Below, one piece after another: positions 1 through 64,000 of a stretch of 64,000 nt of DNA (the stretch's first letter is position 1; each line of letters begins with the position of its first letter). The stretch lies in NCBI GenBank assembly GCA_009103225.1, contig RHPI01002264.1:37633-101632 (forward strand). The letters run 5' to 3'. Both the position numbers and the translations under genes were made by a program. The notes under the pieces were generated by a model. It was not told where the DNA came from, ran no database searches, and saw only the letters and a program-made list of their open reading frames with translations. The stretch comes from Chlorokybus atmophyticus. Its lineage: Eukaryota > Plantae > Mesostigma and Chlorokybus algae.

Positions 1-22
1 GTGGGTGGGTGGGTGGGTGGGT
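1..22. repeat. (GTGG)n microsatellite
   Basis: Directly visible tandem GTGG at the window start. Confidence 0.9.
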
Positions 23-1233
23 ACAGGTTGGGTTGCACGAGAGCAAGCCAGAGCATGGCGCAGAAGGCAGGAGCCACCATCGTTTGACATTTCGTCAGCA
101 GCACTTCATGGCCAAGCCAAGTAAGCTCAACTGCTTGCAGTCGTTGTAAGAGCCACTCCTACTTTGATGAGTCTAGGTGGACTTAACCACACAGACGGGG
201 ATGTCACTTTCATTCACTGCTGTAGCCTCGCACCTCAACTCCTGCCACTCGCAGATGCTTTCGGGATACGCTCTGCAGTAGTGACCAACATACGCTCATG
301 GCAAGCAATTACAAAAGATGCACATGGGAACTCGAACATGCAATGCCACAACCACAACAACCACTCACCAACTCGCTATCTACCAATTACCCCTACCCCT
401 ACCCCTGCTGCCTCCTGTAAGACATGCGTGCATGCATAGCAACAGCAGTCATCTGCACAAGCGCTTCGGTCAGCGGTTCATTCGCAGCAGAAACAACGAG
501 AGCAGCTTAGTGTGTAGTCTACCCCTTAACGATGTGCTTTTCACGCTAATGGGTTGGTTAGTCGGCTGCCCTTTCCGACTATGCTACACAATGTATGGAG
601 CACCCAAGCATTGAAGAGATTAAAATGGCAATCTTGACTCTGGTTTTGTACTGCACTTGGAGTGCAATACATCACCGGTTTCTTTCTCTGTTTGCCAGGT
701 ATGATATTGATATGGGTAAGTATGTGTGCTGTGAGAATGTGCTAAGGTATCGTATGTTTACTTCATGCATGACATGCATATGCATCGTATGCATGCAACA
801 TATCATGTTCAACAACGTTGACATTTTGCACCGCGTGTTACGAGAGTTATGTATCTCCATGACGCGTAGTGCAAGATGTCGTTATAAGCGTCCATAAAAG
901 ATAATAGCGAAATCATCCCCTTGAGTCTGCTTTGAATCATACCTGTAACATGCAGGGGGATATCTCCAATTAATGACTTGCTATCCGGGCAACGGTAGAT
1001 TAATACATTATGAACTCAATACATAATGCAGTAGTTGAAGATAGCTTATATAAACCCTCAAAAGACTTTTTAATACGGGGGTGTTTTATACTCGGATGAA
1101 TAAGTATCAAATATGAAGTTAACATGAAGTGAAGCGTACACTGTTAGCATTCTCACAATATTCACGCAAAACAAGATAATGCCTTTTACAGATGTTTTCC
1201 CTTGTTACTTCATATGGAATTTATATGATACAT

Positions 1234-1237
<4 letters not shown>

Positions 1238-1270
<33 letters not shown>
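1238..1270. repeat. (TA)n microsatellite
   Basis: About 16 TA units in the AT-rich flank of element A. Confidence 0.95.
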
Positions 1271-1279
<9 letters not shown>

Positions 1280-1407
1280 CATTGCCTTATAATGTTAATC
1301 GTCTTTATTGAACTATCATTATCGATGGCTACCAATTTCATCGCTTCAGCTTCTGAAACCATGCGGTAACAGCCCCTCGATTTTCAACACGCATTAGATA
1401 CTGCTGA

Positions 1408-1929
1408 TGTAACGAGAGCAATAATAATAGGGGTGTTATTGCTACCTAAATTACACATCATGTATGAAAAAGTATCTAAATATGCTTATTTATACCTCTT
1501 TTCTACGGTTCCTCGCTTATTAAAGGCTATGATGCTTTATCATAGCTTAAATAAATCCTAATCGGTGTAGATTCGCTTATTCAACCCTAGTTGATGTCAC
1601 ACTTGATAAAATGTAGTCACTATCTCATTAGGTACCTTACGATAGGTATCTTTCGATAGGTACCTTATCGATAGATACCTTATCTAAGCTGTGATTGGCT
1701 CGCGCTAGATTTCCTAACTACCATATCTATAGGGTCGATGTTTAGTTGTGAGTTAATTATCGAGAGGTATATATTTTATATATTCTGATATAAAAGGTCA
1801 AACTGATGTGACCTCACTTTGAGTTCTCTGCTCAGTGGCGGCCACGCCGCTGAAAGGCTTGTTGTATGCGGTGTGGGTGTTGGGGTAGAGGATTGAAGGG
1901 GCATCACCGGCGACGGTGGTGCTGTTACA
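1408..1929 (+). repeat. Element A 5' LTR (522 bp)
   Basis: Aligns to 23272-23797 at roughly 85-90% identity by eye; TG...CA ends. Confidence 0.95.
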
Positions 1930-1930
1930 T

Positions 1931-1944
1931 TGGTATCCAGGAGC
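1931..1944 (+). promoter_or_regulatory. Element A PBS, degenerate tRNA-iMet type
   Basis: TGGTATCCAGGAGC one base after the LTR end; resembles canonical TGGTATCAGAGC with two extra bases. Confidence 0.65.
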
Positions 1945-2811
1945 TTGGGGGTGAGGTGGGTACTTATAGGGGACGGCAACCTACTCTCGGCCAATCAGAA
2001 GGCGGTGGCGGCGGCCTCCTATTCGTCCACACAGCCCAAGCTTCAAGCTAGCTTCCCTGCGCTACGTCAACGTTAAAGCCACTCATCAAAGAGGCGGCCT
2101 CTCCACGTGTGAAGTACCATCACACACGTCGGTGACTTGCCTGCTTGCCAGCTGCTTGCCAGGTTTACGTGTGTATTTTCATGCACATCATTCAATGACT
2201 TGCCATTGCATGAGTGCGGCTTGCTAGTGTGCCATCACTGTTTGTCACACTTAGTGCACTATCATTGCTTGCAGTGATTGCCTGTCATTGCATGCTATGA
2301 TTGCTTGTCATTGTGCTTGCCAGTGCATGTCATAGTTGGTCACAGTACGGCTTGCCTGTTGCATGCCTGTGGCTTGCCTGTTGCATGCCTGTGACGTACC
2401 TGTAACCTGCCAGCTGCTGTTCTGAATCGCTTGACCCGGGTCTGCAAGTTCCAAACCAAGCTTTTTTCAAACCCTCCCCCTCTGGCTTCGGCCTGGAGAT
2501 CGGGACTTGGTAAGGACAGTTTTGGGGAAGTTCTGGGACATTCTATTCCTAAACTCTGTTAGTCTGAAACCCTCCCCCTCTGGCTTCGGCATGGAGATTG
2601 GGACGTAGTTGAGAACAACACAGGGTTAGGACATTCTGCTCTCATTCAAACTTGTTGTGTTTGGTGACACTACAGATCCAACCTTTCCTGTTTTGGGCTT
2701 GTTTTAAACTCTATCTGGGACTTTTACAACTTCGGGTCATTTTGATCTTCTTGTTGAACCTGGCCCATTGGTGAGGTTCTCACCATCCCATTTTGTCTGT
2801 TTTGCAGACAA

Positions 2812-4007
2812 GTGGAAGAGAACTTGGTGCCCACCTCAAAGGGGGAAAGCTCGCAAAAAGAGCAATTATCCCGTGAGGAGGAATTTCCATCCATGGAGGA
2901 TATTTATAACCCGGATGATGCAGCTGATGAGTCTCATGCTGCTACAGATGTGGATTCCTTGGTGGAACCAGAGGGGCCACCACCACTATCATTCGTGCAG
3001 CTTAAAATCTCAATTCGCTTGACAAAACAGGAGTTGATGGACCACTTTCTTGGCACCTATGATGAGGATCCTCGTGAGGCGATTGTCTCGCTCAATAACA
3101 TCCTCTTTCATGTGGCGGAAAAGCTCACCACCATTATGGGGCAACATTGGGAGGGATGGATGGGTGAAGGCAAACATGTTCTAAACATGATCGAGCGCCT
3201 TCACCGCTCTGACAGTGGTCCACCTGTTCAGGCACTCGCTCGACCTGCCGAGTTTCTACCCAACAAGCAAGCGGCGATTTTTGACGAGCTCATGAACCTG
3301 AGACACTATGTCAACTCCCTTCACATTTCTCAGGAGGGGAAGTTGCGTGTAGTAAAGTTGATGATCTCAAACAATGCTCTGGAGGAGTGGTACCGCCGTA
3401 AGCAACGTGATACGAACCTCGGGCGGCAAGTGAATCAGATGTGCTCTTTGATGGAGCAGCGCTATGGTGGCGCAGATCCTGCACAGGTTGCTCGCAACCT
3501 GCTGCACAATCTGCGTCAGAATGGGCGTACGTCTAGCAGTATATCCAGGACTTCCAGTCTTTTGTTAGCAAGATCAATGCTGACAAACTACCCATTAGTG
3601 ACGCTAATCAGCTGGATATGTTCAGGCGTGGCTTGGACACAGATCACGTGCAGCATGTGGCCGTCAACCCCGCGAGTTTGCAAGAGTGGGCCTCGACGGA
3701 TTTGCCGATGCTGATGCACATGGTTGCTACTGTGGACAGTGTGAAGCGCTCTCACGCAAACATGCAAACCATAGCAAAAGAGGCAGCCCCGGCTTCAGCT
3801 GCAAAGCGCCAAGCGGCCACTAACAACAAAGTTTTTATAAAAAGGCGAAAACATCTTAGCCTGCTGGTCTCTACAACGCGGCCAAATCCACCATCACTTG
3901 CAACTTCTGCAAGAAGACAAATCATGGGGAGGCCAAGTGCTATGCACATCAGAAGGCCAAGCAGCAGAAGAACAAGAAATGGAAATTGTTCGTGGTTGGT
4001 AGCTTAG
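2812..4007 (+). pseudogene. Element A gag (frameshifted)
   Basis: Overlapping ORFs 2812-3714 and 3618-4007; CCHC knuckle CNFCKKTNHGEAKC near 3900-3950 in a third frame. Confidence 0.75.
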
Positions 4008-4399
4008 TCAAGCAGAACGACTTTAAAAATCTGTACTTCTTGATAAAGTTTCCTCTCTTTGTGATGTATCAGATGTATGGACTGATATGAGCACACCACC
4101 TGTGTTGACAAATGCAAACGGTTGTGTTTAATCAATGTTCCATTCTTTGAATTGGTAACTGCTGTTAAGCACTTACACGAGTTGCAACTACAACATGCTC
4201 AGCAGGCTGTCACTGCATGTGTAGTTATTCTTTGATATCATGGCCCGTAGTCGCGACGTGGTTGTTGAAAGAGGGAGAAGTAATTATGCAACTCTCTCGC
4301 AAAGATACAGGAACTTCACCGTTACAAGTGATCTTTATCAAGCCTGCTACCAATCACGGCACTCCGACATTAGCTACACTTGATGGTCACTCAGTGCCA

Positions 4400-5151
4400 C
4401 TTAAATGGAGATTTGAGAGTCAACTTATGTGCACACCATGTACAGCATTGATTGATGTTGGTGCAAACCATAACTTTGTTGAACATGCTTGGGTGAAACG
4501 TAATAACATACCTTTCACACCAGTCACGTCGTATGTACGTGCTGCTGGTTCCACCCTCAATGCAATTGGGGAGGTGAAGGGGCGTTTTGTTATTAACAGC
4601 CACTAGACTCGACCAGCTTTCATCGTAGTGGATATAAGTATCCCCGGGGTGGATGTTGTGTTGAGTGAACAGTGGCACACCAAAGCAGGTTTGCAATTGA
4701 ACTCTCGAGCAAATACGTGCACCCTTCGTAAAGGTAAACGTAAGGTGACGTTAACCGCACCTGTACTCGCACGTGTTGCTCGCGACAATGTTCCGCTCCT
4801 CTCTGCTATGCAACTGAAACGTTGCATGCGTAAACGTGAGGAAGTATATCTGATGCACTTACGACATGTAGAGACACTTGTTGAACATGCCGTAATTGAC
4901 TCCGTGGTGCAATTACTTATGGAACAATACGCAGATGTATTTCAGGATGAACTCCCGGAGTTGCCTCTTGAGAGAAATATACATCATACTATTCCGTTGG
5001 AAGAGGGGGCAAAGGTATCTTGGCGGCCTATCCATAGGCTAAGTCCATTAGAACACGCGAAAATGGAAAAACAGCTCAAAGAGTTATTGGACAAAGGTTT
5101 AATAACAAAGAGCATATTTCCTTTTGGTGCACCAATTTTGTTTGTGCCCAA
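4400..5151 (+). pseudogene. Element A protease and RT N-terminus, interrupted by element B
   Basis: ALIDVGANHNFV (degenerate DSG motif); YADVFQDELPELPLERNIHHTIPL...GAPILFVP. Removing B and one CCAA copy restores FVPKNNGKLRMCTDY in frame. Confidence 0.92.
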
Positions 5152-5391
5152 TGTCGTGCCTGCCATGGTCGAGGGCAACCTTGTCTCGGACAGGCTGCGG
5201 AGGAGTGCTAGTGCTGCACGCATGCTAGTGCCGTGCATTGCATTGGAGACACGCAAGCAAAAGACAACCCCCCAATCGTGGGCATAGGCTTGAAGATGAG
5301 CCTACGCGGTGTTTAGTGCAGTGGACGAGCCGATGCCGCTCGCCACCTTTGTGTACAGACTGTGTCGTAGTGCACACAGTCAACAAGCCAC
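5152..5391 (-). repeat. Element B repeat B2 (terminal, 240 bp)
   Basis: Copy of 6041-6278; 3 differences seen (a 2-bp indel and 2 substitutions). Confidence 0.95.
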
Positions 5392-6038
5392 TACGATAGG
5401 TAGTGCTGTGGACACAGTTCTTTGCATGAGTGGATAGAATGATACACTGTTAAGTGAGGTGAATGAGTGTGCAACACGTGGATACAACACCCTGACTACT
5501 GAAACAACACACCACCGTCAAGCTCACAGCAATGACAGGCACAACGCACAAGAGCATGCACCGTGTCTAACGCAGTAAGGGAATTCTTGGCAACCGGGGC
5601 GTGCTTCCAGTTCAAGTCGCTTCACAAGCTCTTTAGAAACAGAGTCTTTACTTCTTAGTACTCCTAGTACTCACAGTACTCACTTACAGTGTCACCAGCC
5701 AGTCTGGTGACGTGACTTCCTACTTATACATGTCAAATCATGACTGTGCAGTGCCACGCGGGCACTAGGCCAACGGTCACATCGAGGCCTCATGCTATTT
5801 CGGAAATCTCCTAAGACTCGATATAGCACATGTGTTCTTAACAGACTGTACAACTGATCAGCTACGCGCGGTCCCTACAGACAGGTCTATAAGGTAGCCC
5901 TAGCTACATGCTACATGAGTGGTACAGTAGCTAGCAGTAGGCTGGGGCTCGCGCGGTCTTCATGCTGGTAGCCCGGGCGTGGGGCTGGGTGTAGGCATGC
6001 TCGAGAAGGACTGGCATGCGAGGGTAGCTGGCATGACA
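5378..6038 (-). repeat. Element B repeat A2 (internal, 661 bp including a 14-bp overlap with B2)
   Basis: Copy of 20154-20814; 2 substitutions seen. Confidence 0.95.
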
Positions 6039-6040
6039 GC

Positions 6041-6278
6041 TGTCGTGCCTGCCATGGTCGAGGGCAACCTTGTCTCGGACAGGCTGCGGAGGAGTGCTAG
6101 TGCTGCACGCATGCTAGTGCCGTGCATTGCATTGGACACGCAAGCAAAAGACAACCCCACAATCGTGGGCATAGGCTTGAAGATGAGCCTACGCGGTGTT
6201 TAGTGCAGTGGACGAGCCGATGCCGCTCGCCACCTTTGTGTACAAACTGTGTCGTAGTGCACACAGTCAACAAGCCAC
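6041..6278 (-). repeat. Element B repeat B1 (internal, 238 bp)
   Basis: Copy of 5152-5391, separated from A2 by only GC (6039-6040). Confidence 0.95.
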
Positions 6279-6285
6279 CCCCCCT
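6278..6285 (-). promoter_or_regulatory. Element B polypurine tract
   Basis: AGGGGGGG on the minus strand, about 30 nt after the integrase stop and directly abutting TGGCTTG at the start of B1. Confidence 0.7.
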
Positions 6286-6315
6286 AGGGTAGCCCTCTAC
6301 TCCAGAACTCAGTTC

Positions 6316-7740
6316 CTACCGACAGTGTGGGGGACCGTTGATGCGGCAGTCATTGCACCAGTACTCCCACAAGGGTACTGCGTCCAGTGGAGGGTCAAGG
6401 CAGTAGCAGTGCATGCCTTGATTACAGCCGTCGCATAACATCATCAATGGGTCGTCGTCGGCGCTGCCACACTTCTCGCATCGGGTGCTGCGCAGCGGAC
6501 GCGGGTGCTGAATCTTGGTGAAGCCAGTAATGTAGGGGAGATGACAGGGTGCGCAGTTGACCATGTTGTCTTTCGTGCGCTCGCCCCGTTGTCCCAACAG
6601 GTCCAGTACCCCTGTGGGGTGCACCTTCAATACCTTGTAGACAGCACGCCCGACGGAGGTATCGAGGGTGTCGCGTGTAGACGCCATACAGTAGACGAAG
6701 TCTCCTGACTCGAAGCGGCGCTCCCGCTCTTTGTAGAAACCACTGCGCACACGCTCGTAACGCAGCGTGTCGCGGTGCTGCGCGATGCGCAGGTTGTTGA
6801 AGGCCGTGGGGACTGTGTGTTCGAACAGCGCACTGCGCACTGTCAGATCGTACAACATCTCGTCGGGGTTGTCGAGATTGTCCACCACTCTGTCGACCTC
6901 CTGCTGTGCGCGGAAAGGGAGCAATGGCTGCCTTCCGAACAATAGATAGTATGGGCTGTACTCTCGCAGGGCTGCTTGCTTGGACAGCCGGTAGCCCATT
7001 GCTACCCATTGGAGGTGATCATCCCAGGTATTCTTCTCGTAGGCGAGGATGTACTTGCGCAGTGCCTTCTTGATGGTCTGCACGGTACGCTCGGCGAGGC
7101 CGTCGGCCTGCGGGTGGTCGCGTGAGGTGCGACGGTGGTCGATGAAGCATCTGTCGATAAGCTTGTCGAAGGCTCCTCTGAACTCCGTACCCTGGTCGGT
7201 GATGACTTCAGCGCAGCTGCCGAAGCGTCCGAGTACATGGGAGAGGAAAGCCTGGGCTACTCCCTCACTGCTCTTGTCGGGCAGGGGCACCAGCTCCACC
7301 CACTTGGAGAAGTGCTCGATCATGACGAGGATGTAGCGGTTGCCTCGCGCTGAGGGCGCTAGGTCTCCGAGGATGTCCAGTCCCCAGCGGTAGAACAACC
7401 CGGAAATGGGAAGGGGATGCAAGGTGGCGTTGCGCGTGTTGAGGCTGGCGCGAACCATGTCACACTGCTGACAGTTGCTGACGAACTCCCGCACCTGTCT
7501 GTGCACCCCATACCACCAGTACTGGGTCCTGACCAAGCTGACCGTGCGCTTGGCACCGAAGTGCCCGAGCTCGGTGCGAAGGGAGGAGATGATGCCTTCA
7601 CGTGCAGCTGGTGTGGGGACCTCTTGATCTGCATCTTGTATCCGTTGATACAGCCTGTCGTTGGCCCAGCGATAACACTGAGTGCGTTGCCGGACGCGGT
7701 CCTTCTCGCGTGCGCTCATGCCTGCTGGAAGCTGTCCAGT
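6316..7740 (-). pseudogene. Element B integrase (zinc-binding region, rve DDE core) with C-terminal PHD finger
   Basis: LGHFG...CQQC; RWGLDILG, VITDQGTEF, PQADGLAERTVQTIK; PHD CEKCGSADDDPLMMLCDGCNQGMHCYCLDPPLDAVPLWEYWCNDC. Separated from RT-RH by one in-frame TAG at 7741-7743. Confidence 0.95.
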
Positions 7741-9645
7741 CTAAAGCAGTGCGAGGGATGGCTCGTTCAGCCAGATGTCTTGTCGTGTGTCGGTGGGTGC
7801 CAGTTCCTCATCATCCACCTCAGGGTCGGCAGCGATTGCTTCTTCTGATAAAGGATCGGTGGTGGTGATGGTGGGCTCGAGAGCGGGCATGTCCCCGTCT
7901 GCTGCTGCCTCAGCGATCTGAGTCCTGCGTCCTGAGCGTAGCGCAGCGACCGCGAACATGGTGGCCACACCTGAAGGTGCAGCTGTAGGACCCAACTCAT
8001 GTCGGGCGCCTGTGGCGTCGTTCGTGCTGAGGTGGGGGTTACGGCTGAGGCCATCCGCATCCTGGTTGGCAAGGCCTGCGCGGTGTTCCACCTCGAAGTC
8101 GTACTCCTGGAGCAGCAGCGCCCATTGCGCTAACTTTCCTGTCAAGTGCTGGTTGTTCATTAGCCACTTGAGGGGTTGATGGTCAGTGACCAGTTGGAAC
8201 TGCCATCCAAACAGGAAGGGTCGGAAGAAGGAGATGGCCCACGCCGCGGCGAGACACTCCCCTTCGTAGCTGCTGTAGTTGGCCTCAGCACTGTTGTTGC
8301 TGCGGCTGGCGTACGACACTACGCGCTCCTTCTTGTTGTTGTCGTGCTGTACGAGCACGGCCCCCATGCCGAGCTTGCTCCAGTCTGTGTGCAGGATGAA
8401 CGACCTGGTGTAGTCAGGGCGTTGCAGAATGGGAGCTGTGGTGAGGCGGAGCTTCAGCTCCTGAAAGGCCTCCTGTTGTGCCTCCTTCCACAAGAACTCG
8501 GTGTCCTTCTTCAGTAGTTCGTTGAGAGGCCTCGCGATCTTGGCAAAGTTCTTGACAAACCGGCGGTAATAGTTGGCAAGGCCGAGGAAGGCCCGCAGCC
8601 GCGTGAGGTCTGTGGGGGCAGGGATAGCCACCAGTGCCTCCACTTTGGCCTGCTGTACGTACACACCATGGGGCACAATCATGTGTCCTAGGTAGGGTAC
8701 CTTGTGGGTGAAGAAGGTGCACTTGTCAGGGTGCACCGTCATCCCGACTTCCTTCAGCCTCTGTAGCACCTCTTCGATGTGCTGGAGATGCTCCTCATTG
8801 CTGTGACTGAAGATGAGGATGTCGTCGATGTAGCAGCGTGCAAAGTCCAACCCCTTGAGGGCTTTGTCCATGACGCGCTGAAACTTGGCTGGAGCGTTCT
8901 TCAGCCCGAAGGGCATGACCTTCCACTGGTACAGCTGCCGGTTTCCCCATAAGGAAGTCTTGTGCTTGTCCTCCTCCTTGATGGCGATCTGGTTGTACCC
9001 TTGGCGCATATCCAGGATACTGAAGACCGTGCAGTCCCCTACATCGTCAAAGATGCCTTCTGCGGTAGGCATTAGATACCTGTCCTGCTTGGTCTTGTTG
9101 AGGGGGCGATAGTCGCCACACATGCGCCGGTCTGTCCAGTTGCCTGCTAAATCTTTCTTCAGGGGCATGATGGTTGCGGCCGTAAAGTCCGATGTGGACT
9201 CCTCGATCAGGCCCGCATCTAGCAGCGCCTTGCACCTCTGTTCCACCAAGTCTTCTTCTAGCTTGGAGAGGCGGTACTGTCTTAAAAACACCGGTTCGGT
9301 GTCCACTAGTTCAATGTCCATCTGGTATGCTGAGCAGATGCCCAGCTCCTTCACACTGAAGCTGAATTGGCTCCTCCACTTCTTGAGGAGAGCCTCGAGT
9401 TGCTCTCGAGTCTGGCCTGTGGCCGGCGGTCCAATGGTGTGGGACCACAAGGTAGCGTTGGCGACCACTGGAATGTCTTCCACAGTGACTGCTGCCTGCT
9501 CCTCCATGTGGGCGGTCTCGAGGGCGGTGTGTGCTGCTTTGGTCTCTGAAAAGCGAGCAATCCACCCCCCAGCCAGGTGTTCGAGCTCCTGGAAGGACAC
9601 ATGGCGGTCCTGGAGAGCAAAGCACATTTTCAAGTACCACACCAT
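7741..9645 (-). pseudogene. Element B reverse transcriptase and RNase H
   Basis: RRMCGDYRPLNK, VMPFGLKNAPAKFQR, CYIDDILIFS, FILHTDWSKLGMGAVL, EGECLAAAWA, LVTDHQPL. Confidence 0.97.
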
Positions 9646-9651
9646 GCTGTT

Positions 9652-10115
9652 CTAATCCATGGCGCGCCCTAACAGCTGATACTGTTGACTGGTTGTCAGC
9701 GTGGAGCCTGTGTTGCTGCCTGGAAAGAATCCCATAGCACGCTCGCGCTCACGAGCGTTGGGTTCTTCCAGCTGTCCAGTGTTGGAGTCTAACACCATGC
9801 CGTCGCCTCTATTGCGGAACGCGTATGAGCCTGGATAGGATACAAGTGTGGGTAGTGCGCGGTGCGGCTGACCAGGCTGGTTGCACTGGTAGAAGTGGTG
9901 GTGGTCAAGGCGTGTGACCGGTTGCGCCGTGCGTCCAGGGTCCAGGATGTTATCGATGACGAGATTTTGTGGCCGATTGCTGTATAGGTACTCTGCCAGA
10001 AACAGGTCCTCCACAATGGCCAGGTTGGTCCACTTGGCGCGGACGCGGTGTGCGCGAGATCCATGACGCGCGGCGTTGATTTTGAGAGGATGCCCCAGCA
10101 AGGAGCATACTTGTC
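9652..10115 (-). pseudogene. Element B C5 DNA methyltransferase, C-terminal half (motifs VIII-X)
   Basis: INAARHGSRAHRVRAKWTN and ERERAMGF...LLGRAMD. Joins the N-half in frame (KAYRQVCS) when the copia and one GATAG are removed. Confidence 0.88.
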
Positions 10116-10120
10116 GATAG

Positions 10121-10545
10121 TGTTGAAGGACTAGCATGCACATGTAGTTGAGGCAAGCATAGACACACAGAGACAGAGCTACCGCCACCAGAGCATACAC
10201 AAGTCACATCACATTCATCTATTACAAGTTGTCCGCTGGTTCTTATACCAGCCAGTTACACACACGTCTACGTTTGCAAGCACTGCGTAAGCTATACTCA
10301 GCCTTTTAACGCGCTCTAAGTTGCGTTGTCTTTCTTACAACTAGAGCTTTCCAACAAGCTCTTACACGCCTAATATGAGTAAGTATACGCGGAGATACGA
10401 AGCAGTTAGTAAGGCTCCAGTCTGGAGTCCGGAGTCTGGTCCGACGACGCCATCTTGCTAGTCCGGACCTAGTGCTCGTCCTTACGACCTTCTACTCCTG
10501 TGTGGAGGGTCGATGCTGATCGTATGTAGGAATGGACTCTCAACA
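10121..10545 (-). repeat. Element C 3' LTR
   Basis: Matches 14287-14711 with 5 substitutions and 2 single-base indels. Short purine tract GTGGGAG adjacent on the minus strand. Confidence 0.96.
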
Positions 10546-10574
10546 CTCCCACGCGAGCAGCTTGACCTCCAACG

Positions 10575-13500
10575 CTTGCTCTTGTAGTCAAACACAGATG
10601 CCAAGTCCGGCGCAACAAGTCTTGAACTTGAGCGGTGACAATGGCTTTGTCATGAAGTCCGCCAGCATGCCCTTAGTGTTGCAGTGGAACTGGAACTCCA
10701 CCTCCTTCCTTGTGACTCTGTCACGCACAAAGTGATGAATGGCATCAATGTGCTTTGTCCTGTCGAGGCGATAGGGTGCTTCAACAACTTGATGGCTCCT
10801 TGGTTGTCACAGTTGATGACGATGCACGCCATGGGGTGCTCCAAATCTGCCATGAGCTTGCGAAGCCAGAGTGCCTCCTTTACTGCTGCTGCCGCTGCCA
10901 TGTACTCAGCCTCTGATGTGGATGCTGCTGTTGTTGGCTGCAGCCTGCTATTCCAGCTCACCACGCCTCCGTTTAGCTTGAAGACGTAGCCTGTAGTAGA
11001 CCTCCTGCTGTTGAGGTCACCAGCAAAGTCCGAGTCGCAGTAGCCCTCCAACTCAGTGCTCCCGCTCCCAAACTTGATGCCAACTGTTGCGCTCCGAGCA
11101 ACATAGCGTAGTACTCCCTTTGCTGCTCTCCAGTGCTCCATGCTCGGTGCAGACATGTAGCGAGCAAGTACTCCCACAGCATGTGCAACATCGGGACGTG
11201 TGCACACTGCCAGATAGAGCATGCTGCCTACCAGCTCACCATATGGATACTGAGCCTTGTCGAGTACCTCCTCATCCTTTGCCTTGATGAGGGCAGTGCC
11301 AAGTGCCAACGGTGTGGTCTTGGTCTTCGCTTCAGTGAGCCCAAACTTGGTGACGAGTCTTCTCACCATCTGCTCCTGACTGATCTTGATTGTGCGAGCC
11401 GCCCTGTCGCGCTCAATCACCATGCCAAGGAACCACTTGGCCTCTCCAAGATCACGAACTGAGAATGCTTGCTGTAGAGCAAGTTTCGTCTCCTGCAGGT
11501 GGTGCACCTGCCTGGCGATGATGATGATATCATCAACATACACGAGCAGTCAGACCTTGTTGTCTGCATGGATGAAAAGTCCAGGGTCTGCAGAGGATGC
11601 GGTGAAGCCAAGTGCCTCCAGCTCCTTGGTGAGCTTGATGTGCCACATACGCAGTGCCTGTCGCAGCCCGTACAGTGCCTTGATCAGCTTGCACGCTGTG
11701 CCTCTCTCCCCTTCTTCATATCCAGGTGGTTGCTCGATGAAGATCTCCTCCTCCAGCTCTCCGTAGAGGAAGGCAGTCTTCACATCCAGGTGATGCAGCT
11801 CTAGGTCTTCAGCAGCAACCATAGCTAGCAGTGCACGGAAGGTGGTATGCTTACTTGCAGGTGCAAACACTTCGTTGAAGTCCACACCTTCCTGCTGCAA
11901 GAAGCCCTTTGCCACCAGTCTTGCCTTGTAGCGCTCAATGTTGCCCTGACCATCACGCTTCACCTTGAAGACCCATTTCACTGGAATGGTCTTCACTCCT
12001 TGCGGTAACTGCTCCAGTGACCAAGTGTTGTTGGCATGGAGTGACGCAATCTCCTCGTCCATAGCACGCTGCCATTGCTCCGCATCTGATGCTAACAATG
12101 CCTCCTCGTAGGTGCTTGGCTCCTCATTCTGCACACTGGCAACGTGTGCCTTGTGTAGGAAGTCAGGTGCCTTTCTCTCCCACTGGGTATCTCCGAGCTG
12201 CGTGCTCCTGCTGCAGGTGCGACTGCTTGTCTGCTACAGTGGAGTCCTGCTCACCCTTATCGTCGATGATGGCCTTGCCTGTAGCCTCCACTGTTTCAGG
12301 ATGCTCCGGCTGTGCTTCATCTTCAGGAAAGAAGCCTGCTTCTGGTTGTGATGATCCCTCGTGGAAAACCACCTCTCTGCTCATGATGATCTTCTGAGTG
12401 TCCTCGAGCAAGATCCTGTAAGCCTTGGAACCCGGATCATAGCCAACGAAGATGCCCTTCTTGCTGACCGGCTCCAGCTTGTGCCTGAGCTGTTTAGGCA
12501 CTAGTGCATATGCCGTGCATCCAAACACACGCATACCACTCACATCTGGTGTGGCTCCATAGAAGTGCTCCCACGGAGTCTTCTGCTCTGAGCTCACCGG
12601 AGACCTGTTGCGGATGTAGTTGGCAGTGAGTACCGCCTCCTTCCACAGACTGTCTTCCATCTTTGTGTCGTTGAGCATGGCTCGAACACGCTCCAAGAGT
12701 GTCCTGTTGAGGCGTTCAGCTGCTCCATTCTGCTGCGGGGTGTAGGGTGCCGTTGTCTCGTGGCGTATGCCCTTGCTGGCGAAGAACTCCTTCAACTCCT
12801 TGTTGATGTACTCCCCTCCTCGATCACTCCTCATTGCCTTCATCTTGTTGCCAGATTGCGTCTCCAGCAAGGCCACGACTGTGCGCACAGCTCCAGCAAC
12901 TTCTGACTTGAGCGTCAATGGAAAGATGATGGACAGCTTGCTGCAGTCGTCGAGAAATGTAGCAAAGTACCTGGCCCCTCCCTTCGCCACAATGCGCATA
13001 GGGCCACAGCCATCCATGTGCACAAGCTCGCAAGAATGCTGACTGCTAGAAGAGGATGATGGGAATGGCATAGCATGCTGCTTTGCAACCAGGCATGGTT
13101 CACAAAGTGCACCTGATGCATTCTTGAGTTCTTCGGTGCTGAGATGGATGCCCTTGACCAACTTCTCAGCGACAAGGCGAGTGAGGTTGACGTAGCTGAG
13201 ATGCCCGAACCTTCGATGCCACAATGTTGGCGACTCCTTGTCCTTCACTACCATGGCTTGAATGCCAATGTCCTTTTGGTGCTGCTCCACGTGGTAGAGC
13301 TCTCCCGGACCAGTGATTCCAACCATGTGCACGACCCCATCAAGGATGACTGTGCAGCCACCCTTTCGAAATAGGATCTCCGCGCCCAAGCGCTCCGCAA
13401 CCCTCACAGAGAATAGACTCGCAATAGCCTTAGGAACATGCATGACGTTGCGTAACAACACCTCGCGTAATGTGTTACCAACCTTGCACTGGAGTCGTAC

Positions 13501-14196
13501 GTTGCCAACTCCCTCAGCCACCAGTACTTCACCACCGAAGCCCGCCACCTTGATTGTGGACGTCAGCTTCCTGTAGCCCTCCATCACCTCCTTGTTTGGT
13601 GTGAGATGACGATCGCAGCCAGAGTCCACCACCCAGAAAGCTGTGCCCGCCCTCGAGCTGGATGCAGTGAAGGCGACATGTTTCTCCTTGTGTTGGTGCT
13701 CGTTGCCGCTGTTGCTGGTGCTTGCTCTAAGTTGCCCCTGTTGTTTCTTCCTACAGTCCTTCACAATGTGCCCCTTCCAACCACACCAGTCGCATGTGAG
13801 GTCTTTGTGACGAAGATTGCCTGGCTTGTTGCCCTTGTACTTCTCTTCATGGTTGCTCTTCTTTGCGTGCTTGCCGGTGTAGAAGGCGACGGCATCCGCT
13901 TGCTCGTCCTTCTTCACAACCCTCTGCTCCACGGTGAGCAGCTTCGGTAGCACATCGTCCAACGTCAACTCCGATGATGACGTCTCCAGCAGGGTTGCGA
14001 CGACCTCGTACTCTGCTGGTAGCCCTGCAACAATGGCCAGCACTACCTCCGTCTCCCCCATGTTGTGGCCGACGTTGATGAGGTCCGCCCACAGCTCTCT
14101 CGCGCGCGCAACATACTTTGTGATGGGTTCCGCTGCCTCCTTCCTGAGTGTGCTGAGGAAGTTGTCGAGCCTGCCTTTCTTGCAGTTGACACCCAA
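10575..14196 (-). pseudogene. Element C gag-pol (two frameshifts; gag N-terminus apparently shortened)
   Basis: CDWCGWKGHIVKDC knuckle, WVVDSGCDRH protease, WHRRFGH, ELVHMDGCGP...RSDRGGEY...PQQNGAAERLNR integrase, YKARLVAKG, YVDD, GYCDSDFAGD. Frame breaks near 12165 and 11548. Confidence 0.95.
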
Positions 14197-14273
14197 GGCT
14201 CTGCTACCAACAAGCTACCGTAGTGTAGAACTACTATGCACACAAGCTAGTCTCACACTCCTCAAGCGTAGTG

Positions 14274-14286
14274 TGGGCCCATAACC
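14274..14286 (-). promoter_or_regulatory. Element C PBS for an internal (half) tRNA-iMet primer
   Basis: GGTTATGGGCCCA directly after the 5' LTR, matching the PBS type of Drosophila copia and Volvox Osser. Confidence 0.85.
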
Positions 14287-14711
14287 TGTTGAAGGACTAG
14301 CATGCACATGTAGTTGAGGCAAGCATAGACACACAGAGACAGAGCTACCGCCACCAGAGCATACACAAGTCTCATCACATTTAGCTATTACAAGTTGTCC
14401 GCTGGTTCTTATACCAGCCAGTTACACACACGTCTACGTTTGCAAGCACTGCGTAAGCTATACTCAGCCTTTCAACGCGCTCTAAGTTGCGTTGTCTTTC
14501 TTACAACTAGAGCTTTCCAACAAGCTCTTACACGCCTAATATGAGTAAGTATACGCGGAGATACGAAGCAGTTAGTAAAGCTCCAGTCTGGAGTCCGGAG
14601 TCTGGTCCGACGACGCCATCTTGCTAAGTCCGGACCTAGTGCTCGTCCTTACGACCTTCTACTCCTGTGTGGAGGGTCGATGCTGATCGTATGTAGGAAT
14701 GACTCTCAACA
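14287..14711 (-). repeat. Element C 5' LTR
   Basis: Paired with 10121-10545. Confidence 0.96.
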
Positions 14712-14716
14712 GATAG

Positions 14717-15190
14717 GCCTTGGCGACGTGATGCCGCTTGTCATCCTCGGAGTGCACATTCTCGATGATGTACCCCAAGGGCCTAGCGATCTGACTGGTC
14801 TGCAGAAGTTTGATGACTCTCATTAGCTCCCAGAACAGCTGTGAGCGAGGATCAGAGAGCCCGTGGCCTCTGCCTGCCTTGGAGTGCCCTTGACACTCCC
14901 ATCCTGCTATCAGCAGGTCAATGTTGCCGACTGCCTGCAGGTGATCCTTGGTAATCCAGCGGATGTCCTGCGGTAGAGCCTTCTTGCTCCCTTGCAGTGC
15001 CGACAGTGGTAGCCGTTGCGGGTAGCGCTGGTGCAGCTGTCGTAAATGATGGCTCAGAGCCTCCTGTGCATGAGGGTCAGGTCCACAGTAGAGGTACTTG
15101 ATGACTGTTGTTCCTGTGTTGAGGACAGCCGCAAGCCCACTGCCTATGCCTCCGAACAGCTCCAGCACGGTGATGCCTTGTTGTCGGCGG
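14717..15190 (-). pseudogene. Element B C5 DNA methyltransferase, N-terminal half (motifs I-VI)
   Basis: VLELFGGIGSG (motif I), IDLLIAGWECQGHS (motif IV, catalytic Cys), YIIENV (motif VI). Confidence 0.9.
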
Positions 15191-15600
15191 AACATGTGGA
15201 ACTCTACAACTCCCGTAGCTATGTGGTACTGCTCCTGCACTGTAGCCTGGTCCTTATAGACAGGGAAGTGTGCAGTGAGCTGAGGCCTGGTCAGTAGCAT
15301 GTGTGCTGCTACCTGTGCACTCCAGCGGCGCTCGGACGGCTCCTGAAAGGCCACTTCTTTGGTGACAGTCTCCTGAGACTCATCGTAAGGTGTAGGAGAG
15401 TCCTCTTCAGCGTTCAGGCTCGGGCTCGAGCTTGTTGTAGCTGTCCTCGGCTGCGTTCGGGCACGAGGCACACATGAGCTTTTTGTAGAACTGTAGGTGG
15501 CTGATGCGGCCGATCTTCGTTGCGAGCTGGCCTTGGCCACCAGCTCAAGAGGTAGGAATCCCTGCTCCTCTCCATCTTCCTCATCCCAATGCGGTTGAAA

Positions 15601-16416
15601 TCATGCCTGCTCAGTCCAGCAGTCCATCCCCATGCCGACAGAGAAGTTGCAGTCCTGTCCCAGCAGTAGGTCAAAGGACCCGGCATTGGTGACCACACAC
15701 CTTTGTACAATCTCGGTGCTGTGGGAAGGGTTTAGTCCTGTGAGGCGGATGCTCACAGCCTGCTTGGTAAGGCCGAGCACCTTGTCGCGGTTGCCGGTTG
15801 CGGTGTTCAACTGGTAAGGACAGGGAAGCAGCTCAGCGCTAGTGACGCCGAGATCTCGTGCGAGGTAGCGCCCAATGATGACAGGCTGTGCTCCAGTGTC
15901 CAGCATCACGCGTTTGGGTGCCTGACCATTGACGGTCACGTGCTTGCCTTGGTTGGCGATCATGGCTGCATTGGCGTTGATGCGCAGCCTCTTGAAGCGA
16001 CGGAACCTCTTGCGTGGAGAGACTGTTGCTTCACTCTCATCCGCGGGGCCTGACCGTAGGGCAGCCATTGCTCCTTTGCCTGATGGATCTTGTGGGCCTC
16101 CTTGTCCTCGGCTGTGTCTAAACCGTCCTTGTCGCGGTTGCTGGTACACGCGTGGTGGCCTAGGCACTGGAGGTGCTGCTGCGACCTGTCCAAGTGGAGG
16201 TGCAGGAGGGTTGACCCTCTGTGCAGCTGTTGTCATGCCAGGAGGAGTGGCCAGCGGCTGTGGCGGGAACCCTGGAGGACCTGGTGTTTGCGGGACTGCC
16301 TCTCGTGCAGCCTGCTCCTCTGCATAGATCCACCGCACAGCATGGGCTGTCTCTCTGACTAGTGTACCTTCCCATGTAGCCGTCGCATTGTTGTCCACGT
16401 CTATATAGCGATGGTT
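15601..16416 (-). pseudogene. Element B aspartic protease region
   Basis: KRVMLDTGAQPVIIG and FDLLLGQD. Bounded by in-frame TAG (16417) and TGA (15601). Confidence 0.88.
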
Positions 16417-17640
16417 CTAAGGCATGGGCTGCAGGTACACTGCTCGTAGGAGCCGCGCTCTCATGTCGTGGGTGATGGTGGGCACCCTGAGGATCCCTGC
16501 CATGTAAGCATCCCATCTGCCGCTGACCACTCCCACTTCCAGCACTGTTATTGCTCGTGCACGTACAGTGAGGCGGGTCTCTGGCTGTTGGACATGCTGC
16601 TCGTAAGCAGCGGCGATGCGCCTGCGCTGACGTCCTGCCTCCACTCCTGGCAAACTCAGTATAGCCTCCAGAGCTCCCTCCAGAGTGTCAGTGGCGGCGG
16701 AAGCCACTTCATCATAGGCTTGCCGTATGGAGCGAAGGAATGCGTCCACCCACGCTATTCTGGCGCCGAAAGCGAACAACGGGACTGCGGGATGGTTGGT
16801 GACCAGCCACGTCACTAACCGTGCACGTGCCGCGTTGCCATTGTCTCGCATCCCAAGCATCTGCCGAAGTCCAATGCCTTCTTGCCGATGCAGCATGGTT
16901 GCTTGTCGCAACAGAGCAGTGCGTAGTTGTTGCTCTCCAACCAGTCCTGCTCCATCTCTTTGTGTACACCCTTGTGGTGTAAGGTAGCCCCTCCCTGGCT
17001 CCCTTTGGTCCTCAGGTAGATCCTCCACCAGCGCAGGCAGCAACGGGGCGATCACCCCCCTGGTTTGTTGAGCCAACGCCCTCGCTTGGTCAGAGTTGGT
17101 CTCGACGAAGAGCGGAGTGGTGCTGGAGGATGGACCAGCAGTTGGTGACTGAGGTATTGGTGCACGTGTAGCTTCAAGAGCTTGTTTACGTGCAGCAATG
17201 GCGGCAGCTTGATCCTGTCGCCAATGATATGCTTGTTCCAGTGCGTGGTAGCGCTGATGAAGGCGAGCGGTTGTAGGAGGTCCGAGTGCTTCATCAGTGC
17301 CCAAAGGCAGGTCGGCTGCGTCGGCGATGCGCTGCTGGACGGTGTCTCGGCGGTCCCGATACGTGTCCAGTGGGCTGGGTTCAAAGGTGGTGGTTGGCAT
17401 GCGTGCAGGCTGGCGCGGGGCGGTCTGCATGTTGTTGTGCAACGCCCAGAACAGCTGCAGGGCCAACTCCAACACTACAGGTGGGCTGTAGCTGATCAAA
17501 AACACCCTGTCACGCATCGGAGGTGCAGTGCCAGCAAGGATCTCATCTTCCAACTGGTGTTGAGTGAGTGCTGGAAGGGTGTGAACCTCTGGTAGCGGGA
17601 AGACGCGATCATCGCGGGCGACACGCGTGGTGCGCTCCCC
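16417..17640 (-). pseudogene. Element B uncharacterised ~400-aa segment between Gag and protease
   Basis: Open frame 16417-17694, in frame with the protease; no motif recognised. Confidence 0.7.
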
Positions 17641-19952
17641 CCCCGACCGAAGGCGATGGTAGTGGGGTCTGCTCCGCGCAGGATGGTCTCCCATGCTCGC
17701 TCAGCTTGGCGACCAGTTGGGACAGCCTGAGTGACGTCAAGAGCGGGCAGAGTGGCTGCGCGCGTCGCTGCAGCGACAGCGGGCTCGACGATGGCAATTG
17801 TGGCAGTTGCGACGGTACCGGTTGGTGGTGCGAGAGTTGTCTCAACGCCTACGGACAGAGGCACTGCTGCAGTGGGAAGTGCACCGCCCACTGGTGCAGA
17901 TTCGGTAGAGATGGCGGCTGCTGCCAGTGTGCTCACCAGCGTCGGCGTCAGGGTGCCCATCGGTGTACCAGGTTGTGGTGCAACTGGAGTGGGTGCTGAC
18001 GTTGGTGGAGTCGACGTTGTAGCCGGTGTGGCTGTTGCTGCGGAGGCAGCACCACTGGTGGCTTCGGAGGAGGTGCCTGCTGATGTTGTTGCAGCTTCCC
18101 CTCGTGCTCGTCGTGATGGTTGCACGCGGGACGGAGTGTTCCTGTCTCTCTCGCGTTTTGCAGCCATCAGCGCCCATCGGGCAGCGTAGCAGGCGCGGTA
18201 GTCCTGCTCCTTGTCTTCCTCCAAGCGTGCCATACGCGCCATGAGGGCTGCCATATGGTCATCAGCTGGTGGGTTGGCTGAAGCCTTGGCGGCAACAGCA
18301 GCAGCGCGCGGACGTGTCTCTGGTCCCTTACGCTGAGGAGGTCTGTTCTTCCCCCTGTAGCCTTGCTCTTCTTTGCGAACACTGGCATTGTTGTTGTTGT
18401 TACTGCCACCAGCGTTGTTGCTGTTGTGGGCTCCAGTGTTGTTGCTATTGTAGCCACTGAAGTGGTTGCCAGTGTGGCCTCCAGTGTTGTTGCTGTTGTA
18501 GCCACCGGAGTAGTTGTGGTTGTAGCTGTTGGCGGGCCTCAACTCTGGGAACTTGAGCCAGCAGACTGACTCCAAATGACCAGTCTTGTGACAGTGGTCG
18601 CAACCTAACGTTAAGTATTCTTCGGTGCACTCCTTTTGGTAGTGCCCATGCCGTCCACAGCGATGACACAGCACAGGGGCAGCAAGTGCAGCATGAGCTG
18701 ACCGTTTCCCTTTGTCGCGTGCTGGTGGAGCGTCCCGACCGCGGTCGCGGCGAGGAGGCTCAGTCGTCGTGCTGACTACAGGCCGTGCGGCGCTGCGGTT
18801 GGTGTCCAACACTACCTTCTCATACACCAAGCGCTTGTGGATGGCTTGTGCAGTCTCGAAGGCTTCTTTAAGGGTGTAGCCAAGGGGCCTGCTGTAGTTC
18901 AGAGTCAGGCGTGTCGACTCGCTCAGAGCAGCATCCAACTCATTGACGTATATCACTGCAGCAGCCTCCTCACTGACAATCTTGTAGTCGGTGTCCTTCA
19001 GCAGACCTTCCAGTCTGGAGTACAAGCGGAGGGGATCCTCATTGGGCTTGCGTCGGAAGCGTCTCAACTCCTCAACCTTGCTGGTGGTCTGAGGAGGGAA
19101 GGTGCGGCGCAGGGCAGCGTACAGGTCCTTGAGTGGAGAATCAAAGATGGCAGCTCCTACGGAGATGGCTGGTGCGCGCAGTGCTACTGACCTGAGGGTG
19201 AAAGTACTGCCTCCTGCACGAGAGCCAGGTGTTGCTGGAGGTAAAGGAGTACCCCACTCTGCGGCTGCCGCTTGCTGTGCAGCTCTTTGTTCCTCAATGA
19301 TGACGGCAGAACGGTCAAGGATGCGGACTCGACGTGTGGCCTCCTTGGACTCAACTTCTGCAGAGGTCAAGTTGACAAGTACCAACTCCGGTTCCTCCTC
19401 CTCTGCCTGCTTGAGAGCTGCAGCTATGGACAAGCCTGTTACTGCAACTGAAGTGGCAGGTGGAACGACACCTGATGGACGGTGCAGAGATGCAGATGCT
19501 ATGGTGCTGGCAAGCTCGCCATAGCCGTCTACTCAATGCAGTTCAGCAACGGACTTCCAGACATCGTGTGCTTCATGATCAAGATACTGAGCAGCAATGT
19601 GGAACGAGATCTCATCTGTCCAAACTTTGTTCTTCAGAGCTTGCTGCCGCATCTTGGAGTGGAACTTGATGATGAACTCATCCAGCGAGGTGGTACCGGC
19701 ACGTCCGGAGAAGCGCAGGGATGTGGTTGAACTGGAAGACTCCATCTCGTTGTCGTCGCTGTCCGATGATAGTGCAGAAGCTTGATGACGAGGAGTAGAG
19801 TGGAGCGGGGTGAAGCTGGAGATGGAGCGCGAGGCTCTGCTGCTGCGGTCGATGCTCCCGTCACTGGTCCGCTCGTAAGTGAGGTCGGTGGTTGGGCTCC
19901 AACTGCTGAGGTCACCCTCGTCTATTGGGGAGAACGGGGTGGGCCTGCTCAT
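17641..19952 (-). pseudogene. Element B gag
   Basis: ATG at 19952. RFSG...LDEFIIKF and EELRRFRRKPNEDP gag-like segments; two knuckles CHRCGRHGHYQKEC and CDHCHKTGHLESVC. One in-frame TGA at 19533-19535. Confidence 0.85.
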
Positions 19953-20141
19953 ACAGCTGGACCAGAGGTGAAAGGGTAGAGTGCTTGTGCTCTACCGTCT
20001 ATCCTGATGCTGTTACCACCCAACACACTAGTGCTTGTGCGCACTATGTGATGACAATGGTAACGAATGCCCAGCGATCTATCCCTGGGTGCAGACTGCA
20101 CTATCTGATGCAGATTGCAACACACTCACTTGTGCAAAGAG

Positions 20142-20156
20142 GGTGACACTGTAAGT
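20142..20156 (-). promoter_or_regulatory. Element B putative self-priming PBS
   Basis: ACTTACAGTGTCACC on the minus strand, directly after repeat A1, is the exact reverse complement of the minus-strand sequence at 20458-20472. Confidence 0.7.
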
Positions 20157-20814
20157 CAACAAGCCACTACGATAGGTAGTGCTGTGGACACAGTTCTTTG
20201 CATGAGTGGATAGAATGATACACTGTTAAGTGAGGTGAATGAGTGTGCAACACGTGGATACAACACCCTGACTACTGAAACAACACACCACCGTCAAGCT
20301 CACAGCAATGACAGGCACAACGCACAAGAGCATGCACCGTGTCTAACGCAGTAAGGGAATTCTTGGCAACCGGGGCGTGCTTCCAGTTCAAGTCGCTTCA
20401 CAAGCTCTTTAGAAACAGAGTCTTTACTTCTTAGTACTCCTAGTACTCACAGTACTCACTTACAGTGTCACCAGCCAGTCTGGTGACGTGACTTCCTACT
20501 TATACATGTCAAATCATGACTGTGCAGTGCCACGCGGGCACTAGGCCAACGGTCACATCGAGGCCTCATGCTATTTCGGAAATCTCCTAAGACTCGATAT
20601 AGCACATGTGTTCTTAACAGACTGTACAACCGATCAGCTACGCGCGGTCCCTACAGACAAGTCTATAAGGTAGCCCTAGCTACATGCTACATGAGTGGTA
20701 CAGTAGCTAGCAGTAGGCTGGGGCTCGCGCGGTCTTCATGCTGGTAGCCCGGGCGTGGGGCTGGGTGTAGGCATGCTCGAGAAGGACTGGCATGCGAGGG
20801 TAGCTGGCATGACA
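20154..20814 (-). repeat. Element B repeat A1 (5' terminal)
   Basis: Copy of 5378-6038; lacks any B segment other than the 14-bp overlap. Confidence 0.95.
20499..20504 (-). promoter_or_regulatory. Candidate TATA box of element B
   Basis: TATAAG on the minus strand about 30 nt upstream of the putative self-primer at 20472. Confidence 0.5.
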
Positions 20815-23124
20815 CCAAAAACAATGGCAAGCTACGCATGTGTACTGATTACCATGCGTTCAACAAGGTAACTGTGACAAACAGATACCCTTTGCCTCGG
20901 ATTGATGATTGGTTTAATAAGCTGTCAGGTGCAGCAGTGTTCAGCACAATGGATTTGACCAGTGGTTATCATCAAATCAACATCCACCAATCAGATACAC
21001 AAAAACTGCATTTCGCACCCCACTAGGACAATTTGAGTATAAAGTGTTACCATTTGGGTTAACAAATGCACCAGCTACATTTAGGCAGCAATGAACGCGG
21101 TATTTGCTGATGAATTGTACAAGTTTGTACTGGTATATCTTGATGACATTATTGGGTTCAGCAAAACCCGGGAGGAACACCACAAGCATGTACAATTGGT
21201 TCTAGCTAAGTTACGCGAACACAATTTCTATGCCAACCTGTCCAAATGCAACTTTGCAAAGGATGAACTACCCTTTTTAGGGCATATGATTGTTTAAGAG
21301 GGATTGAAACCGGACTCTCAAAAGGTGTGTGCGGTGAAGGATTGGCCACCACCCAAGGATGTACGTCAGTTACGTGCTTTCTTGGGGCTAGCTAATTATT
21401 TCCGCAAGTTCATGCGAGCATATTCGAGCATGGCAAATCCTTTAACATCTTTACTGAGAAAGAATGTTAAATATGTGTGGACGGAGGCACACGAGGTTGC
21501 TTTTACACGCATTAAAGATGCATTAACACAAGCCCTTGTGTTTGCCTTCCCCGACCACATCAAGCCTTTTGTGGTGATCAGTAATGCTTCCACCATTGGG
21601 TGTGGGGCAATCCTTCTACAGGATGATAGACCATGTGCATATGAAAGCAGAAAGTTCATTCCTGCTGAACGTAATTACACAACCATTGAGCAGGAATTGC
21701 TCGGGGTGGTGCACGCGCTGCGCACATGGCGTTGCTACTTGGAAGGTGTGGAGTTTTCAGTGATTACTGATCACAACCCGCTCACATTCTTTTATTCGCA
21801 ACAGAACCTGTCGAGGCGGCAAGTTAGGTGGAATGAATTCATTTCTCGTTTCACTTTCACTTGGCAATACCGTCCGGGTTGCACCAATGTGGCGGATCCA
21901 CTAAGTCGTAGCCCTGCTCTTTGGGCACTTACGCGCTCTCGAAGTACGCGTAGTGTGCAACAGCCTAAAGATCCTGTCTTAAAGGAAGTGTCCACAAGTT
22001 ATAACTGAAATGATTGGTTTAGCAGTCAAACCAACTTGCAACAGCTTACTGCTGTTAGCAATCTGTGGTATAAAGGGGAGCAATTGGCAATGCCCAACTC
22101 GGGCGACTTGCATAAGCAATGCTTACATTCAATGCATGACCCGCCGTATGCTAGACATTTGGGGAAACACAAAACACTCAAAGCTGCGCAAAAGTTATAC
22201 TAGTGGCTGTCAATGTCAACTGATGTGGATCAACATGTTTGCACATGTGACGTATGTCAACGTAATAAGCCACTACGAACAAAACAAGCGGGATTGCTTA
22301 AACCATTGCTAATTCCAAAACAAAAGTGGGATAGTGTCAGTATGGATTTCATTACCGACCTACCTGAAACAGTAGCCAAATACACTGCTATTGTGGTTTT
22401 TTGTCGACCGTTTGACTAAAATGGTGCATTTTGCCTCGTGTTGCACAACTGTGAGTGCATGGGACTTAGCACATTTATTTGTGTCCACGGTTTTGTAAGT
22501 TCACGGTGTATCGCGTGAGTTTATCACAGATCATGATCCTCGGTTTGTCTCCAAGTTTTGGAGAGAAGTCTATAAATTGTTGGGGGTAAAACAAAGCATG
22601 TCGACTGCTTTCCACTCGCAAACGGACGGACAAACTGAGCGAGCAAATCAAACACCGGAAGCAATGCTTCGCCACTATGTGTCTCCTAACCATGCTGATT
22701 GGGAAAGGTATTTGCCAATGGCAGAGTTTGCTGTGAACAACGCGTGGCAGGAAAGTGTAAAGAAAACCCCATTTTTCTTGAACTATGGGATTCGCCCGAA
22801 CACACCAGCGTCATTGCGTGTACCTCGCACTGCCCTGACTGTACCAGCGGCAAAGGAATTTGCCACTGATATGCAAGAAAATTCGGCTCGAGCCAAGCTA
22901 TGTCTGTCAGAAGCACAAGACAAGCAAAAAGCTTATGCTGATACACATCAAAGAATGGCCACTTTCGATGTCGGCGATAAAGTTTTGCTTAACGCGAAAG
23001 AACTCGCTATTTGATGAAATGGAAAGGGTATGGCCCAGAACATAACAGCTGGGAGCCCGACAGGCATCTTACGCACTGCCGCGAGTTGCTTCGAGCTTAT
23101 TATGATTCACGTCCTGTCCCGTAA
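20815..23124 (+). pseudogene. Element A RT remainder, RNase H, integrase and chromodomain (several stops and frameshifts)
   Basis: [64 protein letters not shown]; chromodomain YLMKWKGYGPEHNSWEP at about 23008-23060. Confidence 0.93.
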
Positions 23125-23258
23125 ACTGTGGGCTTGGTTTTATGACAGACTGGCAGTGCCATTTCATTACCACCCTGTCATTTCATGCTATCTCACTTGT
23201 TATAATTACTCGAAATCAAGCCTGATCAACTTGAGTTCAACGAGGACGTTGAAAACTT

Positions 23259-23271
23259 AAGGGGGGGGGAA
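23259..23271 (+). promoter_or_regulatory. Element A polypurine tract
   Basis: AAGGGGGGGGGAA immediately before the 3' LTR. Confidence 0.9.
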
Positions 23272-23797
23272 TGTAACGGGAGCAATAATAATAGGTGTAT
23301 TATTGTTACATAAATAACACATTCTGTATGAATAAGTATCTAAATATGCTTATTTATACCTCTTTTCTACGGTTCCTCGCTTATTAAAGGCTATGATGCT
23401 TTATCATAGCTTAGATAAGTTCCAATGGGTGTAGAAACGCTTATTCAAGCCTCTGGTGTCACATTTGATAAAATGTGATCACTATCTCGTTAGGTACCTT
23501 ACGATAGGTATCTTTCGATAGGTACCTTATTGATAGGTACCTTATCTGAGCTGTGATTGGCTTACGCTAGATTTCCTAACTACCCTATCTGAAGGGTCGA
23601 TGTCTAATTGTGAGTTAATTATTGAGAGGTATATATTTGATATACTCTTGATATAAGAGGTCACATCAAACTGATGTGACCTCACTTTGAGTTCTCTGCT
23701 CAGTGGCGGCCACGCCGCTGAAAGGCTTGTCATATGCGGTGTGGGTGTTGGGGTAGAGGATTAAAGGGGCATCACCGGCATCGGTGGTGTCGTTACA
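23272..23797 (+). repeat. Element A 3' LTR (526 bp)
   Basis: Paired with 1408-1929; followed by the GCTGA TSD. Confidence 0.95.
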
Positions 23798-24123
23798 GCT
23801 GACGTGTTAAGCTTAACATCCAGAGATCGGATCGACGACTATGCACGTATGTACTGATCATGCGAAAGGGGTATATGTCCACATATAACATTGTATATCA
23901 AATAATATAAAAGCATTTCAAAGTTACCAATCAAATGATACCATCTCGCTGCGCAAGTGATCGTACAATAAAAAAATGAAAAGTCTTTGTGAGCTACACC
24001 CATTGATGCTGTGTACATTCGTAAGTGTGTGACATGCACAATTGATATGAGAATGAGGATGAGTGGGCGTGTGTGAACGGTGACAAACAGTAGCCTTGTG
24101 TGTGTGTGTGCGTGACTGCAATA

Positions 24124-24300
24124 GAGCGTGATTGTGTTAAGCGGGAGCGTATGTATGGAAAGTAAAAAATGGTAGGTAAAGGTATGCTGAACAAGTGTGT
24201 GTGCTATTGTAGTGGAGCGTCATTGTGTTAAGCGGGAGTGTATGTATGGAAAGTCACAAATGCAGGGTAAATGTATGTTGAAGGAGTGCGTGTGTTGTAC
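24124..24300. repeat. Degenerate ~91-bp tandem repeat (2 clear copies)
   Basis: ATTGTGTTAAGCGGGAG(C/T)GTATGTATGGAAAGT at 24131 and 24222. Confidence 0.8.
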
Positions 24301-24620
24301 TTGGTAGGTCATGCTTGGCGGGGTAGGTGAAGGTTGCCGGAGATGGTGTGTGTTGGTTAGTGAATGAGGTGTGTGGAGAGTGGCCTCTAAAAGAGGCTCA
24401 CAAAAATTGGAATAGGCTGCGGTGTGTAGATAACCCACGGTATTCTTTAGTAAAAGGCGAAAGAATAGTACGCCAGATGAGTCAACTACGCAGCTGATGA
24501 CAACAACAAAAAGTCGCTCTGATTATATACGCCTTCTCTGCTCGGCTTGCATCGCATCAAGCGCTGGGTACAAAAAATCCATCGCAACCGTTGTGAATCA
24601 ACATCAACGGCTATGGAACG

Positions 24621-26274
24621 ATGCAGTCCGGTAGCGGGACCGCAGCCCTGTCGGTTGGCATGGCGGCGACAACAGCGGCGGCGACGGCAATAGCGGCGGA
24701 GGTAAGGTCGCTCATCAGGCATGAGGACGTGGAGGAGCTGCAGCGCTTGCAGACGCAAATGTGCGTATGAGGAATTGGACTATTGCGTGATAGTGCATTC
24801 GCCGGCTGCTGGTTATGGGCTTGATGAGAGCCGCGTGCATGCATGTGACCAAAACCATTTTTGGTGGAGTGAATTGCAAACATGGCAGCTAAATGTTGAT
24901 ACATAATCCTCTTTGAGTTCACCTGCAGTTGTCAATGCATGCCGTGTGCTTATGCGAGAAAGTGTCATCATTTTGTCAAGGATTTCCTCATTCACGCAAA
25001 GCGTTGTTACGCTGTGCATAATGATGACCCCCAAATGAGTATTGTGTTTGCATCAATGGACATTAGCAAATCTTCATTGAGCTCTGGCATCCGTCACCAA
25101 CGACACAAGCCAACAACCACTCACTCCTTTTCTCATTCAACCATTGGCGCATGTCGGTATACTCAACGTGACAGTCATTGGTCCCCATACTGTTTGAGCG
25201 CTACCTCACACTCGCTGTGTCTGTATGTGTGCATGCATTGGTGTGTGTTACAGACTGAACAGGGTGCACGATAGCGCAGCGGTGCTCAACCACTTCAACA
25301 CCTACGCTGCCCACCTCCTACCCAGGTACGTCACTGTGCGTGTGTTTTCGTGTGTGTGTGTATGCGCGCGCTCACGCGCAATGTAAGCAGCCACTGTACG
25401 TGTAATGCGAGTGATTCAGAGTCATTACAAATGGTCATGCATCACCACTATCGTGCATGCTTGCGCAGGCTGCAGGTGGATTTGGCGCAGCGCACGCGTT
25501 CCTTCCGCGCCATCCACCGCGACCTCGACCACACATTCAAACGCATCAGGCATGCCCTGGCCACCTTGCTGGCCTCACCCACTAACTCAATTATTTGTTT
25601 GTTCTTGCATGTGTTCAATCATGCCTTTGTTGTTGAGGTTGTTTGCACTTACCTCGCTGATGCATTCAGTCGTGTACACAGGCGGTTGTTGTTTGGTTCG
25701 ATCCTTTCATGCATGAATTCGCTCACTTGCTCAGTTGCTATGCTTCGCTTGTTTTGCTGTTATCCATGCATGCACGTACAATGCATTCCAACCCACGTGG
25801 TTTCTTCACTTGCTCAACTACATACACCCAGTCCTCCCTCTTCTCAGTCTCCAAGCACTCAATTCCATTGCATACTCTCCTTCGCGCGTTCACCCAATCA
25901 CACTTGATCACATGCTTCATACCCACCCATTTCCCCCTCCCCCCAGGAACTTAAAGGCTCGACTTCAGCGCGCCTACCCGCACGCCTTCCCCGCAGACGC
26001 CAACAACACCGATGCGGGCGAGGACGATCCCGGCGACCCCGAGACGAGCCGCTCCGCCCCCTCCGACGCATACCAGGCTGCCATCGCCGTCGCCGACGCG
26101 CATAACCGACCCGGCGTGCCGGCCGCGCCTGCCGCAGCAGATGGTGCTGCGAATGTGAGTGCAGGAGGAGGGGGGTGGGATGCTGGTGGGGGGGATGTGG
26201 GGGGAGGAGGGGGACATGTGGGCAGTCTGGCGGAAGTGCCGGATGTCGCGCTCGCGGCCGGCCACCCATTCTGA
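24621..26274 (+). CDS. KXD1: KxDL-motif protein (KXD1-like, BORC/BLOC-1 associated); exons 24621-24760, 25254-25325, 25469-25549, 25947-26274
   Basis: Spliced product contains LNRVHDSAAVLNHFN...RSFRAIHRDLDHTFKRIRNLKARLQRAYPHAF, matching the KxDL domain. Splice phases are consistent. Confidence 0.82.
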
Positions 26275-26815
26275 TTGGAGTGAGAAGCTAAGCATAGCGT
26301 AGTGTAGTGCACAGCTGGTGTGCTGTGTGTATATATGTACAGGAAATGTCTGTGTGCGCGCATGCGCCGTGCACAGCGGTGCTGTGGCACACATACAACC
26401 TAGTGCATTGCACACGTCCAACATGCCTCGCAGTGCAACACATGCCAACACATATAATCACCTACCTCACACGCATGCGCGACCACCGGGCCAAGCCACT
26501 TGTCTCTTCTCATCCTGCCCTACCTCTCTACCACTCACCCTACCACGCTCACTACCGTGCGCGTGCGTGTGGTAGATGTTGCCACACTCGCATGCAACAA
26601 AGCAGCACGGCACTGCCAGCGATGACAAATGTACAACATGGGATAAATACAACGTCATGTACAGCAATCTGTCTGTATGGAGGCTGCTGAGAGCCTGTGT
26701 CTGACGGAACGGTGAGAACACGACTGCACAATAATTGCACAAAGTTACAAAGATGGCGCTACTGCTACGTGTGCGCCTTGACCTCGACGCACACCACTTG
26801 AAGTTGGGTCTTTTG

Positions 26816-28864
26816 CTACTCAATGACGGGGTACGACGCGCACGCAGCGATGCCTGCAACATCATATCAGTAAGGTTGAGTGTGGTACGTGCCAACAAAC
26901 CACTCTTAACATGCATGGCTGGCCACTCACCGCACATGTCGACCCCGCGCTCCATGAGAAAGTACCCGTCATTGCCCCACTGCCACACGCACACATCACT
27001 CAACAACGTTTCCTCAACACATCATGCGCAACAACACAATAAACACTTGTCCCTCCTCTCACCTGCGCAGACCAGCTGTTCTTGATGATCCAATACGGCA
27101 CCTCCCTCTTACGCATGTTGTTACTACCATTACCCGCACGTGCCGTATCATACCCAACAGCGAGTACCGCATGATTGACCGTATCCGGTCCCTTCCTACA
27201 CTCTCCACTCTTGTACACTCCCTCGTGATAGAACCTCAGGTCCTTCACCACTTCAAACGCAACACTCACGGGTCCATGAAAGCCCACTGCTCTCAGTATC
27301 CCCTCCTCGTGCCCCTGCGTGATGTTGTGCACGGCGGCCACGCGCACGGCCACGTCATCGCGTTGGAAGAGGCAGGAGTCGTGTTGGGTGGCGTTGTCGC
27401 CGGCCACATAAGGGTAGGAGGACTCGGTGTCCAGACCGCCGGTGAAACGGATGTACTCGAAGGCGTGGGACGGGAGGCCGCCGAAACAACCGTCTGAGAG
27501 AGGGGCAGAGAGTGAGCATAGTCAGATACAGAACAGGTGTGGCTGGGGGATGTGTGTGTGCGTGTGCGTGTGCGCACGCGTGTGCGCACGCGGGTGTGGG
27601 TTTGCACCCGCATGTGCGCAGCAAGTGGTGCATACATGGAAGTATGCGTGTGCTTATGTGCAGCTGTGTAATTGCCTGCGCATGCGCGCGTAAGCATGTG
27701 CTTGTGGTTGTGCTTGTGCGTATGCATGTGTGCACGTGTATGCATGCGTGTGCACACATCTACAGAACCTAGCCATCCACTATGTTTGGATTGCACACGT
27801 GCATGCATGAGCAACATACACATGCACCCGAAACACGCAGCCAGATCATCCCCATGCCTCTCCTCATCCCAACCAACCATCCCCCACCCCCACTCACGGT
27901 TGTCGTAGTCCTGCGCGCAGTCGACCAGCTGCTGCTCCGACAGCGACACGTTCTTCCCGTGCTTGATCAACAACGCGGACTCGAGCGCCCCCGTCGTCGA
28001 GAACGTCCAGCAGCTGCCGCAGTGGCCCTGGTTCTTCACGGGACTCACGCCACCGTCGGCACGCCAGTCGCGACGCACGGGGGGCTTCAACTTGTTGGCG
28101 AAGGGAGTATTGGTATCGTCTGCGTCGTCTGTGGTTGTGGCGGAGCAGTTTTGGGAGGCGCCGAGGAAAGAGGAGGCGAAGTCTTCCCATGACACGTCCG
28201 CAAACCCTGGGACAGTGGTAGTGTTTGTTGTGGGTTGTAGATGCATGTGTACATGTGTGTCTCGACAGAGTCGTCGAGAGATCGTGTGCGTGCGTGCTTA
28301 CTGTTTAGGGCGAGCGTGTATGTGTGTCCAGCGGTGTCTTTGGCTGCGTTGTGCGCGTGCACCAGGAGAGCGTTGTCCCTGAAGGCCTCGTACGCACGGG
28401 CACGGGCGTCGCTGTTGAACCCATACTCATCCACATACTCCCTGTTGAAGCCATGCGCGAACGCCTCGAACAACTCGCTCAGCCGCTCCTCCGTCAACAG
28501 CGACGAGGAGGAGGTCAAGAAGGAGGCGGGGGAGGACCCTCTGCTCAAGCCCAACGGCGCCGGCTAGGAGGAGGAGGAGGAGGACGAGGTCAGTAATGAT
28601 GTTGTCCAAGAGTGCAAGGAGGAGTAGGTGATTGTGCCTTACCAGTCCTGCTGCGAGTAGTGCGATGTCGTTGGCGTGTGTGGCTTCGTGCACGTCGTCG
28701 GCGCCGCCGTCCTGGACCAGCGGGTGATCAAGGTCGACGGAGCCGCCAAGGCCCGAGAGAGGAGAGAGGCGGGCGGCGGAGGAGAGATGAAGCGGGCTGA
28801 AGAGGACGAGGAGGAGGAGAAAGAGAGAGGGGGCCGACGCCGCTGAGGACGTGGACGAAGTCAT
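26816..28864 (-). CDS. Papain-family cysteine protease, cathepsin H/aleurain-like; exons 28864-28643, 28563-28302, 28206-27898, 27493-27063, 26979-26931, 26853-26816
   Basis: Signal peptide, I29 prodomain, QNCSAT mini-chain, [55 protein letters not shown]. Six exons in consistent phase. Confidence 0.95.
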
Positions 28865-29834
28865 CGCCGCCGCCGCCGCCGCCGCCAACCACAACCACTG
28901 CGACGACAACAACGTCAGCAAGCGCTGCTGCTAGCCAATTCGCTGTCTTTGCTTCTTCTGGTCCCCCAGTCATTGTTAGCAATCGTTCTCGCTCGCGTTA
29001 TTGCTTCCGTTGTCGTCGTGATTGTGAACATGCTGTCAGTGGATGAATACTCGAATCTAAGAGCCAGTTGTGAACCAGTGTGCTACTGGCCGAACAACTA
29101 CAGCGCTGCACAACAGTCGAAGTGCATACCAAGCCCGCGTATGTCAATGTCTCTTTCTCTGTGCAACATGCGCATTGCATTGCAATGATGTGGCTGTGTA
29201 TTATTGACTATGATTACAATTAACGCGGTGGTGTTGATGATGATGATGATGACGGTGTTGCATGCTGCATGCGGCATGTAGCAACCCTCCGCCCTCTGTG
29301 CATGCGCAAGAGTTCACTTCTTAAGGGGTGCAGCGGATGCAGAGACACACACAGTCAATGCACCACCTCTCACTCTTCTCACAATCACAACCATGCGCAA
29401 GAACCAGGTGTCAACCAATACTATACACATTATCAGCACTCCATCTTTTGTACACCCGCGGACTGAAAGGCATAACCGATGACGGCCATGCCAAAGTCAT
29501 TTTGCGCGGGGAGCACGCTGTCTGGTAACACAGCTGCCCGCGTGGCCAGCAGCGACACTGCGCACTGACGGCTGCACTGCACGACAGTGAGACGTGACGT
29601 CGCGAGAGGGAGGTGCGGGGCAGAGGGGCGCATGCGCCATTACTACTTGGCTGACGCTGCTACTCGTTCTTGGGGCAGGTAATGGCTGACGAACATGCAT
29701 GCATGTGTGGTGGTGCATATACTTGCTGGTGTCTCTGTCTCCCGTGTGCTATGCATGTGACTTGCGCTATTGCATGCGATACACCTTGTGCATGCCGCTA
29801 GTTGCGCCTGAGATTCTTATATACACACATGCCA

Positions 29835-30055
29835 TCATCCCCAACTAGTGTCTTGGTGTGCAGAATCTCCTTATGCCGAGCGCGGCCGCGACAGGCTTCA
29901 CCACCGCCGACAACGACAACGACACCTTCCCTCTCCCTCTCGTCTTTGTAACCTCCTGCTTGCTCTTATTTGTCGAACTCATCAATCATCATCACGCCAT
30001 CGTGGCCGTCACGCGCCGACGCCTGGGACTTGAACTCGAACAGTGCGCACTTTGG
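29835..30055 (-). pseudogene. Duplicated EXO1 3' tail fragment
   Basis: Paralogous to about 31790-32010 (SP.RRRVT.TMA...VVKPVAAALGIRRFCTP). Confidence 0.85.
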
Positions 30056-30059
30056 TTGT

Positions 30060-31306
30060 TGTCGTTGTTCATGTCATCGTCTGTGGTTGTGGTGGAGCAG
30101 TTCTGTGATGGGACAAATCCGAGGTAAGAGGAGGCGAAGTCCTCCCGCGACATGTCCGCAAACTCTGTGACAGAATCAAGTTGTCGTTGATGTTGAAGAT
30201 GTGGACATGTGTGGGCTCACTGTTTAGTGCGCGCGTGACTGTGTATCAGTCGTCCTCTCTGTCAACGTCGTGTGCGGACAGCAAGGATGCGCCAGACCTC
30301 CTGCTTGAGCCCAACGGCGCCGGCTAGGAACAGAAAGAGTATGAGGACCAGGTGAGTGACTACGCTGTTTGTGAGTTCAAGGAGGAGGTGGAGCTGGTGG
30401 TGCTTTACCAGTCCTGCTGCGAGTAGTGCGATGTCGTTGGCGTGTGTGGCTGCGTCCTGGTTGTCGCCGCCGTTCTGGACCGGCGGGTCACTCCAGGTCA
30501 ACGTGGCCGTTCAGGTTGTCGGTGGAAGCAGTACATTCATCATCCGATGTTGATCTAGTTCTGGAGCCACAATGAGTTCTTTGGAAGTCCTCTTCCGACA
30601 CGTCCGCAAACATCATGGCAGAGCTATGTTGTTGTCGTTGTTGTTGTTGATGATGCGCGTGTGAAAATGTGCATGCATCCATATGTGCTCACGGTTTAGT
30701 GCGAACTTGGCCCAGGGTGTACCGTCCTCTTTGACGTTGTTTGCGTGCACCTTCCGCGCGTTGTCCTTGAACGCCTCATACGCACGGGCACGGACGTCGC
30801 TGTTGCTGCTGTCCTCGTCCGCATACTCCCTGTGGAAGCCTCCCGCGAACGCCTGGAACAGCTCGCTCAGCCGCTCCTCCGTCAGTGGCGACGCCGACAA
30901 GGTGGACGAGAACAAGGAGGCGGAGGCGGGGGAGGAGGAGGGCAAGGAGGAGAAGGAGGGCAAGGACAAGGACGACCTTCTGGTCAAGCCCAAAGGCGCC
31001 GCCTAGGAGGTGGACGAGGACAAGAACGACGTCAGTGACTATGTTGTCCATGAGGTCAAGGAGGAGAAGGTGTGTTCCTACCTTTCCTGCTAAGAGCAGA
31101 GCGATGTCGTATGCGTGTGTGGCTTCGTGCACGTCGTCGGCGCCGCCGTCCTGGACCAGCGGGTGATCAAGGTCGACCATGTCGTCGCCGAGGCGCGCGA
31201 GAGGAGAGAGGCGGGCGGCGGAGACGAGGTGGAGCGGGCTGAAGAGCGGGACGACAAGGAGGAAGAGGAAGAGAGGGGCGGCCGCCGCCGCCGCTGATGA
31301 CGCCAA
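30060..31306 (-). pseudogene. Two partial, degraded copies of the cathepsin 5' exons (signal peptide and I29 prodomain, no catalytic domain)
   Basis: 31306-30490 copies exons 1-3 ([11 protein letters not shown]...[20 protein letters not shown]) with TTG in place of the start ATG and a lost exon-3 acceptor. 30490-30060 repeats the exon 1 end, intron 1, exon 2 start and exon 3 start. Confidence 0.85.
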
Positions 31307-31794
31307 TACCGACGCCTACCACCACCACCACCACAACAGTAGTGATTGCTAAGACCGCCGATTCGCTTTCATGTCTCTATTGATAAAAAATTGTAATTGT
31401 GCGCACGCTGCTGAGCGTTGGAGCTTGATGCACGCGTACACATCGAGTCGCACACAGTACTTGTCGTTGATCACTGCGCAATGGGCTGACCAGTTGATGA
31501 GTTGCACAGCACTCGCAGTGCATGCACTCCAGTGTATCTCTCGGTGCGCGACATGCACATTGCGTGGCGTCGTTGCGATTGTGTGCTGTTGACAAGGATG
31601 GTGGTGATCTGGATGCATGTGATTGTTAGTATCATCCCTCTTCTTCTTACGTATGCAAGAGTTCGTTGTCAAGGGTGCCTGCAAGCAGCAGGTGCAGAGA
31701 CACACAGGGCACACACAACCTCTTTCCCACACCCACAATCAGACGCGCAAGAACAATGCAACAACCAGTTGCACACAATCACGCATACTCCCAA

Positions 31795-34700
31795 CTAGTG
31801 TCTTAAAGGAGTTGGTACGGGTGTGCAGAACCTCCTTATGCCGAGCGCGGCCGCGACGGGCTTCACCACCGCCCGCTTTACCCTCGCCAACAACAACACC
31901 TTCTGCTTCCCTTTCCTCTTTCCACTCTCCTCTTTGCTGCTCTTTGTCCCGCTCGTCATCAACGCCATCGTGGTCGTTACGCGCCGACGCTTGGGACTCA
32001 ACACAGCGCACTGTGGTTGTGGTTGTTGTTGATGCGGTCGACTCACGCCAAGCACAACACAGTCGTCCACACTATCTCTACCCTCATCCTCATCGACATC
32101 AACCACAACAGTCGCATGTGGCATTGTCGGGATGTTGTTGGGCTCAACATCGCGCTGCTCGGCTCTTTCATCAGCGTGCTCCTGCATGTCTCTCTCAATT
32201 GGCGTGGTCTCCTGCTCTGCTTTGTCATGTCGGCAATGTTGTGTCCGCTCCTCTTCTCGCGCGCGCTTGAACGGGTTGAATGGCTGCTTGGCCATGCGTG
32301 GCGTTGTTGTAGTTGCGGCGGTCGGTTCGCGTATGTGGTCAAGAGAGTCTTCTTCGGCTGCGCGTGATGATGACGGCATTGAAGCTGGTGTTGTGAACAG
32401 CCGCGCCACGTGCGCCACGCTGCACAACGCAGCTGCTGCCACACATAAACGCGTTCAACCCCAAACATGCGCGCACACGTAAACACGCACACATACGTGC
32501 GTGCGCACGCACACGCTTGCGCGTGCACGCACGTGCATACCCAAAAGCATGTGCAAGCATGGATGCGTGCGTGCAGCAGCGAGTGTGGTAGCAAGTGAGA
32601 ACTTGTCTCACCAGGTGTGACCACGTCTCTTTCGCGTGCGCACCCTCGCTCGACAACATCTTCATTACTCCGAGCACTGGCGCCTGGTGTGGATGCCGGA
32701 ACGACATAGTGGGTTGGCTTCATGCGCGCCCCAGCGCCCGGCCACCCGGCTGGCGTTGAAGGGGGAGGAGGCGTGCGGGGAGTGCGTGCTGCTTTTGGCA
32801 TCACTGTTGGGTGTGTGGATGCGTGCGGAGCGAGCGTCATGGGATCGAGGCGGCCCTCAGCCACGCCGCGCGCCACTTCCGCATCCAACTCGCTGCATAG
32901 CAGCACAGCATTTGGTATAGCAACACTGATACGTACACAGACGCACGCGTACACACACGCGCGCGCATACATGGGTGACTGTGCGCGCGCGCACGCACGC
33001 TTCAGATCACATGCAGACACACGTGCATGGGCAATGCACGTACGCGCCGAGAAAGTCCATGTCTCTACTGCCGTCACCACCATTCTCGAGCTGCTCCCTG
33101 AGGGCGGTCGGGACGGGGCTGAGGTGAGCCATGCGTTGGGTCCGCCAGTCGTAACTGCGCGCGCATGTGCACGACATCAAGCCCACAACAGGCATGAAGC
33201 ATTCATACAACTAGCATTAGACAAGCGCACATGCGGGCGTTGCGGAAGGCCAGCACGGACTTCACGAAGCCGAGGACGTACTCGGGGGAGGGCCGCGGCT
33301 TCATGCGATCGCGCATGTAGTGAAGAACCTGCGAGCCACTCAATGACATATCGACAATGACGCATGCGTGCGCGCATACGCACAAACAATAGCACACATG
33401 TGCGTGTACACGCACAAGCAAACAAACAATTGCATGTGCATGCATGCATGCACGTGCACGCACATAGACACACCTACCTGTTCCAGCGTTTTGAACGGCC
33501 TCAAGTGCTTGACTGCCGTCCTGAAGCCCACTCCCGGCATGGACTCCAGAAAATCACACCCCGCCAGCACACACGCGGCTGCACACAACCAACAACCAAC
33601 AATCAACACCACCGCCCACACACAATCCAAACCACACAACATTCACACTACCCTACCGAGAAACGTGTCGTGAGTGAAGCCGGCAAAGGACAGCGCGCCA
33701 GCTGGGAGTTTGTCCAGTGGATGTTGTTGGGTTGTTGTACTTTGTGGTGATTTTGCTGTTGAAGTGGTGGTGTTGATGATGTGAGAGAGTTCTACGAGGG
33801 CGCCTGTGCCATCTCGGTCCATCTTGAAGAGCACGCGCTCGACACCGTAAGCTAGGAGGTCCGAGTCCTCACTGATCACCGCGAGCACGCCGCCGTCGGC
33901 CTCGCTCACTCGCGCCAATGCAGCCAACTGACAGGGTAGATAGATACAGCGAGTGAGCGAGTGAGTGAGTTCACGCTCATAGGCACATATTGCACACGTA
34001 TACATACACGCACTTGTGTACTCGCACGCACGCGCACATGCGTGTACACGTACACGCGCGCGCGCATGCGTGCTGGCACCCACGCATGCGCGTGTGTGTT
34101 GTTTGTGCAAAAAGACAAGCACCCACCCCCAATGCCAAAGCATCCCCACCCCACTCCTTTTACTCCCCGTCACCTGCGCGTCGGCTTCGTAGGGCGCTAC
34201 CACAAACTCCACCCCCCTCTCCCTCATCGCCCCCGCCACCCCCCTCACCATCTCCGCGCTCACCCCCGCCGCGCGCTGGAAGTAGCACGTCGCGCCGGCA
34301 TTGTCACCCGCTGCGAGGAGAGCCCGGCCCAACTCGAGAGACTTGGACCTGAGACTGAGAGAGGGGAGAGGGGAGTTTGTGTGGGTGGGTGGGGGTGGGT
34401 GGGAGGGAGGAGAGGGAGTGTGACAAAAGCGTACTGTCTGCGGGTGGTTTCGGTGTTGCGTTTGAGGGGGAGTCGGCCGCCGTCGAAGGCGATCACGGGG
34501 ATGAGGCCGTGGAAACGGAGAAGGTCCACGCGGTGGAGGAAGTACCTGTGTGGTGGGTGTGTGTGCGTGTGCGCGCGCGCGTGCGCGTGCTAGTGCGTGC
34601 GTGCGTGTACGCACTCGATTGTGCGTATATGCGTGTGTGTGCGCAACCGAATGTGCGTGTGACCGCACGTGCTCACGTCCCTATCTGTGTGTGCGAGCAT

Positions 34701-35293
34701 GCCTGCACACACAGACAGACACACGTGCACACACGTGTGCGCATGTGTTTGACTCTATGCATGTAGGCACGTCTGTGTTTGGTGTGGTGGCCACGTCACA
34801 TACCTGATGTAGGCATCTGTTGGCAATCCTTCGCACAGCTCCAGGGCACACGCGTACGCTGCACGATGCACATCAGAGTATCACATAGCATCGCAAGTTG
34901 GCTTGAGTCCACCAATCGACTACACGTGACTCCGTTAATTGAATGCATGTCAGTACAACTTGAAGTTTCCAGTTGTGTTTGACTTAGAGCAAGTCAGTTA
35001 CCTCCCTTGTGGAGCCAGCACGAGGCGTCCACACCCACCTGAGTATCAGTACGATCATGGGTTATGAAAAGCACAGCCGCCATTATCCAACAACGATGAC
35101 GACGATAAGCTCAACAACGCGGCCATATACGAGCACACGCACAATGTGTGTGCAATGTTGGTGTGTACATGAGTGTCTCCCTCTCGCTCTATATCACAAG
35201 GTCGCACTCTCTCACCCTATGTCCAGCGAACTCCGACACGTGGCATTGGCGCTGGTAGGGTCTCAACTCCTTGAGCAGCCCTTGCACACCCAT
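31795..35293 (-). CDS. EXO1: Exonuclease 1 (XPG/FEN1 family), multi-exon
   Basis: MGVQGLLKEL, VGVDASCWLHKG, AYACALELCEG, FDGGRLPLK, FVVAPYEADAQLA, ISEDSDLLAYGVERVLFKMD, LAGCDFLESMPGVG. The C-terminal exon structure is less certain. Confidence 0.93.
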
Positions 35294-35538
35294 CTCAACA
35301 CCAACATCCACCACCCCGCCGCCGCCTGATGCAATGCAAGTCAAAACACTGCACAAATTCAAACTGTTGTACCCGCGCTTTCTTGTGCGCCACCGCACAG
35401 TGTTAGTGCCCAAACGCTTGTGCGTCAAATGCACAAGCTTTTGTGCGATTACGCACAAGGAAGGATAAATCAAACTAAACTAAGCTACACCCGTAGGCTT
35501 AATCCTTCACACCTGAACCCTGTGGCCTAGACCCTACC

Positions 35539-37610
35539 ATGGCGGCGGCGGCGGCGGCGGCGGCGGCCATGCAGGTGTCCGGGTGGTCGGCCGTGAGGCC
35601 TGTGGGCTTGCTGTTGGGTGCCAGCCCCCCGCCGTCTGCCGGTGGGAGGAGTCGGCGGACGAGGGTGGCCAGGAGGGCCAGGAGAGCGACGACGGCTATG
35701 GCCGCGGTGGAGAGCGGCGGCGGTGTCCGGGAGAGGCCGGTCTGGTCGGGGGAGTCGCCCGTGTCGTGGCTTCTCAACCAGGCCATTAGGATTGAACCCA
35801 CTTATAGGTGAGGTTGTTGTTGGCAGTGTGCCTGCCAGTGCTTATGCATGGCCAATGCATGCGCACGCGTTGGATGTCAAAGCAATCTTTACAAGCAATC
35901 TTTACAATTGTAGGCACTAATCAACTCCTACCGAATGTGCGTTGGTCATTCTATAGCTGTAACTACTCTTGACATGAGCAACACGAGGTGGGTGTGGCAC
36001 AGTTCATGTGTTGGCATCGCGTGCAGCGAGAGTTGCTGGCTTGCATTGTGCAGTACATGTGCTCTGTCTCGCACCCATGTAACCGCACTGCTTGCAAGCC
36101 ATTGTGTGATCCCTCGCACATGTTTGCTTGTGCATTGCATGATCATGCACGACTTGTCCTATGCCAATCAACAAGAATGTCAACGTGCAGGGCGCTGATA
36201 GCGGTTGGACGGGCGCTCTTCTTGAACACAGCACGCAGCTCCGGCGTGCCGTGGGATGAGAACCGCCGCCAGCTCGAGCAACACGTGGCCACGCTGCAGC
36301 GCCTCGCCGACGAAGTCAAAGACCCCCGCACCGCTGCCCCCGAGTACTACCTCAGCCGCTTCCACGGGTAAATGAAGTTACAGTCGCAGTAAATAAATAA
36401 CATCTCATTGCCAGCACACATGCTGCATGCCAAAACAACACGCATTCGCTCTCGTGCACACACACACGCTTAACCATGGGTGCACAGGCTTGTGCAAACA
36501 CACACATACACGTACACACGCAGGTACTATGAGGGCAACCTGTGTTGGGATGCTGCGTTGGAAGTGGAGTCTGCCTCCCAGGTGATGGGCGCGCGTTGCT
36601 TCCCGGACTCGCCTTCCCCCGAGTCCGCCTTACTAACGCTTCGCGACGCCATCGTGGACGTGATGTTGGCTTACCGCCAGCGCGTTGGTCAAAACAACAA
36701 CAGCATCAGGCACGTCCTCGACGCCGGTTGCAGCTGCGGGTTGAGCACGCGCCACCTGGCACAGCGCCTCCCCAACGCACATGTCACGGGGTTGGACCTA
36801 TCGCCAAACTTCCTCGCTGTTGCGCGGTTCCGGGACACACCTGAAGGTGGTGCTGACACATCGAAGCCACGCAACTGGGAGTATGTGCACGCGTGCGCGG
36901 AGGACACGCGACTGCCTGATGCTTCGCAGGTACGAGTGAATGTCACTGTGTTGATACTACTGCACTGTTACAGAGTATATATATCACCACTATGTACGCG
37001 ATCACTGTTCTACTCATCCTTGAGAATGCTATTTGTTGTAGTCTCTTCACCTTCTGCCTAATACCTCTCACACTAGTTTACAAAGAACCCGCACAAGTGC
37101 CTGCTACCCACCATCACACTAGCACAGAAAGCGCTTGTGCACATGTGTGCACGCGCGCACACGCATGCGCACGTATGAGCGTGCGCTTGATCACGCCCTG
37201 TCACAGACACTGTCCTTGCAATTGTATCACTGCAGCACTGCCACATTTGTTGAAGTACTTCACGTTGCGTCATCTGCAACCGACGCGTTGTCTCACGCGT
37301 CCAGGACGTGGTGGCCTGCAACTTCATCGTTCACGAGCTTCCTCAGCACGCCACGCGCGCATTGTTGAAAGAGGCGATGCGCGTGCTTCGTCCCGGCGGC
37401 ACGTTGTACGCGGTGGACAACGACCCCCGTAGCAAAACCATCCAGTCCCTCCCGCCCTTTGTCTTCACCGCCATGAAGGCCTCCGAGCCCTTTGCCGATG
37501 AGTATTACACGCTCGACCTCGAGGAGGCCATGCGTGACGCTGGGTTCAAACATGTTGAGGCCGCGCCAACAGACCACAGACATCGCTCGGTGCTCGGGAC
37601 CAAGCTGTGA
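35539..37610 (+). CDS. Class I SAM-dependent methyltransferase with a predicted plastid transit peptide
   Basis: Ala/Arg/Ser-rich N-terminus; PEYYLSRFHGYYEGNLCWDAALEVE, VLDAGCSCGLST, GLDLSPNFLAVA, FIVHELP, LRPGG. Confidence 0.9.
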
Positions 37611-38822
37611 GAGGTTGGTTGGCTATTTCGTGCGCGCGGTGTGGTGTACGTACTGTAGACTGTTTCTTTTGTTTGAAGTTTTGGATACATCTGTGAGGTA
37701 GTGGTAGTGAGTCGGCCAGGCTGTGTGGGGTGTGTATGCTTAGGCAGGTGAATCTAGGTAGACAACTTATGCAGTTGAGTCTGAGAAGCTGTTGTTATGA
37801 TGGAACGATACTTGTAGCACAACGTTCGAGCTGGTGACACAGTTTGTGTTTACTTGGGTCAGCTTGATTGGTGTCATCAAGAGAGAGATGGTGCAAAGTA
37901 CACAACACATGTCAGAGCGCACACTGTTTTAGAGGGAATGTAACGCAGTTGGAATTGGCCTACAAAGGACGTGCTCGTGAGATACCTGCTCGTATACTTT
38001 CACGTCATCAGAATCTCTGCGCGAGAATATGGGTACAGGTATCATCCAGTAGTCCTCCAACATGGGCCAAAACCAATGCTTTGACTTAGTGTTGATGGGT
38101 AAAACACCCCAGCCGTAGTAGCGTCAGTCAGTTGTGAGCTAGTCAGTGTTAGGCTCTGGCAGTCACAAGCAGCAACGGCAAAGGCAACAATGATGCGCTG
38201 GGTCCCTCGCGGCCATGGGCTCACCTACATGCAAGAAGAAGCACGTGCATGATAGATACCAGTGCAAACAACCAACGTGGCAAGATAGTCAAGTATTTGC
38301 AGCATGGCGACAGCACTGGCCTGCAAGCCCATTCTGACAAGTAGTATACGTTACAAAAGAGGCTTACTTAGTTTGCGACCTACACAGTAGTAATGCGGGG
38401 TTAATAACCACCACAGGTGGCCGACCTGTTCATACATATATAGCATACATATAGCGTACAACAATGATACAACAATGGTCACTAACTAGATAGCTAACAA
38501 AACCCTCGCCTCAACCGGACATGACTCCAGTCTCCCTCGACCCTCAGGCAACCCACTCCATCCCAGTCATCATGTCTGGTACATCACTCTCGGTGCAACA
38601 CCTGCGCACAGCAACCACATCAGTCTCCTGGTGGCTATCTCGACACGTGTCTGCATCACATGTACACACCCATACATTTACACAAACACCAGTGTGCACA
38701 AGCATGTACGCCAGCATCATGTGCAGTTACATGCAGAGTAGCCAGCAAAACACACGTACCAGGTTGGGTGCGGCGAACGAGGCGTTCGCACGTGCGCGTG
38801 TGTGACCAACTGTATCACACAA

Positions 38823-40297
38823 TCAGAATCCCGCTCGTCGGTTGGCATCTGCGAGGATCTTGCATGCCGACTTAGGCACAAGCGTGTCCACCCTGTACGT
38901 CTGCCCACTAGTGGTTTTCGCCGTGGTGTACCCCACAATGGAGTGCAAACCATAATGTGCCTCCATGGGTGAGGCCACTTGTGTCTTCCACAGCTCATCA
39001 GAGTACTCAAACGCAAAAGACCCGAGGAAGCGCGGGTACTTTGAACCCGTCATGGCCGAGGCCAACGTGCCCGCTGAGGACTGATAGCACTGTTGTTGGG
39101 TGCCGGAGAATACGCTCGGGGTGGGGAGAGATGACAAACCCCACTCTCCAATCACAAGTGGTGTGTTCTTCAACACAGAGTCTTTAAAATAGCCGTCGAG
39201 GACGTTTGTCAAGACCGCCCCGTGCGTGGGAGCGTAGTTTTTGAAGAAGTACATGTTGATGGTGGCCACGTAGCGGGCGTTGTACACGCCGGCCATGTTG
39301 TACTGACTCATCCACCCTTTGATGAGCTTTTGAGATGCGAAGCCGCTGTCGAAGATGGATGCGACGGATATCGGCCGCGAGGAGGGGTCGAGTGTGGACA
39401 CGAGCTTCACCACGCGCATCACCTTGCGGAGACACACGTACAGCGAGTTGCGGCACGCGGGGTCAAGGGTGATCTCGTTCGTGATGACCCACATTGCGTT
39501 GGCCGAGTGGGATTTGAGCGAGTTCACGATCGCGGCGATGTTCTGCTGCCAGTTGGCGTCGTTCAACACGTACCAGTTGGAGATAGGCACCAACACCTTC
39601 ATCCCCCGTGACCTCGCGTAGTCCATGAAGGGCTTGTGGTCCCTTGTTGGATTCACCTGCACTCGCAACAAACATACAAGTCAATGCCAGAACAGTTGAC
39701 AACCGCACTACACCAATGGACAGATGCATGCACGGCATGGTTTCCCCGCACTGTTTGAAACAGTGCGGGGAATGTACATGCTGTTACTGATACAGTTGTG
39801 CACATGACGAGTGCAATTGAGAGTGGTGGTAAACGTTGCATCACCCAGGCACGTTTCCATATTGTGATACGGTGACAGCAGCACTGATACATTGTCATAC
39901 AGACAGAATGCTGCATGCAGATGCGGTTTTTCGATGCACATGCTGTTACACGCTATAATACACCTTTCCCAATACATGGTTTAATACAGCTGCATTGCAT
40001 GTGGGCGCATCATAACAAACAGCTTACTTGGTAGAGACGGACTGAGTTGAAGCGCATGTCGCTGCGCATCTTGCCAATGTCATCTCGCCCCTTCGGTCCC
40101 CACATCGCTGCGAAATCGGCATTGGCGTAGTCTCCCGACCAGTACGGTCCCGGCGAAGACACGCGGTAGTCCGACGGCGCGGGGGAGTAGCACACGCCGT
40201 TGAGTGGTCTCAGAGATTGACCCGCGAAGGCGTCGGTGAGAGTGAGCGAGGACAAGGCGAACAGCAACAATGCGCATGATGCCGCCAACAACGCCAT
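38823..40297 (-). CDS. Secreted clan GH-A glycoside hydrolase (TIM barrel); exons 40297-40028 and 39656-38823, 367 aa
   Basis: Signal peptide; LNGVCYSP, NSVRLY, WVITNEI (acid/base NE), LVIGEWG (nucleophile), FAFEYSDELWK. Confidence 0.8.
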
Positions 40298-42873
40298 GTT
40301 GGTATGCGTATCTCTGCGTGTCGCTCACCGTTGCAGTTTCCTGTTGAACCATGACAATGCCTCCACTTAGCATGCAATAGACTGTTCAACAACTTAAACT
40401 TAAAGAGAGTGCCAACACACGGTGGGTAGGAGAGATGCATTGCTTGCTTGCGGTGCGTATGTGTGTACACATGTACACACATACACACCCATGCGCACAC
40501 CCAGCCATCCACACACACCTGGTTGTTGGGAGGGGGGAACAGCTGGCTGCGTGGACCGGGTTGAGCGCAGGTACACACAACGACTGTGTCACTGTGTACG
40601 TGCACACACACGCTAGTGCCAAAAGTACACCAGCTGGGCAATGTGCCACACAGCTCCTCCTGCTGCTTCTCTGAGTCACTGTCGTTACCAGCAGCGTCGT
40701 CCGCCGCTACCTTCTCCTTGTCTACCTCCTTGGCCTCCACACCACAATGCAACACAAAGCACCCGCACTATCCCCCCTCCCACCCTGTGTCTTTTTCCGA
40801 CAACTGAGACCTCAGCGAGGACATATACTTCATTTAACTCCTCGGTCAGAGCCAATCGCTGCGCTGTCAACTAACCGGCTTTTGGGGACGCGTCGCGCGC
40901 CAGTCACTGCACGAAAGTCGGTTCCCAAGACCGGTTACAACTGGCCGCCAACTAAGTTTTATTGACTGCGGCAGTTCTTCGCTTTAAAGTCTTTTTGCGA
41001 GGCTGAAGCGTAACGTTTCTGAAAATGTCCGAAAAAGACACAAGTGGACACTGCTGGACACTGTTGCGCGCTGACGCGAGGGACTTGAGCCAATGAGCGT
41101 AGAAGTCGATGGGATGTATTGGTCATCCGGGGACAAAGTCAAGGGCGGGAAGCTACGTCGCTGTACGTAGCCCTCCCGCGGTCCCGTCACTTTCTAGCGT
41201 CCCTACTCGGACCGGTGACGGGTTGACGGTCATTGTGACTACTACTGTCCAGTACTCGACACACTCTGTAAAACTGAGCATGCCGGTCAACAAGCCAGGT
41301 CAAGCGGTTCATTGCGGCTTACGCCGCCACTCTGGTGCCAACCGGGCACATCTCTGGCCATGTACTGGACAAGGATGGCAACAACAGAATGGGCTAGTGC
41401 GTCGCCTACAAAGTAGACTGGCTGTAATGGGGTTGGCAAGGCTGCATGCATAGCCCATGAGGCTGCTCTCGACCCCTGTGATATCGGGGGGATCTGCTAG
41501 ACAGGGACCGCAATTTGTGTACGAAGTGCAGTACGACTTGTTGTGCACCGCCATAACTGGAGTATAATTTGGCCCATAATGTGTGGGCCATAAGTTTGGG
41601 CCTTGTGACAAGGCACTTGTGGCCACAAGTTGTGCGCCACAAGGCCCAAAGGTTGCATGAGACTGCTGTTCAATGCCCAAAACACAGCATGCACCACAAC
41701 CTGACATGACTCATGAGGACCGCGGTGGCATTGATGTCGCAAATTTGCATGTGCGGGAGACTGCGTCCCCAAAGGACACAGCACAGGACTCCCATGCTAG
41801 CCCAGAACGTTACCCAGGGTCGTACATTTTATGCCAGGTGTAGGGCTCCCGGACTCCGGAGGCCCTTTGTAGGGCTTCCGGGAGACCGTCTCCATGACAT
41901 CATTGCTCGACAAGAAGGGAATGCCTATATTCAATCATACAGGCCCTCGCCTTAAACTTATCGACGCTGTGCCAGATGGCGCCCTCGAGTCACTCCCGTA
42001 CAGAAGTTTCATCTCGGTCCAGTGCATGCTGCAGCTCGATATAGCACGTGACCCGCCACTGGGGACGAGACTTATTGCGGTGGACCCATAGCAAGCCCTC
42101 TTTGGCTTACACGTGTGCTGCTCTGGATATTTGGCGGCGTCGGTATGCGACAGCCATTCGCGGTCAATTTGAATTTGTCTGGTGATGGCGCCTTGGGACT
42201 GCGTTATTACAGTGTGATGACGATGTGTGACGACACCTTCCCTGTTCCGTGATGGCAGCTTCCTCAGTGCATGCCGACACTCAAACACTTTACATAAGAG
42301 TGCCAGCAAGTGAACAGCGGTGCAATGCGGTGTGAAGCTGAAAGATATAGAGATGTATGCCAGTGTGCCAACAATAAGGAGTGGCGCTCACAACTCGCGG
42401 GGCATGGGCGTTAGTGTGTATTCAATGCTTGCTACAATGTCACAAACGACATCAACGACCACAAGCAATGGTGGTAGGTAAGCGTATGGTGTACTCAGGC
42501 ACGCTCATAGCTACCTCAAACCACCATCACCAGTTGGACCAACAGCAGCATAGTGTTTACTGAGGCATAACCACTCACCACAACCCTCAACCAACATCAC
42601 CAAATGAACAAAAAACTGCAACAGAAAATAAGGACAAATGTTGCAAGGCCAAGGCAACTTATTTGTTGTCTTGTTGGCACAACTTGCTGCCATCTGTGAC
42701 AGCAAGCCCATGCTACAGTGTTGAACTGCGTCACAACCGAATCACTAGCCAAACAACTGAATAACTACAAACAGCATGCGCGCAAGCGTGTCAACAACCA
42801 CATCATGCCAGGCACGGACAAGTTCCTGCAGCTCTCTACGCAACTACTAGGCATCTGCGCACGAAGTCCACGC

Positions 42874-45800
42874 CTACTTGGCTGAAAGAGCTTTCTCTTT
42901 GTCTGTCACCTCCTGCAGCGCCCCATGCAGCATCTTGTAGTCTTCTGTATCTTCAAAGCTCTCTGCTGCCTACGAAGGCAGTTCCACTCAAGATTTGTGC
43001 TCCATGCACCCACAGCGCAAGCACACAGAGACATACCTGCTTTAGAACACTCCTTAGGTGCATCCTTGCTGAAGCCAGGTCGCGAGTACTGCCAGATGAA
43101 AGATAGGCGGAGCCGAGCAACATAGATGCCTGAGCATACTCTGTAAATGCAGTGGCATTGCGCTGCCAACCATTACCCTGCAGGCCATAGAGACAACAGA
43201 TCAGAGCCACTCGCGCCTTGCAACGGGCTCAGGAATGATGTGTGCGCATGTGACTGTGTATATCACTCCCACCTGCAGGGCTCGGCAATGCTTGAGGGCA
43301 CACTCTGAAGCACTAACATGCTCTCCGCGCCAGTGGTGCAACCTGGCCTTGACTGCCCACACTTGTGCATCTGCAGCTCCGCTCACCACCAACTGTACGC
43401 ACACTAGTCAACAATGCATACATACAAAACAACCGCGCTATGCAGTCTGTGCAAAAAGCGTCCGCATGACGTGTCTCCAACCTGATTGAGCAACTGCAAT
43501 GTTTCCCGTTCTAGCCGCTCCTCAGGTGGTGGAGGGCGTCCAGGTATGGCTTGAGCGCTCGCAGCTTCTGATGTTGATGTCTCTGCCTCTGATGACGCTT
43601 GGCTTGCAGCCGTGTAAGACTCTCCAGAGGCTGTCAGTGCATCCACCACCTTTCCCAAAACAGGCGCAGATATCCTCTGCCCACTGCTGAGATCAAACAG
43701 CCGGCGCAAGCCATGGACTGCCTGCTCAAGCACAAGGACACGGCTTATTATGGATGCCAAGGATGTGGACTCAATGCATGTGCAGGGCTGTCACAGTACT
43801 CACCGCCGAGTGGTTGCCAATGTCCACCGCCGCTGAGGCATAGTTTTCCCATGTCTGCCATGACTCTCTCCTATACTTGATGGCCTCAGATAATGCTGAA
43901 AACGCCTCCTTCATCCGCCCTCGCTGTACATGAGGTTGCGATGAGCAGCAAGCTAGAGCATAGAAATTACATTATTCGCTTCGAGCGACACTGGCACCCA
44001 CCTGCATTGCAACGGCGGCTATGTTATTCCAGGCTTCACCGTTGTCTGGTTCAAGCTGGGCGACGCGCGTATAAGCCTGCACGGCTCGGTCATAGTCTTG
44101 CACTTTGAGAGCAGCGTAGCCCAGAGAGAACCACACGTCCGGGTAGAGAGGATTGATGCGCAGGGAAATTTCCCAATGCTCAATGGCCGTTGCGTACTCT
44201 GAGCGATTGTACGCCGACAGAGCCAGCAGGCGCTGTGCGCGTGCGTATCGCTTGTTTGACTTTTCCCATGCAGTCACAAAATGACTGTCATCCCTGGTGA
44301 GGGTGCCCAAAGCACACCTACAAAGGCCTTTGGTGAGTCACAGCACGGCAAACCATGTAGTATAGCAACCGCAATGTATGCAGATGCTATACCATAGCCG
44401 CGGCTCATCAGGCGACACTGCAAGTCGTTCCTTAACTAGAGTCATGCACTGTGCTGTCTTTCCCAACATCCTGCAATCGCAGACAAGCATTAAATCAATT
44501 TAGCTTGCATCTGGCTGACACATGAAAAGCCGCCAGCATACCTGTAACACTCGATGAGATTGTCCCACAGCTCCAGCAACTCAAAGATTTGTAGAGCGCT
44601 GCCAACATTGCCGCTGGCCAAGAGCTGCTCGCCGAGCTCCTTGTGCAAGACTGGTACAGGGGGGAAGACCACTGCATGCACCAATTGCATGCGTTGCGCG
44701 GGCGTGCTCTTCGACTCTCTCTGTGCTTCCACCTGCAGTTCTTGACTTGCTAATCAGACAGAGTCCGCGCGCAGTCGTGAGTAACGAGTAGTGGAGCCAC
44801 TGACCAGTCTGTGAAGCTGCAGCAAAGCGCGTTCACGGGTTCGACTTCGCTCTCGCTCATGCTGCGCTCGAAGCCGCAAACCAGCTGCGCGCACTGCAGG
44901 ACAGGACACCTTCTGCCGGCCCACAGCTTCGATGAATGGGACCATCTCATAGCCACGCAAATCATCCACGGGCCTGCAGAGTATGCTTATCAACGCACGA
45001 AGCAGACTGACTGGCACGGGACAGCCTATGACGACACGCGCGCGCCCCTACCTACCCTCCAGTACTCACCTGTTGCGCTTTGTGTGCATGCAGTACGCCA
45101 AAACTACTGCCTGCTCTGTGGGACTCAAGGCACCCTAAAAGCGCACAGATCAGTGATCAATCCTGTCATTCAGACCTCGCAGGAAACACACAGTAAGGTC
45201 AAGCAAAGCATGGCGCATACAATGCACTCATCGCCCTTGCCTTGGCAACAAGTTCTTCATGGTCTTGGCCCCCTTCTGGCACCAGCCGAGGAGCCAGCAA
45301 GATGTCTTCTTCTTGGCCCACATCGGCATCAGTTACCTCTGCATCTAAATCATCCCCTTCTGCAGCGGCAGCAGAAGGCTCGATGTCTGCGGGGCGCTCT
45401 GCTGAAGAAGTAGCGATCAGGACCATCTGAGCCTTGGGGTCCACCTGCACGCAACACGTATATGTAGTATGCAACGCAGAGGAGGTACGACCCTTGCTAA
45501 TTGCAACAACAAGAACTTCATGCCTCTATAGTCTTACCTGGTAGTGCGTGCGGAAGCCCAAAGCTCCTGTGAGCTGCAGCTCCAGATGCATTGCAGCTGC
45601 GGCATCATTGCAAAGCTGCCTGCCAAACAATGCTCAAAACCACGACTAGGTCTGACATTACACTTGCTGAGCGCATGCAAGACCACTTCAGCCCAGGCTG
45701 TAACTCACCGTACGCTGTCCATGTGGCCAAACACGTAGTGTGCAACCGCAGCCTCCAGGCGGCAGGTGGCTGCTATGGCTTCCGCACCTGGCGTGGCGGC

Positions 45801-47250
45801 TGTACGCTCCAACGGCTGGCAGCTGCTGGCTGCTCTCTGGTACAATGGAAACAGCAGCTGTTGCAGAGATGGACACCGACCCGTGAGCAAACGCTGCTGA
45901 AGCAGAATGCACCTCGCAGCCCACCACGCGCTCGTGGACAGCTCGTCGCGCCCGCTGCCGCCACCAATTGCTTGCTGCAGCAACTCAGGGCTGAATCCTT
46001 GCACCTCGACCAGCAGTTCCCGAGCCAAAACCAAGTACTGCACCAACCGATGCACTCCGTTACTGCACAATCAGTTTACTCGCACACGATATCTGTAACT
46101 GCAAATGCTGCCAAGTACCGGAAGGAGTGAGCTTTTGCCAACCAAGTCTTCCCCATCCACGCAAACCTGCGCTTTAGCATGTCAAGCAAGCAGGCATTGA
46201 ACAAGCATACAGCTATAGGAGTTACCGGGGGCTACCTGCGAGCGTGCCCATCCTTCCCACACTGCACCATCTTGACCACCAACAGTGTTGCTGGAGAGAT
46301 GTACGGCACTACCAACAACGTCATTCAACCGGGCCAAATCTGGTTCCGCAAAAAGAGGCCTGCATGTAACAAAGTTGAGATAAACTTTCTTACATGCATG
46401 CGTGTGCATGAGTTCAACACACGCACGCACGCACGCATGCAAGGAAGTCATCAATACCACGCGCATGCGTGTGTGCATGTGTTCAACGTACGCGTGCACG
46501 CATGCATGCGTATGTGCATGCAAAGTGCGCTTGTGTAGGAGAATGCCAGCATGCTTACCCTGTCACGTTTGCCTGTGTTGCAATGGAAAGAGCAGCTGCC
46601 CCCGCACTGAGTACAGAGAGACAGCGCCATGCGTGCTGCGTGCTTTCGCCTTCAGCAAGGTACTCAGCGACGGCCTGCCTTAGTGCTGATATAAATCCCC
46701 CTGCAGTTACATGCGTTCAGTCCTGTGCTTCTCTTTCTTGCAACTGTGCTGCATACATGAAAAATGCTTGCGGTACTATACTTCACACATGACTTGAGTG
46801 TTCTTTGAGTGCAGCTGGATCCAGCTGTCAGTATAGTCGCTTGCTTGTCCTGGTTGTGAAATCAAACAGGCAACGAAAATATGCTTGAGGCACGCAATCT
46901 ACTAGGGACCTGTTCTGTAAGTCTATGTGCACATACTACTTGCGCGCTATGCACAAACCTGGCGCCGAAGCCTCAAGCATTGCTGAAGAGGCAAAGGGGG
47001 CGGCCCGCAAGGCGTCCACGTAGGCGCCTGCGGCCACCTTGTCCACCAGCAGCCGCGCGGCGGCACTAGCGCCGCCCAGCTCCATAGAGCCTTGCTGCAG
47101 CTTGCCATCCCGGCGTAGCGTCGCCGACGCCTCTGGGCCAAGAGACGTCAACAGAAGCCGCTGCTCATGCCAAGCAACCGCCCCCATGCTCACCTGCACG
47201 CCGACGTCCTCGACCTCCACCTCCACCTCCGCTGCGTTGTTGCTGTCCAC
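42874..47250 (-). CDS. TTC27: Tetratricopeptide repeat protein 27 homologue, multi-exon (start uncertain: ATG 47187 or upstream)
   Basis: LQLTGALGFRT, RERSRTRERALLQL, IFELLELWDNLIECY, INPLYPDVWFSLGYAAL, EPDNGEAWNNIAAV, ARMHLRSVLKQ. Confidence 0.88.
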
Positions 47251-47305
47251 TGCACAACCCTAAAGCTTGTGCGCTGGGCACAAAAGTTGTGCGCCATTGC
47301 ACAAG

Positions 47306-47356
47306 ATTTGGCGCCAAATGTGCACAGCCCTAGTTTTTGAATTGTGCCACGTGGCA
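47306..47356. promoter_or_regulatory. Palindromic E2F-like site and G-box in the TTC27/CEP135 bidirectional promoter
   Basis: ATTTGGCGCCAAAT (47306-47319) and TGCCACGTGGCA (47345-47356). Confidence 0.5.
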
Positions 47357-47389
47357 ACTTCGCAACTAGCGGCGGGGGAGGCGGCCGCC

Positions 47390-48950
47390 ATGGTGGCGGA
47401 GCACCACGAAGAGCAGCCAGCGGCAGGCGCTCGGCTGGCCACCCTCCGACGCAAGCTCAACGCGCTGGGAATTGGCCCCGCGGAGACGCTTGATCCCAAA
47501 AGCCTGCCCCTCGCTGAGCGCCTTACGGACGACCTGGTTAAGGCGGCAGATGGCTACAGGCATGTGTAGCATGCGTGCATTCAAGCAATCACAAATTGAG
47601 TTACATTGTTACGTACAGGCAGTCAAGTCTTCTTCTCACGTATACTAGGTTCAGTGCCACGGAAGAAAGCTCACGTAGCATTTGTCACAGTGAACAGCAG
47701 TGCCTGGTTCAGAGCAACTGTCTGCACTATTCGCTTTTGCTTTTATGTTCGCTTTTGGGACAGAACGCAGAATCCTCATGCTTGGGCTGTCGTTCGTTAC
47801 GACCAGACTTGTAGTACCAATTCTTGCGCACAATAAGCTGAAGAGAGGCAACATCAGCAGCATTGACAGCTTTACACACAGTTCTGCAAAGTTGTAAACA
47901 CCTATCACTTTTAGGGCGGCGAAGGGGAGGGGAGACAGTTTGCAGCGCGCATTGTTAGCGCAGACTGTGAAGAGCGAGGCGTTGCAGCGCGAGAATGCGC
48001 GGCTGCTTCAGGAGCATGGTCAGCTGCATGTACGCGCGATCCGCGAGGCCGAGGCGGCTGACGTGCGCGTCACAGAAGCCGATGCTGCAGTCCATCGCAT
48101 CCAAGCTGAGCTTGCCGAAGCCCGGTTCTGGCGCGGTGAAGCCAATGCGAAGATCAAAGAACTCACGGACACCAATGCACAGCTCAGGCAACGGGTGGCT
48201 GAGATGGAGAGGACGCTTTCTCAGGGACCCAAAGGTACGAGTGCACTTGCTTGCAGCAAAATGGTCTTGATGCGTTCAGTCTTCAACTGAAGGCATGGCC
48301 ATGATTGCAACTATCTGATGGTCATTATGTGAGAGGATAGGCATGCAACATGTGGATGCACGTGCGCATATATGTACACATGTGTTGGTCTGATTGTCGA
48401 GTGGGGTGTGGGGTATCTTGTTGTCNNNNNNNNNNNNNNNNNNNNNNNNNNNNNNNNNNNNNNNNNNNNNNNNNNNNNNNNNNNNNNNNNNNNNNNNNNN
48501 NNNNNNNNNNNNNNNNNNNNNNNNNNNNNNNNNNNNNNNNNNNNNNNNNNNNNNNNNNNNNNNNNNNNNNNNNNNNNNNNNNNNNNNNNNNNNNNNNNNN
48601 NNNNNNNNNNNNNNNNNNNNNNNNNNNNNNNNNNNNNNNNNNNNNNGCTGCATGTGCACACGCATGTATGGCTTACCACGATTGGTTTCAGAGTGTTGCA
48701 TGGTTTATCATGGTTCGCCAATTGCAGGCTTTGGTGGTGAGCAAGTTAAGAACAGGGAGTCTGCAAGAATTGCCCTTGTCAGTCAAGCAGGTGACACCAT
48801 GTCTGCTACTCGTAACTGGGTGGGTGCACAGCGTACAGTACTGGCAACTTGACACCTGTCAATGCAGATCAATGCGCACCACGAAGCATGCAGTTGACAC
48901 TGGCGGAAGTCAAAGCAGCGGATGTCACCCGGTTTGTGACTCGCATTATA

Positions 48951-48985
<35 letters not shown>

Positions 48986-51900
48986 CGTGCAGTTTCTCAC
49001 CACAAACTCACGCACAACCCTCGCAGGATTGGACAAGAGCGTATTGCGCAACTAGAGTCCGAGCTGCATGCATGTCAAACCCAGCACGAGGAAGATGCAA
49101 AGCAGTTCACGTCTCTTCAGGTTTGGTCGCTGATGTGTGGAGCATTCATGGTTTGCTCATCATCACTCACCACACACAATGCCTTTCATTCGTCTACAGG
49201 CGCAGTTGGTGGCAAGGGATGCTGAGATCCAACGCGTGCTCAGCCTGTTGGAAACCGGACGGGACATGAAAGGGCTTACATCTGGTAATTTGCTGGAATG
49301 ACTGCAATAGCAACAGTTGAATGCATTGCGTCTTTGTGTATCAGGCTTTCATTGTCAAAGTTTCATTGTGGGCAGAGTATCAAGCACAGGAGAGTGAGCG
49401 CATCATTGCTTCACTCAATGAGCAGCTGGATGTGCTGACGGTTCGCCTGCATGCGCTTGAAGCGGTATGCACTTTGATGTGTGCTTGCTTATCTGTCAAT
49501 GGTGGTATAGCAATTTCTGACTGCGCTCCTGCGTGTCCAACTTAGGATGCTAGTGAGAAGAAACGACTGGAGGCAGCCCTCAAGATTGTTGAAGCTGAGA
49601 AAGCTGATATATTGGAGCAGCTGAAGCATAATGAGGTGCATAGTCCTCGGATGTTGTTGCCATGCCAGTATCTGCTGAGAGATACTGCATGTTGACTCAA
49701 CATGCATGTGGTCGCTGACCATATGGATGATGCCCTGTGAACAGTTGGACGCTCTACCAAGCATGCAACCACTTGCGCAGAGCGACGAGAACATTAGCAG
49801 TGACCAGTACGTGAATTATGAACATAGCGGCTCCAATGCAATTATTGCTGACTTGTTCTGTATGCCAAACTTGTTTGTCCAACAGGGTTTCAGCAACTGC
49901 GCTGTCACAAGTGGTGCGGTTGCAAAGGTACCGTATCGACCTGACCGATTGCATGCAATCTTTGCCTCGTGTCATCAGCGTGCCTGGCAGGGAGCTCGTG
50001 CAGAGCCTGCAAGATGCTGAGGCGCTGAGGAAAAGCCGCACTGCAATGGAAGCGGAGGTGAACGTCTTGCGGTCACAGCTAGATGAGGCAAGGTCACAAG
50101 CAACAGCAGTGAACAGCAAGCTCAGGGCTGCGCAGCAGTCACAGGTAAATACAGTTGCTGTTCATTCAGTAAAAGATCAAGATAAGGTTTTTTACAACCA
50201 AACCTTGCATCAAGACATTGAGCATATGCACTGTCGTATGCAGGAGAGCAAGGATGAGGAGTTAAGCAAACGGCAGGAAGAAGTCAAGTCTCTACACACC
50301 TTGTTGGCTACCAGAGCAGAAGACTTGCAGAAGGCGAATGCAAGGGTGACAAAGTGCACCTTGATTCTTGTCTAACAGCATCGTATACGGCTGTTGTAGT
50401 TTACTGACTTTGCCTTGTTGCAAAGGTAAATGAACTCGTGGAGGACATTCAGCAGCACTGTGCAATGGTTGCCAGGTTGCAACAAGAAGGCGCATTCAAG
50501 GAAGAGCGAATAGGCGATCTGACTGCCGCTGTTGTGAGCCTTAAAGAAGCCTTGCAAGAGAGAGATTCAGCGAACAGCAGTGTCACATCATGCTTGGTAC
50601 TACTGGTGCAACCATGTCCACATCGGTAGTTGCAGATGGCATTTTCTGACTCTTGGAGCTACACATCCTAGGTGCATGCAAGGGAGGACATCGCGCGGTT
50701 GGAAGCTCTGCTTGCAGCAGTGGAGGCAGACAGGACAGAGCTCATGCATCAGGGCGAAGACAATGCAGAAGTGTGTAAATGCACGCAGTGCACTCTGCTT
50801 GTGTAGACAGCAACAGCATTTAACACTTCCTGTGCTGCAGGCCAAAGCGCGCGCTGCTGCTGCGATGCAATCATTACAAGAAGAGCGCAACCGCCTTCAA
50901 CGCCAATGCAACAACCTGGTATGTGCCACACTATGCGCAGGAATGCACAAGGATAGGAGTGTGGCTAGTATGCTTTAATGTCGAAGCAAGTAGCTTGCGT
51001 TTGGACATCTAAGCTGCTGAACTCTAGGAAGAGGCCATCAAGAGTGCCCGTGCCCGCACCGAAGAATTGCAGGAAGCAAAGTCACTTCTAGATATAGAGC
51101 ACTCCAAGGTGCGTGTGCTCGGGTACTTGAACTTTGTGGAGGTCACTGGTTGTAGCATGGAGCATGCCATCCCGTGCGCTATCTGATGGTCAGTATCCTA
51201 TTGAGTACTAATCACCCATTGCAGATGCGCAGTGCACTGGAAGCTGCCAACAGAGAACATGTAGTGGTGGTGGAGGAGGTGCAAAGCAAAACAGCACAGG
51301 TAGTGCATGCATAGCCGTGCATAGCCCTTAACTGTGTGCAACCCTGTGACCTCATTGCCTCATGGATTGCAGCTGGCAGAGGCTGAGGCCCAGTGTAGAG
51401 CACTTGCCCTGGAGGCGGACAAGAAGTCAGGGCTGCAACTCAAGCTGCAAAGCATGCAAGAGGAGCTGACCACTTTGCGCCAGCGATGCGAGACGTTATC
51501 AAGCGCGAAAGGCCAGCTTAACACGGAGTTGGTGAAAGCCGTTGACGAGTGTGGGGCGCTCAAAATTCAGTTGCAAGCACTTGAGAGGCAAGCAAAGACT
51601 AGCGGTAATGAGGTGGACCGTCTTACACTCCAAACAGAGGTTGGTGGTTGATGGTCATCAAAGTGAATGCTTCATTGAATGCTTCAAGCCCAACTCTGGT
51701 AACATATGCGTCATGCTTGTGACAGGAGTTGGAGCATCAGCTTGCATCTGCACGCACTTCTGCCATGGCGCTACACTCCGAGCGCGATAGTTTGCAAGCA
51801 TCACTCAACAGGGTACCAACTCAGTGCTCCACATGATGCTAACAATGGCAGATGCCCAGTAGATGTGGATCTGTGACTATCCATGCAGGTCAGCGCGGAG

Positions 51901-54900
51901 CTTAGACAGACTCGCAGCGCTCAGCAGGAAGCTGCGCTGGCAGCCAATGCCAAAACCACAGCTCTGTCGAAGGTGAGAAAGCCTAACTTATGCATATCGA
52001 CCTGCACACAAGGTCGTCATACCAACAAGCAGTAGGTGAAAACAGGTGGAGCGGCGATGCACTTTCCTTGAGAACAGGGCAAAGGAGTTGGCAGAGCAGC
52101 TGCAGGACGCGCAGAACCAACTGCAGCAAACCCAGGAGGTCTGAGCTGCTGTTGCAACGGAGACGCAGTGTGTTTTGCACACGGAAGCTGAGTTGTTGTT
52201 ATACACAAGCATTTGCAAACCAAGCCACACGCATGTACAGGCTCTCAGAAATGTCGCTGTGCAAGAAGAGGCATTGCGCCAAGAGAAGGCCGCACTGCTG
52301 TAAGTCACAGGCTTCTGTTCATGCGTTTACAAAAGTGAACACCATGTTTCTTTGGTGTGCAGACGCGAAATACAATCTGTCCAAACTGAATGCGAACAGA
52401 TGCGGGAGGAGCAGGCAAGCTGCGCTGACATACAGAACAAGGACCGCGCTAACGCCGCTGCTGCCGCCTCAGAGCTTCAAAACTGCAGGTAGTGCTCATG
52501 ATGAAGCGTGATAAGGTAAGCTTCACAAGCTGAACGTTGAGTACGCATTGTCAGAGCAAAGCTGGCAGAAAGGGAGAAGGAGGTTGAGAGCCTCAAAGGC
52601 CTTGTGTCCAAGCTAGACAAAGCCCGCAATGACATGGTACATTTGACACGCATGGTTGGCCACCTGCTTGCTGCAGTTTCTTTGTTTGTCATCATGTGTC
52701 CCGACAGGCAGAGAAACAAAGGACCACAGCGGCAAAGTTGAAGTTGATGGAAGAGAAGGTCGCTGAGGTGCAAAAGGAGGTAACTTCTGCGCGCGAGGGC
52801 GAACAGGAGAGGCGCAATGAGGTGGCGCATCTGAGAGGAGTTGTGCGCGCACTGGATGAAGAGCGGGACCGCATGCAGGCAGAGGTACGTGGCAGGCCTT
52901 CTTTTGATGGAACGAGGACATGTTGCTGTGTAGGTATTCACGGCAGGCGAGTGTCTTGCAGCTCACTTTGTTTACCTGCAGCTGGACAGCAGAGCAGAAG
53001 AAGCACTTGCGTTGCGCCGCACGTCTCAGGCGCTGCAATTGCGGACAGAAGAGCTTGGCAGCATTCTGGCCACTGCTGAGGGCCGCATTGAGTCACTCCG
53101 AGCACAAGCGCAGCAATCCACAGCTGAGGTAATTTACTGCTGTTGTGCTTGCTGTGCGCTTGCTATTCTGCAAATATAGCAGGCGCCTCACAGTGGTGAT
53201 TAGGCAACAAGTGCGTTGGAAAGAGTGAGGCGACACGAGGAGATAGAGGCTGCTCTTCATGCTGATCTCCAATCAAAGGTAGTGCATGTTGTTGCACATG
53301 CCAACGGCATGGCATGAACATATGTGACTGTGCAGAAAGGAGAGCTGCAAGCGGTCGCTGAGGATCTGGCTACAATGACGCGCGAGCAGCAGGTTGTCCT
53401 ATTGCCAATGTTTGCCCACGCTTTGTGCAATGTGTGGGCATGTTTGACATTTGTGTGGTGTGCTTAGGCCAAGAACAGCGAGCTGCTACATGTGGCTGCA
53501 GAGCGCAATGCAGCTGTCAATGACCTGCGGGAAGTTATGAACAACCTCGCAAGTTGTGAACAGGTGTGTGCTTGCGACTGAACGTGTCAAAAAGTGCATG
53601 GCCAATTTACGCATGGTGTATGCACAGCTTGTTGTGGCCAAGGAAAAGGAGCTGGAGGGCTTCCTGGGTGTGTATCATAATTTAGAGCAGGAGCATGCAC
53701 ATGTGACAGAGACTTTGCATCAATGCATGCAGCAGGTTGGTGCAAGGGCATGCCAATGCTTCCCCTGCCATTGTCTCTTTTCCGCACAACCTGGTACTTA
53801 CAACAACAGCGTCGCTGCATTGCAGTCTCAGGACCAAAGAGCTGCTTCTGGCAACCTTGCGGAGACACTCCACTACTATGAGAATCATGCAAGGGCCTTG
53901 GAAGAAGAGAACACTCGCTTGGCGATACACCTGCAGGTCTGTCACATGTTGGCACCTGTCTGGCAGGCAGTGGGCTTTTTATACCAAAACATATGCTCAC
54001 TCCATTGCATTCAACCCGACACCTGCTTTAGGAGTATGAGGTGCGCGTAGACACCCTGACAAGGGAATCACAGGCCGCCATTGCGGCCAGTGAGCGCCAG
54101 ACAACTGAGTGCGCGACCCTGAGGCAACAACTTCAGGTATGAGGGTGCATGCGCGTGGTAGGTGGCCCCATACACAGCTTCATCAATGGAGAGGTATGCA
54201 ACAGGTGGCACAGCGTGCATCAACGGAACTGGACAGGAAGCTCAAGGCAACGCAGCGTGACCTTGCTGCGGCTGAAGCGGGGGTGCGGATGTTGCGGTCG
54301 CAAACCGCTCAGGCTCAACAAGTATGTTCGGTGTTGAGTATGGTGTATGCTGGCCATTGATTGCACCGCCAATACACCTCTTTTGGCCGCCTGTGTATGC
54401 AGGCTCAAGAGGTGGAGGCAGAGACGAGTGCTCTGCATCAGGCGCGCGCATCCGAGCTTGAGGGTCTGCTCAATAGCATGCGCATGGCTCAGCTCACAGT
54501 GAGCAGCAGCAGCACAGATGCTGGGAGTGCCAAGGACGGGCGCACGGTACTCACATCAGTCATGACAGTGTTATTGCCCTGGGCAGCATGCAAACGGCTC
54601 CCTAACCCTTTTAGGCGTGTGCGTAGGAGGACGTGGTGGCACTACGTGCAGAGCGCGAAATGCTTGCAGCCGAAGTTGTGAAGTTACAGCGCCAGCTGGC
54701 AGAGGTGCGGCTTGGCTGTTGAAGCGTTATTCCAGCATTTGGATTGTGGGCACTCATCTGGAGTATGCCTTGCAGGGGGGCGGCAGTGAGATTGCCAGCA
54801 CGTCGCAGCGCGTGGCTGAGATAGAACAGCGCTATGCTGCTGCAGCTTGGAAACAGGTTTGCACTTGCAAAGCATTTGAATTGCATCTGAGGGTGGTAAG

Positions 54901-55745
54901 GATGTTTTCACTTTATACTTGTTGCTGCAGGAGGCCGCAATCACTCAGCTGAGAGATGACCTGCAGGCAGCCAACAAGAAGCTGGCATTTGCACAGGTAT
55001 GATGCTGAAGGCAGTGGCTCAGATTTGTTCGCGAGCAAGCCACACAGCCTGTGTTTGTGACTGCAGACGCGAGCACAAGAAGCGCACAACCAACTCAGCG
55101 CTGCACACGCACAACTTGAGCAGAGCATTGCGACTGCAAACGCTCTGCGAGCGGAGTATGAGGCAATGCACCGAAAGTGAGTGAGTCTGCATGCTGAGTA
55201 GAGCATAGCATAGGCAACAATGAGCATTCAACACTCACAGTTGCATGGACATACCAGCAATGTGGGACTGTGGTCGCATTGCGCAGGTACAAGGAGTTGC
55301 GAACAGACAACAAGCAAATGCTGGATCTGATGGCAAAGGTACAGCAAGCTTATACCACATGTTGATAAAGCACTGACTACACCGATTGTTGATCTGATGT
55401 GCTATGCTTCGCAGCTTGATGGTGATAGGACTGCCCTGCACAGGGAGAATGCCGAGCTCAATGCCAGATGTGAGGATGTGAAGGGCGCATTAGATGACGC
55501 AATGCGTGGAGGGTCTGCGGTAAGCGATTGTTGCCAAAACACCCGCATGAACATGACAGAGTATAGACATGGCAGAGCTAAAGTCTTTACACCTCGTTGT
55601 TCAGAGGGAGGGGTGGGCGGAAAGAAGGTGCGCTGAGCTGTTGACAGAGTTGGAGCGCAGCGAGCAAGAGCGTGTGGCGGCGGAAAAGCACTTTGAGGCG
55701 CTCGTAGAAGAGGTAGAAGTGCTGAAGACCTCAAGCAGACAGTAA
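47390..55745 (+). CDS. CEP135: Centriolar coiled-coil protein CEP135/BLD10 homologue, more than 25 exons
   Basis: N-terminus LRRKLNALG...LDPKSLPLAERLTDDLV...ENARLLQEHGQLH parallels the CEP135 N-terminus, followed by long heptad-rich exons ending in TAA at 55743-55745. Confidence 0.82.
48426..48646. other. Assembly gap (221 N)
   Basis: Run of N inside a CEP135 intron. Confidence 1.
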
Positions 55746-56440
55746 TGTGATTGCAGTTGCGGCCCTGACATTGCCCATTGCTTTACATGTGTTATTGTAA
55801 TAATAACGGCGGGTGTGGTTATTAATGGCACGGCATCCACAACGATGCACATACTACCATGCGCACAATGGGGCCCTAGGTTGCAACATCACGGATGACC
55901 CGCAAAAGAATGCTAGCGGCAACTTCTATGCATTGTCCAACCACCAGCTACTCAAAGGCATGGATGGGGAATACAAAGGCAGGCGTAGGTCCACAATGAC
56001 CAAGCAGCTACTGCTTGCAGTAACCTAGATTAACTATACGCTCTGGTTGACCTCTGGAAGTGCCTGGTTAGCCTGCAAAAGTATGCAAGGTTTGGCCTGG
56101 GCCTGGGCCTTCTGCAGCACGTGTTGCCAAGCTGTGCTTGTGTCCCGCGTGCCCCTGCATTCGGCAGTTGTGTCGATATCCCATCATAATGCGCATTGCA
56201 ACCACTTTCTACAAGCTTGACGCCAGCTAGACTGAACAGCTGCCACTACAAGTGCCACTGGCCTAGACACATCATGAAAGGATGCACCACAACTGAAGAC
56301 CTTGCCCAAGCTATGCAACACCTACCACTATATATCCTGTACATGAGCATATGCCACGCGCATTGTATGTACACTATGAACAACAAAACAAACTGTTTAC
56401 ACATGTACACATCCTATACACGCGCACACGAAGGCGCAGC

Positions 56441-58373
56441 CTATATGCATCTGTGGCGGTTGCAGAGGATGCGCTTGTCAGCGTCAAAGCGATTGACGCA
56501 GCACAATTTGCACATATTCACTGCACACTTTACTGCAGGTTTTACTCCGCAAAGGCACGTGCTCTTCGGCCCAATATCCTCAAGCATCATCCGCTTCTTC
56601 TCCCTATTCCTCTGCTGCCGTGCATGTATTGGGGCCTCCTGCAGCTCGCGCCTCCACTCGACTCGCCATGGTGTGTAAAACATGCATTCCTCATCATCTG
56701 CATGGTGGCTCACCTGCCAGGTTGCTACACATCAGACACATGATGTAAATCTGTTGTTCTACAGCGCAAAAAGCTGCCACAACATCCACAACAGACGACA
56801 TTGTCAGCGGCACACTACGTCAAGGGTCGCCTTAAAGGGTGTACGCCCTATAAATACAACTGTCACACCTTGCCAGATGATGCATGATCAACAATGACAA
56901 CAAGCACATTGATCCAACATACACAGCATTCCCGGCCTGCCTTGCACCGCGTGCATAGGTGATGAATTGCTGATGTGCAAGGCATTGCATCCAACATCAC
57001 CTCTCCACAAGTGAGGCAGTACACGGACGTCTGGTCCTGCAGCAGTTTCCACAGCCGATCCTGCAGCAGAGCTTGTGCTCGCAAACCAAGCTCGCTTCCC
57101 TTCTGAACATGAAGCTGCAAAGTCACCCTCAACTCCGTAGCCGCGTCCACAAGACTCCGTCGCCACAGGCTTGGCAACCGATGTGACGGCCAATTGAGAG
57201 CAAACCTGCCCAAACAACGCAATAACATTGCACTGTCAACTTTGAGTGCGTTTGACTGTACACAACAATAGCAGGTACATTGCGTGCTTCCCTGCGTAAA
57301 TGAATGCCAGGTTCCACACATGCTCACAGGCATGCACACGTGGGCACATGGATGAGTGTCTGCAAGAGCATATGCACTTACGTTTGTGCATGTGCATATG
57401 CACGAGTGCACATTCACGTGCGTGTGCATGTGCATGCATGTGTGCAGGCAAGCTTAACTACATACAGTCAATGAAGGCCATGTTGGCTGCAAACACCAGA
57501 TATGCAAACGTGCATGCATGCCCACCTTGCCTTGTCTCTGTCCATAGCATTACAATGACAATCGTCCTCTGCGGCTGCCCACACCTCATCCGAACCATCA
57601 CTGTCATTTGCATCATCACTGTCATCCGCATTAACGCCAACCGCCACCAAGTTACTGTAGTCGTGAAACCCTCGCCATGCGCCCCCTGCAATATGACAGT
57701 CTTCTGCGCCGAGGAAGGCCTGCATCACGTTGTCTACGCTGCTGGACGCTATGTCTTCAGTGGAGTCACCAAGTGCAATGACATTGCAAAGACTTGGCCC
57801 TGCGCAAGTCGAAGTTTACAATAAGCTGCCAATGAGGAAGAAGTAATCACGACAGCAGAAAGTACAGCACGATATTGCTTATGCTTGCTTGAATTGCTGG
57901 ATATACTGTGCACGCCTTTGGACCAGATTGTGCACGCTTTTTCTCAACTTTTGCAAATGCATTGTCTGAACTTGAGCGGTGAAATGCTCGCCAACGTATG
58001 GGATGACGTGCACCACAACGACAATGACAACTCCTTACCCACTCCAGGGTTGCATGTTCGCTTAGACCCCAAACCCACCTGCGTTCAGCCGCAGGAGGCT
58101 AGGTGGCAGCACCTTGGCCCAGCGCAGCGCTGGGGAGGCCGCCCAGCCCGCGGCGGCGAGACCGGGCGGAAGGGCATGAATGAAGCGGAGCTCCTCCCCT
58201 GCAGCAAGCTCACAGTCACTACCATCGGCATCATTAAGATCATGGCCGTCCCTTCCTCCACCTCCTCGACCCTTTCCTCCTTACTCACCGAGGGGCAGGT
58301 GCTCGCCGATGATGCGCAGCAGCTCAGGCGGCAAGGCGGCCGTCTGGCCAGGAAGCGACATCCCCGACGGCAT
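56441..58373 (-). CDS. F-box-like N-terminus plus Cys-rich C-terminal zinc-finger protein (copy 1, apparently intact, about 5 exons)
   Basis: ALPPELLRIIGEHL; internal CLTC...CTRC; C-terminal CLCGVKPAVKCAVNMCKLCC...CNRH. Exons can be joined in frame with GT-AG introns. Confidence 0.62.
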
Positions 58374-58444
58374 GGCGCCCACCGCCGCCGCCGCCGCCGA
58401 GCGTCGCGATGAGGGTATGTTTGGTTGTTGCGTGCTACCAGCTG

Positions 58445-58494
58445 GAACGCTTGAACTGCTTGAACGCTTGAACGCTTGAACTTGAACGTTTGAA
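58445..58494. repeat. Tandem GAACGCTT-like 6-8-mer array
   Basis: gaacgcttgaactgcttgaacgcttgaacgcttgaacttgaacgtttgaa, upstream of copy 1. Confidence 0.85.
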
Positions 58495-59232
58495 TAAGGC
58501 AACCTGGCAGCCCACGTCGTCGCCGGAAGAGATGCGAGAATGGCGGGGAAGTGCAGAAAGTTTGAAATTGTCACGTCAAGCACAGTTGCAGTCTACTCAC
58601 TGTAGGCCTACTGGGTAAGCTTGGCTTACAACTCGTGAGGCTACAGGGCGTAGCGAGTCACTGCTTCTACAAGTAGTGACCAGCAACTACTCCGGACGAG
58701 TGGCTACAGAATGTACAAGAGAAAATATGCTAGAATATGTGCAACCACCATGTAGGTGCCATGTTGTAGACTCACCAATCGATGTGGTTTACTAAAGGGC
58801 TAGGCCTAATGTAAAGTTATGGCCTCGGCCGTGGAGAATCTCTCATCGCGGCTTGAGGCGCGAGAACTCAAAGAGGGGTGGTGGCAAACAACCGGTCCAT
58901 GTGCTGCAGGCATAACTTGCGACAGGAGCACCACCGCCACCAAGTGCGTCATCGTTGCTCCCTCGCGCCCGACACATCAACACCACAACATCAAACTGCA
59001 CATTGTAACCCATACCACTAAAGTTGCTGGCACGAATTGGACTGCACAGCAAGTGCCACTGGGCTGGTCTGGACACATCATCAGGAAAGAAGTAGTACCA
59101 CATCTGAACACATTGATTGACACTTGTGCAACACTAACCACAGTCTCCTGTAAACTGCTGTACACAATAAGACCGACTTGCTATGTATGCTACGTATGTA
59201 CACAATTTTAGACGCACACGCAGCCCACAGGC

Positions 59233-61098
59233 CTAAGTGCATCAGTGGCGGGTGCAGCGGGTGCACTCATCAGCGTCACGCCGACCAGCACACCTTGCAG
59301 AAACAGGCTATCATTTGCAAGCCGTCCCCCCGGCAGACGCACTTGCTCTTCGGCCCAGTATCATCATGCATCATCCGCTTCTTCTCCCTCTTCTGCCGCT
59401 GCCGCGCACATATTGGGACCTATTGCAGCTCGTGTCTCCACTCCGCTCGCAACGGAGCGTAAAGCATGCATTCCTTGTCATCTGCGTCGTGGCCCACCTG
59501 CCAGGTTGCTACACGTCAGGCGCAGGACAAGAATGTTGTTGTTCAACACCTTCTGATGCAGTGCAAATAGCTACTGAACGCCCACAGGAGCCCAACTCAG
59601 CAACACACCACGTCAACAAAACAACTTATAGGGTATACAGTTTACAAGACGTACAACTGACACACCTTATCGAATGATGCATTACACACGTGCCAACAAG
59701 CATATCAACCTGGCATGCACAGACTTCCCTGGACCGTGTGCATCAGTTCATGAGTTGCTGTTGTGCAAGGCATTGGATGCATGCTAGAGAAGACACTATC
59801 ACCATGCAAGCCCCAACATCACCTCTCCAGAAGTGAGGCAGTACACGGACGTCTCGTCCTCGTCCCGCAGCAGTTCCAGCCGCCCCTGCAGCAGCGCTTG
59901 TGCTCGCAGCTTAAGCTCGCTTCTCTTGCATATAAAGCTGCAGAGTCACCCCTAACTTCAATGCCGCGTCCACAAGTCTCCGCCGCCACAGACTTGGCCG
60001 CCGATGTGATTGCCAATCAAGCTCACACCTGCCCGATCCTCGAACTCTTACATTAATGTTCAGTTTGATTGTTGCTAACAAGTATGCACAAGCGTAATGC
60101 GTGTGATACATGCGTGTATAGACGAATGCCAGCTTGCACACATGCTCACAGGCATGCACACATGAGCACGTGTATGAGTGTCTGCATGCGTGCATATGCA
60201 TCAAGTGCGTATGCATCAAGTATGCACGCGCATGCGCCTACTTGTGTGCATACGTGCATGTGTACAGGCTTAGCTACGTGCACTCATAAAAGACAATGTT
60301 GGCTGCAACCACGAGCATTGGAACATGTACGCATTGTTTCATGGGTACCTTGCCTCGTGTCTGACCAAAGCAATACCACAGGAAACCTCCGCGGCTGCCC
60401 ATGACTCCTCCACAGCTTCAAAGACATAGGCAGCGCCACCAACCTTCATCAAGCTAGCGTAGTCGTCAGACCCTCGCCATGCGCCCCCGCCAATCAAAAA
60501 GGCTTCTGCGCTGAGGCATTCCTGCCTGTCTACACCGCTGGACTCCAGATCCTCCGTGAATCTGCCAAGTGCAATAACATTGCAAACACATGCCCCTACT
60601 CAAATCCGCGGTCTACAATAAGCTGCACGAAGACAAAGTAACAAGGACAGCAAGAGATTTAATGCACAGCACGGCATCACTCACGCATGCTTCACTTGCT
60701 TGACTAGGTGTAAATCACACCGTGCATTGCAACTGCCAACAGAAAGATGGTGCACCACAATGACAGCTTGTGATGGACAATAGGTTGAGCATGCTCACTT
60801 GTAATAAGACCCCAAACCCACCTGCATCCTGCCGCAGAAGGCCAGGTGGCACCACCTTGGCCCAGCGCAGCGCTGGAAAGGCCGCCCAGCCCACCGCGGC
60901 GAGGCGGGCGGGCAGGGGATGAGGCGGAGCTTCTCCCCTGCAGCAAGCTCACATTCAGCACCATCATAACCAAGATCGAAGCAATCCTTCTCCCCCTTCT
61001 CCTCCTCCTCACTCACCGAGAGGCAGGTGCTCGCCGATGACGCTTAGCAGCTCAGGCGGGAAGGTGGTCGCTTGGCTAGGAGACGCCGCCCGCGACAT
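59233..61098 (-). pseudogene. F-box-like/Cys-rich gene copy 2 (tandem duplicate, disrupted)
   Basis: Same exon series as copy 1; net 4-nt loss in exon 2, TAG at 59420-59422 and further stops in the last exon. Confidence 0.8.
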
Positions 61099-61300
61099 TG
61101 CGCCCCTGTGGCCCGCCGCCGCCTCCGCCGTCAAGCCTACAACCAAGGCTAGGGCTTCGCTGTGATGGTCGTTGTTGTTGCAGTCGTTGTCGGCATGGGC
61201 GGCGGCGTTTGTGCCGGCATTGTTGTCATCGGTATGTCCATGGCTGGGTTAGGGTTTGGGGGCAGTGCAGGTAGCATTTGAGCACACCTCGCCTTGCAGC

Positions 61301-64000
61301 ATGGCGGCAGCGGCGGTAGGGCGGTCGGCGGGGTCTGTGTCGTCAAGGAGGTCGTTTGAGGCGGGGGCGGGGTTGGGGCCGTCCACCTCCGGCGCCTCGT
61401 TCTCCTCGCTGTTTGGAGACGACTCCGCCGCCGCGGCATGGCTGCGGCCATCCGCCTTTACCGCGCCAGCATGGGACTGCGAGGCGTACATTCAGGCAAG
61501 TTGCGGTTGTTGCTGTGCGCCAAATGGAAGTTAGTTGCAGCTCAGCTGCATTCGCAGTTCATTGGCAATGCTCAAACGTAAACGCCTCTGTTTGTGCTGT
61601 GTCTTTACTTCTTGTCATTCGGTGAGGTTATCAACAAGCACAAGCATTGATCAGTGTGCTGAAAATGCAAGGACTGGTCTGGTTGTCCTCATTTTGGATG
61701 CTGAATGTTCTGTAAGTTGTACTGTTGGCTGTTGGTTGTGCACATGCAAGAACTCACACAATGAATGACCAAGTGCTCGATACCTATCTGTAGTTGCACA
61801 CACGCTAGCGTGTTTATTCAAGCTCATCGCGTACACAACATGACATGTAAAGGATACCCTTCCTCCCCTTTGTGTCTTCAGGACCAAAGACGGGTGGTGG
61901 GCTTAGAGGAGCTACGCGGGGAGTTGTCTCGGCATCTGGCGCTGCTGCAGCGGGAGCTCGTGTCGCTGATCAACCAGGACTATGCGGACTTTGTGAGTCT
62001 GTCTACAATGCTTGTGGACGTGAGCGCGAAGGCCGCACGCATGCGCCCACCGCTGCAGGACCTGCGCGCGAAGCTTGTGGAGGTGCGTGCAGCTGCCGCT
62101 GCAGCCCTCGCCGCCCTGCAACAGGGCTTGGAGAAGCGTGCCGAGGCTGCAGCCGCCCGCCAGACGCTGGAGCTCCTGCTTGATGCCGCCCACGTGGCCT
62201 CAAAGGTGGAGAAGCTGCTCGCTGAGCAGGACGGAGGAGGGGGCGACAACGACAACGAGACTATTGAGAACGGCGTGCAAGGAAGTGCTGGGCGTATGCA
62301 ACACAACAAAAGTGAGGCTGCGAGGGCGAGGCTGCTTGAGCGTGTGGCCTCAGAAATGAACCGTCTGCGATTCCTTACCACACGGGGACAGGGTTTACCG
62401 CTTGTGACGGCGTTGGCTCCACGCGTTGAGGCCGCCGAGAAGGCCCTCGTGACGCGGCTCGAGGCGTGCTTGAGGCGCGGGTTGGCCACACGGGACTCAA
62501 AGGCGTTGTTCCACGTGCTGCAGGCGTTTCTGGCAGCTGAGCATGCGCGCACGGCCGAGCGCGTGGTGCGGGAAGTCCTCGTTGCTCCCCTTGTGGCTGA
62601 CGTATTCACTGCACCCGAGGCTTCCGGAGATGTGCTTCGTGCAGAGCTGCAGTCCATTGCACCCCGCACGCAAGAACAGTTGGGTTTCCTGCTCGAGCTG
62701 ACGCACGGGTCCGGCGCCCTTGCGCACGGCTTTGACTGGCTTGCAGCCTCCGTGCTGGCAGAAGTCTCGCAGCAGCTCACTCTGAGGCGAGCCGCTGCGC
62801 TTGGACCTGGCCTTCCTGCACTCTTTCATGCTCACTACCTCGCTGCATTGGATTTCCTCTGCGCCCTCGAGGCCATGTGTCCAACAAAAGCCGCAGTGCA
62901 AGCCTTTCGCGCGCACTCTGCGTACTCAGACTTTCTGGCGAAATGGAACCTCGGCGTGTACTTCACGCTTCGTTACCAGGACTTTGCCGGCGCTCTTGAT
63001 GCTGCGTTGGACCCGTCCCGATTGTGGGAGGCAGCTGCGGCCAAGTCCACGCTCTCTCTCGCAGCCTCGAATGTGCTAAACAACGCGCTCCTGCGCTGTT
63101 GGACACCCGACACTTTCCTGGCCGCACTCTCCCACCGCTTCTTGAAACTCTCACTGCAACTCCTGGCACGCTACCGCACGCGACTGGAAGAGGGTGTCCA
63201 CGCAATTACAGGCTTCTCTACTGCTGTTGGGTACGCCCCACAAGGGCAAGGCAGCGCCTCAGCTGTGCCTCCAACATGGGCGTCCTCGGCATCGCCTGAG
63301 GACTTTGTTCTGGTAATACTGTGTGTGTCAACATGTGCAATGACGCTGGTGGCTCGTGCAATGAGCTCTTGTTGATGGTAATACTGGCATTGCTATGTTC
63401 AGATGTACTGCGACATCCAGCGCTTATCTCAAGCGGTCCAGTCGCAGTTGTTGCCTCTCGTAGCAGGCTGCCTCTCGCATCTACCAGAGGCGGCTTCAAA
63501 AGTGAGTTGACAGATGTTGCCATCATCATTGATGAGCACTGCATCGTTACCAACAGTGTCAACCATGTTGTATGCACCAAAGCAATTGTCATTTGTCATG
63601 TAGGGTGCTCAGTCTGCTTTGCAAAACGCGGCAGAGTCCCTCGCTGCTTTGTCTCCAGCTATCATGGCTGTGGTGATGGACGCACTAACCGAGAAGTGCG
63701 CTGAGGTATGCAGAAGGTCACATTGGTCAGTTATCGTGTACAATGAGCTTGTGTCAGTACTAAGCTGTAGTGTCTTGTACCCATTGCTGCGCACAGGTGG
63801 TGAAGCAGCTGCGTAGCATTACAACACTGTACCGCATGACCAACAAGCCGATGCCCACGCGGCCTTCACATTTCGTGCCACTTATACTACAACCCTTGCG
63901 CGCATTTAGTGACGGAGAGCGAGCAGCGCTGTTGAGTCCAGAGCGCAGAACAGAGCTCGCGCATGGTGTAGCCCTCAAAGTTACCACCAGGTGCCGATGC
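61301..64000 (+). CDS. COG2: Conserved oligomeric Golgi complex subunit 2 (3' end beyond the window)
   Basis: WLRPSAFTAPAWDCEAYIQ|DQRR...LRGELSRHL...ELVSLINQDYADFVSLST, KWNLGVYFTLRYQD, LAALSHRFLKLSLQLLARY, RMTNKPMPTRPSHFV. Confidence 0.92.

Follow-up and report, generated by a model that had tools for sequence, protein, structure and literature searches.

Split direct repeats in the order A1-genes-B1-A2-B2 are found in PAT-like, TOC-type and Ngaro retrotransposons, some of which carry a methyltransferase; these elements have a tyrosine recombinase and no DDE integrase, and their integration is believed to start from circles and to leave the target unduplicated. In retroviral two-LTR circles and in the circle junctions of bacterial insertion sequences of the IS3/IS30 families, two inverted integrase or transposase end-sites abut; the LTR-LTR junctions of retroviruses are by-products. 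Within Ty3/Gypsy, Tf1/sushi elements and the plant Tcn1 clade are self-priming (Neumann et al. 2019, PMC6317226); they have ordinary paired LTRs and a chromodomain. The system closest to the one described here is KnitGypsy-Dnmt3 of Klebsormidium nitens, which combines "DIRS-like" repeats with Gypsy domains (Fig. 4c of de Mendoza et al. 2018, Nat Commun 9:1341, PMC5890265), the repeats running A-coding-B-A-B according to the figure legend. SymbioDIRS-Dnmt3 of Symbiodinium also has A-coding-B-A-B repeats and a Dnmt3-like domain in pol (PMC5890265); it differs in its tyrosine recombinase, its DIRS-type RT and the independent acquisition of its DNMT. PMC5890265 gives no TSDs, priming sites, GC palindrome or mechanism for KnitGypsy-Dnmt3, so the layout is still mechanistically unexplained, as the initial annotation of the present locus had sensed.

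Here, we report that a split-repeat element at 5152-20814 (minus strand) of a 64,000-nucleotide stretch of Chlorokybus atmophyticus DNA (the window) is a genuine Ty3/Gypsy retrotransposon, i.e., a full-length yet dead Gypsy-DNMT3-PHD copy. It is of the same kind as KnitGypsy-Dnmt3 and, since the window comes from Chlorokybus atmophyticus, a new member in another genus; the initial annotation, which was aware of no DDE family of this build, had overlooked KnitGypsy-Dnmt3, already reported (PMC5890265), with whose K. nitens copies the window element shares its domain set, Dnmt3-like domain included, and its junction signature.

Repeat layout and coding content of the Chlorokybus element

The features of the locus are as follows.

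1407..23797, plus strand: older conventional Ty3/Gypsy element, the insertion target and context of the split-repeat element
5148..5151: TSD copy 1, CCAA (plus strand)
5152..5391, minus strand: B2, the 3' terminal repeat, ending ...GGCACGACA at the element's 3' end
5378..6038, minus strand: A2, opening with TGTCATGCC, its last 13-14 nt overlapping the start of B2
6039..6040, minus strand: GC dinucleotide between B1 and A2
6041..6277, minus strand: B1, the internal B copy, directly 3' of the polypurine run
6278..6285, minus strand: polypurine tract (PPT) AGGGGGGG, predicted plus-strand primer, directly 5' of B1
6316..7719, minus strand: integrase ORF with H2C2 zinc domain, rve core (D,D35E) and C-terminal PHD finger
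about 6346-6480, minus strand: PHD finger within the integrase ORF
7741..9645, minus strand: RT-RNase H ORF of Ty3/Gypsy type
9652..10120, minus strand: C-terminal part of a Dnmt3-like C5 cytosine methyltransferase, the frame resuming past the copia insertion
10121..14711, minus strand: nested Ty1/copia element, foreign to the Gypsy element
14717..15540, minus strand: N-terminal part of the DNMT domain (Pfam DNA_methylase)
15601..16398, minus strand: aspartic protease ORF
16417..17694, minus strand: 425-aa ORF that precedes the protease and shares the pol frame
17496..19433, minus strand: Gag ORF with CCHC zinc knuckles
20142..20156, minus strand: self-priming primer-binding site (PBS) ACTTACAGTGTCACC, comprising the final 3 nt of A1 and the 12 nt that follow
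20154..20814, minus strand: A1, which stands alone as a repeat at the 5' end
20815..20818: TSD copy 2, CCAA

Read on the minus strand, the element opens with A1 (661 bp), followed by the coding region, the polypurine tract, B1 (~238 bp), GC, A2 and B2. Self-BLAST of the window aligned the A copies at 5378-6038 and 20154-20814 over 661 bp (99.7% identical, 2 transitions) and the B copies at 5152-5391 and 6041-6278 over 240/238 bp (98.3% identical, 2 substitutions and one 2-bp indel). The coordinates initially assigned to A1, B1, GC, A2 and B2 are thereby reproduced with a single correction, i.e., base 6278, taken as the start of B1, still belongs to the polypurine run as its final G, and B1 proper covers 6041-6277. 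A1 opens with TGTCATGCC immediately 3' of the flank ...TTGG (minus strand). B1 ends in GGCACGACA, followed by GC (6040-6039) and then by the A2 opening TGTCATGCC; this GC is the centre of the palindrome GACAG/CTGTC, where two integrase half-sites (…CA, TG…) abut. A2 passes into B2 through 13-14 nt in common, TGGCTTGTTGACT, and the 3' end of B2, again GGCACGACA, adjoins the flank TTGG. The outer ends form an inverted repeat (8/9) with the termini TG...CA. No B follows A1 at the element's 5' end, where A1 is the sole repeat, and the two identical LTRs, one per end, by which Ty3/Gypsy elements are recognized are absent.

The paired LTRs of the host Gypsy (1407-1929 and 23271-23797) are 90% identical; the host ends in TG...CA, is flanked by the 5-bp TSD GCTGA and contains a tRNA-iMet-like PBS and a PPT. 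The split-repeat element sits in the host's RT gene (plus strand), and the frame ...GAPILFVP-K-NNGKLRMCTDY... is legible only after removal of 5152-20814 together with one CCAA. This restoration indicates that the CCAA duplication is not a chance match. The TG...CA ends and clean 4-bp TSD noted earlier are borne out.

The initial annotation had called the element Ty3/Gypsy, with an rve DDE integrase and without a tyrosine recombinase, and the domain searches agree on all three counts. Pfam matches on the minus strand follow one another as Asp_protease_2, RVT_1, RT_RNaseH, Integrase_H2C2 and rve, which is the Ty3/Gypsy pol order; among solved structures, Ty3 is closest to the RT-RNase H (E 4e-74), and the integrase triad D115, D175 and E210 (D,D35E) is invariant in the alignment. 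Among ORFs of at least 120 aa on either strand, no Phage_integrase-type match was found, the search being taken to E<=1 for ORFs without another match. At its C-terminus the integrase has a PHD finger (Pfam PF00628), whose closest solved relatives are the PHD fingers of BAZ2A, UHRF1 and ATXR5, and not the chromodomain expected of a chromovirus. The DNMT domain (Pfam DNA_methylase, E 1e-11) sits between protease and RT; its solved relatives in the PDB are mostly DNMT3A/3B/3C, with M.HaeIII as the single best match. It is split by the nested copia, and the frame is continuous across the insertion. The LTRs of the copia are 425 bp long and 98.4% identical; the copia ends in TG...CA and is flanked by a 5-bp TSD (GATAG, 10116-10120 and 14712-14716). 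The RT-RNase H and integrase ORFs share a frame and are parted by a TAG (7743-7741); another in-frame TAG (9654-9652) lies in the methyltransferase's C-terminal part. In total, this dead copy carries four in-frame stops and the nested copia. The Gag ORF holds a 24-bp tandem repeat (18381-18526), and the 425-aa ORF at 16417..17694 gave no family match. The nested copia (10121-14711), the DNMT domain, the PHD finger and the type of priming site had no place in the initial annotation.

The likeness to KnitGypsy-Dnmt3 covers a Ty3/Gypsy pol, a Dnmt3-like C5 methyltransferase upstream of RT and the A-coding-B-A-B order. K. nitens contigs show a G-run directly before B...GGCACGACA-GC-TGTCA..., gag-DNMT followed by RT-IN, and a PHD finger at the integrase C-terminus; the best integrase match is K. 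nitens KFL_015960010 (E 1e-174, 49-51% amino-acid identity). The differences are the genus and an integrase identity of only about 50%.

Relatives with the same layout

Please note that the Chlorokybus family was examined in one copy, that in the window, which by itself would leave room for a one-off rearrangement or misassembly of a conventional element with two A+B LTRs. Relatives were drawn from Marchantia, Klebsormidium and moss-associated metagenomes (ENA, JGI). The arrangement POL-PPT-B-2nt-A-B was found in about 22 independent loci of other assemblies, Marchantia polymorpha (L001) among them, and additionally in L052, whose B2 is partly deleted. The boundary motifs are common to the relatives, i.e., a G-run abutting B, then ...ACGACA-GC-TGTCATG..., then the A/B transition; B1 and A2 are invariably 2 nt apart, the dinucleotide being GC or derived from GC by transition, and the motif (C)TAGGGGGG or TCTGGGGGGGG adjoins B1 in every relative. 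K. nitens L085 has the same boundaries, PPT directly before B...GGCACGACA-GC-TGTCA, on a contig that spans only B1-GC and the start of A2. Paired A+B LTRs were seen in none of the loci examined, and neither a B after A1 nor an A-B before A1 occurs in the about 18 loci that reach the 5' end. Order and boundary motifs recur in about 22 independent loci, which come from unrelated species and assemblies; many have 4-bp TSDs of their own, and none has A+B at both ends. Together with the layout already published for K. nitens (PMC5890265), this recurrence refutes a rearrangement or misassembly, which we regard as very improbable. The earlier view that the layout is intrinsic is thus sustained. Split repeats, neither damage nor misassembly, are the way in which this streptophyte Gypsy family is built, and the A...B-A-B layout is shared by the family as a whole, in green algae as well as in mosses.

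The initial annotation had proposed collecting copies with independent TSDs. The full A...B-GC-A-B layout with a perfect 4-bp TSD is present in 9 copies, window included, and a further 4 insertions with perfect 4-bp TSDs have A-genes-B only, which makes 13 insertions (12 relatives and the window). Perfect TSDs are CCAA in the window, GGTC in L002, TCTC in L008, AAGG in L050, TTTA in L026, TGAC in L034, ATGT in L025, GGTA in L059 and CCAC in L052. The A-genes-B form was found in 13 independent copies, including the 4 with TSDs; these could be B1xB2 deletions or direct products, two origins that terminal branch lengths fail to tell apart. Small differences in the length of the A2/B2 junction among copies are lineage-linked or come from duplicate loci, and we rejected them as a sign of de novo joining.

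The same TSDs bear on two further readings. If A alone were the true LTR, B would be an unrelated short repeat (3' UTR plus a duplicated piece of target, or a small element of its own); A does stand at both ends in copies 99.7% identical, but the TSD flanks the end of B2 and not that of A2, and the CA, like the inverted repeat that matches the A start, lies at the end of B and not of A. Moreover, the B end and the A start are motifs conserved across lineages, and the A end and B start are not. We consider this reading refuted by the TSD positions in the 9 full-layout copies and hardly credible. The other reading takes the element for a tyrosine-recombinase retrotransposon (DIRS, PAT or Ngaro) that has lost its recombinase gene or in which the gene escaped notice; it fits the split direct repeats, which match those of PAT/Ngaro. 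Site-specific recombination makes no target duplications. Against this reading stand the 13 insertions with perfect 4-bp duplications, the rve-type DDE integrase with its conserved triad, the Ty3-like RT-RNase H and the lack of any recombinase match in ORFs of either strand even at E<=1; domain content and TSDs refute it, and we hold it to be the least probable of all. The rve DDE integrase, the 4-bp TSDs and the TG...CA ends separate the Chlorokybus element from PAT/TOC/Ngaro, and its methyltransferase is of C5 Dnmt3 type, whereas that of DIRS is Dam-like.

Self-priming site and proposed replication cycle

A tRNA-type PBS is absent. A putative Tf1/sushi-type self-priming site, ACTTACAGTGTCACC, adjoins the end of A1 and is predicted to pair with the first ~15 nt of the transcript; it is the perfect complement of a segment 32 nt downstream of A's TATA box. 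In A1, the TATAAG box lies at 20504-20499, with the predicted transcript start and primer segment at 20472-20458; in A2, the box is at 5728-5723 and the 15-nt primer segment GGTGACACTGTAAGT at 5696-5682. The same geometry recurs with unrelated sequences in L002 and L050, so that perfect complementarity of 15, 15 and 17 nt is found in three lineages, in each starting 2-3 nt before the A end and with the partner ~30 nt past a TATA-like box. In shuffled controls (300 each) the longest complementary run never exceeded 10 nt, and the terminal helix of the self-priming pair belongs to the minimum-energy fold. The family resembles Tf1/sushi/Tcn1 in a site beside U5 complementary to its own transcript 5' end and differs in its split repeats, PHD finger and DNMT. 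New here are the Tf1-type self-priming site beside A1, the B-GC-A repeat predicted from it with the integrase ends abutting at the GC palindrome, and the provirus as a circular permutation of the predicted cDNA. The initial annotation had placed the PPT exactly at B1, which holds in the window and in all relatives, and the priming site exactly at A1, which holds in the window and in the L002 and L050 lineages. One polyadenylated transcript contig (L089) ends upstream of the PPT.

In our best explanation, to which we assign a probability of about 0.75, the split-repeat Gypsy-DNMT3 family makes a B-GC-A repeat by canonical reverse transcription, and its provirus is a permuted cDNA. Because the self-priming site adjoins A1, the repeat expected from ordinary LTR reverse transcription would be B-GC-A, U3 being B plus GC plus the 5' part of A, and R-U5 the remainder of A. 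The predicted linear cDNA would read [B-GC-A]-PBS-genes-PPT-[B-GC-A], and the provirus, A-genes-B-GC-A-B, would have exactly this content. The integrase recognition ends (TGTCATG..., ...ACGACA) are not at the termini predicted from PBS and PPT; they meet each other where B and A adjoin, at the GC palindrome, and with a B-GC-A repeat this would make the provirus a circular permutation of the predicted cDNA. Integrated copies run from the A start to the B end and are flanked by the 4-bp duplications that a DDE integrase should leave. At the A2/B2 junction, checked in the window and in the L002 and L050 groups, the predicted U5 end, extended by 0-3 nt of PBS, meets the base that directly follows the PPT.

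The repeat order is also identical to that of PAT/Ngaro/TOC-type elements, and the A2/B2 variants track copy phylogeny, compatible with inheritance. This would fit a DIRS/PAT-like regeneration without canonical LTR synthesis, in which an RNA from inside A1 to the end of B2 passes on both B1-GC-A2 and A2/B2, with B1-GC-A2 as a mere template restoring the missing 5' part of A. Such a template role has been proposed for the internal complementary region of DIRS-1. However, a G-rich polypurine tract lies exactly at the start of B1 in every lineage and the self-priming site exactly at the end of A1; these are the canonical landmarks of plus- and minus-strand priming, which together would already regenerate U3. 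In addition, a minus strand primed at the self-priming PBS never copies B2. We therefore find this alternative unlikely, if less so than those refuted above.

Proposed integration at the internal junction

Under the preferred reading, canonical reverse transcription followed by permutation, the cDNA ends would be joined (A end to B start, i.e., the A2/B2 junction), the left repeat would be opened again at its GC junction, and integration would proceed from the end-joined form, a two-repeat circle or equivalent. Alternatively, the integrase could cut the left GC junction and insert both cut ends, the host joining the free cDNA termini. In the window lineage both predicted cDNA termini share 13 nt, which would guide end joining; this identity of A end with B start is confined to the window lineage and is a difference from KnitGypsy-Dnmt3.

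The position of the recognition ends suggests that it is the internal junction, and not the termini of the DNA copy, that the integrase cuts. The palindrome across a 2-bp spacer (...ACGACA GC TGTCATG...) may be likened to the retroviral two-LTR and IS3/IS30 junctions. In contrast to the retroviral junctions, the one described here is permanent and conserved in every integrated copy and in the RNA of this family, and the integrated ends match the junction, not the predicted cDNA termini. As a counterpoint, a two-repeat circle has two identical GC junctions, and cutting the other one would give A-B-GC-A-genes-B; this form is absent from the about 18 loci, so either the choice of junction is directional or that form decays quickly.

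A more specific proposal, which we put forward tentatively and rate somewhat short of an even chance, is that the DDE integrase acts on the internal …ACGACA-GC-TGTCATG… palindrome, with obligatory joining of cDNA ends in each cycle and the provirus as a fixed circular permutation. If true, this would be a eukaryotic LTR retrotransposon with obligatory junction-based integration, resembling IS3/IS30 circle junctions, and the split repeats of PAT/Ngaro/TOC would follow from the position of the recombination site within the repeat, not from the use of a tyrosine recombinase.

The window element and its insertion site

Chlorokybus atmophyticus is an early-branching streptophyte alga. In the window, three retrotransposons form a three-level nest, i.e., an outer Ty3/Gypsy element carries the split-repeat Ty3/Gypsy element, which in turn carries a Ty1/copia element.

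Repeats and nested elements of the window
5378-6038 and 20154-20814, minus strand: repeat A, 661 bp, 99.7% identical by self-comparison of the window
5152-5391 and 6041-6278, minus strand: repeat B, ~240 bp, 98.3% identical by self-comparison of the window
10121-14711, minus strand: nested Ty1/copia, 425-bp LTRs 98.4% identical, TGTTG...CAACA ends
10116-10120 and 14712-14716: 5-bp target-site duplication GATAG of the nested Ty1/copia
1407-23797, plus strand: older conventional Ty3/Gypsy with paired LTRs, the element hit

Read on the minus strand, the split-repeat element runs from the flank ...TTGG through A1, the coding region, AGGGGGGG, B1, GC, A2 and B2 to the flank TTGG.... A1 and A2 both open with TGTCATGCC and differ only by two transitions, B1 and B2 both close with GGCACGACA, and 13-14 nt at the A2-B2 join are common to both repeats (TGGCTTGTTGACT). 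At its outermost ends, the element has TG...CA within an 8/9 inverted repeat. The target was the RT gene of the older plus-strand Gypsy, whose translation reads ...GAPILFVP plus two leftover bases to 5151 and picks up from 20820 as NNGKLRMCTDYHAFNKVT...; only removal of the 15,663-bp element plus one CCAA closes this frame, via a K codon, so the entire A1...B2 unit is a single insertion with a 4-bp duplication. The split A...B-GC-A-B observation of the initial annotation is therefore real, given the self-comparison and these exact insertion boundaries.

The LTRs of the older Gypsy (1407-1929 and 23271-23797) are 90% identical with TG...CA ends, its polypurine tract (PPT) adjoins the 3' LTR, its primer-binding site (PBS) TGGTATCCAGGAGC is tRNA-iMet-like, and its target-site duplication (TSD) is 5 bp long (GCTGA), in contrast to 4 bp in the split-repeat family. 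Its conventional structure indicates that paired LTRs are the norm in the Chlorokybus genome too. Host gene pieces lie on the right side of the window, namely an exon of a papain-type protease (27293-28246), the I-region of an XPG/FEN-type nuclease (33643-34668) and an ORF for COG2 (61765-63375), along with two pairs of diverged local duplications (28125-32034 and 56549-61123, 72-83% identity). The COG2 ORF matches the JGI Chlat1 model Chrsp112S01611 at 100% identity, and the 'Chrsp' prefix is that of Chlorokybus.

The gene order of the split-repeat element on the minus strand is a short ORF, gag with CCHC knuckles, a 425-aa ORF matched to no family, aspartic protease, a C5 cytosine methyltransferase (DNMT) domain with mostly DNMT3A/B/C as solved relatives, RT-RNase H with Ty3 as the closest solved relative (E 4e-74), and integrase; best matches of its own proteins are 46-63% identical. 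The integrase combines an H2C2 domain with an rve core that has D115, D175 and E210 (D,D35E), and it ends in a PHD finger. No ORF resembling a tyrosine recombinase is present on either strand, which upholds the assignment of the element as a DDE Gypsy. Within gag, a 24-bp unit is repeated five to six times in tandem (18381-18526), giving an Asn/Gly/Ser-rich stretch (NSNNTGG-like) that follows the zinc knuckles.

The Ty1/copia insertion cuts the DNMT domain in two. By coordinate arithmetic, the pol frame is unbroken across it: there are 829 nt from 15540 to 14712, i.e., 276 codons plus one base, and ORF 9652-10200 is in frame with the next codon boundary, 10113. Pol is interrupted by four in-frame stops (first bases 16419, 15603, 9654 and 7743, minus strand), all in linkers between domains, and three of the four are TAG in the context T-TAG-A. 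The window copy is dead, despite the difference of just two transitions between A1 and A2; possible origins of the stops are C-to-T decay at CAG/CGA, mobilization of a defective copy in trans, or read-through.

The PHD finger (6346-6480) occupies the place of the chromodomain in chromoviruses, and its closest solved relatives are the PHD fingers of BAZ2A, UHRF1 and ATXR5, which are readers of the unmodified histone H3 tail. This is a hint that the element may be directed to H3K4-unmethylated, TE-rich chromatin, and the window copy is itself inserted within another TE.

Distribution of the split layout

Relatives of the RT-RNase H-integrase-PHD protein were gathered by protein search, exact-protein look-ups and a scan of JGI metagenome contigs, which used an alignment of 20 relatives as the query and returned 80 loci, mostly from moss-associated samples; all loci were examined by self-comparison and cross-annotation. 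The order POL, G-run, B, 2 nt, A, B is found at 22 independent loci, Marchantia polymorpha among them. Beyond these 22, locus L052 has a partly deleted B2, and a Klebsormidium nitens contig reading GGTTAGGGGGGG/B...GGCACGACA-GC-TGTCAGG was left out because it stops before any B2. Lineages with otherwise unrelated A and B sequences keep the same boundary motifs: B1 is directly preceded by (C)TAGGGGGG or TCTGGGGGGGG, B repeats end in (C)ACGACA, A repeats begin with TGTCATG, and the B-A spacer is always 2 nt, either GC or, in old copies, a transition derivative (AC, GT, AT), once AA. Perfect 4-bp TSDs flank nine full-layout copies (window CCAA, L002 GGTC, L008 TCTC, L050 AAGG, L026 TTTA, L034 TGAC, L025 ATGT, L059 GGTA, L052 CCAC), and three old ones have imperfect 4-bp TSDs.

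It was proposed from the window sequence that the layout is intrinsic rather than the product of damage, and the common order and motifs at 22 independent loci, together with the nine perfect TSDs, substantiate this; in about 18 loci that reach the 5' end, A1 has neither a B after it nor an A-B before it, and the relatives bear out neither paired A+B LTRs in other copies nor a misassembly. The statement applies to the PHD/DNMT clade, as termini were unreadable in L088 (Calypogeia, riddled with another repeat), L086 (Haematococcus) and L087 (Closterium). Three PHD-integrase proteins are 43-45% identical to that of the window: P0144, P0207 (Haematococcus lacustris) and P0200 (Chromochloris zofingiensis). 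Since PHD-integrases are present in chlorophyte algae, the PHD-integrase Gypsy clade may predate streptophytes.

The initial annotation regarded this architecture as undescribed, which is wrong. KnitGypsy-Dnmt3 of K. nitens was described by de Mendoza et al. 2018 (PMC5890265), whose Fig. 4c legend gives it 'DIRS-like' repeats together with Gypsy domains and whose Fig. 1 legend defines that arrangement as A-coding region-B-A-B; the layout was published for Klebsormidium in passing only. Within the searchable literature on split repeats and Gypsy, the Fig. 4c legend alone treats the combination, and a 2026 preprint cites 'Gypsy-DNMT3' without discussing structure. The window element matches the K. 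nitens copies in domain set and junction signature, its integrase being about 50% identical to theirs, and thus, judged by its sequence, is a new-genus member of a kind previously reported but without analysis. What is new here is the Chlorokybus occurrence, the family-wide boundary signature, the 4-bp TSDs, the self-priming site and the conserved offset between RT-defined and integrase-defined ends.

Priming site, predicted cDNA and integration junction

The PBS of the window element is the 15-nt ACTTACAGTGTCACC (20156-20142, the final 3 nt of A1 and the next 12 nt), which is perfectly complementary to GGTGACACTGTAAGT within A, beginning 32 nt past TATAAG. Two relatives have this geometry too, in unrelated sequence: in L002, AATTCTAGAAAAACT pairs with AGTTTTTCTAGAATT, 32 nt after TATAAAAG, and in L050 the pairing of ACTCAAAGAACTATGTT with AACATAGTTCTTTGAGT is 17 nt long. 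Older copies retain shorter remnants. Among 300 shuffles of each case, no complementary run was longer than 10 nt, and the predicted R-U5-PBS RNA contains the end-to-end helix in its minimum-energy fold (z = -3.0 and -5.2). The predicted PBS of the window family has the arrangement by which Tf1/sushi elements prime themselves and which has been predicted in the Tcn1 clade of plants (PMC6317226). We also considered TGGCTTGTTGACT, which begins with TGG, as a tRNA-type PBS and rejected it: it is unlike a tRNA 3' end, the overlap is absent in relatives, and perfect self-priming complementarity was found.

From the self-priming geometry, the transcript is predicted to start within A and U5 to end at the end of A; from the PPT position, U3 is predicted to start at the start of B. 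Following the standard LTR reverse-transcription model, the genomic RNA would be R-U5(A1)-PBS-genes-PPT-B1-GC-U3'(A2)-R, two strand transfers would build the repeat B-GC-A, and the linear cDNA would be [B-GC-A]-PBS-genes-PPT-[B-GC-A]. The predicted cDNA termini (start of B and end of A) show no conservation, form no inverted repeat and are without TG/CA. It is at the GC spacer that the conserved inverted repeats, with their CA and TG, adjoin, giving the palindrome GACAG/CTGTC, and integrated copies start and stop exactly at these half-sites. The provirus, A-PBS-genes-PPT-B-GC-A-B, has the content of the predicted cDNA with the left B-GC shifted to the right end, i.e., it would be the cDNA with its ends joined and then reopened at the left GC junction.

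The composition of the A2/B2 junction is in line with this: in all three lineages with both parts readable, it fuses the predicted end of U5, with 0-3 nt of PBS, to the base that directly follows the PPT. In the window lineage, the PPT is followed by 13 nt that also occur as the final 10 nt of U5 and 3 nt of PBS, so that both predicted cDNA termini would carry the same 13 nt; A2/B2 keeps a single copy, the expected trace of homology-guided joining. Length variants in the L002 group (AAT, AT, AA or A between U5 and B) had been taken as variable end-joining; we withdrew this reading, as the two 'AT' loci are one locus in two samples and the variants follow the tree.

A possible rival, DIRS-like scheme would have the RNA extend to the end of B2; it would give no account of the exact PPT/B1 and A1/PBS boundaries. 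L089, a contig from a close relative (Logan SRR32070976), ends in a 15-A run ~120 nt past the pol stop codon. Alignment to L005 and L006 ruled out this end as the end of B; it lies upstream of the relatives' PPT position and is thus uninformative on the 3' end of the genomic RNA. It may be a short polyadenylated mRNA isoform unusable as genomic RNA, or an assembly break at the A-run.

The mismatch between the ends set by reverse transcription and those set by the integrase points to a so far unstudied integration step that would use the junction. A two-repeat circle has two identical GC junctions, yet the other permutation (A-B-GC-A-genes-B) occurs in none of about 18 loci that include the 5' end. 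A kinetic cause for this one-sidedness is speculation: only the left junction would be double-stranded during the long plus-strand extension.

Thirteen independent relatives have A-genes-B only, without GC-A2-B2 (L010, L011, L015, L017, L018, L019, L035, L036, L045, L051, L066, L078, L079), and L004 is probably another. Four of the 13 have perfect 4-bp TSDs (L018 CCAA, L066 TGTT, L010 TGTG, L015 ATTA). They could come from deletion between B1 and B2, but could equally come from direct integration after both junctions were cut, or from one cut of a one-repeat circular RT intermediate. On the tree, they are interleaved with full copies, and median terminal branch lengths, compared for a sign that the short form is older, are equal (0.043 for A-genes-B and 0.042 for full copies), a test with little power. 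If the A-genes-B copies are not B1xB2 deletions, they are a further class of integration product, dead on arrival.

Implications for split-repeat retroelements

Split direct repeats have been taken to mark tyrosine-recombinase retrotransposons and to signal that integration proceeds from circles. The split-repeat Gypsy family, old and widespread (Chlorokybus, Klebsormidium, liverworts and contigs from moss-associated metagenomes), has that architecture together with a DDE integrase of working type; its copies end in TG...CA and duplicate the target. In annotation, programs that look for LTR pairs will overlook these elements and their A-genes-B derivatives or give them wrong bounds. The priming site and the integrase sites disagree on where the element 'ends', and as this disagreement is conserved, the standard picture of cDNA ends as integrase substrates cannot be the whole story for these elements. 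How split-repeat retroelements regenerate and integrate, a question shared with DIRS, PAT and Ngaro, becomes testable in the laboratory organisms Klebsormidium and Marchantia, because the enzyme class here is a retroviral-type integrase with good in vitro assays.
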